In this document: positions 1 to 64,000 of the stretch, piece by piece
Layout of the letters: each line of letters starts with the position of its first letter
How positions within the stretch are numbered: position 1 is the stretch's first letter
Assembly (NCBI GenBank): GCA_048013815.1
Contig: CM106586.1
Location: 24,180,001-24,244,000 of the forward strand
Origin: Setoptus koraiensis
Lineage: Eukaryota > Animalia > Arthropoda
DNA length: 64,000 bases
Reading direction: 5' to 3'
The notes under the pieces: generated by a model
What the model was told of the DNA's origin: nothing
Seen by the model: the letters and a program-made list of their open reading frames with translations, nothing else
Databases searched by the model: none
Translations under genes and position numbers: made by a program

Positions 1-45
1 ATGTTTTTTCTCTCTCTTTTGTTACGTCACATCCGAGCTGCTTAC

Positions 46-664
46 CTGACAGTATTTGTTTGTTGATAGTGTCGCCATCAAGCGATGACGCTAACTTGAG
101 ATGATGGCCAGCTGATCGATTGTTTGTTTGTATCATTGAAAAGTGATTAACTGGCGATAATAATTCATGATTGCTGACTGACATAACGCTGGCCAATGAT
201 TGTGGTGTCATGCTGATCAAAGTAGTTAGAATCACAATTAGTTGTATTGGTATGATTAACATTGACGGTTTAACAAATTTACAATTCACACTCTCTAATG
301 ACTTTTTCTTCTTTTTCCCTGTCATATTGCCCCTAGATTGATGCTGATGAATAGAGCAAGCAACCACAAACAAACTATTTTCATTGATAGCCGATAGCTT
401 GTTGCTACGAGTTGCTGGTGTTTCGTTCAACCAACATTTGCTGCTACCACAATTAGTAATAAGCATTTCGTCGATATAATTTGCTCTCGTTTTAGCTCTA
501 TAATGACTAAATAATGTTGCTGTCGGTCGCATACATTTCCATTTCGTTTCATCTGATTTAAATTGAGCTTCATTGATTGAATCATAACAAACAATCGCTT
601 GCTTAGTTCTTTGCAACGGTGAGTTTCGATGATTCATTTGGCTCGCTGGATGACAATTTTCCAT
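46..664 (-). CDS. Probable first coding exon of an unidentified gene continuing off the left edge of the window (not in the ORF track)
   Basis: The minus-strand frame has no stop from 781 to the window edge, so the ORF finder skipped it. First ATG at 664 (MENCHPASQ...). It contains a hydrophobic stretch, MLIIPIQLIVILTTLISMTPQSLA, and ends at a strong donor CAG|GTAAGC (exon ends at 46, phase 1). No family recognised. Confidence 0.45.
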
Positions 665-2551
665 ATTATTTGTACAATTGATTTTGTGTTGAATTGATTT
701 GCTCTTACTTGCTTTCACGTTTTTCACTTGACCATTTTGTAAATCTCTAATAGATAGCAGTGAACAAAATTGACTATATAATCACTCGATAATTAGTGCA
801 AACAATTTAGCACAAGTGCAGTGGCAAGCGAATATGAGCGCCAGCCTAGGCTGTAGTGAATTGCGGGAGTGCTAATTATTATTATTATCGTTCGTTTATT
901 AAAATTGCATCATTTCATGACCTTTGAACTTGATATGATACTTGAACTTGCCATTGTTGCAGTCTATGCAAAATGCGCATGCATCAACAATTAACAATTT
1001 TAACGAGTCACTCACTTACTTTTACTCATTAAGTTGCACACATAATTTAATATTTAAACACGTTCACTGTTTTAGTTGATTGTCCAACTGATTTCAACGT
1101 AACTCACACAGCTCTTAACAAATATATAAACATAATAACTAGATAGAATTCTTTCGCTTGCTCACAAGCAGCCCCACTAACAGTCTAGACAAAGTTGGCT
1201 AACTAAAATGAGAGCCACAAATGAGAATGACAGTGCAAGGGGCGCATGCACAACAGAGAATTCCGTTGAGCGCACTCGCCGGGCCCCACCATGACAATAC
1301 AGCGCCTCGGAATGAATACAGGCTAGCTGCACCATTCTTCCACTGCTCATTGCGCAATGATAGACTGGCCCTAGGCAAGGTAATCTAGACACGATAAACA
1401 ACTGCGATAGGTGCGCTTCGAAACTATAATAAACTCATTCGATCTCGCTAGATCTCACGATTTGCCAACTATAGTAAGTTGTGCGATTGGAAAGTAAACA
1501 AATGGAAAAAAACAAAAAGTAACGGTCAATTGCGACCAATTCTTTTCTTGTCTATAGACGGGTGTCAAGTTGATAGTTTGTCCAGCAGTCTGAATGAAAT
1601 GTATTATGTAAAATATGTATTATTGCCTCATTAAGTACACTTAGAAAATATCTGGCTCTGTTCGATTGGTTGCGACAACTATTTACTGTGTCAGCTGTGC
1701 TACTTGCCATTTCCGCAAGCCGCAAAATTGACACTAGCAAGCTAACTCACGGCCTGTGTCATTTATATCGGCAGACACAAATAAAAAATGCGACACAACA
1801 ATCAATATTTTTATTGCCCACACAACCGACGGCAGCAAGCGACTTTGTGCTGAATCAATCAACTCTTGTCTCAGATAATTTTTGCTAGCTTTTACATTAT
1901 AATTAGAAATCAATTTGTTGTGACCCAAATGCAGTTCAAAAGCCTTAGCTGACCGGAATATAATGTGTCGCAATGGTGACAGATCAGCATGAGCGAGCAC
2001 TTTAATCCGTTGTCTTACCAGTAGCGGATATATGGAGCGAGTTAGATTAAAATGATCTAATGAGGTGAGATGATGATTTGATTTGATTATTGCGACAATG
2101 ACTGGAGAGAAAATATAATCATCATTTTTGTTGCTGCTTGACAATAAACAATAGGCGGCCCAATGATCGCACTGTTTGTGGTCGATCATCATGACAGACA
2201 ATCTAGGCTTTGTGCACTGGATAAATGGAGTGAAAACTGATTGAGTTTGGCCATTGGATTGAGTCTAGCCATTGTGAGTCACACGTCGGCCATAATGCTC
2301 CAGAGCAAACGTATAAAAGGTATTTCCATCCAACGAAATCAAAACAATCAAAGCAACTGAGCAACAACAACAATCGCGAGTACATTAGCCATCTTCTGGC
2401 AATCATTGCATCTATTTGAGACAGTTGCCAGACTAGTTGTGCATTATAAACAACAAACAAACAATAAGAGAAGCCTGGCCGCAAAAACACGTTCAAGAGA
2501 TAAAAAATAATTGAAAATAATCAGTTAATTGGCTGAATATCACATAACAAT

Positions 2552-5416
2552 ATGCACGCGATAACTGTTGTGCTTCCATACTGGACAGTGTACACCTGTC
2601 TAGTTATAAATCTGCAATCAATCGGCTTCAATTTGGCTGCTGCGCCGGGTTCCTTCAGCGGTCATCGGCAATCGCAGGCCGTTATACAGAAACAACCACC
2701 ACAAACAAGCTCAATGCCACAATTAGTAATAAGAAAACCTTTTGCCAGTTTAACGCGCCCTCTATCATCTAGCTCTTCGCAATCATCGTCCACTAATCAA
2801 TTATCCAGCAATAATAATAATGCAATTAGAATAACGCAAGACAATAAAAGATTTCATCAAAAGCAACAGAGTCTGTTGAACAAACAGCAGCAACAATTAT
2901 TGACTGCCGGATCAAATCAATTGGCGCAAGCAACTGTGCCTACAAACTCAAATGATACACTGTTGCCATCGTCATTGAGTACATCGGCAAGCAGCGCGCA
3001 AACAGTATCGGCCCCACAATCGGCTCTGTCTAATCTATCAGCTCAACAACTAACTCAGCAAGCCAGCTCGTCGTTGTTGGCACAACAACAACAAGCTCAA
3101 AAGCAATTAGATCAACAATTGGATATGATTGTCAAATCGCAATATCGTGGCTATTCATTGTATGAGTTGGACGTGAAAACAGAGGCCGATCTGAGATATT
3201 TAGAGGAGTTGCACGGCAATGTGAGCGAAATCAATTCTAGCGATGTGTCCAGTTATAGCGATGTTGACTTTTGGTCATTCAAGCACAACATCAACGATCA
3301 GGCAGACATATTGTTGTCGCCGAAATCGCGACAATTTATTTTGGATCAATTGACAAGTCAAAAAATAAAATATCGCGTCAAGATAGACGACATTCAATTG
3401 AAATTGGACGAACAATTGTCCAAACAGCAGCAGCAACAACAACAACAACAACAGTCCGCAACAGCCACTCGTCCAGCCTACAGTGCTAATCAAACAAGTG
3501 TCATCACTAACAATAGTCTTGCCTCGACACAACACGAGCTTAGTGCACGTGGTGACGCAACATCATCGCAACAACAACAGTCAGATTATACGCGCCAAGC
3601 TTCGTTCACTAATGACACTGTTTTCTTTGAAAATTATCAGCGTCTACAAGAGATAAATGCCTATTTAGAGTCGCTTGTCGACAGAAATAGAGACGTTGCC
3701 CAGGTGAAAGTGATCGGTCGCTCGAGTCAGGGCAGATATTTGCGAGTGCTCAAGCTCGGCTACGACGATCCCAACGACATGATGAGGCCCGCTAGCTCGC
3801 AGCAGTCGTCGCAAAACAAATTGCTCGATCAGCAGCCAAAAATAGGCTCCATTTGGCTGGATGGGGGCACTCATGCTCGCGAATGGATTAGCCCGGCCAC
3901 CGTGTTGTATATAGCGCACAAATTTTCCGACAATCATCAGCGATGCAAGCAATATTTCGAGGCGATGAAACAGCGGGCCCAATCTAACGATTACAATTAT
4001 AACAATAATAACAATAACAATGTTCTCGCTAGCGACAACGAAATACCCGACACCTACTCAAATCAGCCAGCCGACCTAAACGCTCAATGGCTGGCACAAC
4101 CACCCCTGGCCCTGTCCGTGGGCGTAGGCCCCGACGCCTACGACGGACAACCGCCCGCTCCGGCGGGAACAAGCGAACAGGAAGTGGCCAATGGCTACGG
4201 TTGCAATTTGGAGATTGAACAATATCTAAAACGCTACAATTTTTACATAATGCCCGTATTGAATCCCGACGGTTACGAATATAGTCATACCCACAACAGA
4301 TTGTGGCGCAAGACCCGATCTGTTAGCTCGCACACTTTGTATAGGCACTTTTGTTTGGGCGCCGATCCAAATCGCAACTACGACGCTCGTCACGCAACAA
4401 CAGGTGCCAGTACGCACCCATGCAGTCAGACATTTGCGGGCACGGTGCCATTCACTGAACCGGAAACGCGTCATCAATCTAACTTTATCATGGCCAATAG
4501 ACTTGATATGAAAATGTTCATAACATTTCACTCGTATAGCCAAATGATTTTGTTGCCCTATAGCCATTCGACACAATTGCCACCGGATTACAAAGATTTG
4601 GATTCTGTTGGCAAGGCGGGCGCCAAGGGTATTGAACAATTTTACGGCACTAGATACAAGGTGGGCCCGTCGGCCTCTGTTCTTTACACTGCCTCTGGCA
4701 CGGCTAGCGATTGGGCCTATGAGAAGGCCAATGTTAAATATTCGTACACAATTGAATTGAGAGACACGGGCAACCATGGCTTCTTGTTGCCTAGAAACCA
4801 GATCATACCCACTGGCGAGGAGACCTTCAATGGACTGATGGCGATGATAAAACAAATGGAAACAAATGAGAATATTGCCAATGTTAATACTAGCGGCGCG
4901 CAACAACAATTGACAGCCAAATCAAATTGGGACAATAACAACAATCAACAACAACAAAACAACAATGATTATCCCTCGATAGTGCACACCAATACTGTCC
5001 ACAACAACAACAACAACAACAATATCGGCGGAATTGCTAGCTCGTGGCGAAACCAAAATCAGATGCTCAAAGATCAGCAGCTCATCAACAAACGAACTGT
5101 CCTAGAGAGCATCTCAGACTCGCCGCCGCTTACATCATCGCTAACTAATGCTGGCGCTGATCTCGCTATACCATTGGCTAGACAACCCAGTGTTCGTGAT
5201 AGACCAACAATGTCAGATTCACCTGCTCATCATGAGATATTTGGGCCCGATTCAAAAGCAACAGTGTCCGTGTCAAATGCAAATGAGACGCCAGCAACAA
5301 CAAATATCAACGCTGGTCAAGAGGATAAATATTTAAGATTGGCCAGCGAACAGCGGCATTTATTAGAATCAAAACAGATGGGCAACAACAAAGCAAACAA
5401 GCCAACATCTCTTTAA
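2552..5416 (+). CDS. Zinc metallocarboxypeptidase, family M14A (CPA/CPB-like preproprotein), intronless, with long Q/N/S low-complexity extensions
   Basis: N-terminal hydrophobic signal and an activation-peptide-like segment (YRGYSLYEL...VDFW...KIKYRVKIDDIQ). Catalytic motifs: DGGTHARE (Zn His/Glu), NPDGY, LWRK, DPNRN, TFHSY, YTASGTASDWAY, YTIELR. Confidence 0.92.
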   Translation: MHAITVVLPYWTVYTCLVINLQSIGFNLAAAPGSFSGHRQSQAVIQKQPPQTSSMPQLVIRKPFASLTRPLSSSSSQSSSTNQLSSNNNNAIRITQDNKRFHQKQQSLLNKQQQQLLTAGSNQLAQATVPTNSNDTLLPSSLSTSASSAQTVSAPQSALSNLSAQQLTQQASSSLLAQQQQAQKQLDQQLDMIVKSQYRGYSLYELDVKTEADLRYLEELHGNVSEINSSDVSSYSDVDFWSFKHNINDQADILLSPKSRQFILDQLTSQKIKYRVKIDDIQLKLDEQLSKQQQQQQQQQQSATATRPAYSANQTSVITNNSLASTQHELSARGDATSSQQQQSDYTRQASFTNDTVFFENYQRLQEINAYLESLVDRNRDVAQVKVIGRSSQGRYLRVLKLGYDDPNDMMRPASSQQSSQNKLLDQQPKIGSIWLDGGTHAREWISPATVLYIAHKFSDNHQRCKQYFEAMKQRAQSNDYNYNNNNNNNVLASDNEIPDTYSNQPADLNAQWLAQPPLALSVGVGPDAYDGQPPAPAGTSEQEVANGYGCNLEIEQYLKRYNFYIMPVLNPDGYEYSHTHNRLWRKTRSVSSHTLYRHFCLGADPNRNYDARHATTGASTHPCSQTFAGTVPFTEPETRHQSNFIMANRLDMKMFITFHSYSQMILLPYSHSTQLPPDYKDLDSVGKAGAKGIEQFYGTRYKVGPSASVLYTASGTASDWAYEKANVKYSYTIELRDTGNHGFLLPRNQIIPTGEETFNGLMAMIKQMETNENIANVNTSGAQQQLTAKSNWDNNNNQQQQNNNDYPSIVHTNTVHNNNNNNNIGGIASSWRNQNQMLKDQQLINKRTVLESISDSPPLTSSLTNAGADLAIPLARQPSVRDRPTMSDSPAHHEIFGPDSKATVSVSNANETPATTNINAGQEDKYLRLASEQRHLLESKQMGNNKANKPTSL

Positions 5417-6268
5417 TAATCTTGTTGTTGCCTAATCATAATTTAACGATCAGTATCCATACACCGCTAGCTAGGCAATTATTGTGCAATGATCATGCTA
5501 ACAAAACAAAACAAATCAAATAACCAGTAGTCAACAAAACACTCTCACCTATAAGCTTATATTTACTAATATTAATATATTTGTATTTAGAACTCTTACA
5601 ATTACCATACCAGCAAGCATAAGCAAAAATAATTTGCAACTCTGAAAAAGATGTAAAACATTTAACGATTGAACAGCAGTTGATTTAAATTTTAGAAATA
5701 CGCAAATGGAGCAAAGCTTTTTTCAATTGATTAACCAATAAATTAATTGTCAAGTATCAATTAGCAATTTATAAAATAAATATAAATAAATCATACATAC
5801 TTCTACATGACTGGCGTCAATGAGTCAAGTTTTTGTGCCTCCCTCAAACGCAATCAGCATCACCCCTGGCGACATTATTATGTATCTATTTACGGATTTC
5901 GATGGAAGTTTTCTTTGCGCCGGCTCTTCCTCATATCCGCGATGTATTGAGCTGACTTTGTATCTGATGAATTTTCTGTTGCTGCTGCAAATATTTGTGC
6001 ATTACACAAGGTGAAGAACCCCAATGTAACTGATCCCATTAAATCATTCGATTTGGAAGTCGTGAAAGGACCAAAATCGAAGGAGTATCGCATGATGATA
6101 TATCAAATTTATATTGAATATAGAAAATATTGATACCAACAAAAGAATAGAATTCAATCAAATTGAAAGCTGTTAGTTGCAATTTGATTGCACAAAATAT
6201 GAAACAACACTGCACTTGCCAGAAATATCGGGCACATAGGATCACAATAAGCATTACTAGAAACATAC

Positions 6269-6298
6269 CCTCAGAAACAAAAGCTCTGATGGCGCCAT
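6269..6298 (-). CDS. Candidate first exon (MAPSELLFLR) of an unidentified small gene; downstream exons not resolved (region about 5820-6268)
   Basis: aagATGg context followed after exactly 10 codons by a strong donor AGG|GTATGT. No convincing continuation or homology was found. Confidence 0.25.
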
Positions 6299-6761
6299 CT
6301 TTCCAGAACGATTGAATGTCAGTGATATCTATCCAATGGTACTCTTGTTAGTTAATCAAAGATAACCCATTGCTACTATTGATTCTTGATTAAATGAAGT
6401 AACTCAGCTCTACTGGCTTTGTTTCAACCATTCAATCTGATTGTATTTGTATTAAATCAAAGACACGCAATTTAATTTAAATTTAGCAAAGTGGTGTTAA
6501 TTGTTTTATACTGATCAATTTCGCATTTAGCGCGTTAGGTTACTGTACTTGTAACAGGATGATTAATGAACCACGCCGGATTATATAAACAACTATTGAA
6601 TGACGGAAAGACTAACAAGATATCTGTTTACAATATGTTATAGTTCATTGACTGGCGTAGACAGTCTGACATTCTGTTTTATTTGGTGCTGCTCATATGA
6701 GAACCCTTCAATTTTGTGTCTGGAATTGTACAATCAAAATTTGTTTTTTTATAAACCAACC

Positions 6762-6995
6762 ATGGCCCCAGAGGAAATAGATGAAAAAAATAAAAAAACG
6801 GAAAATTTCATCTCCGGAACAGCGATGTTGTCGATAGTGGTTTTAGCTTTATTATTTACCAGTATAGCAAGTATATACATTTTTTATTATCATCTTGATG
6901 ACTCGCACCAGGACACCGATAACTGGATATTTGAGATACGGCGATATGTTAACTATCACTTGAGAATTTTCTTGATTATGGTTGGTCTAAGCTAA
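6762..6995 (+). CDS. Small orphan membrane protein (MAPEEIDEK..., 77 aa), possibly a spliced 5' exon
   Basis: In-frame ATG with caaccATGg context inside ORF 6600-6995, and one clear hydrophobic helix (MLSIVVLALLFTSIASIYIFYY). No family recognised. Confidence 0.35.
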   Translation: MAPEEIDEKNKKTENFISGTAMLSIVVLALLFTSIASIYIFYYHLDDSHQDTDNWIFEIRRYVNYHLRIFLIMVGLS

Positions 6996-7187
6996 ACAAA
7001 ACTGAATCCTTGTTTCGCTAGTTCTATTTTATATTGAATTGGATTTCTTATTCTATTGATTTGTATGTTTGCTTGTTTTTCTTTTATAAACTGTATGGTT
7101 ATCATCATCAACAAGGTTCGCCCCTTTATAGATTGGAGTGACATACAAGGAAGCGCAAGTGGTTGTCTGCTAAGTACAAAAACATTT

Positions 7188-8530
7188 ATGCAAACAACCA
7201 AAACAACCAGAAAATCCAGTGGAAACTCAGCCAACAATGAGCCTGGAAAATGTCCTGTCTGTAGAGAGGATAAACACAGATTGAAGATATTTCATGATCT
7301 ACCGAGGAAAGAGGATGGAAGCATTGACTATGAGTATTCAAGAGAAATGCTTTATGATCTAATGCGCAAGGGTAGACCAATTGTAATTGACGCGCAATTC
7401 AACTATATTTCCATACAAGAATGGCAAATTAAAAAGAATACGGCCACCATAATGGATATTCTTGATTTTTATGCTCGTCATGGCATGATTGAAAAAGTTT
7501 GCCACATTGAAACAAACCTTCGTCCAAAAAGTCTGCAAGGTTTATTCGTTAATTTGTACACCGATAGAAAAAGGCACATCTATGAGAGCTGGTATGCAAG
7601 CTGGTGAGTTTCAGATAATCAAAATCTCACTAAATCTAAATCAATTCTCATTAGTACCTCAACGGATCGGACATTCCTTGCAATGTGAAATACCTTCAAT
7701 TTAACTAACTGAATTTTATCATTCCATACCAACATATTGTCTGAAGGCAAAACTGTCGTCTGTGGTCCAAGAAAATGTTTAGATCTATGTATGATCTGAG
7801 TGAATTAAAATGGTTGCCTCTATCTATGATGGAGATGTCTGGAAGTCAGTCTATTTTGGCTTCATCGCTCAACTCGCAAACACTCACGAAAAATCTTTTT
7901 TCGAATTCGTCGCAGCCTTCGGACAGTTCGGAAGAGCAAGATTTTGTAAACTATAAACGGGTAATTATTATTAATTATACGAGTATTTCATTTCGTAAAT
8001 GCTCTTTATGTTTTGCTTATGTTTTAGAACTACAGCACCAGCATATCTTTACGAATCCTTTCTACTCTAGGTGCCTGCACAAGAGGATGAAAATATGACA
8101 TTTGTTTTTCAAATACAAGGACATTCGAGACTTAGATTATTCGCCAAATGCACTCAATACAAGCCAATTGATTGCTCCAAAGCAGGTAGCAGCCTCGTCA
8201 TCGATCTCAGTCCAAATCAAGCTCGTAAGTCATTTTATTCATCTTACAACTTCGCTCGGTGCTCTTTGCCTTCTTTAATTAGACTAGTATTACCCATGTT
8301 TAATTGGCATCTCGCACATTCAACTCGAACAGCAAACAATCCAACAATTAACGAATGATTGAAAATATCACCATTTTATTGTTATTATTACTTATTTGTA
8401 AAAGTGTTTTACAGCTCGACAACTTGGGTGCTGTCTTACGCAACAACCTGGAGCAACCGAGCTAGTGTCTATAAACATAGGAGGCCAAACGCTACTACTT
8501 GGGGAGAAGAGGCCTACAATTTGGCGATAA
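7188..8530 (+). CDS. Four-exon gene (7188-7603, 7747-7960, 8071-8224, 8415-8530), about 300 aa; CxxC plus a possible divergent NYN/PIN (Regnase-like) domain
   Basis: Three GT-AG introns (phases 2, 0, 1) join ORFs 7056, 7775 and 8071 and a terminal exon into one uninterrupted frame. RPIVID and IMDILDFYARHG resemble Regnase RPIVIDGSN and ILLAVNWFLERG. The start could lie further upstream (7095 or a further exon). Confidence 0.5.
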
Positions 8531-8767
8531 TTCTAACAGGAAGAACCATTTGATTGAAAATTTCGTGGTTTTGTTAGGTGAAACTTGACGTAGAAAAATT
8601 ATGCGGTGTATCTACAGGTGTTTGGGCGTCTTGTTAGAGTGTAAACTTTTATGACCTCGACACTGCAGCTGATATTTATTATTAGTGTGAAACGTACTCT
8701 CAATGATAAACGATTCAATCAACATTTATAATCACTTGAGTCAAAGTCCGTCCACACCGAATAGTTT

Positions 8768-9121
8768 CTAATCTCTTTTGCTGATGATACCATTCAGGGT
8801 TCCATCCTGACTGCATTCATCCATCGTTTCTGTTTTTTCATCACAGTCTTCCATCAATTGATTCAACATAGAGACGATTTCCTTCATCGTAGGAGAATAT
8901 TTAGGCTCGTAACGTATAAGCCTCAGTATTTCTCTCAATTTATCCAGGATTCTTTCTTCAATGCTATCCTCTGATTTTTCCAACGACTTCTTTAATTCCA
9001 TTTCCACGCGAGGCTGAGTCTCTTTGATGCCATTATTATGTGCATCCTTATTGCTCATATCTACTCGTAAATAACGAATAATAGGCGACAGAAGTTTATT
9101 CATTTGCAAATTAATGTTGAT
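8768..9121 (-). CDS. Orphan charged/coiled-coil-like ORF, probably the terminal exon of a small gene
   Basis: 113-aa ORF with protein-like E/K-rich composition, preceded by an in-frame pyrimidine-rich acceptor (ttttctttctgtaag| at 9122). The upstream exon was not securely identified. Confidence 0.35.
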   Translation of the reverse strand: MNINLQMNKLLSPIIRYLRVDMSNKDAHNNGIKETQPRVEMELKKSLEKSEDSIEERILDKLREILRLIRYEPKYSPTMKEIVSMLNQLMEDCDEKTETMDECSQDGTLNGIISKRD

Positions 9122-10188
9122 CTTACAGAAAGAAAAACAAGATTTGAAAAACTTATTTTGGACAATGAGTTATCTTAGTGATTTCAAAGTCTACCTGGCA
9201 AATCAACTCGAAATTTCTTTTTCATTGAGTAATCAATTTGGCGATTGAAATACTATATCTACTCTTGAATATATATTGTGGCGATCAGCTAAGATAAGAT
9301 ATCAAGATAAGGTTGAGAAAGATTGCATCTCAGAGGAAAGTAACAAAATATATATTCTAATACGTATCTAACAACCAGCGTGACATTATGTTGGGCCGGT
9401 AGATAACGGAGCAAGATTCAAAAAAAAACTCTAACTACATCGTAAAATGTAAATACTAGTGAGGTACTCGCAATATTGACTCAAAAGTCAATATCTTCCA
9501 ACGTAGTGTTTTGGATTCAAAAGGCGCCTATTCGCCACAAAATAGTTGAAATAAATAGTTCATTCATTGGATTTTTTCAAGTTTTGTACTTCCAGATCAA
9601 CCAGCCACTTCATGAACGAATCGTGATTGCTCGAATTGAATAACAAATGCGACACGCATCAACACCATGTTACGAATCTACCGATTCATTGGAAAGAGTA
9701 ATTGGGTTCTGGGAAGTGTGACTTGATGAATTTCTCTAGTATTTAGAGTCAACTAGTAACTGACAATCTAACCCTCTATAATGTTTCTGAAGACCCACAA
9801 TTTGTTGGTATCTGAACTGTATTTTGTGGCGAAAGCCTAGACCAGGCCATAGCTCACAGATATTCGCGTATCAAATTGAATAATAGTTATAGTAATAGAA
9901 TAGTGATAATAGTAATAGTTCGATGACAAGATGCATTTCTATAGGCTGCATCGAAATGACCTGCGAATGGATAATCTTTCGTCGCCACACAGTCTGTGTT
10001 TCGAACCTCGAAATTCGAAGCGTGTGTGTCAGTATTTTTGAATGTGCATTTGTGTATTGGCTGTGCCACTCAGCGCCCTCTATCAAAAGTATTGAAAGAG
10101 CCACAACCTCAACCCAATCACATGTTGTGCATTGCTGAATATATCAACGTATTCCAGTTTTACGATTTGCAACTTTATTTCATTTAAG

Positions 10189-11688
10189 ATGCATGAAAAT
10201 ATGGAAGAACCCGTGGAAATTGAATATATTTACGAGAAGCCCGAGGAGAACGACCTCTTCCTCCAGTTTGCCAATGTTTTCGAGAGGTTCTCGCTGCCCA
10301 GTAAAGAGGACCAATCTAAAGAGAACAATGTGGACAATGAGGAGAAGGGGACCGCGGTTACCATTCACCAGGATGAAGATAAAGTTCCGACCCAACCACG
10401 AGTGTCAAAGAAAGAGCTAAAAACTCTCTCTCGTATGACAGTTGCCCAACTCAAACAAAAAGTCGATAGGTCAGAGCTAGTGGAAATGCACGATGTTACA
10501 GCAAAGGATCCATTATTGTTGTTACATTTAAAATCGGCTAAGAACTCGGTACCAGTACCGAAACATTGGTGCTTCAAACGCAAATATTTGCAAGGCAAAA
10601 GAGGCTACGAAAAACCTCCGTTTGTGCTGCCTGATTTTATTAGGAGGACAGGTATCATGGAAATGAGACAAGCAGTGCAAGAGAAGGATGATAACAAGAC
10701 ACTTAAATCGAAGATGCGTGAAAAGATTCGCCCTAAAATGGGAAAGATTGAAATAGATTATCAAAAATTACATGATGCATTCTTCAAGTGGCAAGTCAAA
10801 CCTCGGCTTACCATTCATGGGGATCTTTATTATGAGGGCAAAGAATTCGAGACTAGGCTTAAAGAGAAGAAACCTGGAGAGCTCAGCTCAGAACTACGAG
10901 CCGCGTTAGGGATGCCCACAGGTCCAAATGCCAATAAATGCCCACCTCCATGGCTCATAGCCATGCAACGTTATGGGCCGCCTCCGTCATATCCGCATCT
11001 TAGAATTCCTGGTCTCAATTGTCCCATACCTGAAGGATGCTCATTTGGTTACCATGCCGGTGGATGGGGAAAACCACCAGTTGATGAACTTGGTCGACCT
11101 CTCTATGGTGATGTCTTCGGTTTATCGCAGGACGATAATGACCATTTGAGAGAAGAAACTGTAGATACTACTCTTTGGGGCGAGCTAGAATCTGATGAAG
11201 AAGAAGACGATCAAGACATGGAGGAAGAAGATATGATAGAAGAGAAGGTTCAAATGATCAAACCACCGTTGGACACCAAGTCCGAGGACACCGGCGGACT
11301 TGTCACTCCTTTGGGGGCAATACCAAGTGGTATCGTATCCGTGCCTGCGGGTGTTCAAACTCCAGATCTTATAGAACTTCGTAAACGAACGGCCAAGATA
11401 GAACAAGAGATGGAAATGGGAGAAAATCCATCACTCTATAAGTTACTTCCTGAAAGGAAGGTGGAAGAATTTGGCATGGAGAGGATGCCATCTGCTTTCA
11501 TATACGACACTAGTGCACTGAAAAAGCAAGACAATACATCAATGAAGGACCCCGAATCAAATAGGCATGATGTCGATCTACAGAAAGACGATATCACTGT
11601 AAAAAGTCCCAAGAGATTGCCTCAGAAAGGTAGTGAAAAAGTCAAGAAATTAGAAGAGATGAAGGAGAAAGAGTTTAAGAAATTCTGA
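10189..11688 (+). CDS. SF3B2: Splicing factor 3B subunit 2 (SAP145/Cus1), intronless over this span, N-terminally shortened
   Basis: Motifs VEMHDVTAKDP, VPVPKHWCFKRKYLQGKRG, IDYQKLHDAFFKWQ, the PSP domain PPPWLIAMQRYGPPPSYP, GYHAGGWGKPPVDE, and C-terminal KEFKKF. The start is placed at ATG 10189; the ORF-track start at 10132 is a non-ATG codon. Confidence 0.95.
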   Translation: MHENMEEPVEIEYIYEKPEENDLFLQFANVFERFSLPSKEDQSKENNVDNEEKGTAVTIHQDEDKVPTQPRVSKKELKTLSRMTVAQLKQKVDRSELVEMHDVTAKDPLLLLHLKSAKNSVPVPKHWCFKRKYLQGKRGYEKPPFVLPDFIRRTGIMEMRQAVQEKDDNKTLKSKMREKIRPKMGKIEIDYQKLHDAFFKWQVKPRLTIHGDLYYEGKEFETRLKEKKPGELSSELRAALGMPTGPNANKCPPPWLIAMQRYGPPPSYPHLRIPGLNCPIPEGCSFGYHAGGWGKPPVDELGRPLYGDVFGLSQDDNDHLREETVDTTLWGELESDEEEDDQDMEEEDMIEEKVQMIKPPLDTKSEDTGGLVTPLGAIPSGIVSVPAGVQTPDLIELRKRTAKIEQEMEMGENPSLYKLLPERKVEEFGMERMPSAFIYDTSALKKQDNTSMKDPESNRHDVDLQKDDITVKSPKRLPQKGSEKVKKLEEMKEKEFKKF

Positions 11689-11853
11689 TGAGACCAAAGC
11701 TTAGATTGATGAAAAAGTTGTACATAAGATTCAAGGCAGTCCATCTCAACCTATTATTGCCGATAATATTTGAGTTCCTAGATGTAGGATGGTTATTAAT
11801 TTTGTATTGATGTATGCCTTTATTCACAACATATAGGCTATTGAGTAGGTTAA

Positions 11854-13032
11854 TCATAAGTTATACTTCAACAACATTATAAACATGGATATGGAAATCT
11901 GCAAATAAAGGAGATGCTTAGTCAATATTTTCTCGTGCTTTGGCCCGAACCAGCACAACCAAACGTTGATGAGAGTGAAATTTGAACACCTGTAGTTTTG
12001 TTGTCCCCTATTTCCAGTAAATCTTTCCATCTTTGTGAGTTTTAAGTTTGCGAAAACGGTTATGACGAATCGACCTAGGGGATTCAAATCGGTCCATTTG
12101 AATTCGAAAGTGGACGGGTTCAATAGACCACTTTGTTGGTCGAATCTGGGCAACCGATGTCTAGGGCATGGTACAATCTTGCTAATCTGGGGAAATGATA
12201 ATAAAAAGTTCAATATTTGCGGTACGGCAAACAACAGAATCTCCTCAGAGAAATGTCCCAGAATCCCAACAACGGCTAGCGTCATTCCGGCGAAATAACA
12301 AAATGAATCACCAACAAATACTCTGGCAGGATACCAGTTATAATAGAGTAGTGCCATACTACAACTTGTAAATGGAAGGAGAAGTTTGATAGAGAAAAGA
12401 TGTAATCCATCCACTTGGATCGATAATTCTAATATATTATAGATTATCACGGACATTGCGATGACGACACTTTGACCAGATTCCAATCCATTGATGCCAG
12501 CATAAATATTGATGGCATTTGTGCAGAACACTACATACATCAGCATGTATATATAGTAGAACAGTCCTAGGTCTAAATGAGCATTTAAATTTAGATAATT
12601 CCTCAAGAATGAGGGTACCAGAATTGTAGTATTATCATGATAGTTATAGTAATAAACCGATAACAGAGGTATAGAGGCAGCAAAAGGTAACATCAGCTTG
12701 TATCTCCATTTAAGATCTTTGCAATCATCAATAAAACCCAACATGAGCATGGCAAATATAGATGTCAGGGCGGCTAAATTACTATATTTGTCTTTGAAGT
12801 GCTCATTTGAATAATATGGTCTTATCAAGAAGCATAATATGAAAGTCACTAAATAACAGGATCCTACGACAATACCCAAAGATTCGGGTATCCTAGGTTT
12901 TCCTTTTTTGGCCAAGTCCATTCCATAAAGAGCTGTGTTTTTCAAAAAATAATTAGCAACCGGTGGTATAAAGGCCCACGTGAGTGCACCGCCCATCAGG
13001 AATGATCCTACACATATCCATAATTCATTCAT
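11854..13032 (-). CDS. DPAGT1: UDP-GlcNAc:dolichyl-phosphate GlcNAc-1-phosphate transferase (ALG7), intronless
   Basis: Multi-pass membrane protein with GFIDDCKDL, NAINIYAGINGLE, FVGDSFCY and PCPRHRLP motifs. The first in-frame ATG after the GTG start is at 13032 (MNELW). Confidence 0.95.
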   Translation of the reverse strand: MNELWICVGSFLMGGALTWAFIPPVANYFLKNTALYGMDLAKKGKPRIPESLGIVVGSCYLVTFILCFLIRPYYSNEHFKDKYSNLAALTSIFAMLMLGFIDDCKDLKWRYKLMLPFAASIPLLSVYYYNYHDNTTILVPSFLRNYLNLNAHLDLGLFYYIYMLMYVVFCTNAINIYAGINGLESGQSVVIAMSVIIYNILELSIQVDGLHLFSIKLLLPFTSCSMALLYYNWYPARVFVGDSFCYFAGMTLAVVGILGHFSEEILLFAVPQILNFLLSFPQISKIVPCPRHRLPRFDQQSGLLNPSTFEFKWTDLNPLGRFVITVFANLKLTKMERFTGNRGQQNYRCSNFTLINVWLCWFGPKHEKILTKHLLYLQISISMFIMLLKYNL

Positions 13033-13622
13033 TCTTCGTTGATTCCAAAAATAAATAAATATAATAATAATACAGTAGAAACGGTGAGTTTCTTTTGCGT
13101 GAACCACACGGAATGCACCAATGAACGTCATTTGAGCTACGAGAAGCATTTGTTCGAGCACTGCGAAAGCATGCGAACAAATTTCACAGTAGACATATGA
13201 CGATTAATTGCTAACAAGTTGCATGACTGCATGCGCCAGTTTGATCTCTCTTTCTCCATGTCAGAATTTCAATTATTATTAATGAAATAAAGACGACGAT
13301 CGATTACCATTTGAAAGATTTTACATCAGCCTAAATGGACATGGGTCGTCGTCTATTGCTGAGGTCCCATCGCTATTTAATAATTCAAAGGGAAATATTT
13401 GAGGTAGTGATGCTAGATATCTAGGCTGCTTGGAGAGTAATGTGTATAGCCTGAGCTTCAGGAACCAACACTTGCTCGGGACAGCTTTCTAGAAAAAGTG
13501 ATTTGTAGAATGGGGATAAGCATAGTCACACTGAAAAGCAGAGGAATATTCGAGAATTGCACCAAACCATTGATGTTTGAATGAAGCAAACTGATATACT
13601 AAACTCCGAGAAAATGGTCGAG

Positions 13623-13649
13623 AGACACTTAAATCAAAAATGCGTGAGA
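13623..13649 (+). pseudogene. Short relic resembling SF3B2 coding sequence (TLKSKMRE)
   Basis: agacacttaaatcaaaaatgcgtgaga matches SF3B2 10697-10723 at 24/27 nt, with all three mismatches at synonymous third positions. Flanking similarity is weak. Confidence 0.3.
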
Positions 13650-13783
13650 GTTAGCCTACCCACCCGTTTAATTCACTTAACTTTACTGAACTAGCAGACA
13701 TTCCTTCATTTTGAATGAGAATGACAATGAGACATGTGCATTTATGTTGGATGCAGTTTAGGTCTATAGCTGTGATGGGACTT

Positions 13784-15633
13784 TCACTTAGACCCATCAT
13801 CATCTTCATCCTGATATTCGGACACGTATAGTGATTTGTCAATCACTCTTGGTATAGCCTTGATCTCCGTTCCCAACTCTTGTTCTACACGATGAAGGTT
13901 GAATCTATCTTCGTAAGTGATCAAGTTAATGGCTATACCGAGGTGACCAAATCTTCCAGAACGACCAATTCTATGGAGATAAGTTTCGGACATCTTTGGA
14001 AAGTCAAAATTTATGACAACGTTAACTGCTTGAATGTCTATACCACGAGTGAAAAGGTCTGTGAGGGATATATAATTGTAAATTTGTAGGTTAGTGGACA
14101 AGTGCGAGATCGATGAAATGTGTTCGTAACTATCGGATCGTAAAAATAATCATACCTGAACAGACTAGATTTCTGCATAGACCGTTGCGGAAATCGTGGA
14201 AGACACGGTTACGATGAGGTTGTGACATCTTGGCGTGGATATAGTAGCAGGAGTAACCTAACTCCGCAATCTTCTTAGCGAGTAACTCGACGCGTTGCGT
14301 TGAATTGCAAAATATTATCGATTGGTTGATTTGTAACTTTGAGAATAATGTGTTCAGGCAATGCACCTTCTGCTTTTCTTGAACATAAGCGTAGTATTGT
14401 GTGACTCCTTTCAAGGTCAATTCTTCCATTAAGTTGATTTCGTATGGTCTCTTGGTACTGAGGTGCTTGTCCTGAAGATATTATCGGGAAGGAGTGATAT
14501 AAAGTGGAAAAGGTGATGTCAGGTGAATTGATGTTTTTAGAAACAATGGATAAAACAAGTAGATTGAATCGAAACAGATGAATAGGTAAACACTCATACA
14601 AAGTGGTAAGGTAGAGTATCGTCAGTGCCGACCTCATGCCGGTGTCTGTAGCAGAACTGGTTAAGATTATAATCATCGTATTTCTCCCATGTCATCTGTG
14701 GACAAACTAGTTCTGAAGTGGGCGCGCTGGAGTCTGATACTTACCACAAATTGACGCACTGTAAGAGGGAAAGTAGCTGAGAATAGAAGTATCTGCCTGT
14801 CAGGGGGCAGTAGCGATATTACATTGTCCAACATTCCGGAAAAATCTTGAGATAGCAATTTATCAGCCTGTAGTGTGAAGATTTAACATAATTTAGTCAG
14901 AATTAGAAACTCGAACATCGCTTCGCTATGCTGTCACGGGCTCAATCGAATGGTAGAGACTCACTTCATCTAGGACGAGCATTTTACAATTGTTCATCTG
15001 AGCAACTTTCTTTTCCATAAGATCTAGAATACGACCGGGGGTGGCTATGATAACGTGAACTGTGGAGGAATTTGTGAAGATTTTTAAGATGAATACGAGG
15101 GTGCAGGAGGAGAGACAATGACAACATTTAGAGAATGTTTTAAACCGGGGATGGATAGCGAAAACAACTGTCTATGAGTATGACAACTAACCGTTGTCGT
15201 AGATGCGCATGATATCATCTTTGAGATTTGTTCCACCAGTTGTGGCCATCACTCTAGCTCCGAGATGCTTTGACAACTCAATACATATCTGACTGGTTTG
15301 GAGAGCCAATTCCCTGGTAGGTACAATAATGAGAGCTTGAATGTCATTGATAGATGTGTTTATCTTCTGTAGAATGGGGATAACGTAAGCACCGGTTTTA
15401 CCGGTACCGTTCTTGGCTCGAGCTAATACATCTTGGCCCAATAATGAAATAGGTATACTGGCCTCTTGAATGGGTGATGGCTTTTCCCAGCCTTTCTCAA
15501 ATATACCCATTAGTAACTCGCGCTTCAAACAGAGATCTTCAAATTCTTGGCCTTTGGTGGCCGTGACGTCGGTGGTTTTTTTACGCCTATCCTTGGGCGG
15601 CATTTTAACAAGCGATCTTAATTGTACGTCCAT
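13784..15633 (-). CDS. DDX6: DEAD-box RNA helicase DDX6/Me31B/Dhh1; 5 exons (15633-15192, 15059-14965, 14867-14745, 14471-14156, 14058-13784), 416 aa
   Basis: Motifs [32 protein letters not shown] (DEAD across a splice junction), SAT, RGID and HRIGRSGR. Four canonical GT-AG introns give a 1251-nt frame. Confidence 0.96.
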
Positions 15634-15973
15634 TTTAATCTAGTGATATTTTTTATATATTGTTGTTGCTGAATGTGTTATATATTTTATATTACTATAA
15701 TTAATCTTTGATTACAATGGGTCTCGTCACTAAGATTTTCTGGATACAATTATGTGTCTCTTGTACAATATTATACTGGTTGTGATCTGATTTCTTTTTC
15801 TTGTTCTTCTTGTTCTTGTATATAATAATTATCATTTATCTATTGGATAATTCTTTAGATCGCCAATCGTAGAATGCTTCAATATACTGCGGCGTTACAT
15901 TTATATTATGTGTGCATGTGTGCGATGCAGTTAGCGACTATGTTAAATATACACAAAAACACATACTTTTATA

Positions 15974-16114
15974 TAGGGTGATTAAATCAATCCACCCAAT
16001 TCTACAGCGACTATGCTAGCATGGCCTTTGTAGCGCATTTCTTGCACAGAAAAATGTATTGTTTGTTAGGCACAGCATGGCCGAAATCATGAACGTTTGC
16101 TTGGAAACACCCTA
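15974..16114. mobile_element. Possible degenerate Tc1/mariner-type MITE within the palindrome arm (mirror copy about 17312-17452)
   Basis: Termini TAGGGTG...CACCCTA with TA on the left flank; the mirror copy ends in CAGGGTG, a common mariner-like terminus. TIR identity beyond 7-10 nt is poor. Confidence 0.3.
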
Positions 16115-16331
16115 TGTTCAAAGAGAGCACACACTCTCTATATACGTCTGTCTCATTTCCTCTTTTATCTAAGCTTCAACAATGTTATATTTGCTCATTT
16201 CTAGTCTACAACTCGTAACAGCAGCCAAAAAGCAGCGATCAACAAAAATGCTTCAATTCTCAATACACACATATACTCGCGTACACACACACATTGCCTC
16301 GTATGCATGCGATGTTTGTCCGTACAAGCTA

Positions 16332-16402
16332 TGCTGGATCGCGGTTTACGTCCCGCGGATTGTGCCGTTCCGCGTCGTTTCCGCGGCTGCCGCGATCCAG
16401 CA
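16332..16402. other. GC-rich branched hairpin
   Basis: Perfect 13-bp stem TGCTGGATCGCGG (16332-16344) / CCGCGATCCAGCA (16390-16402) enclosing further CCGCGG(A)/TCCGCGG inverted motifs. Confidence 0.7.
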
Positions 16403-16419
16403 CACTACAAAGCACACTA

Positions 16420-16729
16420 AAGAGGTGGGCACTGATACCCGTGGCGTATACCCGACCCGGTTGAAATTTCTTTCCACAAACCCAACCCGTACCCGGCCAG
16501 TGAAAAAAAATTGACAAATTCGACGGGAGTGCACAGATGGTCAATGAGAACCCGTGAGTCTCAAAGCCCCGAGGATTTCTCTGCGGATGTTTACGAAATT
16601 TTGGAATTCTGGAATTCGATCCGTGCACCTTCCCTGGCTAGGATCATCAATAAACAGCCGACCCAAACCCTTACATGTGGGGTATCCGCGCGAATCGCCC
16701 CAGCGGAGAGGCATCCGTGCCTACCTCTA
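16420..16729. mobile_element. Non-autonomous hAT-like element (MITE, about 310 bp) in the palindrome spacer
   Basis: TIRs AGAGGTGGGCAC (16421-16432) / GTGCCTACCTCT (16717-16728). Degenerate 8-bp target-site duplication gcacacta / ccacactt (6/8). ACCCG/ACCCA subterminal repeats at both ends. Confidence 0.6.
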
Positions 16730-17653
16730 CCACACTTGCAAAGAATAGAAAGAGTAAAGAAAGTTTACACACACACACACAGACACGCTAACCAATGGAT
16801 GTGATCGAATTCGGGTGCAAACTGTATGGTGACCAAGTACTTTTGAGTTCTGCGCGGCAATAAGCATGCATTGAATTTATCAAAGTGCGCACTGAGCCTA
16901 AACTTGATTCTTTTTCGCCTTCAATGCGCTTACTAAATGAACTTTTTGTGCCGAAAAATTGTTATTGCCGCACAGAGCTCAAACGTATACCTGGTCACCC
17001 TTCATCATGTAGGCTGCATGGTGGTAAGCGACACTGTCGGACAGTGCACGAAAAGGTGCGCCCTCTAGTTTCGCACAATCAGAAAGGTTTTCGGACTGCC
17101 GCACTTTCACATATTGCGTGCATACGAGGCAAAGAGTCTGTGTACGCGAGTATATGTGTGTATTGAGAATTGAAGCATTTTTGTTGATCGCTGCTTTTTG
17201 GCTGCTGTTACGAGTTGTAGACTAGAAATGAGCAAATATAACATTGTTGAAGCTTAGATAAAAGAGGAAATGAGACAGACGTATATAGAGAGTGTGTGCT
17301 CTCTTTGAACATAGGGTGTTTCCAAGCAAACGTTCATGATTTCGGCCATGCTGTGCCTAACAAACAATACATTTTTCTGTGCAAGAAATGCGCTACAAAG
17401 GCCATGTTAGCATAGTCGCTGTAGAATTGGGTGGATTGATTTAATCACCCTGTTCATAAATATGTGTTCTTGTTCTTAAAGAAGCATTCTAGTTTGGTAA
17501 TCAAGAGGATTATCTAATAGTTCAAAGATAATTATTATAGGCAAACAACGTGAAAGAGGAATAAGGTCAGAATCAGCATAACACTGCGCAGGAGTCACGC
17601 AATCAGAGAACACGTGCATCAACAACAATATACAAAATTATTATAAGGTTGAA

Positions 17654-18175
17654 ATGGACGCGCAATTAAGATCACTAGTTAAATTGCATCTTATTATAAC
17701 ACGCTCTATATCCTCCACCAGCGTCTTGAATGGCACCCCTAAAAGAAGAGTCACAATTGAAAGAAGATTAAGGAGGAGATACGGTGACCAAAATATGCCT
17801 ACTGGCAGTCTCTTATTGCACTCCAAAAATAATATATTAGTATGCGGTAAATGCGGATCATATCACGAGGCCCATACCATTTGTAATAACTGTTACGATT
17901 TGATTAGAAAGGAGACACTGCCTATCATCGAGTCAATCAGAGAAGCACAAGGTTCCGATGCCATCACAAAAGAGGTCCTGTTGAGGTATAAAGGCGATCA
18001 AGTGGACCACTCACAGTATGCCAATCTGCAAATTGTTGAGACAGAAAGAACCAGACCATTGTGGTTCACAGATAATCTCTTAAAAAGGAAAGCTCTACCC
18101 GGCACCAATACCGAAACGGACCCGGCTGTTAGTGCAAATGACAACCTTATAAAAGTTATACCGGATAATAAATGA
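17654..18175 (+). CDS. MRPL32: Mitochondrial ribosomal protein bL32m, intronless
   Basis: R/S/L-rich presequence-like N-terminus, PKRRVTIERRLRRR, and the zinc site CGKCGSYHEAHTICNNC, followed by the typical EVLLRYKG and RPLWF segments. Confidence 0.88.
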   Translation: MDAQLRSLVKLHLIITRSISSTSVLNGTPKRRVTIERRLRRRYGDQNMPTGSLLLHSKNNILVCGKCGSYHEAHTICNNCYDLIRKETLPIIESIREAQGSDAITKEVLLRYKGDQVDHSQYANLQIVETERTRPLWFTDNLLKRKALPGTNTETDPAVSANDNLIKVIPDNK

Positions 18176-18259
18176 ATTGAGTTCATTGCAGTAGTCATAA
18201 TCATACAATTTGCTATTTTTTCCAGATGGTACTCTTCTGTTTTTTATATTTGCAGTTAG

Positions 18260-19093
18260 TTAGGTGGCTTTTGGAGTCTTGACTTCTTTTTTAGTAATAC
18301 TCTCCATGATCATGCAGATGGTCTTGTGCTTCGACACTAACTCATCCAGAGAAAAGAAGCCACTATCAGTCTTGATGGCTTTCACATGACCTGCTATCAG
18401 TGCGTCCGCGGCCGTCCAAGATTTTTCATCACTGGGATTGAAGTTTCTACGTTGCACAAGATCAGACTCTAGTTTGTTAAGAAATGACTCAAAATCGCTC
18501 AATATATTACTCTTTTCATCTGTGAATTTTTTCTGCATCTCTACTCTTTTAAACCAAAATAATATATGATTGAGCGGCCAGGCTAATTTGTAAGTATATC
18601 TGGGAAATGTGTACTCTTGAAGAGTCTGTTTCTGACACCAGCAACTGAACATTTCTACTTTTAAAAAGTTTGATTCTATCCAATCAATATAAGCTCGAGA
18701 TTCCGCATCCAAAATTCGAGGATTAAAATTCTCCAAAGAAACTTTTTGTTGCTTTGTAGCTGATTTCGTTTGAGAATGCAAATAAGTTGCAACCTCTTCA
18801 AAACCGCACAATATCCTGGTTCCTCGCCTAACCAGCGGCAATTTCCCATTAGTTGACATGTATTCTGCATTCTTCACCTTCATGAGAACACATTCGATGT
18901 CTGATATCTTGAATAAGGCATTAACACTCTCACTACTGGCTAGGTCATACAATAATATTTGAGATGGCAGTGGCTGATATAATTCGCATTTGTCCGTCCA
19001 TTGCTCGTGGTTGTCGGGTAAACACTGAAGAATATTTCTCACTTGTGTGTCAACTCGTTCCTGTTTACTGCTAGCAGAGTCATCATTTTCCAT
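18260..19093 (-). CDS. MTX2: Metaxin-2 (SAM complex, GST-like fold), intronless, with a chimeric N-terminus
   Basis: LYQPLPSQILL, NAEYMSTNGKLP and RYTYKLAWPLNHIL match metaxin-2 motifs (LYQQLKGEQILL, NAEYMSPSGKVP, YPWPLNHIL). Confidence 0.88.
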   Translation of the reverse strand: MENDDSASSKQERVDTQVRNILQCLPDNHEQWTDKCELYQPLPSQILLYDLASSESVNALFKISDIECVLMKVKNAEYMSTNGKLPLVRRGTRILCGFEEVATYLHSQTKSATKQQKVSLENFNPRILDAESRAYIDWIESNFLKVEMFSCWCQKQTLQEYTFPRYTYKLAWPLNHILFWFKRVEMQKKFTDEKSNILSDFESFLNKLESDLVQRRNFNPSDEKSWTAADALIAGHVKAIKTDSGFFSLDELVSKHKTICMIMESITKKEVKTPKAT

Positions 19094-19766
19094 AATTATC
19101 CAATAATGGTAATTCTAATAATTAATGAATACTTTGATCAATCGAAAGTCGAATTGCCTAAAGGACGAAATATAAATGGGTGGGAAATGGCTCCCTGAGC
19201 GCGGTGTGCATTCGCACAAAAATAATTTTAGTAGTATAGCATGCACAGAGAGCATGTGACACAGATTGTGATTGTATTTCAGAAACATAGGGAAAGCACC
19301 ACAGTCAAACATCTACATAAATCATTATTAGAATCAAAATGTTACCATTATTTTTTATTTTACTAGATATTCAATAAAACCGCTGGACGTGAGACCTTTC
19401 AAATGCTGATGTCTTTTTAATCAGATTGATATTAGGTTAAGTATTAGTAGTAGTAGTATTGGAATTGCGGATTCAGAATTATTTCGAATAATTATGGAAA
19501 ATGATGATTCTTCCGACGTTGTACAGGACCACATTACAATCAATGGAACCGTCAATAATATATCTGTTAGTCAGACTAATATGGATAGCTCATCTTCATC
19601 CTATGTGAGAGAATTCAATTCTTTGTTTAAGCCTCTGAATCCTGTCCAATTGCGGGATAGAGCATTGGCAGGAGGCTTGAGAAATTCCAAATTTAGAAGT
19701 TTATGTTGGAGATATTTTCTTCAATGTCTCCCGGACAACTATGAGCAATGGCTGGAAAAATGTGAA
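18983..19766. repeat. Diverged, internally deleted inverted duplication joining the MTX2 and TBC1D5 5' ends
   Basis: 19099-19076 (rc) vs 19488-19511 match at 23/24 nt across both ATGs. 19039-18983 (rc) vs 19710-19766 match at 45/57 nt. 19122-19100 (rc, tattagaattaccattatt) vs about 19326-19352 match apart from a short insertion. Confidence 0.9.
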
Positions 19767-21515
19767 ACTGATAGAAAAGAGTATCAGAGATTAAGAGACG
19801 AGCACGCCTTTGATCCAAGACAAGTGAATCACCCAATTGTAGAGAATAATCCTCTTTCTCAAGATGAGAATAGTCCATGGAATCAATATTTTGCTGATAC
19901 CAACCTGAGGAACGTTATAAAACAAGATGTCATACGCACATATCCAGATATGGAATTTTTTCGTAGCACTGAAATTCAATCTATTCTATCGAATGTATTG
20001 TTTCACTTCGCACGAGAGAACTCTAAATTATCATACAAGCAGGGAATGCACGAATTATTAGCCTCGTTACTATTTGTCCTGTACCAAGATGTGCAAACCT
20101 GTATCATTGCAAATGAAGGCGGTCTTGCCAATGATGATATAGCATCATTGCTCAACATAAATTACATAGAGCATGACGTATATATGGCATTCAGTCAATT
20201 GATGCAAACCATAGAAACCTGGTATCAAAATGATGAAATTCTACCTCCTCCGGCGGATGAAACCAATCCAACTGGCAAAGTCCAGAATAAATACCATGTC
20301 AGATCAGTGTTGGGCCTAAAGTTGAAAATGATCTCAGAGCAAATAGTTAAGAGGCATGATACAGAGCTTTTTAATCACTTGGAGGCGTTACAGATAGCAC
20401 CACAAATTTATGGTATTCGTTGGATGCGTTTACTGTTTGGTAGAGAGTTCCGTTTCACTGATTTGTTAGTTGTTTGGGACGCTATTATTGGTGATGGAAT
20501 ATCCCTTGGTTTGACCGATTATCTTTTTGCTAGTATGCTGTTGACAATTAGAGAACTATTAGTTCATAGTGACTATACTGATTGTTTGAACTTACTGATG
20601 AGGTATCCAGCAGTGAAGGATATTCAAAATGTGATAAAATTTGCTTTGCATCTTAGAGAACCAAACAGGTATCTTCGTCCAAACATAAATCTATCCCATC
20701 TTAGTCATAATCATAAACATCTACAATATTTAGAGTCAAGCAATAGAGGTTTTTCACTTAAAGGTGACTGTGATAAACAGCAGTCATCCTTACCGAATGT
20801 CGTCAACCAACGACAAAATAATACAACCAGTATCAAGTCAATGAAAACCACTGCAAAAAAGTTACAATCTAATGTTAAAAATTTGACAATAACAAGCACA
20901 ACTAACCAGGCCAAACAGAATGATAGCAAAAAGTTACATACAGCACAAGGAACAATCAGTAAACCCGCAATCCAGAGCAATAAGGCCAATCCTACATCAT
21001 CAGTATCAAGTAAAGATAGAGAGACCAACAAACAAAAGTCAGATAGTAGAATTCTCACAAAGGCGACTAATACTAAGGACTTAAGAGGAGTAATAGCCCC
21101 TGACTCAAGCAAGAACATTCATAAGAATATTATTCGAAATAATATAGTTCCTCCTTCGTCATCCCTCACAATCAATAGATCTCACATTAGAGAAATGTAC
21201 TCAATTTCTTCACACAGTTTAGATGACACTGCACCCAATAGCATTGTGACTAAAACAGTGGGGCGCAAATCGACAGCGTCCACAGATTCCTACGACCATG
21301 AGGATCTACATTCAAAAGTTGATTACTGTTGGCGATTGTTGAGTGATCAAATAGATTCTCTTCAGAAATGCTTGCCCAAAGAAAAGAATTTGAATTGTGA
21401 AGACGAGATTTATATAGCATTGGCGCAATTGAAAAAAGTGAGAGATGTTCTCAAAGGTTCCTTAAAATTGGAAGACGAGCTAGAGACACAACCCACAACT
21501 TATAAGAAGGATTAA
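19494..21515 (+). CDS. TBC1D5: TBC1 domain family member 5 (Rab7 GAP, retromer-associated), intronless
   Basis: NNPLSQDENSPWNQYFADTNLRNVIKQDVIRTYP (R-finger), YKQGMHELL (Q-finger), YGIRWMRLLFGREF, LMRYP, and a C-terminal coiled-coil. Confidence 0.93.
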   Translation: MENDDSSDVVQDHITINGTVNNISVSQTNMDSSSSSYVREFNSLFKPLNPVQLRDRALAGGLRNSKFRSLCWRYFLQCLPDNYEQWLEKCETDRKEYQRLRDEHAFDPRQVNHPIVENNPLSQDENSPWNQYFADTNLRNVIKQDVIRTYPDMEFFRSTEIQSILSNVLFHFARENSKLSYKQGMHELLASLLFVLYQDVQTCIIANEGGLANDDIASLLNINYIEHDVYMAFSQLMQTIETWYQNDEILPPPADETNPTGKVQNKYHVRSVLGLKLKMISEQIVKRHDTELFNHLEALQIAPQIYGIRWMRLLFGREFRFTDLLVVWDAIIGDGISLGLTDYLFASMLLTIRELLVHSDYTDCLNLLMRYPAVKDIQNVIKFALHLREPNRYLRPNINLSHLSHNHKHLQYLESSNRGFSLKGDCDKQQSSLPNVVNQRQNNTTSIKSMKTTAKKLQSNVKNLTITSTTNQAKQNDSKKLHTAQGTISKPAIQSNKANPTSSVSSKDRETNKQKSDSRILTKATNTKDLRGVIAPDSSKNIHKNIIRNNIVPPSSSLTINRSHIREMYSISSHSLDDTAPNSIVTKTVGRKSTASTDSYDHEDLHSKVDYCWRLLSDQIDSLQKCLPKEKNLNCEDEIYIALAQLKKVRDVLKGSLKLEDELETQPTTYKKD

Positions 21516-21919
21516 AAACACTATTTTGAACATAATGAATGAGTCAAGTTGTAATAACAAGTTGCAAGAACCTCATTGGAAATGCTGATACACACTGGAT
21601 AACAACAGTATGTTCATTTTATTTTCTTTGATAATAACAAGTGCTCTTTAAATATCGTATCTTCATTTTTGTGATACATGATGACTTAATGTAGGATTGC
21701 ACCAACAATCATTTGTTCTCATTCGAATGATCGAGAGATTTGTGTGACTCGTTCAATGCGCAAGTTTAATTGAATACATCGTAACAATCGCCTGTACACC
21801 GTAATTGATCAAACCAAATGCATCTTCGTTGTACTATGATGTATTCACTATCCTGTCATGTGTAAATTTGTTAACGTGTGTTTCTCGTTTGACTTATGAT
21901 TATTGATATTGTCATTATT

Positions 21920-23743
21920 TCAACTAAATCTTATTTTTGTAATAGCCGAACTGAGGCGCATTGTATCATTTTTGAGTTGGTCGGCCAATGAATCAAGTTT
22001 GTCCACTGAATCTAAAACGTTAACAGAATGCGTATAGGGGTCATAGGCCACCTCGTATTCTCGCCTCAAATGCTTGGTGGCATATGCTTTTATTTTGAAC
22101 TTGGCATCATCGAAGCTATTAGCTACATAGTAGACTTTTTGATAATCAGAGTCGTCATATTTTTCCATTGCCGTCTTTTCCGGTATAAATTCCTTCAATT
22201 CCGGTTCGCTAGACTCCAGAGCGTGCTCCATTTCTCCGTACGAAGACAATAAGCCAGCACCATATGCCTTTAATTGTTCACCTTCGCGACACAATCCGAA
22301 CTCCACTGTGAACCAATAGAGGGTTGAAAATTTCTCTATTTGCTCATCTGAGGCCCCCAGAGAAGCTAGGCCTATCTCTTGAGAGAATTGTGCAAAATTT
22401 GAATCTGTCAAAATGGGTATATGACCCATTAGTTCATGTATACAATCGGGTTCAACTGAATGCTCAGGATTTCCCCAATGCCGTATATATTGTGTGGTCT
22501 GGAAGACCCTGTGAGCAAGACTAGCAAGAAAATCTCTCGCCGAAAGGAGTCCAGCTGCGGGCCTCAAACGCCAGCCTGTCTTTCTTTCTAGGAACTCTGA
22601 TACCTTTTGTAATTGTGGTATTGCATTAGGACTGTAGCCGCATTCTTTCTCCAATTGCTCGAATGCCTTATTGTGTTGTTTGCACGCGTACTGTTTATAG
22701 CTAACCTTTAAACGATTATAAATTATGCCCCATGTTTGTATTTCTTTGTCAGTGTATTCAACATCGGCTATTTTGTCGCCATACTTATAATTGAATGCAA
22801 TCTGTGCTATCTCTTTTCTGCGTTGCCTGTATTCCAGATCATGATAGCCTGGATGGGTACTATCTAATTCAGGCTCATATTTAATCATCAAATGATGACA
22901 GTAGTCTAATTCGCTAATATGCTTAGGAAACCATGGATCTTTAGCACTAACATGTAACTCGCGCAATAATCTTACCTCGCCATGTTTATTTATGTGGCGT
23001 AATTTCTTTAATAATTCCAACAGTAATAGTGGTGATATATCTAGAGTAATCAATAGATCATATTTGTCCTCATTGTCCGATGCAGTTAGGCTATGTCTAC
23101 TTTCGATTCGTTTCATGTAGCCACCGCACATCTTTATATCTCATTTATTATTTTATTGGCACATCATATTTTATATAGACAAGACAAGACAAGAAAAAGC
23201 AGCAAAAGAATATTGCGAGTTAGTATATCAAGATGCTGTGAGAAGTGGCCGTATCAATAGTTGTGACAGCCAAGCAGTGCCAACAGTGAAAAGCAATGAA
23301 TGTCAAGTGCAATGTCAATATAATCAATCATTAATGCATACTGATAATCGATGACCATCGTCCATATAACGTTAACGTCCAGTCAATAAACGGATGGCCA
23401 TCAATCAAATCGGTCAAACAAGACCTGACAGTGACAACTCACTTACCCACTAACTTACTCACCTTGATAAGGCCTGTAATCGGCTCAACCAACTCCAAGC
23501 CAGGTTCATTTAATTTTACAATTATAGAGGCTGTTTGGGCCTCCGTCAAGCTGCTGTTACTATTTGTGGACTTTGCCCCATTCACTAACGGACTGCCATT
23601 AGTGAGACCATTCAATGAACTCTGACAATCTAAGCTCTTACTTATATAGCCATTATGATTTAGCTTATCATTATCGAACATAAGATTGTTGTCAAAGTTG
23701 TTGTTGTTGCTGTGGTTGTCAAAGTCATTGTAGCTCCTGGCAA

Positions 23744-23804
<61 letters not shown>

Positions 23805-26475
23805 GCCACCATTAAAGTCGTATGATCCATAATCCAAATGAGATAAATTTGCTATCTCTGTGGCCAAGATAGCCTCTTCTTCTGACACATTCTCATCGAA
23901 ACCATCTAAGCTTGCCTCGCGGATCTGAGTTAGCCATTTCTCTTTGGCCTCACGATTTTTCACTGTCTCAAACTTGGCATCATCAACTAGACTCCTTGTT
24001 TTTGATGGGTAACCAAACTACAGACCATAATTAATTTACCGTTTGCGTGAATGTGCATCGAGACAGATACAGGGTGAATGAGTTAGCATGAGTTCGTATA
24101 TGCTCATAATATGGTTTAGATAATAGAGTGTGCTATAAATTGACCTTCATTGATCTATACAGTCTGTTTATCTGCAACTTATATAGTGTAATGCAAGCAA
24201 GATTATCGGGCCGATGCGAACACCAAAATCAACTATTGGAGGAGTTTTGGTGATGAGGGTGGCGACCAAGTAAAAGTGAGCTTATTCAAGTTGAATGAGG
24301 CCAGTATAGCTAGATTGATTGGAGCCCATCAATCCATACTGAATAGGCGATAGATTGTTATTAGTGCTCGCAACAACGTGACCAACATTGTCAAGTCGAG
24401 CAAAAAATAAGGCAAAGAAAACAGTCTTGGCAAGGTTCTTTCGAGCAGATTAATTCCCATGATTTATGAATGACCAAGCCGTTGATCTACTTGAACGAGC
24501 ACAAGCTCGACAACCGCAAATCTCGCAAGCTTAAATCAAGTCTTTCAAGCGATGTATCATACATATGATGTATTATAATACATCGTATCTGTGTCCGGTC
24601 ACTGTTCGGACCAAAGCTGGTGAGTATGGATGGCGAGCAAACAAATAAATAATTGCAGCAATCACACAACTGCACTACTCATTCAGACAGGCTCCATATG
24701 AGGATATACCACTGTCTGGGATTACTCCTACGCACGATAACACTTATAAATATATATATATTAATACAGTGTAAGATAGTTTTACAGTAGTGCGGTATCC
24801 ACGTGATGAATATTAACATTGAACGTATGACGAACTAAAAGGGATCAATAATCAAATGAACGTTTACATTCAGTCTGATTCAAGTGCTTCCAACAAAGTT
24901 GCTCATCTTGTGACACTCGCATAGAGTTATAAATCTGCTATCAGCATATTTGGTTGTTATGGCTCCTCATTATCATATGTCAATCAGCGTAGTTAGATTA
25001 AGTGCATTCAAATAGTCACACACATAAACAACAATATTCAATAATCTTAATTACTAAACCATTAATTACCAACCATAATACTTGTTTACATGATTTTGCA
25101 TCGATTAAAACTTATTTCACTGCACCCTAAATACACTCGAGTGACAATAATGGGCGATCCCAAAATATTAACACACAATCTCCAGTATTTACATTGTCTA
25201 TAAATCATGGAGAGCTCTCGTTTACAATCTTATCATCGTAGACAAGCGGTTATTGTTGTATTAGATCGTTTATTATTGACTTTTAAACGATATATAGCAC
25301 TCAAAAGGAACGACTCACAATTGTCAGATTGCCGTACCTAACAATAGCAGACAATCTTATCGCACACACACACAAACTGTAGCAGACTAAATGATCTCTA
25401 TCTTATCTAACGATGAAACATGTAATAGTATTATGACTCATTTAATAATCAGTCCCAATCATCAAGATACTGACAATATTGGGATATACACTTGATCTCT
25501 GGATTGAAGTTTTCTTCATCCATCCTCAAACGATAACTTGAAGAGGCAACTTTTTGACACAACGAAAACAGTCTGTCTTTTTGGTCTTTCGCACACACTG
25601 TTCTCACAATGTCCAGCTAGCCGGCCCCACGGTGAACCTCATTAAGAGAAACTCGCTCGAGCGCACCCATTCGAAGTTATTTTTATATGACAGTTAGCTG
25701 AGACATGAGCAACATTTAACTCGCCATTTCAATTCAATGCTGACACTTAATTTTTTCAACACAATCGATGGCGGTCAGTTGATTGGGCATTTGAAGTCAA
25801 CAAGCCCAAACAATTGAAATTGCAACAATTCACCAGCGTAGCACAAACAATTTTCAATAGATGCTCATTTCCGCACCACAGAACTCACTCTAGTCTTGGT
25901 CAATTCATTGAGTAGACCATGAATGAAATCTCATTAGCCTGATTGAATAGCACCAAGGTCTCTACTACCTATGGCTATCTATCTGAGCCGTGGGCAGTAG
26001 ACACATTGGTTATTTATAGAATGCTATTGTGCCGTCAGCAAACTTCAACATTCTCTTCTTATCAATTTGCAGTATATCTACAATAGTACATTGATGACTC
26101 TATCGGTTTTGGAAAGAAAAAACAAACATGTAATGTGATTCGAATTGGTCTCTTATCTCTATATCACTGAATGCAGCAAGTTCATTTGTCATTAGTCCGA
26201 TGAAATATTCATCTATTTCACGAAATTCGCTCAATGGATCACGTTTGATTCCAAGCTAATCAAAAAAAAATGTCATCGTTGGATCTCTATTGGTTTGGTT
26301 TGATCTCTCTGTAGATAGTGATCGATTGATCCAATCATTAGTGACGGAGTATCATATAGAGGGTCTATTATTGCGCAATAACGTATTTTAATAACATGAT
26401 ACTTACCTCAACACTGTAACTTTTGACGGCGAATCTTGCTCTGTTGAGAGCAGCGTAAGATAATGACGATTGCAT
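21920..26475 (-). CDS. TH: Tyrosine hydroxylase (pale); 3 exons (26475-26407, 24017-23463, 23131-21920), 611 aa
   Basis: Exon 1 [23 protein letters not shown] and exon 2 [17 protein letters not shown] match the arthropod TH N-terminus. Catalytic domain [10 protein letters not shown]...KYEPELD, Fe ligands HELMGH and WFTVEFG, and the TH-diagnostic Asp in YDDSDYQ. All splice joins are phase 0. The last acceptor (taaag|ATG) is weak but gives a gap-free alignment. Confidence 0.93.
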
Positions 26476-28814
26476 GATTGTTGATCTCGGTGAAACTGTA
26501 AGGGCTGATTGCGACCAAATGGGGACAATTAAAGTAAATTTAACTGCTTCCTGGATTGATTAAATTTAATGGTATAGATTTGTTTGATCGATATGTTACC
26601 TTTCAACGATTCCAATAGCGACAATATGTTCATATATATAATTATTATTTTGTTGTGTTGGATTCTCAGATAGTGATGCTACACGAGGACAACACTAATT
26701 GCAAATGAAACTGCTCCTCACTACTTGTAGCAACAGTAGTAACCAGTGAACAACTTGCGTTATATAAGAGAAATTATGAATGAGACAAGTCGAGCGAAAG
26801 CCACCAGAGAAATAGCTAGCGACCTGCGTTAGTAGTCGCGATGAGTAATGACAAAACTCGGATGAGAGGTCTCGCCAAAAAGAGATTGCGCATCTTTTGA
26901 GGATAACTGTGCGCATGATCTGTCTATCGCTAATGTATCGACATTATTTAATTAATCTAGTGCTGTTGTCATGAATGCACGTACATGTATCACAAATAAT
27001 TCAATCTAATCTTGATTGACTTTGACTAGTTGATCATAATTATTATTATTATTATAAGTGTACCTATATTGTATGATACATAAATAAAAACAATTATTTA
27101 TTTGCTACGGTTGTAGCAGTAAATAAATGTTGCCAATGAGCTAATTTTGACATGCTGGCAACCCTGTTAATTGTCATTTTTGTTATGCAGGGCATCGCAC
27201 CAATTTATTGTCGTCAATTTTGTTATATTGTCAATTTTATTTCATAGATAATTGAATCATAATTCATGTGATGACACAGTGTACATAGCGAATAGCGGTC
27301 GCAAGACAAGTGTTGACACTGGCCCTGGCGTACTTATTGGTTCACTGTTTGATGTGAATTGTGACGGCCAGCAAAGCAACCGAAACCTGGCGACTACAAC
27401 TAATAAACCAACTAACTTTAACTGACATGGTCTGACCAACTTCCAGCAGCTGATGCATCGTGATGATGATGCAACAAGATGATGCAACACGATGATGCAA
27501 CATGAGGCAATGTCGTGAGTAATAATCGCAGTAACTTGATTAATTAATGGAGCATCTCGAACAGTGAAAATTGTCGATATGATGAAATAAGTGCAAGTGT
27601 TTGTGAATGAACTGATTAAATAACAAGCAGTTATGAATAAATAAATGATGTCACTTTGTGTGAACATGATAATGTCATCCCATGACAACAATAATAGAGG
27701 TCACTGAAAGTAATCTAGTGATTAGTGCAGTTACCTGTGTTACCTGTGCACAATACCTGATACTAGCATATGTGACTTGATGTAGTGATTTGGTACAGTT
27801 TCATCATTTGATGGTCGCTGGCATTTGCGCAACCAACAATCGCTTCGGCTTCCACAGGTGACCAGATAAGAGCAAACACTGTGTGTCACTGTCATTGGCC
27901 CTGTCATTGGCGGTTTGTTTGGGCTTGTTTCACAGAATGGATACAGTTTGTGTGTCATTATCATTGTTTATAGTTGTGTCCACTGTGCCACTATATCTGA
28001 ACACCGTATGTGGACATGGCCAGTGCCGAGATGTGCTCACAGATGAGACTCGATGCACTTAATTCAATTGAGAATTTAATTCAATTCGTCTTGACGTTTC
28101 GGCTATTGTTTATCTGGTCACCGTAAGATTATCATTTGGTTGACATTGTTTAGCGTTGCAACAGCGTGAGCATAACAATCAAACGACCACTCATATCAAT
28201 TCACACACTCTCTTGCTAGCAATAATGCAAAAATAGACTCAATAAAAGAATGGCTGCTACTACACGATGATATCATCCAGTCGACATGATGTAATATGTA
28301 TCATGTTCATCATGTCGAGCAACTAGTGACTTTGAGCACAACTGTTGTTGTTGTCGTTGTCGTTGTCGTTGTTGTTGTCGTTGTCGTTGTTGTTGTTGTT
28401 GCACAGTAAGAATGAACAAATCGAGCGACATGAATCAGAGACAAAATCAAATCAGTGGCTCATCATGAAATGCAATTCTGGCTGCATTCATTACATCAAA
28501 ATCGACCAGCAAGTGAACGCAAAGTTGTTACGCAATAGTTGTTGCGCGATTGTTATTGTTTGTTGTTGTTGTTGTTGTTGTTGTTGCTGGTGTGTCGCCA
28601 ATGGGAAAAGAAAGTTTTGTTTTGTTTATGTTTGTGTTGGATTGAATGTTGCTAGTTTATTGGTTGTGTCGTTGTTGAGTTGAAGTCTTGGCTTAAAATC
28701 AATAATCATTGACCTTTACTGGCCACTGGCCACTGGCAGCTATACCAACAGTGGCAAGTGAGCGCTTTTATTTGTTGTCGTCGCATCGTGCGATTGAATA
28801 AGCCAATGTCACCA

Positions 28815-28851
28815 GTGATTGGTCACCATTGATTGGTCACCATTGATTGGT
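28815..28851. promoter_or_regulatory. Three tandem TGATTGGTCA (reverse CCAAT) motifs
   Basis: gtgattggtcaccattgattggtcaccattgattggtca: a 14-bp unit present about 2.5 times. Function not shown. Confidence 0.25.
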
Positions 28852-31800
28852 CAGAGTTGGCATAGCGCAACCACATTCACCTGTGTGTGTGCGTGTGTGT
28901 GTGTGTCATTATCGTCACGCTCGCCGCAACAACATGCCGAGTTTACAATGAATTATTATTATTGTTTATTTGTGTGCCTCACTACAAAGTTTCTAGTACA
29001 AACACAAATAATCGTGTCCAGCAGCCAACAACAACAAAATTCCCTGTGCATTGGTGATTTACTTATTTGCTGGGGTATTTACCGTTGCACCATTGATTAA
29101 TCATGCTGTGTTGTTGCCAATTATAGCGCTGTACAAATATCACCTGTATCAAATGTATAACTATTCACGACATTATGTGCGACTGTAATCGCTGATAAGA
29201 CATTGAAAACTGGCATGCATATACTACAAGCAATGCACAACAAAACAAGTTGCTCTCATCCTTCATTCAACTGGTCGTTTCACCTGGCGACTCTCGGCTC
29301 GACACTCGCCAGTTATACATTTGAGCGACATGCAGACAGGGAGAGAGGGAGAGATAGTTGCTTGTCTCCTGTTCCCATTGAATCACAGTCGACACAAACA
29401 ATATCATAATATAATAATATTATATGAGTGAATGAGCGCTTGACAAGCAGCAGCAGTTTGCATCATTTTCATTTGACAGTGCCACTAACAGAATCAAGTC
29501 AGCACTCAGATTCCCATGCAACAATAACAAGCTTACCTTAGATGATACCTTAGGTGATATCGCCACCACATGTATCAATGATAGTATGTTATCGTTGCAT
29601 TGATAAAGACCTTGGTCTTAGTATTATTATCCTTATTACGTATAACTAAATACTGAATATACACAACAAGCTTTTATTTGTATGTCAATCTCGAGCTGCT
29701 CATACATAGGGTTATGTTGTCAGGGTATAAGGGCATCATCATCACAAGATCGGGGGATTGTTATGCAAACTTGATTAGTTGCAAGTTGTGTGAATGGGCC
29801 AAGAATGGCAACGGCCAAGAATTGATTTGAAAAGGTGCGATTAGAATGAGAGAGTCAGTCGGCTGAAAACGAACACAGAACCGACTAACCTGATTAGATA
29901 TGCTAAATTTAAATCTGGTGCTATTAGATATGCCTTTGCATACGCGACTTGACTAAAACTTAAATTCAAACGACCGCATCTCATCACAACAACCACTGAC
30001 AATTGGCAGCCGAATAAAAATGCAAATGTATATAAACTCACAAACAAATTATATCATCATACGTATTTACTAACTAACCCATTAACAATGCTGATGCAAC
30101 CAATGAGATAGAGCGTGATGAGAATTCAATTTAATTCTATCATATTTAATTCTATGGCCAATGGCCACTTATCCTCATTTCCATTGCAGCGATTTCAATG
30201 CGGCCGCTCTCTAGAGTGAGTCTCTTGAGTGATTCTTGTGGCTGCTGTTGTTGCATTGGTATCATGCTTTAACGTTGCTGTTACACTATTCATAACTTAG
30301 CCGGTATTTTGACCACGAAGGAATCAAACAAGCGAGAAAACATAAATAGAGATACCTAATGATGGTCAAGCATACAGTTGATAATGGTGAATGAACTCTG
30401 TTCACTTTTGTCAAATTCAAATTCATAATTCGTCATGTGTCGTCCGTTTTAAACTTTCTCATTCGGTCACATGGCCAATTCAAATCGGCAACAACAGGCT
30501 GAGCGTATTAGTCGTATTCTCAAAATGATATGTGACACAAATTATGCATGATGACAATTATTGTCATTGCTTAGCTAATTGGATTGACAGGCAGTAGTTA
30601 GTTGGACATGGCAGGAGCAATATGAATGCGAATCAATGTGTTGTTGTTGTTCAAATTCAAAATGGAAGAAAAATAAATTGAAAATAAATGCATTTAGATA
30701 GATTTTGTTGTCATGGTGACGGTGCTTGTAAACTTTGTATATATAGCTTATTCTATTTCAGCAAGCTGGCCAGTTGACAAATTCAGTTACTCCTTTTCTT
30801 CTTGTCCTTCTTGTTATTTTGGTTGTGCAAACACACCAAGTTACTGACGATATGTGTCAGTATGTGTACACAATAATAAATGGCATGCAAAAAATGAATA
30901 AACTCGTTGAGTAATATCCCGTTATTTATGCTTATGGCACCAGTAACAAAGTTAATGTTGAACCGTGAGCATGAACAAATTGATTGAACATGTATCTCGA
31001 TTGACAGCTCTCAACTGTTCTCACAACCGACAACAATTGTCAGCTGTTTGATGAGCATTCTGACAAGCTGACAGTGGTGTAATAATACAGCAAAAAGTAG
31101 TTGCAAACATTTTTTGGACGACGAAAAAACAAAACCAACCATTGCATGTATCTAACTAATGTATGTCTGATAACTCAACCATGGCCACGGTTAAACTAGT
31201 TCAAGAGCAATTACCACTTGTTACCGTTAACTAATGCCTGAGTTCCTGTTTGTATCTGTTAAGCTATGGCAAATATCTAAATTGGTGCAGTATCTAAAAG
31301 TTGTATTGTGTTATCTGATCATCATTAATTTGTTAAGACACTGTAGTATGATATAATTAATTATGCATACGCACTCAGTTGATAACTAACAAGATGTGTT
31401 TGCAAGATGTACGGCTCAGTTGCTTGGCTAATGTATTACAATTCTCTTTTTGCTCAAATGATTTACATGTTGGATCGGATTAACTCTCAATCGGGGCTCT
31501 GTGGCAGTTGTGTTGTGGTCTATTTATTACACTTGATCCAACACACTTGATACAATTGCAGATATCAGCGTCTGCAAGTGTTATGTAATGCCCATGCGAC
31601 CATATATCAATTGTGTTGGATCATCATTAGCATGTATGGCCTAACATTTTTATAAAGACTCTTTGTTGTAGGGTGGCCTTTTTTCACTGCTATCTACAGC
31701 TATTATGTAGTCTGTCTAGTTTGTCTGTAATGGCTGACAAGAGTGTATTGTCAAGTTGTGCGCTTATCCGCCTGTTTGTCGTGTGTAATATGATAAATAC

Positions 31801-32687
31801 CATCCTTACATTTGACTTCCTGTTCGAATGTAAAACAACAACAGCAACAGCATGGGCTAATATCCGCCCGAGGAAACAACAACTGACTATTGGACTGGAT
31901 GGCAAGTTTATGATGCTTACGGTTAGCGTAACCTTACTAATAAGTGACCGTAACACTTGTTGCGCTAATAACAAATTAATAACTGTGAGCATCGTTTGCA
32001 AACTCGATGGCGGTCGTGCTGCCAAACGTAACAAATCAGTGCTAGGCGACTTAATTTAGTAAATAATTTACACAGGCCAACACAAAAATTGATTGAGGCA
32101 AGCAAAGTAAAAGTTGCTTTTGTCATTCAATTATAGCTCATCATTTCGTTCGTCCACTCATTAATATCTGTCGCAAAGTCTTTTTGCGCACACCATTTGT
32201 TATTGCCATGAGTTGTCCAATGTTATGTATGGTATAAAGAAGAGAATTGGACAGCGAAGAAGAATAATTGAACAGTGAAAAAAGTGGAGCACACTTGTTG
32301 TAGCTGAGAAATTACCTGTATCATATCATTAAGTTTATCATGAGTTAATGGGTCAAAAATTAAATTTCATTTAATCGGCCACTAATGGCACAATTTTGCT
32401 TGCTCATTAATAACACAACCTCAATCGGCAACATTAATATCAGCAACATTAATAACAAACCGGAATCGGTGCTTTCAGTAATCTCTACGCGTATCATAAC
32501 TAATGAGATCAACGGACATTGAGGTTACTTTCTATCTAGCTCATACGTATAACTTATTGCACTACTATACATCATAGACGGGATTAGTGACTTTTGCTTT
32601 CAGTGATGCCATCAACAATACAATAGATATAAGATGAGTGATACAACAGAGATAAATCTCTCTCGCTGAGCTCACAAGCTGCTACAA

Positions 32688-32755
32688 AATAAAGATGCAA
32701 CGAAATAAAGATGCAACGAAATAAAGATGCAACGAAATAAAGATGCAACGAAATG
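32688..32755. repeat. 16-bp minisatellite (aaataaagatgcaacg) x4
   Basis: Direct inspection. Confidence 0.85.
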
Positions 32756-34339
32756 TTTAAAATTTGAGTTGAGATATCAATCTGTGGCTCAATAATGGTG
32801 ACGCCATTTTGACAGCGCAAGTTATTGGCACTTTTGCATCAACTTGCACGCAATCGCATGCACGAAATAACGGTTCATTTACGCTCGGTTTATACGCTTT
32901 GTGCCAACAACCGCCACTTGTTATGGTGATAATATAATGAGCATCGGCTAACCTGATAACAATTTAAGCGGTTGTGAAGACCGTGTTGTTATGTAACTGG
33001 TTTACTGTTGATTGCATCACAAACTGTATTTATTATTGTTATCATCATCGGCATCTACCTAACAGCTGACAAGTGAGTTAATGCTAACAACGTGTAAATG
33101 TTTAGCATGACTAGTCCACCCACAACAGCATTACATGTATCATCATCATCTAAAAGTCAGTTAGATTTGTTCACGATTACGTGACAATAATTACACGATG
33201 ATACATTTGTTTGTTACATCATCAGATTATTAGATGCAGATTGTTGGCTACTTTACTTAAACTATCATTGACCGTCATCGACTGACGGACGGGTCATTGC
33301 GTCATCACACATAAATGATGCTGTTTGTTTATTCAAAAGTCAGTTAACTAGTTGTTGTTGTGTCCAACATCGACAAGCAATTATATTAGCCACAATAGAT
33401 AATATTGTGCTGGATGTTGGAATGCAGTGGCAGTTGCAGTTGCTGTTGCTGTTACAATCAGTTGTACTGATAGTTACTGATCACTGTTCGGGTGATTTGT
33501 GTGATAAAATGAATACAAATCATATTTTATGTAATGAGCGTTTGATGAGCCCAAAACTGATTGACAGCAACAGTTGACAATGGACAGTATGTTGGCGTTG
33601 TTAACAGTTTGCCTAGAAAGTAAAATTAACGTGGGTAATTATTTTTGTCTTGTCATACCTATACAGTTCGCCTTGTTACCTGGCAACAAAACATCAAAAT
33701 AAATCAACAAGCGGATATTGCCATGTAAATGTATATCCGCAAAAAAGGCACAAAGTTTGTGTGAGTGTCAGTGTAAGTGATGCTGTATCCATCATAATGC
33801 CATTGTAGTTATAAATATAAATATCCGTTTGTCAGTTAATCAAATGGAAAGTTGTTTGAAAAGATTGGATGCAAAAAGGTTTTCTTTTTGCAACAAATAA
33901 CTGTTATTGTCGAGATGGTATCTCATTTCATTGGTGCACACAATGCCAAGTTAACTAATCATAGTTGGCTCAGCTATGATCAGTAAGTAACAGTTAAGAA
34001 AATATTGGCCAAAAGCATGTTCCTAACATATGATGCCAGTTGCATCATCATTTTGTTGTATCAATTCGGTTGTATTATGCAATATTTGGTATATTTGAAA
34101 TATGCATGCTAATGTATTATGTAACGAGATTATAATGTAAGAACATTATCTTTGTATGTGTGCTTTTAAATGTGTGTCCTGTACAGGTAAAGGTAAAGTG
34201 GAAACAGGATGCAACTTGCGACCTGCTCAATAATAGACTGTCTACAGCTGGCTCCAGTACAATAATAATAAATACAAGTAACTAACAGTGAGCATCCTTT
34301 GCCGTGATATATGACACAATGGCACATTGAGTTGTGATC

Positions 34340-34394
34340 TATCTAATGTATGTATCTAATGTATGTATCTAATGTATGTATCTAATGTATGTAT
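34340..34394. repeat. 13-bp minisatellite (atctaatgtatgt) x4
   Basis: Direct inspection. Confidence 0.85.
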
Positions 34395-37300
34395 TGTATA
34401 CCTATGTACCAATTGCATATTAAGCTGTACGTTGCATGTGTGAGTCGATTATGTCATTGTGCAAACGAGCGCTACATTAAGTGTGGTAACATCAATAGCA
34501 TGTAAACAGAAAGGAGAGAAAGTAATTCGAAAAGGGGGAGCCCCAAAAATTTACTGTTACTGCTGGCCTGACGACGCGCAACCAAATGCAAAATATTGGA
34601 GCGATGCGATCAATTACTAATTTTAGTAATTCTACTATTGACATAATTAGATTATGTAATGTGCTAATCAGTGGAATTTGGCCGGCATAAGATGGAGATT
34701 GGCTGTTGGACTTGCGATCGATTGGACTTGTGATGGAACTGGCGCCAGTTCCATCACAGCAGCAAGAGCTAAGGCAACAGTTACAGCAATACTTACAGCA
34801 ATAGTTGCAGCAATAGTTTCAGCAAAAGATATGGCACCACATGCAGTTACTACCTGTAATAGGTACATCTGATAAAGGCATTGTGTGATGAGCCAACAGG
34901 TAAGCAAGTGAGCGACGATTGACGGCGATGACACGGAAAGTGAAAAGTAGAAATGAAGAAACGAAGCACAAACCAAGTGAAGAAACGAAGAAATGGAAAA
35001 ATGAAGAAACGAAAAAATGGAGAAAAGAAGAAAAGAAACGAGTGTGTGCTCTATGAGACCTGTGAATCTTACACCTGTTAGTAGCTTGTTGTATCATGTG
35101 TTGTGTTGCTGCGGTTCATGTTGCTCTATGAAGATATCCGTTATAAGCAGCAGTTGTTGTTGTTGTCGTTGCTGTTGTTGTTGTTTGCCCCGAGAACGAA
35201 CGCAACTCACCGAACAGTCAGGCAAGTCTGGTCATATGATCTGGTCACAAATTTACTGTGATGACATGAAAAATGAAAAATAAAAAATAAAATAAAATAT
35301 AAAAATTATTGTGTGTGACAAATCATTTGTCGTACACTTATGGCCAATACTGGTTATGTAATAAATATCGCCGTTTATAAGTGAATGTGCCTTTGATCGT
35401 TGAGACACTGACGACCACCAAATTTTTTCTATTTTATAACGTTCAACTTGTTGTTGTTGCTGCCGTAACTTACAAGTTGTAACTCAAGTGAGTTGGCTCC
35501 CACTGGCTCGCTAATTGAGTCACAATTTGTGAGTCACAAAGCGACTCACAGACTGGCCAGCAGTGACAGCAGCAACAGGTTGATCATGGGCACACACTAA
35601 GCCAACCAATACTATAAATGGAATGGCAAGTTGACTCAATTAGAATCAAATTGAATTCAATCAAATAAAGATAGTCGCATTGCAAGTGATAACAACAGCA
35701 ACAACAGCAACAACAGCAACAGCAAAAATGAATCAAGTCTGTTGAGACTTTTTGTTATGGTCAAGCTCCGCCTGTTTGACAGAGTTCAAACAACTGTCCA
35801 GATAAGCAGCACTCAAGACACATCCTTGAATCTGTGACAGGCCAACAGATGAACTCTCATCATCTTACATCTTCTTCATTGTATTTCTTACGTAACTCTC
35901 TCTCTCTCCCTCTGACCACCAATAGACACACATACACACGATGACCAGTGCAGTGAGCTATACTCGTTGACATGACTCGTTTTCCAGTTGTTCATCATCT
36001 CACACACACACAGTCTCTCACTGCTCACTAGTTACATCTCAATTTACAGTTATTTTGTCTCTTTGTATGTACGAGTCATGTCCATGTATCTATGAGCTGT
36101 GTCATCATATCGATCGCTGTGTGTTTAGATGCTGACAAGTTTCAACACTGACACAGAGTTATATCAGATCGGCAACAATAGCCATCGTGCGGCCGTTTAT
36201 ATCGACCGTATAAACGTCAATAAGTCAACATAAGATGAGGCTAAGTCAGCCAACATCGATCAGTAGTGTCAGCAGTGACATACCGGCGTTGCGTAATAAT
36301 CAACAACAACAAAATTGTATTGTATTCACAAGTGTCTGTCCAAGAGCGACAACTTAAACTCACTGCACACTGTGCAATTGCAATTGCAATGACAAGTGAC
36401 CAACAACAACACCGACCACAACATAATTGTGAAAGTAACTGCCAAAAGTAATCAAATTGAACTAAAATATCAACCAAATAATTCAAAAGCAATCTCGTCT
36501 CGTCCGTATGGTAATTTATTTCATAGTCACAATTGTCAGTTGAGTTTAGTTGATGAGTTGATACTAACAGTGTGATAAGCGCACCAACTTCCTAGTGGCT
36601 GCTCTTCAAATGTCACCTGTGTCTCGCTTGTCACATAACGTTGCGTAACGTACTTGGCAATAGCAGTGACATAAACAAGAATTCAATAGGTGGTCAACTG
36701 ACTGATAACGACGACAGCATTATCAAAAAATCACATCATACCACAGAGTGCGTTTACTTGGCGAAAGTGTGCTGTTTGTTAGTGGTCAATTGCGAATTGG
36801 TTGCCCAAAGTATCAATAAAAAATGATCCAATTATTCAATAAATAATCTACAAGTAAAATATTGCTCACCCGACATTCAACAGTCGCAATCATTGTATCA
36901 ATTTGAAGTCACACTCAACTCCAGTGTCCAGTGTCTAACATAGACAATTCAAATGACAAGTATCAATGCAGTAGAACATGGATTGACGTGATAATTTAGC
37001 ATCTTTAGAAAATCAACAGTTATTATTTTGCAAGGGGCCCGTCGTAATAAAACAAAGCACATAAATAATATATTATGCAATCAGAGGCGAGCTGTCGGTG
37101 CGATATTGAGTTTATTGTCGCATGATACCAATAACTGTCATCATTGATAGGTCAACTGTGTCATGGTTAGTTGGCATTAGATGCATTAAGGAAGCAAGAA
37201 AGTTAATTCTGGGCACACTTATTGAGTTTTCATCTACAACAATTTGAAAAATATTAAGTTTTTAAATATGCACAGCGCCAACTTTAACGGCTTTATGACA

Positions 37301-37689
37301 ACAATTATGATTGTTACTATATCAAAATAATTTGCCTGATTTGAACAATAACCTTAGTGCAATATGATACGATTCTCCAGTGGCAATAGTTGAATGACAG
37401 TTGCAATTGGCCAGACAGCAATCAATTGTTGATGTCTTACTACAGTTAGAAGGACAGTTAGAAGAAAAAAAATTGTATTGTAAGATTCGTGTTGTGTGAG
37501 ACACAAAACTGAGCGAACAAGCAGCAAAACTAGAGAAAAACAAGTGCACATACGCTAATCACACTAATGAAAGTTAAATACCAATCAAGCCTCAGCTGTC
37601 AAGTTTCGCATAGATTGACGCATGGCAAATTCATGCAATCGCCATAGATTATATTGTTGCCATAGAGACCAGATAACTGTAATCACTGT

Positions 37690-37748
37690 GTAGCAACAAC
37701 AACAGCGACAACAACAACAACAGCGACAACAACAACAACAGCGACAAT

Positions 37749-37792
<44 letters not shown>

Positions 37793-37811
37793 CGGCAACA
37801 ACAGCGACACC

Positions 37812-37843
<32 letters not shown>

Positions 37844-37866
37844 CGGCAACAACAACGACAACAACA
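37690..37866. repeat. Compound (AAC/AGC/ACC)n microsatellite
   Basis: Direct inspection; it explains the poly-L ORF at 37649-37969. Confidence 0.9.
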
Positions 37867-38562
37867 AGTGAAGTGTGACTGTCTGCTCTATTTGAATTGA
37901 CTGCACACTCCGATTGGCCTTCACTCTCTCGTCTCGACCATCATCTCGCCGTTCGAGTAACCATGGCAACAGTTGGTCTTAATGGACTTGTCGCTCAAGT
38001 GAATATTAACTAGACTGAATATTATCACCATCTCATAGCAACTCATTTGAATCGCCAGCATTATGTTATAAATGTAAGATGCTTAACAGTTACAGTTAAG
38101 AGCGCCAAAAGAATGCACAATCATCCTCTAATTGTTAATTATTATCTAAACAATAGGAAAAAGAGTTAAATGCGACAACAATAACAGGTGACAGTTGACA
38201 ATTGACAGTCGCCAGTCGCCAGTCGCCAGTTGTAGCAACAGAGAACGGGAGTGTGTCCATATAATTATAGTTACATAATTATCTAGATTATTGGTCATGC
38301 TTGGGTGAAAACAAGCGCACATAGTTGTTAGTTATTTTTCACACAAATTTTTTCTTTCTGTAGCACTTGATCGTGTGCTCATCGTTGTCACAATTAACTA
38401 TTTCCATCAATTCAATTTCACTTTTGGATGGAGTTACTTTGACCATTTATTTAGTCGTCTAAAGTCTAAAAAGAGTCTCAACCGAGAAACATCTTCGTCT
38501 GGCCATTCCATAACGTGGCTGCATAATACAATAATAACAAAGCACTCAATAATATATTCACA

Positions 38563-41500
38563 ATGTATTTCGATTTGTGCGATGATACAACGGTCAATCC
38601 GTCCCGGCCAGTAGATCGAGTAAAGAAGTCAAATAAAACAACAAATAACAATAATACTGATAGTAATAGCAGACAATCAATGTCATCGCATTCATTTAAG
38701 GAGACTTTTTTAAACAAATTGCTATTTAGATCATCTGCCAGTCACCAACAACAACAAAAACAACAACAACAACAACAGCAACAACAAAAAAGTGACTCGC
38801 CAGATAACAAGATCAATCAAGACAAAAAGAGCAGCAATAACGCAAATCAGCAACAAACAGCAAACAGCAACAATAGTAACAATGTGATTATTAAAGACGC
38901 AAAGGTGTCACGCCAAAAGAGTCATCAATGCAAGAAACAACAAGCTATGCAAATACAAACAAATGGACAAATTACATCAACCGATAAGATGATAGTTGCG
39001 TCATCGGCTCAAACTTTATTGCAGCAACACCTGGGTCAAAATTTTATTCTTGCCACCTCAAAAGAGCATCATCTTCATCATTACAAAAGCCAGCAACAAC
39101 AGCAACAGCACTTGGCTCAACCACAACAATTGCGCCAGAATAACGACCATAATAATCACAAGTTTAATTTGATTAGAAATATTACTAATAACAATCCCAT
39201 TGCAGCAACAAAATGTCACTTGCCTCCGAGATTGAAAGCCATTCTACCTACACATAAGATAAGATTATTAAATAATAATAATTGTGGCTGGCATCCGATA
39301 GCTCACCAACTTAATACCAATAATCAAACTGTCATTCAAGATCATCAGCATCATGACAAGCACCAAACAACAACAGCAACAACTCAGCAACAACCATTTA
39401 TTTGTGCCAGTGTATCGTCACATCGAGCTATCAATCGACACAAGTCACTGTTGAACGATATGCATCATAGAAAACAGACAATTATTGGCCTAGAGAGAGG
39501 TATCACTCAAAAGGTAACCTCAGTAAGTATTACAGCTAATAAAGGCGAGATTCCTTTGGTGGAGCCTCCGACGAGAAAACGCTTCTCTCGCAAGCAATTA
39601 TTTGGCGCAAACAGAAGCCATTTCTACAGACAGCATCAAGTGATGAGGCAGCAGCAGCAGCAACAACAACAACAACAAGTTGATCTAATCAGCAATACCG
39701 ATTTGCATATGCCAGCCAGCAGTGATAACGGAAACAATTCGAGCCGATTAATAATGTCAGCCGATGCCAACCACTGGCATTTGGAGCATCGAGAAGATAT
39801 TTCAATGGATCAACAATATTCGTCATCGCCATCCTCGTCGCTGTCCGATCTGTCACACGGACTGAAAGGTAACGGCAGTGGTGGTGAGGGCGGCCTTGTT
39901 AGTAGCGAATGGCCTCCATTTAGACCGAGAAGGCACAATAATAATATAGGGCCAGGAAACAATCGAAATAAGTATGCTAATCAGCAGCTGTTTCTTGCGC
40001 AACAACAACAACGGCAACAACAGCGACACCAACAACGACAGCAAAACAATGACAAGGATATTGAGACGCCAACAACAACAGACATGAATACTAAAAACAA
40101 GATGACTTATAATAAACAACTACAAACAACAAAATATTTACAAAGTAATGTAAGAACAAATAACAATAGTGAGATTATTAGTAGACGTTGCAATGGATTG
40201 GAGCTGGCAAATGCAAATGACAAGGATTCGCAGCTGGATTCGTTGCATAATCACAGTAGTTTTACAAGTAGTGGTAGCAGTTGTAGTAGCAGCAGCAGTA
40301 GTAGTAATCACAGTAATGCTAATCTAACAGCTGATAATAATGGCGGCAACAAGGTGAGAAGCAAGAAGCAATTACAACAAGATATGCGTGATATACTTGA
40401 GACACTCGGTGCAATTGATTCAGATTTGGAGGCTCAATTATTGGATAATCCAGACGCGCTCATGTTGATATATGAGATTTATCGTCAGCAGCAACAGGAA
40501 CAAGAGAGATGCAACAATACGACACCGTCCAATTTATCGGTGAATAGTAGCAGAAACGGCAAGGGTCTATCTTTGTCGTTGAGTAACCTTGATTCGGTTC
40601 AGCAACATAATAATAGTAATCGACACAACAATTGCCCAATACAAGCTAATCAGCAACATAATCAACAGCAGTATCTTCATCACAATCACAATCATCATCA
40701 TCATAATCACGATCATCATAATCATCAGTTGCAACAGCAGCAGCAGTTGCACAATATAGACAATAAGACAAGGATACACGCGCCGAAACAGGTGAATAAC
40801 GAAGGCAACATTATTAAATTACGTAATAATAGTAGCAGTGGTTTGTTAATGGCAAAGTCGCAACATAATCATAATCAAAATCAAAATCACAATGATATTG
40901 ATTGTTCGAGATGTGACTCGCAATTATCTACGGCTTCTGGTTACCGCGCAAACAGATTATCGCCTCCTTCTCATGACAGGCGACAGTCAGTGTTTAAGCA
41001 TCAGCATGCCAGTCTAATTAATTTGTCTAGTTCTGACATTGATGATAGTTTCCGGCAGTCAGCGCATTCTGACAATCACCATCTAATTCAGTGCTTGCCA
41101 GCGTCAGTTCAGGCAACAACCACCACAACAACAACGTCGTCGTCTTCGTCCAAATTGCACATTTGTAGAGATAACCTGAACACATCATTGAATTCAATAA
41201 TAAATGAAGCAATAGCAGCCAGTAATGCTAGAGATATAATAGTAGTGTTAGATGACGACGTTGATTTGAATGACATAGTTAATTTGGAGAACGACGATGA
41301 GGAGGAAGACGAGCAAGGAGTGAACGAATTCCATGATTTGCAGGATGATTTAGACGACGACGACGACGACGATGATGATGAATTGGATGTAGACGACTCT
41401 GGCCAAGAGTGTCCAGATGATCCAGATCTAGTGAGTTATCACCATCAACAACTTATTTGGAACAATAAATTCAAAACAATTAGAACAACAACAACAATTC

Positions 41501-43551
41501 AGCAGCAGCAACAACAGCAACAACAAAACCAACGACACCAACCATCGGGGGCAATATTGGCGAAACATGAAAGAATTAGAAGTTTCTCTTCATTTAAGCA
41601 TAACCAACAGAACACTGCAATTGCAATTAGTAATGATAGTAGTATCACGTTGGACGCGGGCGATTTTGTTGGACGCGCAACATTCACAAGATGTAACAAC
41701 AGTAACATTGGTTTGTCTGGTGTTAGTGGTACCAATAATAAGCAATTACAATTAATCAAATTAGAGAATTGCCTAGCTGGTAAGAATACGAGCGCCAATC
41801 AACAGCAATCATCGTCTTCGAGTGACACAAACAGTGATTTTTATCAATCTACAGTGGCCAGTGATAATCATCGTAGACACTTGTCGGTATCAACAGCATC
41901 AAATATTATAAGCGATGACATAACATTGCGAATTGACAGCAACAATATTGGCCAGCAACACGATAATAACATCTCGTTGAAACACAATGAAAAGTTGCCC
42001 ACCAATAATAAAGACAACAACAATTGTCTAAATCAAGAGATCAACAACAACACAACAACAGCAACATCACGACAGCTTACAGTTCCGCCAAAACCGCCTA
42101 GAAGAAAGAATCGTTTAACGGCCTATTTCAGTCGCAACAAGGTTGCCTCTAGTTTGGCCTCATCATCTAACCATTCCTCGAGCGAGTCGTCAACTTATTC
42201 CAATTGTTCCTCTTCTGATCCGCTCAACTCACCTGGCGCCTCATCGGACGAAACAGATTGCGAGGCTCTTAGGTTGCAGGAATCAAGAGAGGCTAAATTC
42301 GTTGAGATAAACAAGATGAATAATAACTGTAATAATAATATTACTATGAATAGCAAGCAACAAATTGATGATGTTTGCCTGACCACAAGCAACACTAAGC
42401 AGCACCATCTATTAACTAGATCCACAAACTCTAATCCATCAGGTTTTGTGACAAATGTAACAAAGAAGATGGCGCCACTTCCACCAACTTCAGTGCAGCC
42501 GCCGGCACCTCCGCCGCTGCCACCCATGCCCATTATCCATTTGCAGTTGCAGTGCAAGTCCAGTGATAGATTTATCTCTAATTCGTCTAATAATAATAAC
42601 GACGATGATAACCTAATTAAAGGTGCAAACTGTGATTCCAAATCATTGAATCGCAGTTTCGCAATTACCAACAACAACAGCAGTAGCAATGTCAACAACA
42701 AGGCCAACTGTCATTCGAATCTCATGGAGGAAGTTGTGAGGGGCAAGTTGTTGAATCACATTGATTTGGATGCCATTCAAGAGGACAAAAGGCAACAACG
42801 ACTGCGAGAGAGTCTTCTCATGCAAATAAAGGACGGTGTCAAATTAAATCATGTTGATTTGAACAATTCTCAGCAAGCTAACAATGCGCGAACACAAAGC
42901 AATGGCAACAGTAAACTGGCAAAAAATGACACTTATAATCATGGTGATTGTGATGCCAACAAACTCAAGACAACAACAAACAACAATTGTCAGCCAACTG
43001 GCCTAGCCATGGTGCTGGCTAGAGCTTTGCAAGAAAGAAATAGAGCTATACAACAAACGGATGAAAGTGATTGCAACAGCAGTATTGATGATATAGATAG
43101 TTGTGATGGTTTTCAGGATGACGACGACGACGACAACAACAACGACGACCATGACAAATACGCACACAAACACCATGAACACGGACAGAAAGCCGACCAG
43201 CCAAACAACAACTACAGTGAACATACAGCACAAGAGAACAAGAATATTCTAATTAGCTCGTCGACGAACCTATCCGATAGCCGAGCCACAAAAAATACCA
43301 ATTATTGTCAATCAATACAAACCCCAACTGATGTGAAACAATCGAACGAGTCGAATGGCGACAGCAAGCAACAGCAACAAACGAATAATAAGGATATTGT
43401 GACAAACAACTCGTTTCAACCGAATACAACATCGACAGATAGTGAGCAGCACAACAATGGACACAATTCTAATGACAACAACCCATCTGTAACAACTGAT
43501 ACAACTGATCAGGACAACAACAATGATGAGAGCATTTGGGAAAGACTATGA
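38563..43551 (+). CDS. WASP/N-WASP-family actin nucleation-promoting factor, single exon, Q/N/D-inflated, no WH1 domain recognised
   Basis: GBD-like helix segment DMRDILETLG...EAQLLDNPDALMLIYEI (cf. WASP [28 protein letters not shown]). Pro patches. Two WH2 motifs (LMEEVVRGKLLNHI, RESLLMQIKDGVKLNHV), a C helix GLAMVLARALQERNRAIQ, and an acidic tail with Trp (DESIWERL). Confidence 0.75.
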   Translation: MYFDLCDDTTVNPSRPVDRVKKSNKTTNNNNTDSNSRQSMSSHSFKETFLNKLLFRSSASHQQQQKQQQQQQQQQKSDSPDNKINQDKKSSNNANQQQTANSNNSNNVIIKDAKVSRQKSHQCKKQQAMQIQTNGQITSTDKMIVASSAQTLLQQHLGQNFILATSKEHHLHHYKSQQQQQQHLAQPQQLRQNNDHNNHKFNLIRNITNNNPIAATKCHLPPRLKAILPTHKIRLLNNNNCGWHPIAHQLNTNNQTVIQDHQHHDKHQTTTATTQQQPFICASVSSHRAINRHKSLLNDMHHRKQTIIGLERGITQKVTSVSITANKGEIPLVEPPTRKRFSRKQLFGANRSHFYRQHQVMRQQQQQQQQQQVDLISNTDLHMPASSDNGNNSSRLIMSADANHWHLEHREDISMDQQYSSSPSSSLSDLSHGLKGNGSGGEGGLVSSEWPPFRPRRHNNNIGPGNNRNKYANQQLFLAQQQQRQQQRHQQRQQNNDKDIETPTTTDMNTKNKMTYNKQLQTTKYLQSNVRTNNNSEIISRRCNGLELANANDKDSQLDSLHNHSSFTSSGSSCSSSSSSSNHSNANLTADNNGGNKVRSKKQLQQDMRDILETLGAIDSDLEAQLLDNPDALMLIYEIYRQQQQEQERCNNTTPSNLSVNSSRNGKGLSLSLSNLDSVQQHNNSNRHNNCPIQANQQHNQQQYLHHNHNHHHHNHDHHNHQLQQQQQLHNIDNKTRIHAPKQVNNEGNIIKLRNNSSSGLLMAKSQHNHNQNQNHNDIDCSRCDSQLSTASGYRANRLSPPSHDRRQSVFKHQHASLINLSSSDIDDSFRQSAHSDNHHLIQCLPASVQATTTTTTTSSSSSKLHICRDNLNTSLNSIINEAIAASNARDIIVVLDDDVDLNDIVNLENDDEEEDEQGVNEFHDLQDDLDDDDDDDDDELDVDDSGQECPDDPDLVSYHHQQLIWNNKFKTIRTTTTIQQQQQQQQQNQRHQPSGAILAKHERIRSFSSFKHNQQNTAIAISNDSSITLDAGDFVGRATFTRCNNSNIGLSGVSGTNNKQLQLIKLENCLAGKNTSANQQQSSSSSDTNSDFYQSTVASDNHRRHLSVSTASNIISDDITLRIDSNNIGQQHDNNISLKHNEKLPTNNKDNNNCLNQEINNNTTTATSRQLTVPPKPPRRKNRLTAYFSRNKVASSLASSSNHSSSESSTYSNCSSSDPLNSPGASSDETDCEALRLQESREAKFVEINKMNNNCNNNITMNSKQQIDDVCLTTSNTKQHHLLTRSTNSNPSGFVTNVTKKMAPLPPTSVQPPAPPPLPPMPIIHLQLQCKSSDRFISNSSNNNNDDDNLIKGANCDSKSLNRSFAITNNNSSSNVNNKANCHSNLMEEVVRGKLLNHIDLDAIQEDKRQQRLRESLLMQIKDGVKLNHVDLNNSQQANNARTQSNGNSKLAKNDTYNHGDCDANKLKTTTNNNCQPTGLAMVLARALQERNRAIQQTDESDCNSSIDDIDSCDGFQDDDDDDNNNDDHDKYAHKHHEHGQKADQPNNNYSEHTAQENKNILISSSTNLSDSRATKNTNYCQSIQTPTDVKQSNESNGDSKQQQQTNNKDIVTNNSFQPNTTSTDSEQHNNGHNSNDNNPSVTTDTTDQDNNNDESIWERL

Positions 43552-44087
43552 TAATTAGCTATAAATAAATTAAATGTTTATACATACGCATATGTAATCA
43601 CATGATGCCACTGACCAGAACTGCCATTGATTCCCCGATTGAGGCACCCAATTGATGATGATGCAAACTATTGTGACGCCACAAACTTTTTCATCATCAA
43701 GCAGCTGATTTCGTCTGCTCACCATCAAGTGATCTAGATTGAGACCGGCTAGAAATGGGGCCCGATATTTTATTATTTCTGCAGTTATAGTTGCTGGTGA
43801 TGCTGAACAGCATGGTATCGCTTATGAAGTCTCATGAAATGTTTACGTTATTCAGAGATCTGATCGCTTTGTTCACATGTCATTTTATTGTGTTAGATAG
43901 TGTGGCGCTTACGAACGCAGATCGTTATAATTTTGAGGATAAATGTCACGATATTGATCACGATATTGGTGACACTTTTTTTCTTTTTCCTTAATTTTCT
44001 TGAGATTTGCGAGATTGAGTCAGAAGTGGGGAATATCAAATCAACCTTGCCGACCTACAATCTCCTCGCATCAGTCCAATGACTGAA

Positions 44088-44445
44088 AAGATTACTAATT
44101 AAATCGCATCTTATCATAACACGCTCTATATCCTCCACTTGCGTTTCGAAAGACACCTCAAAAAGAAGAGTCACAGATGAAAGAAAAATTAGGAGGAGAT
44201 ACGGTGACCAAAACGTGCCTACTGGCAGCCTCTTATTGCACTCCAAAGATAATATATTAGTATGCGGATCATATCACGAGGCCCATACCATTTGTAATAA
44301 CTGTTACGATTTGATTAGAAAGGAGACACTGCCTATCATCGAGTCAATCAGAGAAGCAAAAGAGATACTGTTACAAAAGAGGTCCTGTTGAGGTATAAAG
44401 GTAAACAAGTGGACCACTCACGGACTCTAGTCATAATCATACAAT
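44088..44445 (+). pseudogene. Degraded copy of MRPL32 (and its 3' flank)
   Basis: Aligns to 17668-about 18210. It lacks the ATG, has a 9-nt deletion removing KCG from the CGKC zinc motif, carries frameshifts, and has a deletion of about 170 bp at the 3' end. Confidence 0.92.
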
Positions 44446-44489
44446 TTGCTATTATGCCAGATGATGCTTTTCGTTTTTTCATATTTTCA

Positions 44490-44960
44490 GTTAGTTAGTT
44501 TAGAGTCTAGTTTCTGACACCAACAACTAAACATTTCCCCTTTAAAAATATTTGATTCTATCCAATAAGCTCGAGATTCCGCATCCAAAATGCGAGGATT
44601 AAAATTCCCCGAAGAAACTTTTTGTTGCTTCGTAGCTGATTTCGTTTGAGAAAGTAAAAAAGTTGCAACCTCTTCAAAACCGCACAATGTCGTGGTTCCT
44701 TATCTAACCAGCGGCAATTTCCCATTAGTTGACATGTATTCTGCATTCTTCACCTTCATGAGAACACATTCGATGTCTGATATCTTGAATGAGGCATTAC
44801 TACTCTCACTACTGGCCGGGTCACACAATAATATTTGAGATGGCAGTGGCTGATATAATTCGCATTGCTCGTGGTTGTCGAATAAACCGAATCGAAGAAT
44901 ATTTCTCACTTGTATGTCAACTGGTTCCTGTATACTGCTAGCAGAGTCATCATTTTCCAT
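44490..44960 (-). pseudogene. Degraded copy of metaxin-2
   Basis: Aligns to 18260-19093 (MENDDSASS...NAEYMSTNGKLPLVR*), with a premature stop, frameshifts, and a deletion of about 350 bp of the 3' half. Confidence 0.92.
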
Positions 44961-45000
44961 AATTATCTAATGATGGTACTGTCGATAATTAATTAATAAT

Positions 45001-45535
45001 TAACTTGGACCCATCATCAGCTTCATGCTGATATTCGGACACGTTTAGTGATTTATTAATCACTCTTGGTATATCCTTAATCCGTTGCCAGCTCTTTTTG
45101 GAATAATTTCGGATAACTCTTTTTGGGACATGTTTGGAAAGTCAAAGTTCATGACAATATTGACTGCTCGAATGTCTATAGCATTATGGCTGAGTGAGAA
45201 GGTCTGTTAGTGATATACAAAATGTAAAATGTAAAATATAAATTTGTAAGTTAGTGGTGATGACAAGTGTGACATCTAGGGACGGCTCCCGTTTGCTCGT
45301 GACACTCGATTATCATACCTGAACAGACGAGATTTGTGCATGGGCCTTTGCGGAAATGAAGCAAGACACAGTCACAATGAGCTTGTGACATGTTTGCGTG
45401 GATATATTAATTATATATCCACGCGTGATAGGTAGTAGCAGGAGTAACATATGTCCGCTTGTTGTGGTGATGCAATCGAGAAGGAGTGATGTAAAGTGGA
45501 AAAGGTGAATAGAGACAACGGATAAATTGAATCAT
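45001..45535 (-). pseudogene. Degraded copy of the DDX6 3' portion (last two exons, intron 4 and part of intron 3)
   Basis: Aligns to 13784-about 14572, with many indels. Retained intron sequence shows a DNA-level duplication rather than retroposition. Confidence 0.88.
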
Positions 45536-45781
45536 TACTTGTCATATGAGAAAGACAATACAATGATAAATTGAGATACAATGTGAGTTTAGAGAATAAA
45601 TTGATCGAGTTGCGCGAGGGAAAGTTTCACTTTAGATGTGTACAATCTAATGTTTATTGTTATCTATAGGGTCATATCTACACATTGATAGTATGGGCTT
45701 GTTAGATGTTGTTGTTAGCATACTATTCTGTGGATGGATAAATTACATTACGTATGTGTGTATAGATGAGATCGGTGTGTT

Positions 45782-47437
45782 TCATTCCGACGATGAACTG
45801 CCAGGAGAATAGGCCAATTGATAAGGAATTTGATGATGATGATGATGGTGGTGATTATGATGAACAGTTGATGGTTGATTAAGATGATTTAAGTGATGAT
45901 TATGATGATGATTGTGATGATGTTTTGATTTGGCCTCGGCAGCTCTGTCTCGTTGTCTTCGATTCTTAAACCAATTGCCCACTTGTGTTGGCGTCAATCC
46001 GGTTGCTTGCGCTAATTCACGTTTTTTACTAGGATTTGGATATTGATCTTGTAAATACCATTCTCGCAATAATGATCTCGTTCTTTCTTTAAAACAATGA
46101 GTCTTTTGTTCGCCGTCCCAAATAGTTCTGGGCAACGGATATTTCTTTCTAACTCTATATTTGTCTACTGGACCTAAAGCACGACCGCGCAATTTCTCTG
46201 CCTCTAAATAATGTGCCTCTAACCACATTGATTGTAGTTTTTGATGTGATTCCTTTGAGAAACGATGCGATTCTAATATCTGATACAATTCATTGTAATT
46301 GCCCAAATGATAGGCCACCAATGCCTTGGCTCTCAGCACAGGCTCCAATTCGCTCAATTCATGTGACACGGGCAACGACCATAGGAACCGGCCCAATCGT
46401 TCAATGTCACCCGATTCCTCTAATGTCTCTAAAACGGCGGCCACTTGCGATGACGTAAACGGCATCGAGGCGGCCGCGCTGGCGCCGCCAAAACAATCAC
46501 CGGATTGGTTTGAATTGGCGGCCGCTGCTGCGGCTGCCGCCATCAACGCCGACTGAGCCTGACTCGAAATGGGCGCAATTGCGGCCGGTAACGGTGGTTG
46601 CTGTTGTGCTGATTGTGGTGGTGTTGTTGATGGTGGTTGTGGTTGTTGTTGTCTCTGGTGTTGTTGTTGTTGCTGTTGTCTCTGTTGTTGTTGTTGCTGT
46701 TGTTGTTGTTGCTGCTGCTGTTGTTGCTGTTGTTGTTGCTGTTGTTGCAACATAAATTGCATTGCCTGTGCCAGTGCTTGTGCGTGTGCCGCAGCAAACG
46801 CCTCGAGAGCCCCATGAATTGAGGCCGCCGCTGCCGCGCTCATTTGAGGTGATTGTTGTTGATGATTGTTGTTGTTGTTGTTGTTGTTGCTGTTGTTAGT
46901 GGTGCTGCTGCTACTATTGGTGGATGTGCTGGTGGTTGTGGTAGGGGGCGCTAAAATACTAGGAAGTGCTGATAATAGCTGCTGGTGATTTGTTGTCAAT
47001 TGTTGCAATTGTTGCTGCTGTTGGTGCTGCTGCTGGTGCTGCTGTAGTTGGTGGTGGTTGAGGTGGTTGTGGTGTTGTTGTTGTTGTTGTTGCTGTTGTT
47101 GCAAGAGACTATGATGAAATTGGTTCAAATTTATGCTGCCATTATTGTGTAATGAGTGATGCTGATTGCGATGATTCATGAAACCATTGCTACCATTGTT
47201 TTGTTGCTGGTGCAAGTGTGAGGCTGGCACAGGAGACTCTCGCGACGACACAGCTGCGCTGCTGCTTCTGCTGCTACTTCCGCTGTGATTGTTGTTGTTG
47301 CTGTTGTTGTTGCTGTTGTTTATGTTGTTGTTGTTGTTACTATTGATGCCTATATTGATTAGGCTATCATCGTCGTCTATAATACTAATTGGTGATATGG
47401 AACGCGAGCTCGCGCTTGAATTAGTGGACGACTTCAT
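45782..47437 (-). CDS. Optix: SIX3/6-class homeobox protein (Optix), single ORF with a long poly-Q/N/H/A N-terminus
   Basis: Six domain ([20 protein letters not shown]...[22 protein letters not shown]) and a homeodomain beginning with the Six3/6-diagnostic QKTH tetrapeptide ([18 protein letters not shown]...[12 protein letters not shown]). Confidence 0.94.
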
Positions 47438-47689
47438 GATTTAATTGTAATAATTGTATCACTATTCACTTATGTGCTGCTACCTATATGAATGCTAGTG
47501 ATGATGTGAAATGAATGAAGGACATGACACGACAATGATATATACCGCGATAGTGGCTCCCTTTGTCGGATACATGGCGAAACTGATTGTGCGCATGCGC
47601 TCGCTGCAAACAACACAATTGGGGGGGGGGAAGGGCTGGTACAATATCTGCAATATTAACTGCAACTTAACTGCAACTTTTGCCAGCAC

Positions 47690-47729
47690 TGTTAACAGCA
47701 ACAAACAAGGCAAACTTTTGCCATTTATA
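47690..47729 (-). promoter_or_regulatory. Candidate Optix core promoter (TATAAAT with an Inr-like ACAGT about 30 nt downstream)
   Basis: Minus-strand TATAAAT at 47729-47723, about 290 bp upstream of the ATG. Motif spacing is the only support. Confidence 0.25.
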
Positions 47730-50700
47730 GCTCTACCTTCACCAACTGCCCTCACCTGTGCTGTTGCCCCCCACTAACATGAAGGTATAAAAACATGAGG
47801 GTATAACAATAACAATATCGGGGTATTTTGTTGTCGGTGCCCTGGTGAGTGTAGTTGGTACCTGTTTGTTTATTAGCTGTTTCTATTGTTTATTGTGTGC
47901 AGTGGGTTGCTTTTTGTTGCTTCTTTGGCTTTTTGCAAAACGGATAATTGTTAGTGTTGCTAGGCAACAGCAAAAGTTAAGTGATACTGAGGCAACTTGA
48001 AACAGCCGCCGGTTGTTGTTGCTGTTTGACAGTTGTGAGCCAATCAAATAAATCACAATTACAATACTAGTCACAATTATAATTGCGTAATTATAATAAA
48101 AATAAAGGATAGCGAGTTGTGTGGTGTTACAAGTGGCGCTTGTGATCATGTAACTAATACTGATATATAATGCGAAGTAGTGCTGTCGGCTCAATTGCTC
48201 TGACCAGTGGTCATTTGTGACTCTCACAAGTTGCGCCGAACAGCCACGGGCACACATTACCTGTGTCTGCATTAGCTGCCACGATGTGTATTACCTGTGC
48301 TCCATGTATTACCTGTGCCAACCATGCACTAACTGTACCAGCTGTATGTGTAATAGGTGTATGTGTTAGGTTATTAGGAGTGATGAGGCTAGCACAAGTG
48401 AACGATTACCAAATTAAATTACCTGAGCGCCTCTTCTTACTATGAGATAATCAATTTTTGGAGCTTACTTGCTAAGCCATGGAGCCTGCTTACTAACCTG
48501 GCTCTACGTGCATTTGCCATTTGCACAGTGCACATTATAACTTACATTATATAACTTGTATTATATAACTTGTATTGGCCGCTGACCATCGCTACTATCA
48601 CTGTGCGATTGTTGATGATTACGCAACAAGCCTATATTGCTACAGTTAGTGGTCGCTTTTTTATTCACTGCCCATGATAGCGAGCAAACTGCACACAGCA
48701 TGCAGTGATACATGTTGCGTAATAATCATATGTAAATATATAATAACTCGTTTGCTTTTCTCTCGCCGGCACAATTTGCCACTCACGCACACAATTTACG
48801 CCGCCAAACCAGCTCGTGGTAAAATCACCTAAATCATCGCTGCAGTTGTTGCAGTTGTTGCTGTTGTTGGTGTTGTTGTTGGTGTTGTCGGCGGCGCTGG
48901 TGATGATGGACACACACATCGAAGGCACTCTGTCCGCGTGCAACTAATGGTTAGGTGCATAAATTTAATTTTTACTTTTGCGCGCCATCTCTCACACCGT
49001 GAGAGGTGCTACCGCCGCTAACAAGGTAAGCAGACGACCACCACTTACAATTGTTAAATATATTGTAAAATATTGCATGTCACACACAATATGAATATGC
49101 AAGTGAACACCTAAGGCGACAGTAACACAGCAAATAATAACAATTGGCACCCACAATATCTGCACACTTGATATGATGGTCAGCGTGTATTACGTAACAT
49201 CAGATTGATGGGTGCTAGCTGCGTACGTTCGGCCTGATATACGTATGGTTTGGTTAATATGTCATAATGACACGTTGCTACACCAATGTATGCGATTGAG
49301 CGACCACCAAGTGAGCACTCAGCCAATCACAATTACCATTTACAATTTACAATTTGCTCTACTTAACAACAAACTTTGCACTTTACAAGGTGCAAATACA
49401 AGCCGAGGTGATCATTGCGCATTGATCGCGTTACTCGTCATAGAGGCACAGGGATTATATTATAGAGAGCGATGAGTAAAACGATGCTGGAATCACGTGA
49501 TATATGGTCAGTTAGTTGGTTCAGTCGTGCAGGTTATCGTGCAGTTTAGTCAGTTAGTGTGAGTGTGTGTGCCAGTGTGAGTGCAGTGATTTGCCATGCT
49601 GCGATTAGGCTCACCAGTGCGATTAGAGGTGTTGTTGTTACGTAAACGTGTGATATAACACACGTGTAATATAACGTGAAATTAAGTATAGCGGCAGTAG
49701 TAGTAGTAGTAGGTTAGTTTATAAATAATAATAATACTGACAAGTGAGTGCAGCGAGTTGCACGTGCAAAATGAATGAGTGCAATTATTGCTTACTCAAC
49801 TACTTAGAGGGATCGAAATAGCAAGAAATCTTGTTAATGAGCTGATCATTAGAGAGCATTAGTTGGTGTTGGTGTTGGTGTGTTGATCAATCACATCACC
49901 TCTACACTAACAGACTGTGAGTCTGGATTGAGGCTTTACAATTCTCGGCAACAACATCATCAAAAACAGCAACATTGCCGACAACAACAACACCGTCAAC
50001 AACAACAACAACATCAATGGCAACGACAACCTATCAGCTACATGCGCTCGATAGAGATGTTACTATCATGATCGCTGAACCCGACAATACACACGACAAA
50101 GGAAGAGAGATGATTAATCATCGCCAATTCATCCATTTGTCGATAAACGAATCAATCCGATTTGCAATTGGAATGGTTGTTGTTGTTGTTGTTGCTGTTG
50201 TTGTTGGACGCAAACAAACAATCACAACAAACAGCTGATTTGGAGCTCGACTGATAGATTTGATGATTCAATCGCCGATTCATATGCCAGTATTATCTAT
50301 CGACAGGTGTCTACATGTGAGGCTAGCTATTGTTATGGTATTGTTATGCTTGACACAGCCAACTGGACAGACATTGGCCGCTGCTGTTGACTAATAACAG
50401 TTATCACAGTTACACTAACAGCAGTTACTGTGTCTTGTTTGTAAACAATCAACACAAATATACAAATACTACTACACTTATTGTAGACGCACAAATAAGC
50501 GGCTGGGACAAATATTAAATGAGCTTCTTTTATGCAACTGTCATGCAACTGTTACGCAACTATTATGTCGACTAGCCCCAATTGGAGGCGAGCAACTTTT
50601 TTGTTGTTATCGTTTGTTGTTGTCGTTTGTTGCTGTCGTTTGTTGTTGTGTCAACGTACGAACCAATATCAATGTGAGCACCACCGACAACAGCAGCAAC

Positions 50701-51709
50701 TCCATTGAATCAACTCTATCTGTGCGCTTAACTAGCCTTACATCAGCTCGTTGTGAGCACACTCACAAACTGTACAAACTTTATTTACTGTATTTATTTA
50801 TTTTCATGCTTTATTCATTAATTAACACTTTGTACAACATATTACCATATTGACAGCGAGTGGTAATGAAGAGACAACTTTTATCCATAACTGGCTGCCG
50901 TTGTTGCTGTCGTTGTTGGTGTTGGTGTCGCTACAACAAGTTTGGTATTGTTGTTGTTGTTGTGCAGCTATCAAGTGTTGTCAAACTTAAACTCGCTGCA
51001 TCAGCTCATTAGTGTTGCTTTCCAATCAACGGCAGCACAGTTACAGTGTGCGATGATGGGGCCCAATCAACAACATTTAGCATTTAGTACATTTAGCACT
51101 TTTGGCACATGACACACGAGAGCGATTTGATGACAGCTCAGCATGCCCTAGAGCGCCCCAAATGCTCATTGTTTGACTGGCTGGCTGGCTGACACAATTC
51201 ACAGTCGGGCACACAGTTGACCTAGCAAGGATAGTGATTGTCAAATACTAATAAAAACACTGCATAACGGAAACAACTCTCTCTCTCTCTCGCCTCGTAT
51301 CTGTCGATATATTTACTCACAATCACACTCCAATTGCAGCCATGTGAACTAACTGTCAAACAATGTTTGGCCAACATTGAAACATAAATAACAACAAGCG
51401 TATAAATAATAAAATCACAGACCGGAAAATGGGTCAGTCTAGTGAATAGACAAGCGACAGATAAACAGCGACAACAACAACAAGTCGTGGTATCATCAAC
51501 TCGGTTTTGTGTCACCATCATGCGCCACTCTCACTAATCATGCGCTCAACTCTCTCACACAAGCTAACCGTTATGATGTCATTGTTGTCATGTCGTTGTC
51601 ATGATGTCATTGCATTGCCATTGATTGTCTCTCTCACTGTCCGGAAATTGGCACCGGAACCAGTCTCGCTGGTCACGTGTGTCAAGTATGTGCTCTATGT
51701 GTGCGGTGT

Positions 51710-51765
51710 CACTGGTCATGTCGCTGGTCATGTCGCTGGTTATGCGACTGGTTATGCGACTGGTT
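51710..51765. repeat. Degenerate 12-bp tandem repeat (tcgctggtcatg-like) x4-5
   Basis: Direct inspection. Confidence 0.75.
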
Positions 51766-52630
51766 GCACTTGTTGACTTGTAGCCCCTATTGTCGCCGCC
51801 AACAGCGTCATCACGAGCAGCACAGATTTAATCTTGCTCATACCATCATGATAATCGGCACAATCAGCATCACGCAAACGTGATGACAACTATATGCTGC
51901 CACTATAGTGCAACCAAAATACCAACCATTCAGGCGCTGCCTCAATGATTAAATGACCAGGTAATCCACGTACACCCAAAACTACTTCCGGTTCGTGTGC
52001 TCACTCTCATGAACACACACACACACTCTTTATACTGTGCACAGTCTGCACTAGTATACAGATCAAGTATTTGTAAATAGTGCTCGTTTAGCCAGTCAAC
52101 TAGAGCAATTTGCACGTGCTGTGCCAAAAGACACGCGCACGCACACACTTTTCGGCACAGCGGTTTTGGTTGGTACTAAACACACTGCACTTTACCGGTA
52201 TCCATAGTACCCAACCAACTACATACTATAATATAATATACTGCATAATATTACATAACCACATGCATCAATAGCGATAGGTTAAGGTGCAGTTATGGTG
52301 TAATTGTATCAATAATAGTGGTGCACGCGCAAATAGAGCAGTAGCGTGCTTATTGCGCAATTGCACACACTCAATAAGTCGTGCACGCGTTTCGTACGCT
52401 CGCCTGAGCACACTATTTGGGTTATGCAGCCAATGGAATCGCTGAGCTTGCTCTGGTTTGCAATCTGTTCCAAAGTGCACACTTACACTTACACACAATT
52501 TGGCAAACAAAGTGATTATGTAACTTGTGTATCACTTGATACTTTTCTGTGTCGCTCACTGTCGATCATGCAAGACACACGAGATGAATGGTGTTGCAAC
52601 TAGCAATAGAAGCGCCATAGAATCAATATT

Positions 52631-52632
<2 letters not shown>

Positions 52633-52690
<58 letters not shown>
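52633..52690. repeat. (GT)29 microsatellite
   Basis: Direct inspection. Confidence 0.95.
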
Positions 52691-52694
<4 letters not shown>

Positions 52695-55600
52695 TATCTA
52701 TTATGCAACGCACACACACACACACATGTAATAAATTCACTATTTAGCACGGATTCACACGCACACCGTACGTTGCGTAAGATGAACAGGGAACACGCGC
52801 AAACAGGCGTGGCCTGCACGTAGCCCGTGGCATATTGTTACATTATATTGGGCGCATGGTTTGCATGAGGTTTGGTGCTCGCAACTGTTGGTACACAGTG
52901 CGATGTAATACAGTGTGATGTAATACAATGTGATGTAATACGGACAGTTTACAGCAGAGTGAGAGTGAGAGTTGCACAATCACAGTGTTGCAAACAGTGT
53001 GCATACACACTCCATATAAACACGTGCTCGCCATTGAGCATATTGCACGAAATGGCACAACGTGTGCATCGATATGCCATTTCATCGTCATCGTGCTCAT
53101 TGTTGTTGGGTCAGTCTGAGATTGTTATTGCCATTATTGGCCGATGTTGGCGCTCTCAATCTTTGCAAAACTTGTATTCAGGTGAGTGCAACATAATATA
53201 CAACATAATACATATAAAAGTGTGTATATGTGTGTTTATAAGTATAAGTGGACGAGAGATAATCGACAGTTATCGCCTTGTTGTTGTTGCGTTGTGCAGC
53301 TCGCTCTATCTGTTGCAAGCACCAATAAAACACCACTCAATCGCGTATATCGCGTCTATCACGTAATAGCAATAGTTATAGCTATAGCGAGATAATGATT
53401 ATGATTGATGAGTGGCTTAAAAGTAAAAGTTGTGCCAGCCACTGCCCAACAAGGTGTGCAAATGGTGCACACTGGTGCAGACTGGTGCGAGTGGCGCAAA
53501 CTGGTGCAAATGCTAAACCAGATAAGCAATCTTGCAAGGTGTCCAATTTAATTGTTGCAACTTGCAAGTTGCTTCCAATTGATTCCAATTGGAGCGGCCG
53601 CATCAATTTAGATGTCTCGCACACAATTGCAAAATGCCCTGCTCGCATACTTAAAACTGACCACAATAATACTCATAAATGCGTCAGTGGTCACTATTTC
53701 TGTTGTGTATTATTGTGTATTATCGTGCATTATGTGTGTGCTGCAATAGCGAGTGGACCAACATTGATATTGATTATTATTACGAGTGTATAGATATTTC
53801 GCCTGCCACAGACAACATAATCTCAACACACACACACACACAAGGTGAATATTCACAATTTGAACACAACAACAATTACAATTGCTATTGTTGTGATTGT
53901 TTATTATTATGTTAGCCAGCAACAGTGACAGATGAGCAATAATAGACAGATAAAAAGATGATGTGGCGCTCCCAATCACTGACCAGTGGTCAGTGTATTC
54001 AATTGTGAGCCTGTTTTATGTAATATTATATAATGCGCGCATGTGTTGCCAATGTGGGCATGATATTGGCCAAACAAGCTGGCACAGTTGTGTAAAGTGG
54101 CACAGTCACATGCAATTGGCACATACATTTACAGTGGCTAGGTGGGCAACACGATTAGCTGCTGACTTTCAACTTTTAATCACAACAACAGACAGGTAGA
54201 CAGTTTAATTGGCCATGGTCAATTGTACAAGTGTTACCAGAGTATTACATAATCTTTGTTTTTAATCATCATCATCACGTATGTATGCATGCATGTAGAC
54301 AACAACGACTAGCTTTACAGCACAACCTGTCGACTTAACTGATGATAGTCAGATCTGCTCAGGTCTGCTCAGGGATAATATTGGTGTGTTATGCAACCGT
54401 TGGTTGCTATTGCTTGAGAGCACAATGTAATGTAAATAACAATTGCTATACATTTGTGTATAAGCTAACAAGTGGTCACTAGTGCATGGTCTAGATAACA
54501 TTAGATATAAAGCCCATGGCAATTACATAACATTGCACAACATGATAAAATAACAATTTGCCCATGATTAAACACTTTTTACATGCGATTGTCATCGGTG
54601 CTATATAGATATAAATATTTATATCGCCGCTCTGATGGTAACTGACTGACTGGGCAACAAGACGACAATTTAATGGCGATGATGACCATGTAACAATCAA
54701 CATTACAATCAACAGAGTGCCACTATACCTACTTATACCAACCATGGGAACGATAAAAACAACCGACAGCCACAACTGTTTAAAACAATAATCCATGCAT
54801 ATATAGAGCGATTTGTTTGTGTGTCCATACTGGCACAACAATTGATATTTATAGGAGCGCGGCACACATTGTAACTATCTGGCCAGACAACGACAGCAAC
54901 AACAACAGCAACAACAACAGCGACAACAACAGCAACAACAACAGCGACAACAACAGCAGCAACAACAGCGACAACAACAAGTTAATCAAAATCAATGGAT
55001 AATACTAAAACAATGACACGGCAAGGATAATTGGCACACAAGCACAAACAATCCGGTTGTCGCTTTGTTTGTTTTGGTCGCTCTCATTATTGTTGCAGCG
55101 CGTCAACAACAACAGCAACAGCAACAACAACAACCACAGTTTGACTATCGAGCCACCCCGGCCAAGCGAATAATTGTGAGAATGGGCTGCATAAAATGTT
55201 GTCTTGGTGCTAATTTTGCCATCGCCATGCAATTGAGTGCTTTCAATAAAATAAGTTGTCGGCTGGAAGCAATCGCTAGATCGATGCTTGCCGATTGTTG
55301 CTTGTTGCCGAGATTGATCTAGTTATGTCTAGATGTGGTTGTATTATGTGTTGTTGTTTGGTTGTTGTTTGGCTGTTGCTCAGCTGACTCAACTTACCTG
55401 AAGCTGCTGCTGCTGCTGTAAACATTGTGTGTGTGGCAGTTGTTTAAATCGACTCTATAACTGCAAATGGTGGCGTAATCTTGTTGTACTTGTTGGCCAG
55501 GTGAGTGAGTCACATTACAGTGTCCCGTACAGTTGGCTAAGTTTTAAGCTAAGAGTTTGTTCTCGAAAAGTTATTTTTTCTTGTTTGGTGGGGGCGAGCA

Positions 55601-57514
55601 GTTAGTGAGAAGTAAGTCAGAGTCAGAGTGAGTCAAAGTCACACTCATCACAGTGTGTAAAGTAAGGCGAGTGAGAAAAGTTGGATCAATGGGCCAACAA
55701 TCGCCGATCGATCGATCAAAATGGATAAGTAACGAGAGCGAATAATAATCAGCTTGCTGTCATGCTCATCGTCTCACGCTGGATCAGCCAGCGCTTGTTG
55801 TTGTTGTTGTTGTTGTTGGACAGTTGTTGTTGTTGTTGTTGGACAGTTGTTGTGGTTGGTGTGGTTGTTGCTACTAACACAAGTTGCTGCAAGCACAAAC
55901 TGTGCTTGTTGTTGCAGCAACACACAAGCGGTGGTTGGTGTGGTTGTTGCAAACACAGGTGATAGAAAAAGTGATAACTATTCAATTCAAATATTCAGAC
56001 GAAATGTTGCAACACACCAGTTTCCAGCACTAACAACTACAGGCCAACAACAGTGATAACTAGACACACAACAATCTATCAAAATGTGCCATTGTGTGAA
56101 GACGTAATTAGAATTGTTAACCGCAATTCGCCAGCCGCTATTTGAATGTTGATTGGACGGGATGAGATGAGATGCGAGCGCAACAACAACCACACCAACA
56201 GCAACACTAACAGTGACAGCGACAACAACAACGACAACAACAACAACGACAACAAGACAGAGAATGAGGGCCAAATGAAAAGAATTGTAGCACGGTACTG
56301 TTATTATCGGCGTTGTTGTTACGAGTCGATCGCTAGCAAATTGTAAAATTTTGCTTTGGTCAGTTGGTGTGAGTCGTATCGTTGCAGGGGACACACACAC
56401 AAAACACTTGTCGTCTTGTTAGCGTCGTTGCTGGTTTATCCGCCAGATATCAATGCGCGTGCTTGCAATGCCATCAATCACTTCACTTGACACACATTAT
56501 TAACTCATCAAGCGAATAATATTCTCATATCTCATTCTCTCATGCGATATGAGAATATTATTTCCACTGCGATATTTCCACTGCAATATTTTCACTGCGA
56601 CCGTCGATGAGATGTTTTGCGAGTCGTTTCGCGAGCTGTTTTGTGGCGCGCCAGAAATAACTCAATTACGGTTGCGATAACATGAGCTGGCAAACGAAAA
56701 CAGCAAACGGATAAATGCGTGCAGCTCCAGTAATTAACACGTTGTCTAAGCTGGCTCGCGAACTCTATTGGTGGCATCCCAATTGCGAGCCGATATCTCA
56801 ATTCACAAAAGACTCTCTTTGCACTGCAGGCCAGCATACCAACGATAATGCAAAAGAAACACAAAGCGCACGAGCAGCAAAAGTGCTCAATTGTACCACT
56901 GGTCAGCAATGATCCACTGTGGTCAGTTTGAGTGTGCCCGTTTGACGGTGCACCGGTGCATCGCACGACAATTGACTGCAAACAAGTTGTTTCTATCACC
57001 AACAACAATGCACCTTTTGATGCACCATTTGTACCATTTGCACCATTCGAACCATTTGATTTGAGTTGCAGCAAACTCAGGTGCTGATAACAGCAACAGC
57101 AACAGTAACACCAGCGCTATGAAGAGAGTGTATCATTGTGATCAACTAGATGATCGCGCCAACAACAACCACAACAACAACAACATCAAATGATGATCGA
57201 TAACGATGAGCAATTCAACAATGACACTCCGTGCGCGCATAATAAATACGCGCCACAAATAATAATCTAAATCACGATGACCAATGGTCAGTGTTGTTGT
57301 ATCCATGGCAGCGCATGTGTGTTGCTGTTGCCAGAAAGAAAGTGCCACTCATTGTTATCAATTGGCAATGTGTTGTCAAGCGCTCAAATTGAGACCAATA
57401 TCAAATGAGATTATCACTCTATTATCATTACTATTATTGTTCGTTGCTCGATCATGTTTTTTGCCTTTGCGCCTATCGTTGCCGTTGCGCTCATCCTTGG
57501 CTCGCTTGTTCGTT

Positions 57515-57595
57515 CTTCCGAATTTCGAATTTGCAACTTGCGATTTCGAATATCGAACTGGCAACTCCGAATACCGAACTTGCAATTCCGAATCG
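57515..57595. repeat. Degenerate about 21-bp tandem repeat built from CGAA-containing 7-mers
   Basis: ccgaatttcgaatttgcaact...ccgaataccgaacttgcaatt; a similar array occurs at 63953-64000. Confidence 0.6.
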
Positions 57596-59944
57596 CCAAA
57601 TGACGCTCAACGGCCAGTCAAATGTTGCCGATGCAACAACAGTGTTCAGACGCTAGGCGGCGCAAATTTGTGGCAAGTGTCATGAGGTTGGTAGTGCCAA
57701 CGTGCATTTAGCATGAACTCCAGTGACTAGACTCTGGTCACCAGAGGCATGACCACTAATGCTAATCGCTTCACACTGACCACAGACACATGCTTGCAGT
57801 AATAAACGGTTGCAGTAATATATATGCAAATGATTGCAATTTTTATCCGTTTATTATTCTCGAGTGACCCAACTCAACGCTGGCTCATCACTGACAAACT
57901 CACAAGATTCGCCAATTGTCATTGCCATTGTGAATGAATGACGCATTGTGAGACATGACAAGTTTGGGTCGCAAAGAATGACAGCAGCAGCAGCAGCAGC
58001 GGCACAAAGAGACAAATGGTGCATATTTTATTATTTGTATGCAAATATTCATTGCGGCAGCAGCAACGCGACTCATAGCAACCTCTGCTACGAGTGGCGC
58101 AATTATAAGCTATGGATATACGATAATAATGATAGTAATAATAATAGCGATGGTATTTATTTTTGCTTTGCCAATCTCTGCTTATATCTCTGCTTGTACT
58201 TGATCACAAATACTTATCCTCTGTCATGGTAAGCAATACATGTGACTTACACAGCAATTGTGGCTGGCGTAATTGGCGCAACCATACAAGAGGAGCTTAC
58301 TTTTTGTTGTTCATTCAGCAATCATCCCAATATAATCCCTATGTCTGGATATTGCTGCCGACTGCACTCAATTCGGTGCAATTCGTTCAATTGTCGGCGT
58401 CACTTGTCCAATGATACCATCACTATCACATGTACACTGTATATAATGTATATAATGTATATAATAATGATACCATTACGTATTCATTTAATATTCCACA
58501 CAATATATATTAAGCGAGCATACAGTGCATTAGCGAGCGACCAGAATATCATGACTTTTGCAGCCGAGCTCGCTCATTCTTATTTGCACACATTGTTATT
58601 GCCTAAGCAAACAATCTCTTATTATCTCTCGCTCGCTCTACTTTTAATCCCCTTGCTCAAAACCAAACCATTACAGTGCAAACCTCAGCTATCCATGGCA
58701 ACCAAATACTCATAATACTTCCTCTTTCTTCATTTCTCTCTCTCTCCATTTCCCTCAAATGATTTGAGTCAAATCTCTGCTCATTCATAGTTGCCATAGC
58801 AATACATAGAAGTGATACGAATTGAAACTAAGCCAACTAACAATTTCCGACATTTTACTTCATCATCCGCACATTAGAATAGCAAACATGAGATTTGTTG
58901 TTGTTGATATTTAGTTGATATTTTCAAGAGTCAAGCAGGCTCAAGTGTCGACTCAGATGGCGATCGGCTCAACTCGGCTTACTCTTGCCAGACTCAGCTG
59001 TCGTCAGCTGCAGCAGCAGCACTACTGACTCGTGAGTCAGTAGCACTGACACTAGTCTACTGTACAACATGTGGTGCGACGCATGCGTAGTTGCTAGTAT
59101 CGAATATGCGTGTAAGCGATCCTATTGGCTAGCATACCCATGCGTGCATGTAATCTATACCGGCTATCTATATCAGCAGTCGGTGCAGTCTGTTGCTGTT
59201 ATTATGGCAGTCAGTTGCAGCGCATGCGTTGAGCAACAACCAATCAAATTGTTTTCATGCGCTACAAGCCCGTCACTGATAGGCTATCTATTACAGTTTC
59301 TATATCAGTTGCGTATCTTAGGCTATCAATTACACTATAATACAGTGCGAGTAGAATATAGTGTGTAAGTGATATCGCTGGCAATAGTGGCATGAGAAGT
59401 TGGTCGGCCAGCATGCGCAGATGTTTCTTTTTGTTGATTCCCTTAGTGTGTGTAGTGCGTGCGGGTGTGTGTGTGACTCATGTCATTGTCAATTGTATTT
59501 GCATATTCACTACTTTACATGTATCCAATGTATGTATGCCAACAACAGATGTTGTTAATGTTGGCGTTATGTGTGCCAGACTATGATAGAATTTCATTAT
59601 TATTTTTCTTTTCTTTTCGCTCGTTTTGCCCCCTTGCCCCCCTTTCGCGCCCCCTCCCTCTGCTACTCATGGTCATATCATCATTTCTGGGCAAAACTGG
59701 TTTCACTTGGTTGTTGCTTGTCAGTTATAGATCCTGTTATAGATGCTGGCTCAACACACACACACACGCACAACAAGCAATGACATGTCATGTGCTCATA
59801 TGTTAGCTAAAATGGTTTTGTGTTTTAGTCTGTCAAATTGACAGTGTCAATAGAGGCACAGACGGCACAGACGGCACAGAGACACGGACAGAGCAAGCGG
59901 AGAGAGCAAACAAAACCATTGTGGTGGCTGCCAACGAATGTCCT

Positions 59945-60040
59945 CCTCCTATTATTATTACTACTATTATTATTACTGTTACTACTATTATTATTACTGT
60001 TATTACTATTATTATTACTATTACTATTATTATTACTATT
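59945..60040. repeat. (TAT/TAC)n microsatellite
   Basis: Direct inspection. Confidence 0.9.
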
Positions 60041-60420
60041 ATTTGTCAGTATTCGTCGCACGTACGCGCACAGTTGTTGCGAACAAATGTAAATAATGTT
60101 GAGACGCCCAATTTCATGTCATCAGATCCACCTATAAATGACAGCAACGGGCAGAGCGCGCACAATGATGACAGGGGCATTATCACATATGAACTGTCCC
60201 AACTATCAACCAAAACCTATGGCTGCCACGGCTATTGTCAACATTTGTATTGTTTGACACTCATATCCGCTGGCCCGGCGTGTCCCCCAACTGCAAGCGC
60301 AACTAACAGGCCCGCGCCAATTTATTACACTCTATCGAACGCGACTCACTATCGGAGCCGGCGAGAAATCAATTCAAACGATGATAGTTGGCCGACCAGT
60401 TGAGCAATTATTGCCTCTCC

Positions 60421-60520
60421 TCTCTTATCCGTCGTCGCGTCTCTTATCCGTCGTCGCGTCTCTTATCCGTCGTCGCGTCTCTCCTATCCGCGGTCGTGTC
60501 TCCTATCCGCGGTCGCCTCT
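60421..60520. repeat. 19-bp GC-rich minisatellite (tctcttatccgtcgtcgcg) x3 plus 2 variants
   Basis: Direct inspection. Confidence 0.85.
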
Positions 60521-60966
60521 CTCATCTGTTGTTGGCTGATGGCGCTCGCTCGTTGCACCGCTGTTGGCGGCCACCGCGCGGACAACGCGCCAAACATACA
60601 TAGCGACAATCTCGGCCTGTCGCTATCTGTCGCTTTGGTGCGTCAACTGGCTGCAAATTTGCAGTGACTCAATTGTCACACGAGCACCACATTAGCCGCT
60701 ATCTGGCAACACGTATTAGACGACATTGGGCACAGTTAGACACAGCTACACATTTAGACACTGTCCGCCGCAGTGGGTCGCAAAAATAAGAAAAGATAGC
60801 TTGTCAACTGAACACTGTTGGTGTTGTGTTTTTTATCATTCGTTTCATCGTTCACCTTTGTCGTCAGTTGTCACGTTGGGCGCGTATCATGGCGTCTCAT
60901 CCGATCAGCTGTTGCGTTGGATTTATTTAAGCATTCTTAATTCATTCATGGTTGCGCCATGTTAAT

Positions 60967-61000
<34 letters not shown>

Positions 61001-63444
61001 TAGCACGTAGACACAAGCGAGCGACAATTTCACTGATTACTCACACATGACATTGTGTGTTCGCCATCACTGCTGATAATGAATTTATGAGCAGCAACAA
61101 TTCAAGATAAAACGCAACTGCGTCACAGTAAAAACGCAGATAATTAGTATTCATCAGATGAAAGTTGCGAACAATATGAGCATCATGCGACTGTCACATC
61201 TGTCTAATGATCGCATTCGGATCTGCGGTATTTGCGCATTCATATAGCTGCACATATGACTCGTATGATTATAGTTAGACGTTCGTTTATTTAGTTTCAC
61301 GACATTCATTTACAGCGAACAGCGGCGGTGTTGCTGGCGATTGGCTTACTCGATCGTTGACTGGAATAATGATCGGCGCCAAAAGGAAAAAAATGAACGA
61401 ATGCTGCCGGTGACACCTATGCTCACACAGTATCGTCTAATCACATTATATTTATACGGCGATGCCGCAAAAAATCATGCGCGATGCCACAGCGCGTTTT
61501 ACATTAATTAACGGCGGCTACATGCGCCGACTGACAATTGACAGTTGACAATTGTCAATTGTCAATTGTCAAATGGACATGAGCACGCAATCAATTCTCG
61601 TCACCTGCTGCGCGTCACATGCTCGTTGTGGCAACACAACACAAACAAACAAACGCAACTTGAGGTGACATCAGCTGGCAGCTTTTGGCAGCGGCTTTTG
61701 CCAGGTTGGCAGCCAATGTGACAAGCTGACTTCATTGCTGCCAATGAATGCCAACAATGAATGAACGAGGCATTGTGATGGAGCGTTGAGGCGAGACCAG
61801 AAAGAGCGCACAAAATAGCCAGTTCTCATATGAGTTTGTGCAGTGTGTTGTATCGATAGGCCCTATAATGATGATAATTAACAGTAGACAGAGAGACACA
61901 AAAATGAAGGTCATTCCTATAATATTATATATATAATATATATACATGGTACTGTTGTATATTATAGCGAACGGCAGTGGTGCATCACCATCACATCATA
62001 TATTGTGCTACACTCTAGTGCGTCTTACCTGTGCTGGCTTGTTGTCACGTCACTACATGTAGCCGGTATATCCATGCATGAATATTGTTCAGCTACACGG
62101 ATATGTCACCAGCACATGTCACCATTGGCAGCTGATCGGCGGTCATGGGCGCCAATGAGCATGACATTTGTAGTTGCTGCTAATGGTTTTTGTGTGACGA
62201 GCGGCCGGATAATATTCAATAGCAATACAACTTATATAACAAGAGTACAACAATAGTATAACAATGCCATACACACAGCATAACTATACTATAGGTAGTG
62301 ACTGGATAAATAGATGGATAGTCAGTTGTTTCAGTTGAGCGAACTCGTCGTCGGAATGCGCACCCAAAATAGACAACACACACACACACATCAGAGCGTA
62401 TAAGTTGCCATTTTTGTTGTTGTGCTTGTTGGCGCTGCTGTTGTGGTTGTCGGTGTTGTGGTTGTCGGTGTTGTTGTTGCTGTTGTTGTTGCTGCTGTTG
62501 TTGTTGGGATCCGTCATTATTTATGGTATGATATTATTTTTATTTTTGCCCAATGTGAACACACAAGAGTGTCTATACAACAGCAAGCCAACAGCACACA
62601 ACATGCGACCAGAAAAGTTTTCTTGTCTTTGTGTTATCGCTGCAACGACTTGCCTTATTGTAAATTGTTCATTTTGATGAGATAATTATTCTTCTCAGTC
62701 ACACATCTCACTCGAATCGAATCGACTCAACTCAAGTGTTCGCTGTCTCTTGATCTATCTCATGTATACATATTGCATGTATATGCAGCGTCGGCATATC
62801 CAGAGTCACTCATTCAAAGCGAATAATGGATTCTTTCTCTCTCTCTCTCTCTCGCCAGCCATGCAACTATCTGGCGAATCATCACGGTGTTCATTTGACT
62901 TTGAGTAGACACTGTCGACTAACTCAATACGCTATATATTATATGATTATGATGACTGCGACGATGACTGCCGCGATGACTGCCATGATGATTGCTATGA
63001 TGATTGCGATTGCGATGACGATGATGTACAGCGCGCCAATATGATGATGCGGCCCGCCGCATCATCCCGAGCCGCATGTATTATTTGAAGATGGCGCGAT
63101 GAGCACAACAGATTACAGACACACATCAATTAGTGGGATAATTTCTCAATATTTCTCGATATTTTCCAATATTTTCCAATATTTTTATATTGTCTAGCCG
63201 GTTGTTGGTAGTGGCTGTTCATGGCATCATAGGCAGCATCATGGCCGTCATCATAGCTACACCTGAGCTACACCCGAGCTACACCTGAGAGCCGTAGAGG
63301 TTAAAGATAAAAGACCTGGCGAGAGACTGCAGGCAACAGCCAGATATTGCTAGCTGTCTCACTGTTGATCGGGCATATCTAGCCGGCGCGATGCCATGAG
63401 ACAAGAGAGCATCGACCGATCGTTGCCATCGGGACACATACACT

Positions 63445-63463
63445 ACGACAACAACAACAACAA

Positions 63464-63516
<53 letters not shown>

Positions 63517-63545
63517 ACAACAACAACTACTACGACAACAACAAC
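63445..63545. repeat. Compound (AAC)n/(AACAGC)n microsatellite
   Basis: Direct inspection; it explains the poly-V, poly-C and poly-NS ORFs. Confidence 0.9.
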
Positions 63546-64000
63546 TACGGCCAAAGCGGCAACAACAACAAAACAAGTAATTACGCCAACAACAACAGCG
63601 CCAGCAGCATCAATAGAGCGTACGATAATTGCGAAGCTAGCGCGGGATTAGTGGTCGCGTAGTCGAACAGTGATTGATTGCAGCTACCCACGTACTATAA
63701 ACTAAAGTATAAGCTAGAAGTTATAATAAAAATCCGAGCTCTGGACAAGCTGTGTCAAGGCTGCTGTGAGAGGAACAACAACAACAATAACAAGATGATA
63801 TTGAGCGTGTGTGTGCGTTCGGACCAATCAGAAAGTGAGCTCAACTCTGATATAGGCTCACTAGACGCTACTCGCACCTGTCTCTGTGTTTAGTTACCCA
63901 GGTAAGAGCATTTAACAACAAGACAGAGCAATCTCATTCGCGGACGATACGCGAGAATTCGAATTGGCATTCGAATTGTCGAACGGGCGAACGCTCGAAT

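What the first reader, a model, noticed from the sequence alone, without database searches (positions are those of the whole stretch)
6269..19766. Candidate system: head-to-head genes repeatedly acquire their promoter and start codons from the neighbour by fold-back (inverted) duplication
Seen: in this 14-kb block, two divergent gene pairs (DDX6/MRPL32, MTX2/TBC1D5) clearly share inverted copies of 5' flank, ATG and first codons, and two more pairs (6.3/6.8 kb, 9.0/10.2 kb) show weaker traces. The cases look to be of different ages. Established: unrelated bidirectional-promoter genes normally share no coding sequence. Fold-back junctions near replication origins are described in yeast (ODIRA-type models), and origins often lie at housekeeping promoters. 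Inference: promoter-centred fold-back events are a recurrent way of building new gene 5' ends in this lineage. One economical history is that the tail-to-tail MRPL32-MTX2 block, both mitochondrial genes, was placed between DDX6 and TBC1D5 and each end was given a new 5' end by an inverted copy of its neighbour.
Basis: partly seen in the sequence, partly recalled or inferred. Interest (0 to 1): 0.85.

Follow-up and report, generated by a model that had tools for sequence, protein, structure and literature searches.

The report
Two genes re-headed by neighbours' flipped starts
In this gall-mite genome, two mitochondrial housekeeping genes (MRPL32 and a metaxin) begin with flipped partial copies of the front ends of their head-to-head neighbours (DDX6 and TBC1D5). 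These are two separate events of a rare but known kind, which seems to recur unusually often in this genome.

Summary
Partly confirmed. Two of the four claimed pairs are real; the two "weaker traces" are chance.

- **Pair A.** About 0.6-0.7 kb of DDX6's upstream DNA, its ATG and first ~12 codons (15600-16325) lie inverted at 17093-17690 and supply MRPL32's start. DDX6 is the donor: its N-terminus is kept in 17 of 22 other eriophyoid DDX6 variants, and three contigs with readable upstream DNA show SF3B2 as the neighbour, not MRPL32. A relative (L001) has an MRPL32 with a different N-terminus and no right arm.
- **Arm identity.** The outer arms are 78% alike. A 313-nt core is 312/313 identical, which points to recent arm-to-arm gene conversion.
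- **Pair B.** Metaxin codons 1-12 and 19-37 are in-frame copies of TBC1D5 codons 1-12 and 73-91, the start of the TBC domain. The copy is also in L001, is transcribed, and is under purifying selection (dN/dS 0.13).
- **Not an artefact.** Two DNA runs filed under different studies give a matching contig graph, with 2x depth on the core.
- **History.** The two events differ in age. The single "block insertion" history is not supported.
- **Mechanism.** A fold-back or template switch is inferred, not shown.

The scan noted at least 14 similar pairs elsewhere in this genome; I could not check those notes.

The parts
13651..15633 (-). DDX6/Me31B-type DEAD-box helicase gene, the donor of event A. 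Exon 1 is the ORF 15187-15633, with the ATG at 15633. The lower limit 13651 is only the end of the lowest listed minus-strand ORF in this stretch; the true 3' end of the gene was not determined.
   Evidence: Pfam DEAD hit. 94-96% protein identity to eriophyoid DDX6 first exons. An unspliced RNA contig covers 15400-15905. The N-terminus MD[VIA]QLRS.VKMPPKD, or a close variant of it, is kept in 17 of 22 other DDX6 sequence variants.
15600..16325 (.). Left arm, the source copy: DDX6 codons 1-12, the ATG, the leader and upstream DNA.
   Evidence: Arm-to-arm alignment. Identity by section: outer part 185/236 = 78%; core 15975-16287 312/313; inner edge 28/38.
15975..16287 (.). Near-identical core tract of the left arm. 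Its partner on the right arm is 17139-17451.
   Evidence: 312/313 identical, with one mismatch at 16019. In DNA runs X1 and X4 it forms a separate 313-nt contig at twice the single-copy depth. The single-copy orthologue in L001 is only ~86-93% identical, so the arms were homogenised recently.
16326..17092 (.). Centre (spacer) of palindrome A. It holds a stretch with no counterpart in the relative's shorter spacer (16324-16750), a conserved piece (16751-16822) and a small inverted-repeat element (~16826-17000).
   Evidence: Unique contig 16258-17168 in X1 and X4, with loose ends showing partial copies elsewhere in the genome. L001 matches only 16751-16822 here, at 86%. Inverted repeat I6.
17093..17690 (.). 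Right arm: the inverted copy of the DDX6 5' region, now the 5' flank, ATG and first ~12 codons of MRPL32.
   Evidence: Homology between L001's MRPL32 and the window resumes at 17688, the outer edge of the arm. Run X8 holds 84% of the sampled words of 17480-17745; its kind is unlabelled but its coverage looks like RNA.
17654..18175 (+). MRPL32 (mitochondrial ribosomal protein bL32m), single ORF, the recipient of event A.
   Evidence: Pfam Ribosomal_L32p. 208 homologues found, none matching residues 1-9. L001's orthologue starts MIHHQAIKLSQRLL... and is 18 residues longer.
18260..19093 (-).
   Evidence: Pfam Tom37 and GST_N_4, starting at residues 57-70. 93% identical to the L001 orthologue over the full length, including the N-terminus. 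An unspliced RNA contig covers 18751-19147.
18983..19099 (-). TBC1D5-derived head of the metaxin gene: 19059-19099 (6 nt upstream, the ATG and codons 1-12) and 18983-19040 (codons 19-37), joined by 18 nt of unassigned origin.
   Evidence: dN/dS between the window and L001 is 0.13 for codons 1-37.
19100..19487 (.). Spacer between metaxin and TBC1D5. No mirrored similarity is left in it.
   Evidence: Self-inverted alignment is no better than shuffles (165 of 300 as good). 78% identical to the L001 spacer. RNA contigs end at 19147 and begin at 19384.
19488..19766 (+). Source segments in TBC1D5: 19488-19528 (ATG and codons 1-12) and 19709-19766 (codons 73-91, the start of the TBC domain).
   Evidence: The Pfam RabGAP-TBC domain starts at residue 67. 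Alignments.
19494..21515 (+). TBC1D5-like RabGAP gene, single ORF, the donor of event B.
   Evidence: Pfam RabGAP-TBC residues 67-342. The orthologous N-terminus is present in L001.

Best explanation
Two separate local inverted partial duplications each copied the front end of one gene onto its head-to-head neighbour. The neighbour is an unrelated single-copy gene, and the copy replaced its original start.

**Event B (older)**
- A flipped copy of the TBC1D5 5' end was fused in frame to the metaxin gene.
- What survives is the ATG with codons 1-12 and codons 73-91. The 60 codons between were lost or never copied.
- It is translated as a 37-residue N-terminal extension under purifying selection.

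**Event A (about as old as the split from relative L001, and absent from that relative's MRPL32)**
- A flipped copy of ~0.6-0.7 kb was pasted onto MRPL32 at codon ~12. It carries DDX6 upstream DNA, the leader, the ATG and ~12 codons.
- It replaced ~390 nt holding MRPL32's old upstream DNA and the first ~29 codons of its mitochondrial presequence.
- The arms then diverged to ~78% identity. A 313-nt core was later re-homogenised by arm-to-arm gene conversion (312/313).

**Shown:** the duplications, their direction, their relative ages, their presence in DNA runs from different studies, transcription of three of the four 5' ends, and constraint on the metaxin head.

**Inferred:**
- The events arose by fold-back or template switching at a break or stalled fork in the divergent promoter region.
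- The copied DNA drives MRPL32 transcription.
- The DDX6-derived residues work as part of MRPL32's import signal.
For: - **Inverted homology, far above shuffles:**
- **Direction of event A.**
  - MD[VIA]QLRS.VKMPPKD, or a close variant, is present in 17 of 22 other eriophyoid DDX6 variants.
  - Where the upstream gene could be read, DDX6's neighbour is SF3B2 (L002, L004, L008). No MRPL32, metaxin or TBC1D5 match was found on any of these contigs.
  - L001's MRPL32 has a different, longer N-terminus. L001 carries one copy of the core, in left-arm orientation, collinear with the centre piece and MRPL32. Homology resumes at 17688.
  - No MRPL32 homologue among 208 matches residues 1-9.
- **Direction of event B.** The copied piece is the start of the TBC domain, whose Pfam match begins at residue 67.
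- **Age of event B.**
  - It is present in L001.
  - By hand count on the 57-nt sequences printed, orthologous pieces are ~86-90% identical and paralogous pieces 79-82%.
  - The spacer has lost its mirror symmetry.
- **Constraint.** dN/dS is 0.13 for metaxin codons 1-37, with dS 0.68.
- **Not an artefact.** Runs X1 and X4 come from different studies and give the same contig graph, with a 2x-depth 313-nt core and unique junction contigs.
- **RNA.** Run X7 has unspliced contigs over the DDX6, metaxin and TBC1D5 starts, plus a poly(A)-type tail. Run X8 holds 84% of the words of the MRPL32 leader and start.
- **Gene conversion.** The core is 312/313 between arms, against 86-93% to the orthologue, with sharp drops to 74-78% on both sides.
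Against: - **MRPL32 start not shown on RNA.** No RNA contig in X7 covers the MRPL32 ATG; its contigs start at 17739. The conserved residues SVLNGTPKRR lie upstream of the next in-frame ATG.
- **Age of event A is ambiguous.** Outer-arm identity (78%) equals the between-species spacer identity (78%). Event A could therefore slightly predate the split and have been lost in L001, rather than postdate it.
- **Neighbour in L001 unseen.** L001 ends inside the core-like sequence, so I could not see whether DDX6 is MRPL32's neighbour in that relative.
- **No promoter copy shown for pair B.** No mirrored upstream DNA survives there, so 'promoter capture' is not shown for that pair.
- **Mechanism unreadable.** Junction microhomology has decayed, so the mechanism cannot be read from the sequence.
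Confidence: 0.72

Rival explanations
1. The duplicates are by-products of small inversions made by staggered breaks (Ranz et al. 2007 model). The sequence between two offset nicks is filled in and ends up, inverted, at both ends of the inverted segment. Here that segment would be only the 0.4-0.8 kb spacer.
For: - In Drosophila, 17 of 29 inversions carry inverted duplications of non-repetitive sequence at their breakpoints (median 321 bp, up to ~1.9 kb, ~88% identity; PMC1885836). These sizes match the arms here.
- Gene order and orientation around DDX6 differ among eriophyoid contigs. SF3B2 is head-to-head with DDX6 in L002 and L004, in tandem in L008, and two genes away in the window. Small rearrangements are therefore common in this group.
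- Scan notes describe other cases where the arms enclose whole genes (unchecked).
Against: - For pair A, the left arm, the 16751-16822 piece and MRPL32 are collinear with L001, so the centre is not inverted relative to the outgroup.
- The old MRPL32 5' end, which an inversion would keep, is not found in the centre.
- Saving the model needs an extra flip plus a deletion.
- In the two-sided version of the model, the DDX6 copy and the TBC1D5 copy would sit at the opposite ends of the MRPL32-metaxin block from where they are.
Confidence: 0.15
2. There is no special mutational process. Small inverted partial duplications arise at an ordinary rate everywhere. In a very compact genome, the ones that survive and get noticed are those that land on a gene start and still give a working gene. 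The two cases here, and those elsewhere in the genome, would be survivorship plus an observer's eye for ATG-anchored matches.
For: - Partial and chimeric duplicates, many of them inverted and adjacent, are described as a common class of young duplicate. I take this from the abstract of the review PMC3449122 (listed, body not read) and from general knowledge.
- ~35 kb of related eriophyoid contigs (L002, L008) hold no such repeat.
Against: - In this window's self-BLAST, the only non-trivial inverted repeats whose copies lie within 3 kb of each other are these two pairs. Both sit exactly on divergent gene starts, and they are adjacent to each other.
- The scan lists at least 14 further head-to-head or neighbouring pairs with mirrored starts in the same ~50-Mb genome, but these are unchecked AI notes.
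Confidence: 0.35
3. Palindrome A is an assembly artefact (a chimeric fold-back read), or a transposon with long terminal inverted repeats inserted between the genes.
For: - A 366-nt inverted repeat at 96% around a 789-nt core looks like a fold-back element or a long-read chimera.
- The centre holds repeat-like pieces that have partial copies elsewhere in the genome.
Against: - Two DNA runs from different studies reproduce the junction contigs, and the core is at exactly ~2x depth, so there are two copies in the genome and not many.
- The arms continue outward as diverged homology (72-80%) into the DDX6 reading frame. Neither an artefact nor a transposon would do this.
- The relative has the core as a single copy at the same locus.
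Confidence: 0.02

Closest known systems
Chimeric genes formed by partial gene duplication with a recruited 5' end (Drosophila and C. elegans literature; review PMC3449122; example PMC1463047). Both papers were seen only as titles and abstracts.
   Same: A fragment holding another gene's upstream DNA, start codon and first codons is fused in frame to unrelated coding sequence. The donor gene stays intact.
   Different: By general knowledge, the recipient in those cases is usually a spare duplicate that becomes a new gene. Here the recipient is the only copy of an essential housekeeping gene, whose own start was overwritten. The donor is the immediate head-to-head neighbour, and the copy is inverted in place.
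Fold-back inverted duplications with a short single-copy spacer (human germline; Hermetz et al. 2014, PMC3907307; title and abstract only)
   Same: Two inverted arms lie next to each other, separated by a short spacer (0.4-0.8 kb here). A break followed by intrastrand pairing or a template switch is the natural way to make this layout.
   Different: By general knowledge, the human events are large, terminal, and tied to deletions and dicentric chromosomes. Here the arms are 0.1-0.7 kb, interstitial and fixed. Junction microhomology, the model's signature, has decayed and cannot be checked.
Inverted duplications at inversion breakpoints from staggered breaks (Ranz et al. 2007, PMC1885836)
   Same: Inverted copies of unique, often genic sequence of a few hundred base pairs, associated with rearrangement-prone spots. 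Identity and size ranges match.
   Different: In that model the copies flank an inverted segment. In pair A the sequence between the arms is collinear with the outgroup, and the displaced old 5' end is missing.
Arm-to-arm gene conversion in genomic palindromes (for example sex-chromosome palindromes; from general knowledge)
   Same: A sharply bounded, near-identical tract (312/313) lies inside older, diverged arms. The arms are more alike than the orthologues are.
   Different: The scale is a few hundred bases in a promoter region. It is not a multi-kilobase ampliconic gene palindrome.

Membership tests
Chimeric gene by partial 5' duplication (5'-end capture) | The recipient's 5' end is homologous to another gene's 5' end, including the start codon, and is in frame. 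| tested here: met
   Pair A: 15600-15679 vs 17609-17687 at 80%, with the same ATG and ~11 codons. Pair B: 41 nt and 58 nt in frame.
Chimeric gene by partial 5' duplication (5'-end capture) | The donor keeps an intact gene, and the shared segment is native to the donor. | tested here: met
   The DDX6 N-terminus, or a close variant, is present in 17 of 22 other variants. The upstream genes that could be read on those contigs differ from the window's. The shared TBC1D5 piece lies inside the Pfam RabGAP-TBC domain.
Chimeric gene by partial 5' duplication (5'-end capture) | Orthologues of the recipient lack the captured segment. | tested here: inconclusive
   MRPL32: met for the one close relative (L001), and no other homologue matches residues 1-9. 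Presequences are poorly conserved anyway. Metaxin: the only orthologue found (L001) has the segment. Its absence in distant metaxins rests on the Pfam domain limits and on my memory of human MTX2.
Chimeric gene by partial 5' duplication (5'-end capture) | The chimeric 5' end is transcribed with the gene body. | tested here: inconclusive
   Metaxin: yes, an unspliced RNA contig covers 18751-19147. MRPL32: the X7 contigs start at 17739.
Fold-back inverted duplication | Adjacent inverted arms separated by a short spacer, two copies only. | tested here: met
   Spacers of ~770 nt and 388 nt. The core is at 2x depth.
Fold-back inverted duplication | Short inverted microhomology at the fold-back junction. 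| not testable with these tools
   The arm edges are 74-78% identical with indels, so the original junctions cannot be recovered.
Staggered-break inversion duplication (Ranz 2007) | The copies flank a segment that is inverted relative to an outgroup. | tested here: not met
   For pair A, L001 is collinear with left arm, then 16751-16822, then MRPL32. Pair B has no outgroup that lacks the duplication.
ODIRA (origin-dependent inverted-repeat amplification) | An inverted triplication containing a replication origin. | tested here: not met
   Depth of the core is 2x, not 3x, and there are only two arms. Origin activity cannot be tested here.
Transposon with long terminal inverted repeats / fold-back element | Multiple copies in the genome, with mobile ends unrelated to the flanking genes. 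| tested here: not met
   Only two copies. The arms run into the DDX6 coding sequence. A single-copy orthologous core sits at the same locus in L001.
Palindrome arm-to-arm gene conversion | A sharply bounded tract that is more similar between arms than between orthologues. | tested here: met
   312/313 between the arms, against 126/136 aligned positions (86% counting gaps) to L001. The flanks are 78% and 74%.

The most novel reading that the evidence does not exclude
Eriophyoid (gall) mites may have a lineage-specific, promoter-centred fold-back or template-switch process. It would repeatedly overwrite the start of one gene of a head-to-head pair with a flipped copy of its partner's promoter, leader, ATG and first codons. 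Essential single-copy genes would be 're-headed' again and again. Neighbours would come to share regulatory DNA, kept alike by gene conversion. N-terminal signals, such as mitochondrial presequences, would be rebuilt from unrelated proteins.
Probability: 0.35. Interest if true: 0.8.

Novelty: new variant of a known kind. Interest (0 to 1): 0.6.

Why it matters
If the pattern holds genome-wide, it would be a little-described route of gene evolution. Instead of making new genes, local inverted duplication replaces the promoter and N-terminus of existing essential genes with those of the neighbour.

- It would explain how genes survive rearrangement breakpoints in a genome with tiny intergenic regions.
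- It would create pairs of unrelated genes with identical upstream DNA, giving a natural experiment in co-regulation.
- It would show that a mitochondrial presequence (MRPL32) and a conserved N-terminal extension (metaxin) can be built from pieces of a helicase and a RabGAP.

For annotation, it warns that N-terminal similarity between neighbouring unrelated genes in these genomes is real and should not be 'corrected'.

Tried and rejected
- **Weak pairs.** 6266/6600 and 9109/10189 are no better than dinucleotide shuffles.
- **Transposon or assembly artefact for palindrome A.** Rejected on depth, on contigs from runs of different studies, and on the arms running into coding sequence.
- **Both-ends staggered inversion of the MRPL32-metaxin block.** The copies sit at the wrong ends of the block for this model.
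- **Mirror symmetry left in the pair B spacer.** None found.
- **Relic of the old MRPL32 5' end in the centre of palindrome A.** Not found, even with word size 7.
- **The relative's DDX6 5' contig, to see whether DDX6 neighbours MRPL32 there.**
  - Cluster members and four more contig look-ups gave other species or no DNA.
  - L009 and L010 do not overlap L001.
- **Solved structures for the metaxin.** No hit at E 1e-3.
- **Inverted repeats in relatives' contigs L002-L010.** None beyond L001's own copy of event B.
- **Literature.**
  - I found no paper describing this pattern in eriophyoid mites.
  - The published 34-Mb two-chromosome eriophyoid assembly has an N50 of 17.4 Mb. This window lies more than 21 Mb into its piece, so it is probably a different genome.
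- Read laying was given 4,501 letters.

Full report
**What is in the sequence**

The block holds these genes:
- SF3B2 (+, ~10.2-11.7 kb)
- DPAGT1 (-, 11.85-13.16 kb)
- DDX6 (-, ATG at 15633)
- MRPL32 (+, 17654-18175)
- a metaxin (-, 18260-19093)
- a TBC1D5-like RabGAP (+, 19494-21515)

All were identified by Pfam. Most are single ORFs, which fits a streamlined mite genome. Earlier notes of the scan call it a gall-mite genome. The nearest protein relatives come from unnamed Logan contigs that I take to be eriophyoid on the strength of those notes.

**Pair A (DDX6/MRPL32)**

- The repeat finder gives a 366-nt inverted repeat at 96% (15953-16318 / 17108-17473). Weaker collinear matches lie further out.
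- BLAST adds 15600-15679 / 17609-17687 at 80%.
- A global alignment shows one continuous inverted homology. It runs from 36 nt inside the DDX6 reading frame (15600) to ~16325, mirrored from 17690 down to ~17093, with several indels.
- The two proteins start [11 protein letters not shown]... and MDAQLRSLVKL....
- Identity along the arms is stepped:

| Section | Identity |
|---|---|
| Outer part | 185/236 (78%) |
| Core 15975-16287 | 312/313 |
| Inner edge | 28/38 (74%) |

**Pair B (metaxin/TBC1D5)**

- 19059-19099 mirrors 19488-19528: ATAATT, then the ATG and 11 codons (MENDDSASSKQE vs MENDDSSDVVQD).
- 18983-19040 mirrors 19709-19766 (RNILQCLPDNHEQWTDKCE vs RYFLQCLPDNYEQWLEKCE).
- Both copies are in frame.
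- The second piece is the start of the RabGAP-TBC domain, whose Pfam match begins at residue 67.
- In the metaxin, 18 nt stand where TBC1D5 has 180 nt.
- The 388-nt spacer keeps no mirror symmetry.

**Is it more than chance?**

- Against dinucleotide shuffles, pair A scores z = 276 and pair B z = 16. None of 300 shuffles reached either score.
- In a self-BLAST of the whole 64 kb, these two pairs hold the only non-trivial inverted repeats whose copies lie within 3 kb of each other.
One gives z = 0.1. The other gives z = 2.3, and its best match is a 14-mer away from both starts.

**Is it real DNA?**

Two DNA runs filed under different studies and organism labels (X1, X4) give the same contig graph:
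- a unique contig up to 16004;
- a 313-nt contig (15975-16287) at twice the single-copy depth (239 vs 119, and 215 vs 114);
- a unique 911-nt contig across the centre that enters both arms;
- a unique contig from 17422.

That is what a two-copy palindrome gives, and it rules out a multi-copy transposon. The diverged outer arms cannot be an assembly artefact.

**Direction and age**

- *DDX6 is the donor of event A.*
  - The DDX6 N-terminus MD[VIA]QLRS.VKMPPKD, or a close variant of it, is found in 17 of 22 other eriophyoid DDX6 first-exon variants.
  - In three contigs where the upstream gene could be read, that gene is SF3B2: head-to-head in L002 and L004, in tandem in L008.
  - No MRPL32, metaxin or TBC1D5 match lies on any of the DDX6 contigs.
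- *What relative L001 shows.*
  - L001 is a 2.8-kb contig from a closer relative, with a metaxin 93% identical (dS ~0.7).
  - It carries TBC1D5-metaxin-MRPL32 in the same order as the window.
  - Its metaxin has the same TBC1D5-derived head, so event B predates the split.
  - Its MRPL32 starts MIHHQAIKLSQRLL... and is 18 residues longer.
  - Upstream of that MRPL32 it has one copy of the core, in left-arm orientation, then a homologue of 16751-16822, then ~390 nt with no counterpart in the window.
  - Homology with the window's MRPL32 resumes at 17688, exactly at the outer edge of the right arm.
- *Age of event A.*
  - The right arm therefore replaced MRPL32's old upstream DNA and about 29 codons of its presequence.
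  - Outer-arm identity (78%) equals the between-species identity of the metaxin/TBC1D5 spacer (78%).
  - Event A is thus about as old as the split. The simplest reading is just after it. Loss in the relative cannot be excluded.
- *Age of event B.* By hand count on the 57-nt sequences printed, orthologous pieces are ~86-90% identical and paralogous pieces 79-82%. This fits a duplication somewhat older than the split.
- *A later copy.* A decayed partial copy of MRPL32, metaxin and DDX6 at 44088-45508 is 88% identical to the source. It begins inside the DDX6-derived codons of MRPL32, so it postdates event A.

**Function**

- *Run X7 looks like RNA.* It covers exons only and carries a poly(A)-type tail at ~18239. 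It has unspliced contigs over three starts:
  - the DDX6 start plus a leader of at least 272 nt (15400-15905);
  - the metaxin start, including the TBC-derived part (18751-19147);
  - the TBC1D5 start (19384-19570).
- *MRPL32 in RNA.* The X7 contigs begin at 17739, so the captured ATG is not covered there. A sister run, X8, holds 84% of the sampled words of 17480-17745, but I had no read-laying run left to look at it.
- *Start codons.* All four ATGs are the first possible start after an in-frame stop.
- *Metaxin head.* Between the window and L001, codons 1-37 have dN/dS 0.13. The rest of the gene has 0.04, and TBC1D5's own N-terminus 0.18. The borrowed head is translated and constrained.
- *MRPL32 head.*
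  - The replaced part lies upstream of the conserved mature region (...LWAVPKRRRS.ERRL). It varies freely among 208 homologues.
  - It is therefore most likely the mitochondrial presequence.
  - The new one is short, basic and rich in Ser/Thr.

**The near-identical core**

The core is 312/313 identical between the arms. Its identity to the single orthologous copy in L001 is only 86% counting gaps, or 93% at aligned positions. Its edges are sharp. Recent arm-to-arm gene conversion explains this best. Selection alone would not make paralogous copies more alike than orthologous ones.

**Mechanism**

The layout is two inverted arms next to each other, with a short spacer, and the copy fused to the neighbour's body. 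That is what a fold-back or template switch at a break or stalled fork would give. The closest documented form is the fold-back inverted duplication with a spacer (PMC3907307).

The main rival is the staggered-break inversion model (PMC1885836). Its duplicates have the right size, and rearrangements around DDX6 are clearly frequent in these mites. Two results in pair A speak against it: the centre is collinear with the outgroup, and the old MRPL32 5' end is gone.

ODIRA predicts a triplication, and the depth here shows two copies. Nothing here tests replication origins. The mechanism remains an inference.

- 'Different ages' is right.
- The single 'block insertion' history is not supported. 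L001 has event B without event A, and in other eriophyoid contigs DDX6 and TBC1D5 are not neighbours.
- 'Promoter capture' is shown as copied upstream DNA only for pair A, and not as promoter function for either pair.
- Recurrence:
  - Two independent events sit 1.3 kb apart here.
  - The scan's notes list at least 14 other neighbouring pairs with mirrored starts in the same genome: PAN3/Sirt1, eIF1/YTHDF, AP-4/E2F, SAP130/Spt5, vasa/actin, NOP2 and SLC30A9 with eIF3b-MRPL22, THOC1/RpS7, PNPase/eIF3g, PSMC4/eIF3i, NEDD8/STAG, PDPK1/PPIL2 and eEF2/RpS24.
  - These are unchecked AI notes. I treat them as leads, not evidence.
  - About 35 kb of contigs from other eriophyoid species showed no further case.

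**Verdict**

These are two real, polarised, dated examples of 5'-end replacement by a flipped copy of the neighbour's front end, one of them with ongoing gene conversion. The kind of event, a chimeric gene made by partial inverted duplication, is known. Its use to re-head essential single-copy genes, and its apparent frequency in this genome, is the unusual part and needs a genome-wide test.

Noticed in passing
window 44088-45508: A decayed partial copy (~88% identical) of MRPL32 (17668-18263), the metaxin 5' half (18621-19134) and the DDX6 3' part (13783-14516), joined in that order. The junction 19134|13783 is what a tandem duplication or a circle of the 13.8-19.1 kb segment would give. The copy holds exact stretches of 97 nt and 87 nt in an otherwise 88% match, which may reflect gene conversion with the live genes.
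   Followed up: partly
window 16324-16750: A GC-rich ~430-nt stretch in the palindrome centre, where the relative L001 has only ~80 unalignable nt. It has a hairpin (16333-16344 / 16389-16400). DNA contigs from elsewhere in the genome partly match it (loose ends at 16329 and 16374). It is probably a repeat insertion.
   Followed up: partly
window 16826-17000: A small inverted-repeat element of ~175 nt (arms 16838-16863 / 16962-16987, 88%), with loose ends in the DNA runs at 16924, 16947 and 16967. It looks like a multi-copy MITE-like insertion.
   Followed up: no
L002 3319-5415; L004 3-1904; L008 8115-10528: In other eriophyoid contigs DDX6 sits next to SF3B2, head-to-head in two samples and in tandem in another, and is followed by a V-ATPase subunit gene in L002-L005 and L008. 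In the window, SF3B2 lies beyond DPAGT1 on DDX6's 3' side. Single-gene flips and moves seem frequent in this group.
   Followed up: partly
window 17126-17383: A low-depth RNA contig specific to the right arm (it contains right-arm variants at 17126-17138). The near-perfect inverted repeat is therefore at least partly transcribed. Its direction, and any hairpin RNA, are unknown.
   Followed up: no
window 15881-15950: About 65-70 nt are present only in the left arm. The DDX6 RNA contigs end inside it, at 15887 and 15905. The region around DDX6's apparent transcript end therefore has no counterpart in the copy that heads MRPL32.
   Followed up: no
window 18239-18247: An RNA contig carries an added T-run at 18239, between the MRPL32 stop (18175) and the metaxin stop (18260). 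It is likely a poly(A) site. The two convergent genes end within ~85 nt of each other.
   Followed up: no

Follow-up and report, generated by a model that had tools for sequence, protein, structure and literature searches.

In the 64,000-nt stretch of Setoptus koraiensis DNA analysed here (the window), DDX6 and MRPL32, two unrelated genes that lie head to head with their ATGs at 15633 (minus strand) and 17654 (plus strand), begin with nearly the same 11 codons. This raises the question of how a cytoplasmic RNA helicase and a mitochondrial ribosomal protein came to share a start, and of which gene supplied it. DDX6 begins atg gac gta caa tta aga tcg ctt gtt aaa atg, read on the minus strand from 15633, and MRPL32 begins atg gac gcg caa tta aga tca cta gtt aaa ttg (MDAQLRSLVKL), read on the plus strand from 17654. 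The starts are identical at 28/33 nt and 9/11 residues; five nucleotides differ, and the residue changes from DDX6 to MRPL32 are V3A and M11L. We re-read both starts and found them exactly as an earlier note on this DNA, which had drawn attention to their near-identity on opposite strands, quotes them.

Identity and transcripts of DDX6 and MRPL32

The features of the two genes are as follows.

15192..15928, minus strand: DDX6 exon 1, supported by spliced RNA contigs X7 and X8, whose skipped introns have CT..AC ends (GT..AG on the minus strand)
15601..15633, minus strand: DDX6 codons 1-11, original copy; in-frame TAG 9 nt upstream; same start in >20 orthologues
15966..15975, minus strand: putative DDX6 TATA box, reading TATATAAAAG; the furthest RNA contig end (15928) lies about 40 nt downstream
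17455..17462, plus strand: degenerate TATA-like element CATAAATA, of putative function, aligned to the position of the DDX6 TATA box
17654..18175, plus strand: MRPL32 (bL32m) CDS, single-exon, 173 codons, of which 1-11 (17654-17686) are from DDX6
44088..44421, plus strand: decayed, truncated MRPL32 paralogue, 87.6% identical to its parent, beginning at the equivalent of 17668

Homology searches for DDX6 used exon 1 alone, without joining the spliced exons. Exon 1 has a Pfam DEAD match (E 9.5e-22), is 81% identical to a spider RNA helicase, and gave 2218 matches at E<=1e-20, including proteins named DDX6/DHH1. On the evidence of exon 1, we conclude that the minus-strand gene is predicted to encode the DEAD-box helicase DDX6/Me31B/Dhh1. 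The DDX6 transcript follows the genome collinearly across 15192-15928, and an in-frame stop precedes its ATG by 9 nt. Its 5′ leader is at least 295 nt long (15634-15928) and includes three upstream ATGs, one of which opens a 44-codon upstream ORF at 15835.

The plus-strand product matches Pfam Ribosomal_L32p at residues 29-81 (29.3 bits against a cut-off of 21.3), and its translation has a Cys-rich zinc-binding motif, CxxC...CxxC (CGKC...CNNC), at residues 64-80. We conclude that this gene is predicted to encode mitochondrial ribosomal protein bL32m (MRPL32). It is covered by an RNA contig, 17521-18146, that is collinear with the genome from 17521 at the latest. The starts that the earlier note had read from the genome agree with the transcript data: RNA contigs run collinearly through both ATGs and reveal no different start exon, and no upstream exon was found in the spliced RNA contigs through the DDX6 or MRPL32 ATG. 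This RNA evidence consists of assembled contigs, which reveal neither the strand nor the true 5′ ends and initiation sites.

A 2.09-kb palindrome with the two ATGs at its tips

Both ATGs form the outer tips of a 2.09-kb palindrome. It is made up of the following segments, none of which is assigned a strand.

15600..15880: left outer arm (DDX6 leader and 11 codons), 71-80% identical, with indels, to 17481-17687 inverted
15975..16287: left core copy, 313 nt, differing from 17139-17451 at a single position (16019); presumed to be the upstream promoter region of DDX6
16288..16318: diverged innermost part of the left arm; 7 of its 31 positions mismatch the right arm
16319..17107: unique centre (spacer), 789 nt, richer in G+C; 16329-16402 and 16823-17004 are small inserts that resemble repeats
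17108..17138: diverged innermost part of the right (copied) arm, pairing with 16288-16318
17139..17451: right core copy, presumed upstream promoter region now serving MRPL32; carries the low-depth RNA contig 17126-17383
17481..17687: right outer arm (MRPL32 leader and codons 1-11, DDX6-derived); similarity ends at 17687/17688

The DDX6 leader spans the entire left outer arm. The outer arms align in two pieces, one of 80 nt (15600-15679 with 17609-17687; 80% identity, E 4e-13) and one of 127 nt (15754-15880 with 17481-17598; 71% identity, E 6e-11). The earlier note had claimed that similarity continues upstream of the two starts, and all three motifs that it quoted are present, collinear and inverted within these two pieces. 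The interval that it gave, 15601-17686, proved to be a single palindrome whose arms reach further inward than first described: 15953-16318 and 17108-17473 are 96.7% identical over 361 nt. Within this inward extension, the core is identical at 312/313 positions and its flanks at about 77% or less; the sequence that borders the core mismatches at 7 of 31 positions on the inner edge and at 5 of 9 on the outer edge.

We searched the 48.8-Mb assembly, which consists of two contigs of about 24 Mb each. It holds no other copy of either arm, and a query with the right arm matches only the two arms, indicating that the palindrome is neither a chance similarity nor a dispersed repeat; only two short pieces of its centre have dispersed relatives in the genome. 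An independent DNA run (X4; different sample, different study) yielded pieces consistent with the palindrome: the core assembled as a single 313-nt piece with about twice the depth of its neighbours, and separate pieces cover 15692-16004, 16258-17168 and 17422-17880. The junction between the arm and MRPL32 is crossed by one RNA contig (17521-18146) and by one DNA piece (17422-17880). The low-depth RNA contig in the right core copy starts within right-arm-specific sequence. An Rfam scan of 15500-17800 at E<=1 returned zero matches, and folding of the core RNA gave a z-score of +1.34, with no sign of a structured RNA. The palindrome junctions, 16318/17108 and 17687/17688, are so heavily diverged that microhomology is not readable there.

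Donor, copying event and competing explanations

DDX6 orthologues in >20 related species begin MD(V/I/A)QLRSxVKMPPKD, with mostly synonymous differences. Of 23 related DDX6 exon-1 ORFs that we read, 20 have the MD.QLRS.VKM-type extension and the other three start at the conserved second Met. The first 11 DDX6 codons differ from those of the relative L016 by five synonymous codon differences and one conservative change, suggesting that the start peptide is translated and under selection. A leader motif, CAACAACA.TATA, also lies upstream of DDX6 in L016. The earlier note had likened the DDX6 start to a WKSKLKLPPKD-type motif of arthropods, a resemblance that is supported by intermediates: the starts DWKNQLKVPPKD, which occurs in more distant orthologues, and LNQLKLSVKMPPKD bridge the mite start and the arthropod WKxKLKxPPKD motif. 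We conclude that the N-terminal motif ahead of PPKD is ancestral to DDX6.

The MRPL32 of the nearest relative that we found is 77% identical to that of S. koraiensis, has a different start and lacks the right arm, and its DNA orthology with MRPL32 begins only at 17723. Word-based searches with MRPL32, using either the single protein or a two-sequence profile, returned P0001 as the sole match, and an exhaustive search returned 216 distant homologues at E<=0.001. The DDX6-like start is absent from the best 14 of these 216, and the N-termini of the distant homologues are unrelated and too diverse for the ancestor to be reconstructed. We regard the direction of transfer as settled by this comparison of N-termini among relatives, with DDX6 as the donor and MRPL32 as the recipient. 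The earlier note had favoured DDX6 as the donor, in which case the MRPL32 precursor now begins with the N-terminus of a cytoplasmic helicase, and both points hold in the comparison. It had left the reverse direction open, which is now excluded, since the DDX6 start is clade-wide and the MRPL32 start is unique. Its further suggestion that DDX6 might be partly mis-targeted is unsupported: the DDX6 start is an old feature that the whole clade conserves, and Pro-Pro and a highly charged stretch come after it.

A spacer without the right arm is seen in this nearest relative, L015, whose contig carries a single core in the DDX6-side orientation and no second core. The order is core, centre piece, MRPL32, all oriented as here. 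The conserved centre piece corresponds to 16751-16822, part of the core (16139-16323) is 85.6% conserved, and L015 agrees with the left (DDX6-side) arm at 6/7 inner sites where the two arms differ. The absence of the right arm is thus read from one relative, represented by a single 2.8-kb contig that does not extend to the DDX6 side; a DDX6 contig from the same species was sought and not found. The closest DDX6 exon-1 ORF, P0130 (contig L030), comes from another sample and has no upstream similarity. In the relatives' contigs L016-L026, SF3B2 (which adjoins the DDX6 5′ end in L016, L022 and L025) or other genes, not MRPL32, lie upstream of DDX6, and these contigs therefore do not show the ancestral spacer.

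The explanation that we favour overall, with a probability of roughly 80%, is that an inverted copy of the DDX6 5′ end replaced the front of MRPL32 by a fold-back event, followed later by gene conversion. About 720 bp of the DDX6 5′ end would have been copied, inverted, to the far side of the DDX6-MRPL32 spacer in the lineage of this species. The copied block would have comprised the upstream promoter region, the TATA box, the roughly 300-nt leader, the ATG and the first 11 codons, and would have been joined in frame to MRPL32, displacing the promoter and leader that this gene had before, together with roughly 30 codons at the start of its presequence. We propose a fold-back template switch, in which the nascent strand primes itself with the spacer as the loop and then returns to MRPL32, because the layout is arm, centre and inverted arm with the orientation of the centre unchanged. 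This mechanism fits the palindrome, and its layout is what speaks for it: the spacer keeps its ancestral orientation between the inverted arms (16751-16822 is collinear with L015), and one outgroup, L015, lacks one arm and retains the ancestral one. The sole intact MRPL32 would now be transcribed and translated from DDX6-derived signals. The decayed paralogue at 44088 bears on the date of the event, as it already holds codons 6-11 of the chimeric start.

The 313-nt stretch of both presumed promoter regions would subsequently have been homogenised. The core region is only about 85% conserved between species, and the presence of a near-identical core inside older, diverged arms points to arm-to-arm gene conversion. 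Strong selection on the core, instead of gene conversion, could in principle have had the same effect.

The palindrome might alternatively predate the split from L015, which would then have lost the right arm and gained a new MRPL32 start; DDX6 would still be the donor. The 71-80% identity of the outer arms is comparable to the 79% identity of coding DNA between this species and the L015 species, and there is only one informative relative, both of which lend some weight to an older palindrome. However, it needs two events where one suffices. Moreover, non-coding DNA is otherwise unalignable between the species, yet the non-coding arms align with one another, suggesting that they are younger than the split, and we consider an older palindrome unlikely. 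An inversion by staggered breaks with flanking inverted duplicates is a known source of inverted single-copy duplicates and new partial genes (PMC3355041), and gene order around DDX6 does vary in relatives, as the SF3B2 neighbours in L016, L022 and L025 attest. Such an inversion predicts an inverted centre, whereas in L015 the piece 16751-16822 is oriented as here with respect to both the left core and MRPL32; we reject it as very improbable.

It could also be supposed that the 11 codons lie outside the working MRPL32, either because the gene starts elsewhere or because the working gene resides in unassembled DNA and a decaying copy lies here. In its favour, the evidence of MRPL32 expression is at the level of transcripts, and the copy at 44 kb marks an earlier duplication of the locus. 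However, the ORF at 17654 is intact, transcribed and 77% conserved with the relative, and its L32 domain scores above the Pfam cut-off. Its next Met is residue 47, inside the conserved L32 domain, with no other ATG before that domain, and no second intact MRPL32 exists in the 48.8 Mb of assembly. We therefore give this possibility very little credence. The remaining readings, namely that MRPL32 was the donor, or that the arms are terminal inverted repeats of a transposon, a product of chance or an assembly artefact, have a negligible probability between them. At first sight, long inverted arms around a unique centre look like a fold-back element, but the arms match only each other, on which ground we rejected a transposon with long terminal inverted repeats (a fold-back element or MITE). 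The conservation of the DDX6 start across the clade speaks against MRPL32 as the donor, the outer-arm E-values speak against chance, and the independent DNA run and the RNA contigs back the assembly.

Precedents, import of MRPL32 and similar gene pairs

The favoured copying event makes DDX6/MRPL32 a clean, datable case of a gene gaining a new front end from its neighbour. The replacement would be unusually complete, in that the donor, the recipient, the approximate order of events and the likely mechanism can be read from the sequence: an unrelated neighbour appears to have supplied an essential, single-copy gene with replacements for its promoter, leader, start codon and first residues.

At Drosophila inversion breakpoints, inverted duplications give rise to new partial genes (Guillen and Ruiz 2012, PMC3355041, where the staggered-break model is cited). 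There, as here, single-copy DNA is duplicated in inverted orientation, with new or altered genes at the junction. However, the Drosophila duplicates flank an inverted segment and an extra gene is made, whereas the segment between the DDX6 and MRPL32 arms, which are 0.8 kb apart, is not inverted, and the front end of an existing essential gene is replaced. The Drosophila genes Sdic and jingwei are chimeras that arose from partial duplication and captured a new promoter and N-terminus. Like MRPL32, they join the front of one gene, from promoter through leader to first codons, to another gene's body; they are additional genes whose parents are intact, whereas here the sole copy of MRPL32 was itself altered, at its own locus, by the gene that lies head to head with it. 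In plants, mitochondrial genes transferred to the nucleus obtain presequences from other genes, so that, as in MRPL32, the N-terminal targeting region of a mitochondrial protein is duplicated from an unrelated gene. The plant donors usually encode mitochondrial proteins, whereas the MRPL32 donor encodes a cytoplasmic RNA helicase and gave only its first 11 residues. Gene conversion between arms is known from the palindromes of the human Y chromosome, where an island of near-identity is likewise maintained between inverted arms; on the Y it covers whole genes, whereas here it is a 313-nt tract of shared promoter region in much more diverged arms.

In MrpL32, the m-AAA protease takes off the presequence without a specific site (Nolden 2005, Bonn 2011, reviewed in PMC8847149), trimming from the N-terminus until it reaches the folded Cys-rich domain (PMC8847149). 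MRPL32 here resembles known MrpL32 in having an N-terminal extension ahead of the Cys-rich zinc-binding fold, although this extension is only about 27 residues long. Because m-AAA trimming lacks a specific cleavage site, MRPL32 would tolerate a swap of its N-terminus. By crude measures, its first 27 residues carry a net charge of +2 and include 7 Ser/Thr but no proline, and their hydrophobic moment is about 0.5. It is plausible that this chimeric N-terminus (11 DDX6 residues and about 16 of its own) is an import signal, most likely trimmed afterwards. If so, the first third of a mitochondrial presequence can come from the N-terminus of a cytoplasmic protein, which would fit loosely constrained import signals and the sequence-nonspecific trimming of the MRPL32 extension.

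Two further pairs in this genome, a metaxin gene with a TBC-domain gene (window 18983-19766) and PAN3 with Sirt1 (C2:18136681-18137300), also lie head to head and share their first codons inside an inverted repeat that spans the spacer. As with DDX6/MRPL32, these are unrelated divergent genes with shared starts, but their repeats are shorter, more decayed and without a near-identical core, and the donor direction is established only for DDX6/MRPL32. No local inverted repeat was found in a sample of 18 stretches of 10 kb from the genome, a sample that gives no genome-wide rate. The three pairs hint at a local process. We tentatively suggest, at rather less than even odds, that fold-back copying is a recurrent means of 5′-end renewal in this very compact mite genome (of the at least three pairs that show it, two are adjacent in the window), with gene conversion keeping the DDX6/MRPL32 cores identical. 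If this is true, the twin 313-nt cores would couple the transcription of two genes, one for a cytoplasmic helicase of mRNA repression and one for a mitoribosomal protein, and the twin promoters offer a natural test of co-expression imposed by identical upstream regions.

The shared DDX6/MRPL32 start and its palindrome

An earlier note had reported that DDX6 and MRPL32 open with matching 11-codon starts on opposite strands, and we recovered the same counts: across codons 1–11, five of the 33 nucleotides and two of the 11 residues are not shared. Sequence comparison of the window places this shared start at the outer tip of a palindrome, in which similarity is inverted and collinear inward; we refer to its DDX6-side and MRPL32-side halves as the left and right arms. 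The top-scoring named match to DDX6 was a spider protein (81% identity).

Features of the palindrome and its genes (window coordinates)
15633, minus strand: start of DDX6 exon 1 (Pfam DEAD domain, E 9.5e-22)
17654, plus strand: start of MRPL32, a single ORF of 173 codons (Pfam Ribosomal_L32p, residues 29–81, 29.3 bits; cut-off 21.3 bits)
15600–15679 and 17609–17687, inverted: outermost arm segment, 80% identical, E 4e-13
15754–15880 and 17481–17598, inverted: second outer-arm segment, 71% identical, E 6e-11
DDX6 side only: stretch of ~60 nt without an MRPL32-side counterpart
15953–16318 and 17108–17473, inverted: inner arm segment, 96.7% identical
15975–16287 and 17139–17451, inverted: 313-nt core, one mismatch in a position-by-position count
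15966–15975, minus strand: consensus TATA box of DDX6; an RNA contig ends ~40 nt downstream
16319–17107: centre, single-copy sequence of higher G+C

Next to the core on its inner (centre-facing) flank, 7 of 31 positions are mismatched between the arms, and on its outer flank 5 of 9 are unlike, precisely at the TATA box. We ruled out a transposon family, since neither arm has a further copy in 48.8 Mb of assembly and dispersed relatives are limited to two short pieces of the centre. These small hairpin-like elements (16329–16402 and 16823–17004), 77–93% identical to relatives at loci L007–L014, are probably miniature transposons inserted in the spacer.

Four public sequencing runs were placed on window 13700–19300. 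X7, X8 and X10 are RNA, since in their contigs the DDX6 introns are spliced out at GT..AG borders; X4 is DNA, from a different sample and study. The X4 pieces span 15692–16004, 15975–16287, 16258–17168 and 17422–17880, and depth on the core piece (15975–16287) is approximately twice that of the adjoining pieces, which is the pattern of a true palindrome in a short-read graph. DDX6 RNA contigs are collinear with the genome across 15192–15928, so the DDX6 leader is at least 295 nt long and spans the entire left outer arm; the MRPL32 contig is collinear across 17521–18146. In the RNA check that the note had proposed, contigs are collinear over both ATGs, and neither gene has a spliced upstream exon in the three RNA runs across 13700–19300. 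The DDX6 ATG is preceded by an in-frame TAG 9 nt upstream, and MRPL32 has no alternative ATG from 17462 to residue 47, which lies within the conserved domain. The RNA contigs give neither exact 5′ ends nor strand; we therefore infer the transcription start sites of both genes. A low-depth X8 contig (17126–17383) maps to the right core and starts within sequence specific to the right arm, indicating that transcription occurs upstream of where MRPL32 is presumed to start. The DDX6 leader also holds a 44-codon upstream ORF (15701–15835, minus strand), whose ATG has been lost from the MRPL32 leader copy; past 17462, MRPL32 has no upstream ATG.

Direction of the copying

Searching with DDX6 exon 1 and then listing cluster members yielded 23 related exon-1 ORFs. 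The N-terminal extension is present in 20; 13 of these read MD(V/I/A)(Q/T/E)LRSx(V/T)KM and the others are shortened or looser variants, while the remaining three of the 23 open at the conserved second Met. Remoter forms (LNQLKLSVKMPPKD and DWKNQLKVPPKD) grade toward the arthropod WKxKLKxPPKD motif. Compared with L016, a relative's DDX6 contig, codons 1–11 show five synonymous changes and one conservative change, and the leader motif CAACAACA.TATA is also kept there; the DDX6 peptide is thus both old and translated. The suggestion that DDX6 might be mis-targeted found no support: the 11 residues occur clade-wide in DDX6, with Pro-Pro and a highly charged stretch after them.

The sole close MRPL32 relative found, P0001 on the 2.8-kb contig L015, is 77% identical, with an unrelated first 45 residues; in this gene, DNA orthology starts only at 17723 (codon 24). 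A DDX6-like start was absent from the best 14 of 216 more distant MRPL32 homologues. L015 carries one core copy, oriented as on the DDX6 side, followed by centre piece 16751–16822 (oriented as here), ~420 nt unrelated to the window, and MRPL32. Where the inner arms differ, L015 sides with the left arm at 6 of 7 sites. All lines of evidence thus point to the left arm as the original and the right arm as the copy. The alignment of relatives' N-termini proposed for polarising the transfer finds the extension old in DDX6 and missing from the MRPL32 relatives read. Together with the L015 layout, this upholds the inference of DDX6 as donor and settles the direction against the reverse transfer, which the note had left open.

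The chimeric MRPL32 and how it may have arisen

The window gene is the only intact MRPL32 copy in the assembly, and so must function with its chimeric start. Residues 1–27 carry a net charge of +2, no proline, seven Ser/Thr and a hydrophobic moment of ~0.5, a composition compatible with, though no proof of, an import signal. The m-AAA protease trims the MrpL32 extension as far as the folded Cys-rich domain, with no defined cleavage site (PMC8847149). The Cys-rich motif that bounds this trimming is present here, offering a reason for tolerance of the N-terminal swap; such trimming predicts a mature protein without DDX6-derived residues. We conclude that this is a well-documented new case of the known capture of chimeric 5′ ends by partial duplication, one that would gain weight if recurrence in the same genome holds up.

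In its derived state the locus reads arm, centre, inverted arm. The staggered-break model of Drosophila inversion breakpoints predicts an inverted middle segment (PMC3355041), whereas the centre here keeps its orientation, which excludes that model. The arrangement instead fits a fold-back template switch, in which a nascent strand, having copied the DDX6 promoter region and spacer, would prime on itself at the arm's inner end, copy ~720 nt back out as far as DDX6 codon 11, and rejoin MRPL32 in frame, which would thereby lose its own promoter, leader and ~30 codons. The palindrome junctions are heavily diverged, and microhomology is not readable there.

The cluster has a decayed, permuted copy at 44088–45508 (87.6% identical to its parent), which opens at the position matching 17668 and already includes MRPL32 codons 6–11; the proposed fold-back therefore predates that duplication. 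The order in the copy (MRPL32 from codon 6, metaxin 5′ half, DDX6 3′ exons; 70–88% identical to parents) may reflect a circular intermediate or tandem duplication with later deletion; the X4 run has a joint (19111 back to 13786) that agrees with the copy's junction. Since copying, the outer arms have diverged by 20–29%, gaining indels, with one upstream ATG lost on the MRPL32 side. Between the arms the 313-nt core is 99.7% identical, against only ~85% conservation between species, a pattern most simply read as recent arm-to-arm gene conversion.

Other head-to-head pairs and the neighbourhood

The next head-to-head pair comprises a metaxin-like gene (Tom37/GST_N_4; ATG region 19093, minus strand) and a TBC-domain gene (19494, plus strand). 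Both start ATGGAAAATGATGA (MENDDS), and a 58-nt inverted repeat (18983–19040 and 19709–19766) gives them a common 19-residue block, 14 of 19 identical. This repeat is also found in L015 and is therefore older than the DDX6/MRPL32 event. No local inverted repeats were found in a 180-kb random genome sample. In a third pair, PAN3/Sirt1, 6 Mb away (locus L050; G000:C2:18136681-18137300), both proteins start MSQSSDE; the ATGs, 564 nt apart and identical at 20 of 21 nt, sit in an inverted repeat of 105 nt with 70% identity (E 3e-8).

The DDX6 neighbourhood has undergone repeated rearrangement. In several relatives (L016, L022 and L025) the gene immediately upstream of DDX6 is SF3B2, either in tandem or divergent; in the window SF3B2 lies past the DDX6 3′ end (10132–11688, plus strand), and a glycosyltransferase family 4 gene separates the two (region 10132–13161). 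The 24.5-Mb contig that carries the window ends ~0.3 Mb away from it.

Follow-up and report, generated by a model that had tools for sequence, protein, structure and literature searches.

Metaxin-2 with a start apparently taken from its divergent neighbour TBC1D5 in Setoptus koraiensis

A head-to-head gene pair with mirrored starts

The window, i.e. the whole 64-kb stretch of Setoptus koraiensis DNA that we analysed, harbours the genes for metaxin-2 (MTX2) and TBC1D5 as divergent, head-to-head neighbours about 400 nt apart, together with a truncated MTX2 pseudogene (Table 1). The MTX2 translation matches the Pfam family Tom37 with 65.6 bits (cut-off 25.1; 7e-18) and GST_N_4 with 32.7 bits (cut-off 30). 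A word-based protein search with MTX2 returned one close relative only, and the outgroups were reached by a full HMMER search, in which matches are named metaxin-2-like in Panonychus citri and Brevipalpus obovatus and Metaxin 2 in Pavo cristatus. The closest named relatives are metaxin-2 proteins and not metaxin-1/3, and the motifs NAEYMS..G..P and WPLN align between MTX2 and its homologues. A PDB sequence search with MTX2 gave no match. The AF2 model of MTX2 has a GST-like two-domain fold with a mean pLDDT of 87.4, and Foldseek relates it to GDAP1, GSTs and chain C of yeast SAM complexes (7vku, 7btw, 7e4h) at E ~1e-5. TBC1D5 matches Pfam RabGAP-TBC with 77.8 bits (1e-21), and its translation contains both the Arg finger (IxxDxxR, as IKQDVIRT) and the Gln finger (YxQ, as SYKQG). 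Its best named matches come from Aceria tosichella, Sarcoptes scabiei, Dinothrombium and vertebrates, with E values of ~1e-111 to 1e-95.

Table 1. Features of the MTX2/TBC1D5 locus, in positions of the window
Feature	Position	Strand	Description
MTX2 CDS	18260..19093	minus	ORF of 277 codons plus stop, intronless
First native metaxin codons (LYQ), MTX2	18974..18982	minus	From homologue alignment; they belong to beta-strand 1 of the GST-like fold
Graft segment B, MTX2	18983..19040	minus	Codons 19-37 (RNILQCLPDNHEQWTDKCE)
Linker, MTX2	19041..19058	minus	18 nt, most of codons 12-18; TBC1D5 counterpart 180 nt
Graft segment A, MTX2	19059..19099	minus	6 nt of leader, ATG, codons 1-12 (MENDDSASSKQE)
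Spacer between arms	19100..19487		388 nt, nearly the whole divergent intergenic (promoter) region
Donor arm A, TBC1D5	19488..19528	plus	Leader, ATG, codons 1-12
TBC1D5 CDS	19494..21515	plus	ORF of 673 codons plus stop, intact, intronless
TBC1D5 codons ~12-72	19529..19708	plus	Missing from the MTX2 copy
Donor arm B, TBC1D5	19709..19766	plus	Codons 73-91 (RYFLQCLPDNYEQWLEKCE), just past the Trp of TBC motif A
Truncated MTX2 pseudogene	44502..45001	minus	Same chimeric start; similarity 44960-44511

The two genes share two segments in opposite orientation. Segment A of MTX2 copies the TBC1D5 start in inverted form, and with its donor arm it makes up an inverted repeat of 41 nt with 78% identity and a core of 20/20 nt. 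Segment B copies codons 73-91 of TBC1D5 in the same inverted form, giving a repeat of 58 nt with 79% identity. Within the 3.4 kb around the genes these two pairs of arms are the longest inverted pairs. The segments are colinear in both genes, and the linker between them in MTX2 corresponds to a net loss of 54 codons compared with the TBC1D5 interval. These codons were either lost later from the MTX2 copy or skipped during copying. The junction between graft and native sequence lies at 18982/18983, with LYQ immediately after it.

An earlier note, made from the sequence by itself, had counted 23 of 24 identical nucleotides across the two ATGs and, for segment B, 14 of 19 amino acids and 45 of 57 nucleotides, with about half of the changes silent. 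The first count is correct on recounting, and BLASTP of MTX2 against TBC1D5 (14/19 identities, E = 3e-7) and the nucleotide comparison reproduce the second, the 12 differences being made up of about 5 synonymous and 7 non-synonymous ones. In a tblastn search of the whole window MTX2 matches itself, the pseudogene and the TBC1D5 segment (E = 1.4e-5) only. The 64 kb contain three exact copies of the 20-mer ATAATTATGGAAAATGATGA, one each in MTX2, TBC1D5 and the pseudogene (expectation 0.03), and a degenerate segment-B pattern finds the MTX2 and TBC1D5 sites only, where none is expected.

The locus is not an assembly artefact, since contigs from several public runs cover both of its sides, with breaks at the repeat that it has in common with the pseudogene, and a contig from a second species (L001) spans it whole. 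Loose contig ends at 19111 agree with the upstream flank of the pseudogene. In one run of low depth (X7), coverage of the locus is confined to the coding parts, a pattern from which nothing is concluded. A search of RNA runs for the locus found it in none.

Donor gene and native N-terminus

The signature of the donor segment, WRYFLxCLPxxxxxW, is present in all 16 aligned TBC1D5 orthologues, from mites to fish. It is followed by WLxxC in 13 mite-type sequences, one of them named Aceria tosichella; the TBC1D5 of Sarcoptes, two spiders and one fish differs outside the CLP/W core. The segment aligns to the motif A region of Gyp1 and lies inside the Pfam RabGAP-TBC match. It is thus native to TBC1D5, which bears out the earlier assignment of this gene as the donor. 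The assertion that the graft is foreign to metaxin-2 likewise stands, as it is missing from ~70 homologues including the closest outgroups. An alignment with MTX2 of other mites places the outgroup mites among those that lack it, even where TBC1D5 is a neighbour in a different arrangement. The nearest outgroup proteins start with ..DEDFVLYQ, ..MSTLYLYQ, ..GEDFVLYQ or MLPNAFILYQ, all lacking the graft. Two degenerate scans of metagenome contigs detected neither the pattern of the graft/native junction nor a His-containing graft pattern, and a grafted MTX2 beside the higher-scoring TBC1D5 matches was looked for on their contigs (P0130, P0136) and not found.

The native motif E-P-W-P-[DE] six residues before LYQ was not found in MTX2. 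The graft nevertheless supplies a Trp at the metaxin position, as had been noticed before: W occupies this column in 41 of 70 homologues with the same W+6 spacing, counted to the L of LYQ. The graft Trp is in register with the ancestral metaxin-2 Trp but is encoded by TBC1D5-derived DNA. In the nearest outgroups the Trp at the ancestral position has been lost.

The fusion to the metaxin body is in frame, one codon ahead of the conserved LYQ with which the GST-like domain opens. The donor TBC1D5 is intact. The proposal of an in-frame chimera agrees with the intact reading frame and its retention in the second species. As judged from these alignments, the start codon, at least 6 nt of leader and the first 37 codons of MTX2 appear as an inverted, internally shortened TBC1D5 5' end, and the original metaxin N-terminus is displaced by this copy. 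A chimeric origin of MTX2 with transfer from TBC1D5 to MTX2 is, in our judgement, very probable. MTX2 is likely a chimeric gene with codons 1-37 from TBC1D5 and codons 38-277 from metaxin-2.

Age and constraint of the grafted codons

The second species, whose MTX2 is 93% identical (dS ~0.75), likewise has the two genes head to head and carries the same graft. Comparing the four sequences, 6 informative sites pair MTX2 with MTX2 and TBC1D5 with TBC1D5, while 0 sites group by species. This indicates one event before the species split, without later conversion. Ongoing gene conversion between the arms is ruled out by the same counts. The dS between MTX2 and TBC1D5 is 0.65-0.97 and thus near the orthologue dS, and most identical residues of graft and donor are encoded by identical codons.

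The pseudogene, with 87.8% nucleotide identity to MTX2, carries a premature TAA and ends near codon 155; its graft has a 12-nt deletion and a 3-nt insertion. As already pointed out from the sequence, it has the same chimeric start, so the graft is older than this copy, and it is also older than the species split.

Between the two species, MTX2 codons 1-37 have a dS of 0.68 and a dN of 0.086 (omega 0.13, binomial P = 0.003), compared to an omega of 0.035 over the remaining MTX2 codons. With codons 19-37 taken by themselves, the test for selection becomes marginal (P = 0.05). The two-species alignment has no indel in the 37 grafted codons and many in the adjacent spacer. Absence of indels and a dN/dS of ~0.13 indicate that the grafted codons are apparently translated and under constraint as coding sequence. 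The spacer contains blocks conserved between the two species. A reading of the spacer as a decayed palindrome does not apply: its mirror symmetry is not significant, the mirror alignment scoring 14 against 11.4 +/- 1.9, a value met by 52 of 500 shuffles.

Origin of the graft and its meaning

The arms, the single-copy 388-nt spacer and the distal arm joined to unrelated metaxin sequence have the anatomy of a fold-back. No microhomology at the fold-back point is clearly visible in the sequence, and what similarity there is beyond -6 in the upstream direction is ambiguous. The most likely mechanism is repair of a break by fold-back templating; to the fold-back route specifically we give somewhat less than an even chance. 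A break would have taken away the MTX2 5' end. The TBC1D5-side end would then have been resected and folded back on itself, the present 388-nt spacer being the loop, and would have primed synthesis with its own strand as template, past the TBC1D5 start and as far as codon 91. The copy would have been shortened either by a template jump or by an in-frame deletion of 162 nt at a later time, and the new end would have been joined to the MTX2 body. Rescue of this conserved gene would have required a join that kept the frame and brought an ATG next to an active divergent promoter, which would explain the fixation of this product. The earlier note proposed a join at microhomology; the nearest outgroups, however, have no Trp at the metaxin position, and so the joining of graft and MTX2 may have proceeded without homology. 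Duplication plus deletion and a polymerase template jump would give the same observed outcome. One outgroup has the layout MTX2(-) MADF(-) ADK(+) TBC1D5(+), and loss of the DNA between the genes from such an arrangement could be a precursor step.

Staggered breaks, too, give rise to inverted duplications of flanking genes, which are found at 17 of 29 inversion breakpoints in Drosophila (Ranz et al. 2007, PMC1885836). On this model, one break across the TBC1D5 5' end and another in the MTX2 5' end would have left inverted TBC1D5 5' duplicates at both ends of an inversion, with later deletions trimming the spacer and the 54 codons. The present locus shares with such breakpoints the inverted partial gene copy and a repeatedly rearranged neighbourhood (SRP72-BRR2-ADK-TBC1D5-MTX2 is found in four layouts among outgroup mites). 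It differs in that the MTX2/TBC1D5 arms lie ~400 nt apart with no demonstrable inversion between them. This origin requires more steps, the spacer is without trace of an inverted MTX2 5' end, ADK or MADF, and it is well conserved as a promoter between the two species. We consider an inversion improbable.

A slightly smaller probability attaches to the copying of two separate short TBC1D5 patches, the start and codons 19-37, into MTX2 by ectopic gene conversion or replication template switching (MMBIR/FoSTeS) and not by a single duplication. The 18-nt stretch between the blocks has no clear origin, the spacing differs between the genes, and patchworks are typical of template switching. However, conversion requires prior homology, which these unrelated genes lack, and the blocks keep one order and one orientation and have diverged to an equal extent, with no later exchange seen.

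A reversed or mixed direction, e.g. with MTX2 as the source of the shared first 12-14 codons, is very unlikely. The extreme N-terminus of TBC1D5 varies among species, and the TBC1D5 of the second species starts with MDNYDS, whereas the MTX2 of either species and the TBC1D5 of the window start with MENDDS. For the first 12-14 codons by themselves, a transfer from TBC1D5 is hinted at solely by its orthologues, which regularly start with ME, whereas outgroup MTX2 proteins start with MA, ML or MS. Segment B, in contrast, is certainly native to TBC1D5, colinearity favours one event in one direction, and no informative site groups by species.

Even less probable is that the graft lies outside the mature MTX2 protein as a regulatory leader or promoter DNA, with translation starting elsewhere. 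The region adjoins the conserved bidirectional promoter, and AF2, which gives confidence at the level of blocks only, assigns a pLDDT of ~59-73 to most of the graft, residues 1-35 being low. Yet the grafted ATG is the sole one upstream of the metaxin core, with an in-frame TAG 24 nt upstream of it, and downstream no further ATG comes before codon 71, which already lies within the Tom37 domain. Moreover, substitutions are skewed to synonymous sites, and graft residues 36-37 take part in beta-strand 1 of the model (residues 36-41). Chance or convergence, to which the shortness of the segments and the native Trp near this position in both proteins might point, has a negligible probability and is refuted by the protein match and the counts of the 20-mer and segment-B pattern, besides the matches being colinear, adjacent, mostly of identical codons and present again in the second species.

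Chimeric genes formed by partial gene duplication include jingwei and Sdic of Drosophila. Rogers and Hartl reportedly surveyed such genes, and Katju and Lynch are said to have found many inverted, adjacent and partial copies among young C. elegans duplicates. MTX2 resembles chimeric genes of this kind in joining, in one frame, a duplicated 5' piece of one gene to the body of another, with a donor that remains intact and a product that selection keeps. It differs in that the recipient was no spare duplicate on its way to a new gene but a conserved housekeeping gene in its functioning copy, which had its own start exchanged on the spot, in having a divergently transcribed neighbour as donor, and in reusing the motif A region of TBC, part of a catalytic-domain fold, as an N-terminal extension.

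With fold-back systems the locus shares inverted arms, a unique spacer, self-templated extension and a junction to unrelated sequence. In yeast, fold-back templated repair copies mostly 5-34 bp with a loop of 41 nt (PMC11724301), far shorter than the ~120-280 nt copied and the 388-nt spacer in the MTX2 case, while human fold-back inverted duplications extend over kilobases to megabases and are pathogenic (PMC3907307). Unlike these, the MTX2 product was fixed as a coding change, and the microhomology that would define the mechanism is invisible at the present divergence. A gene rebuilt from its neighbour is a clean case here, but precedents exist.

Fold-back repair at the MTX2 locus might also exemplify a lineage-specific process that recurs in the streamlined genomes of gall mites, a reading that we regard as somewhat unlikely. 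Deletions that shrink intergenic regions would often destroy the promoter-proximal end of one divergent gene, and a gene so damaged would survive only if fold-back repair copied the promoter edge, the start codon and the first codons from its neighbour. If so, many head-to-head pairs would have mirrored starts, and essential proteins would repeatedly gain foreign N-termini, here with a Trp re-supplied in the metaxin position.

MTX2 represents a well-resolved natural case in which a conserved component of mitochondrial import had its start codon and N-terminus replaced in place by a flipped piece of an unrelated neighbour. Two species and several outgroups document the donor direction, the time of the event and the purifying selection that acts on the graft. 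A fragment of a catalytic domain is tolerable as an N-terminal extension, and small rearrangements of the fold-back type can have constructive outcomes. This may provide a testable link between genome compaction and the capture of neighbouring starts.

Shared inverted segments of MTX2 and TBC1D5

The MTX2 and TBC1D5 ORFs are arranged head to head in the window. The MTX2 protein matches the Pfam families Tom37 and GST_N_4, and the named sequences among its approximately 120 relatives in a full HMMER search are metaxin-2 (Panonychus citri, Brevipalpus obovatus, Pavo cristatus). Its AlphaFold model has a GST-like fold (mean pLDDT 87) with structural matches to GDAP1, GSTs and metaxin-like subunits of yeast SAM complexes. 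The TBC1D5 protein matches RabGAP-TBC and keeps both the Arg-finger and Gln-finger motifs; its top named relatives are TBC1D5 from Aceria tosichella, Sarcoptes scabiei, Dinothrombium and vertebrates. These relationships mark the source species as an acariform mite.

Features of the window
Feature	Position	Strand or orientation	Description
MTX2	18260-19093	minus	277-codon ORF, intronless
TBC1D5	19494-21515	plus	673-codon ORF, intronless
Spacer	19100-19487		388 nt, between the MTX2 and TBC1D5 arms
Segment A arms	19059-19099 / 19488-19528	inverted	41 nt, 78%
Segment B arms	18983-19040 / 19709-19766	inverted	58 nt, 79%
DDX6	start 15633	minus	head to head with MRPL32
MRPL32	start 17654	plus	begins MDAQLRSLVKL
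Palindrome arms	15953-16318 / 17108-17473	inverted	366 nt, 96% identity
MTX2 pseudogene	44502-45001	minus	copy of 18621-19134, 87.8% nt identity
MRPL32-MTX2 block	44088-45001		decayed partial copy of 17668-18014, 18192-18263 and 18621-19134, ~87% identity, without the MTX2 3' part
CAA/CAG-type runs	35150-35185, 37708-37805, 47284-47359, 49947-50213, 55110-55153, 55778-55818, 62403-62506, 63445-63573	both	trinucleotide runs

The two longest inverted repeats within 18200-21600 are the arm pairs of segments A and B. In both genes segment A starts in the leader, 6 nt ahead of the ATG, and extends to codon 12. It includes a perfect 20-mer that MTX2, TBC1D5 and the pseudogene each contain once and that is present nowhere else in the window, where 0.03 occurrences would be expected. 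Segment B pairs MTX2 codons 19-37 with TBC1D5 codons 73-91, reproducing the earlier counts of 14/19 identical residues (BLASTP E = 3e-7) and 45/57 identical nucleotides. The segments are colinear in both genes and separated by 18 nt in MTX2 versus 180 nt in TBC1D5, thus MTX2 is without 54 donor codons and the frame is kept. The arrangement is borne out by independent contigs of four public runs and by one of 2.8 kb from another species. The earlier note had described the MTX2 N-terminus as a mosaic of TBC1D5 sequence; this is real and the reading essentially right, and a second species carries the same graft (MTX2 codons 1-37).

Donor and age of the graft

The motif FRSxxW..FL.CLP…W is found in every sequence of a TBC1D5 alignment with 16 other sources, including Sarcoptes, two spiders and one fish, with little or no variation at L79, P80 and W86. 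The 13 mite-type sequences, of which one bears the name Aceria tosichella, share the form FRSLCWRYFLxCLPExxDQWLESC. Segment B of TBC1D5 falls within the Pfam TBC match and aligns with the Gyp1 motif A region. No LQCLPDN-like sequence occurs in about 70 aligned metaxin-2 homologues, whose consensus ahead of the domain is E-P-W-P-[DE]-D-[AV]-x-L-Y-Q-P. Since the segment is native to TBC1D5 orthologues and missing from these metaxin-2 homologues, sequence comparison identifies TBC1D5 as the donor of MTX2 codons 19-37, up to the GAA preceding LYQ, in line with the proposed direction. Across W..KCE, 17/18 nt are identical between the relative's MTX2 and the TBC1D5 of the window. The first 12-14 codons offer no independent proof of direction; that they too came from TBC1D5 is favoured by colinearity and by the ME with which TBC1D5 orthologues regularly begin.

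Among 5.8 billion proteins the only close MTX2 relative is P0001 (93% identical), on whose contig L001 TBC1D5, the spacer, MTX2 and MRPL32 follow one another in this order. The comparison with other mites suggested in the earlier note finds the graft, MENDDSTSSMQERVDTQVRYILQCLPDNHEQWPEKCELYQ, beside TBC1D5 in this relative, and both graft and Trp missing from the next MTX2 relatives (34-44% identity; starts ..DEDFVLYQ, ..DYILYLP, MLPNAFILYQ, ..MSTLYLYQ and ..GEDFVLYQ). In the shared segments six informative sites pair MTX2 with MTX2 and TBC1D5 with TBC1D5 and none pairs by species, which places a single event before the split of the two species (dS ~0.75), with no later conversion. As the graft-versus-donor dS of 0.65-0.97 is close to the orthologue dS, the event may, on small numbers, predate the split by little.

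The pseudogene, on the same strand as MTX2 and adjoined by MRPL32 fragments, has the chimeric start, a premature TAA and an end near codon 155; its graft carries two indels, a deletion of 12 nt and an insertion of 3 nt, both multiples of three. By a rough clock it is younger than the split, and thus the graft is older than this copy, as had been proposed.

In outgroup mites the layout differs by contig: BRR2+ ADK- TBC1D5+ MTX2- (L004), MTX2- MADF- ADK+ TBC1D5+ (L007), ADK- MTX2+ (L003) and ADK- TBC1D5+ Sec5- (L005); in one sample MTX2 and TBC1D5 lie on separate contigs (L006/L008). The cluster SRP72, BRR2, ADK, TBC1D5, MTX2 recurs in L003, L004, L005 and L007, with order or orientation changing from one to the next; this neighbourhood has undergone repeated rearrangement. 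MTX2 and TBC1D5 are thus long-standing neighbours. Only the small clade of the window species and its relative has them in direct head-to-head contact, and only this clade has the graft.

Coding status and structure

No ATG other than the grafted one lies ahead of MTX2 codon 71, and an in-frame TAG is found 24 nt upstream. On the grafted codons, where a dN/dS estimate had been suggested, 8.5 synonymous versus 7.5 non-synonymous differences separate the two species (omega 0.13; binomial P = 0.003 against neutrality); codons 19-37 only give omega 0.15 (P = 0.05), and MTX2 outside the graft 0.035. The 37 codons are gap-free, while the adjoining spacer has many indels. We infer that the graft is expressed.

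The MTX2 model has a low-confidence helix at residues 8-23, coil at 24-35 (pLDDT ~59) and, at 36-41 (CELYQP), strand 1 of the thioredoxin-like half, so the final two graft residues are predicted to belong to the GST-like fold. The E-P-W region of canonical Brevipalpus metaxin-2 is modelled at pLDDT 94. The graft Trp had been placed at the metaxin Trp position; Trp32 indeed shares its alignment column with the Trp of 41/70 homologues, with identical spacing to LYQ, and the relative's graft reads W-P-E, matching the consensus. This register may reflect coincidence or selection among possible junctions, and we treat it as a curiosity.

Spacer and possible origin

In yeast fold-back repair a resected end folds at inverted microhomology and is elongated with its own strand as template, and the newly made DNA then connects to the other end (PMC11724301); larger fold-back inverted duplications carry spacers (PMC3907307). 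The anatomy of the locus fits both, and suggests fold-back repair as the origin of the graft. Plausibly, an L007-like precursor would have lost the DNA between MTX2 and TBC1D5; the TBC1D5-side end would then fold back with the spacer as loop, copy from about -6 to TBC1D5 codon 91 with a jump or later deletion, and the new DNA would be joined to the MTX2 body. Mirror symmetry is absent from the spacer and no microhomology is recoverable at the locus, so the graft may instead have arisen through a staggered-break inversion (PMC1885836) or as two template-switch patches.

Compared with L001 283-658, the spacer contains blocks far better conserved than dS 0.75 predicts, e.g. ATGGGTGG; GTGTGCAyTyGCACAA followed by AAATAATTTTAGT; GAGCATGTGA; and CAATAAAACCGCTGGA. 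Such blocks, one of them a near-palindrome, probably represent shared promoter elements. In the low-depth run X7, contigs over 18200-21600 cover coding parts of MTX2 and TBC1D5 only and none covers 19112-19339; this could reflect an unlabelled RNA library or merely sparse DNA coverage.

DDX6 and MRPL32 are near-identical over their first 10-11 codons (25/30 nt) and flank the palindrome and an additional outer arm pair (51 nt, 78%). By sequence they are a second mirrored-start case in the window; a genome-wide process is a lead, based here on one window. The CAA/CAG-type runs, probably poly-Gln/Asn coding, lie on both strands and produce many spurious inverted-repeat calls.

MTX2 is a well-documented chimeric gene of a known kind, formed when part of a gene was duplicated in inverted orientation. 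What makes it unusual is that a conserved housekeeping gene had its start replaced in place by the 5' end of its divergent neighbour.
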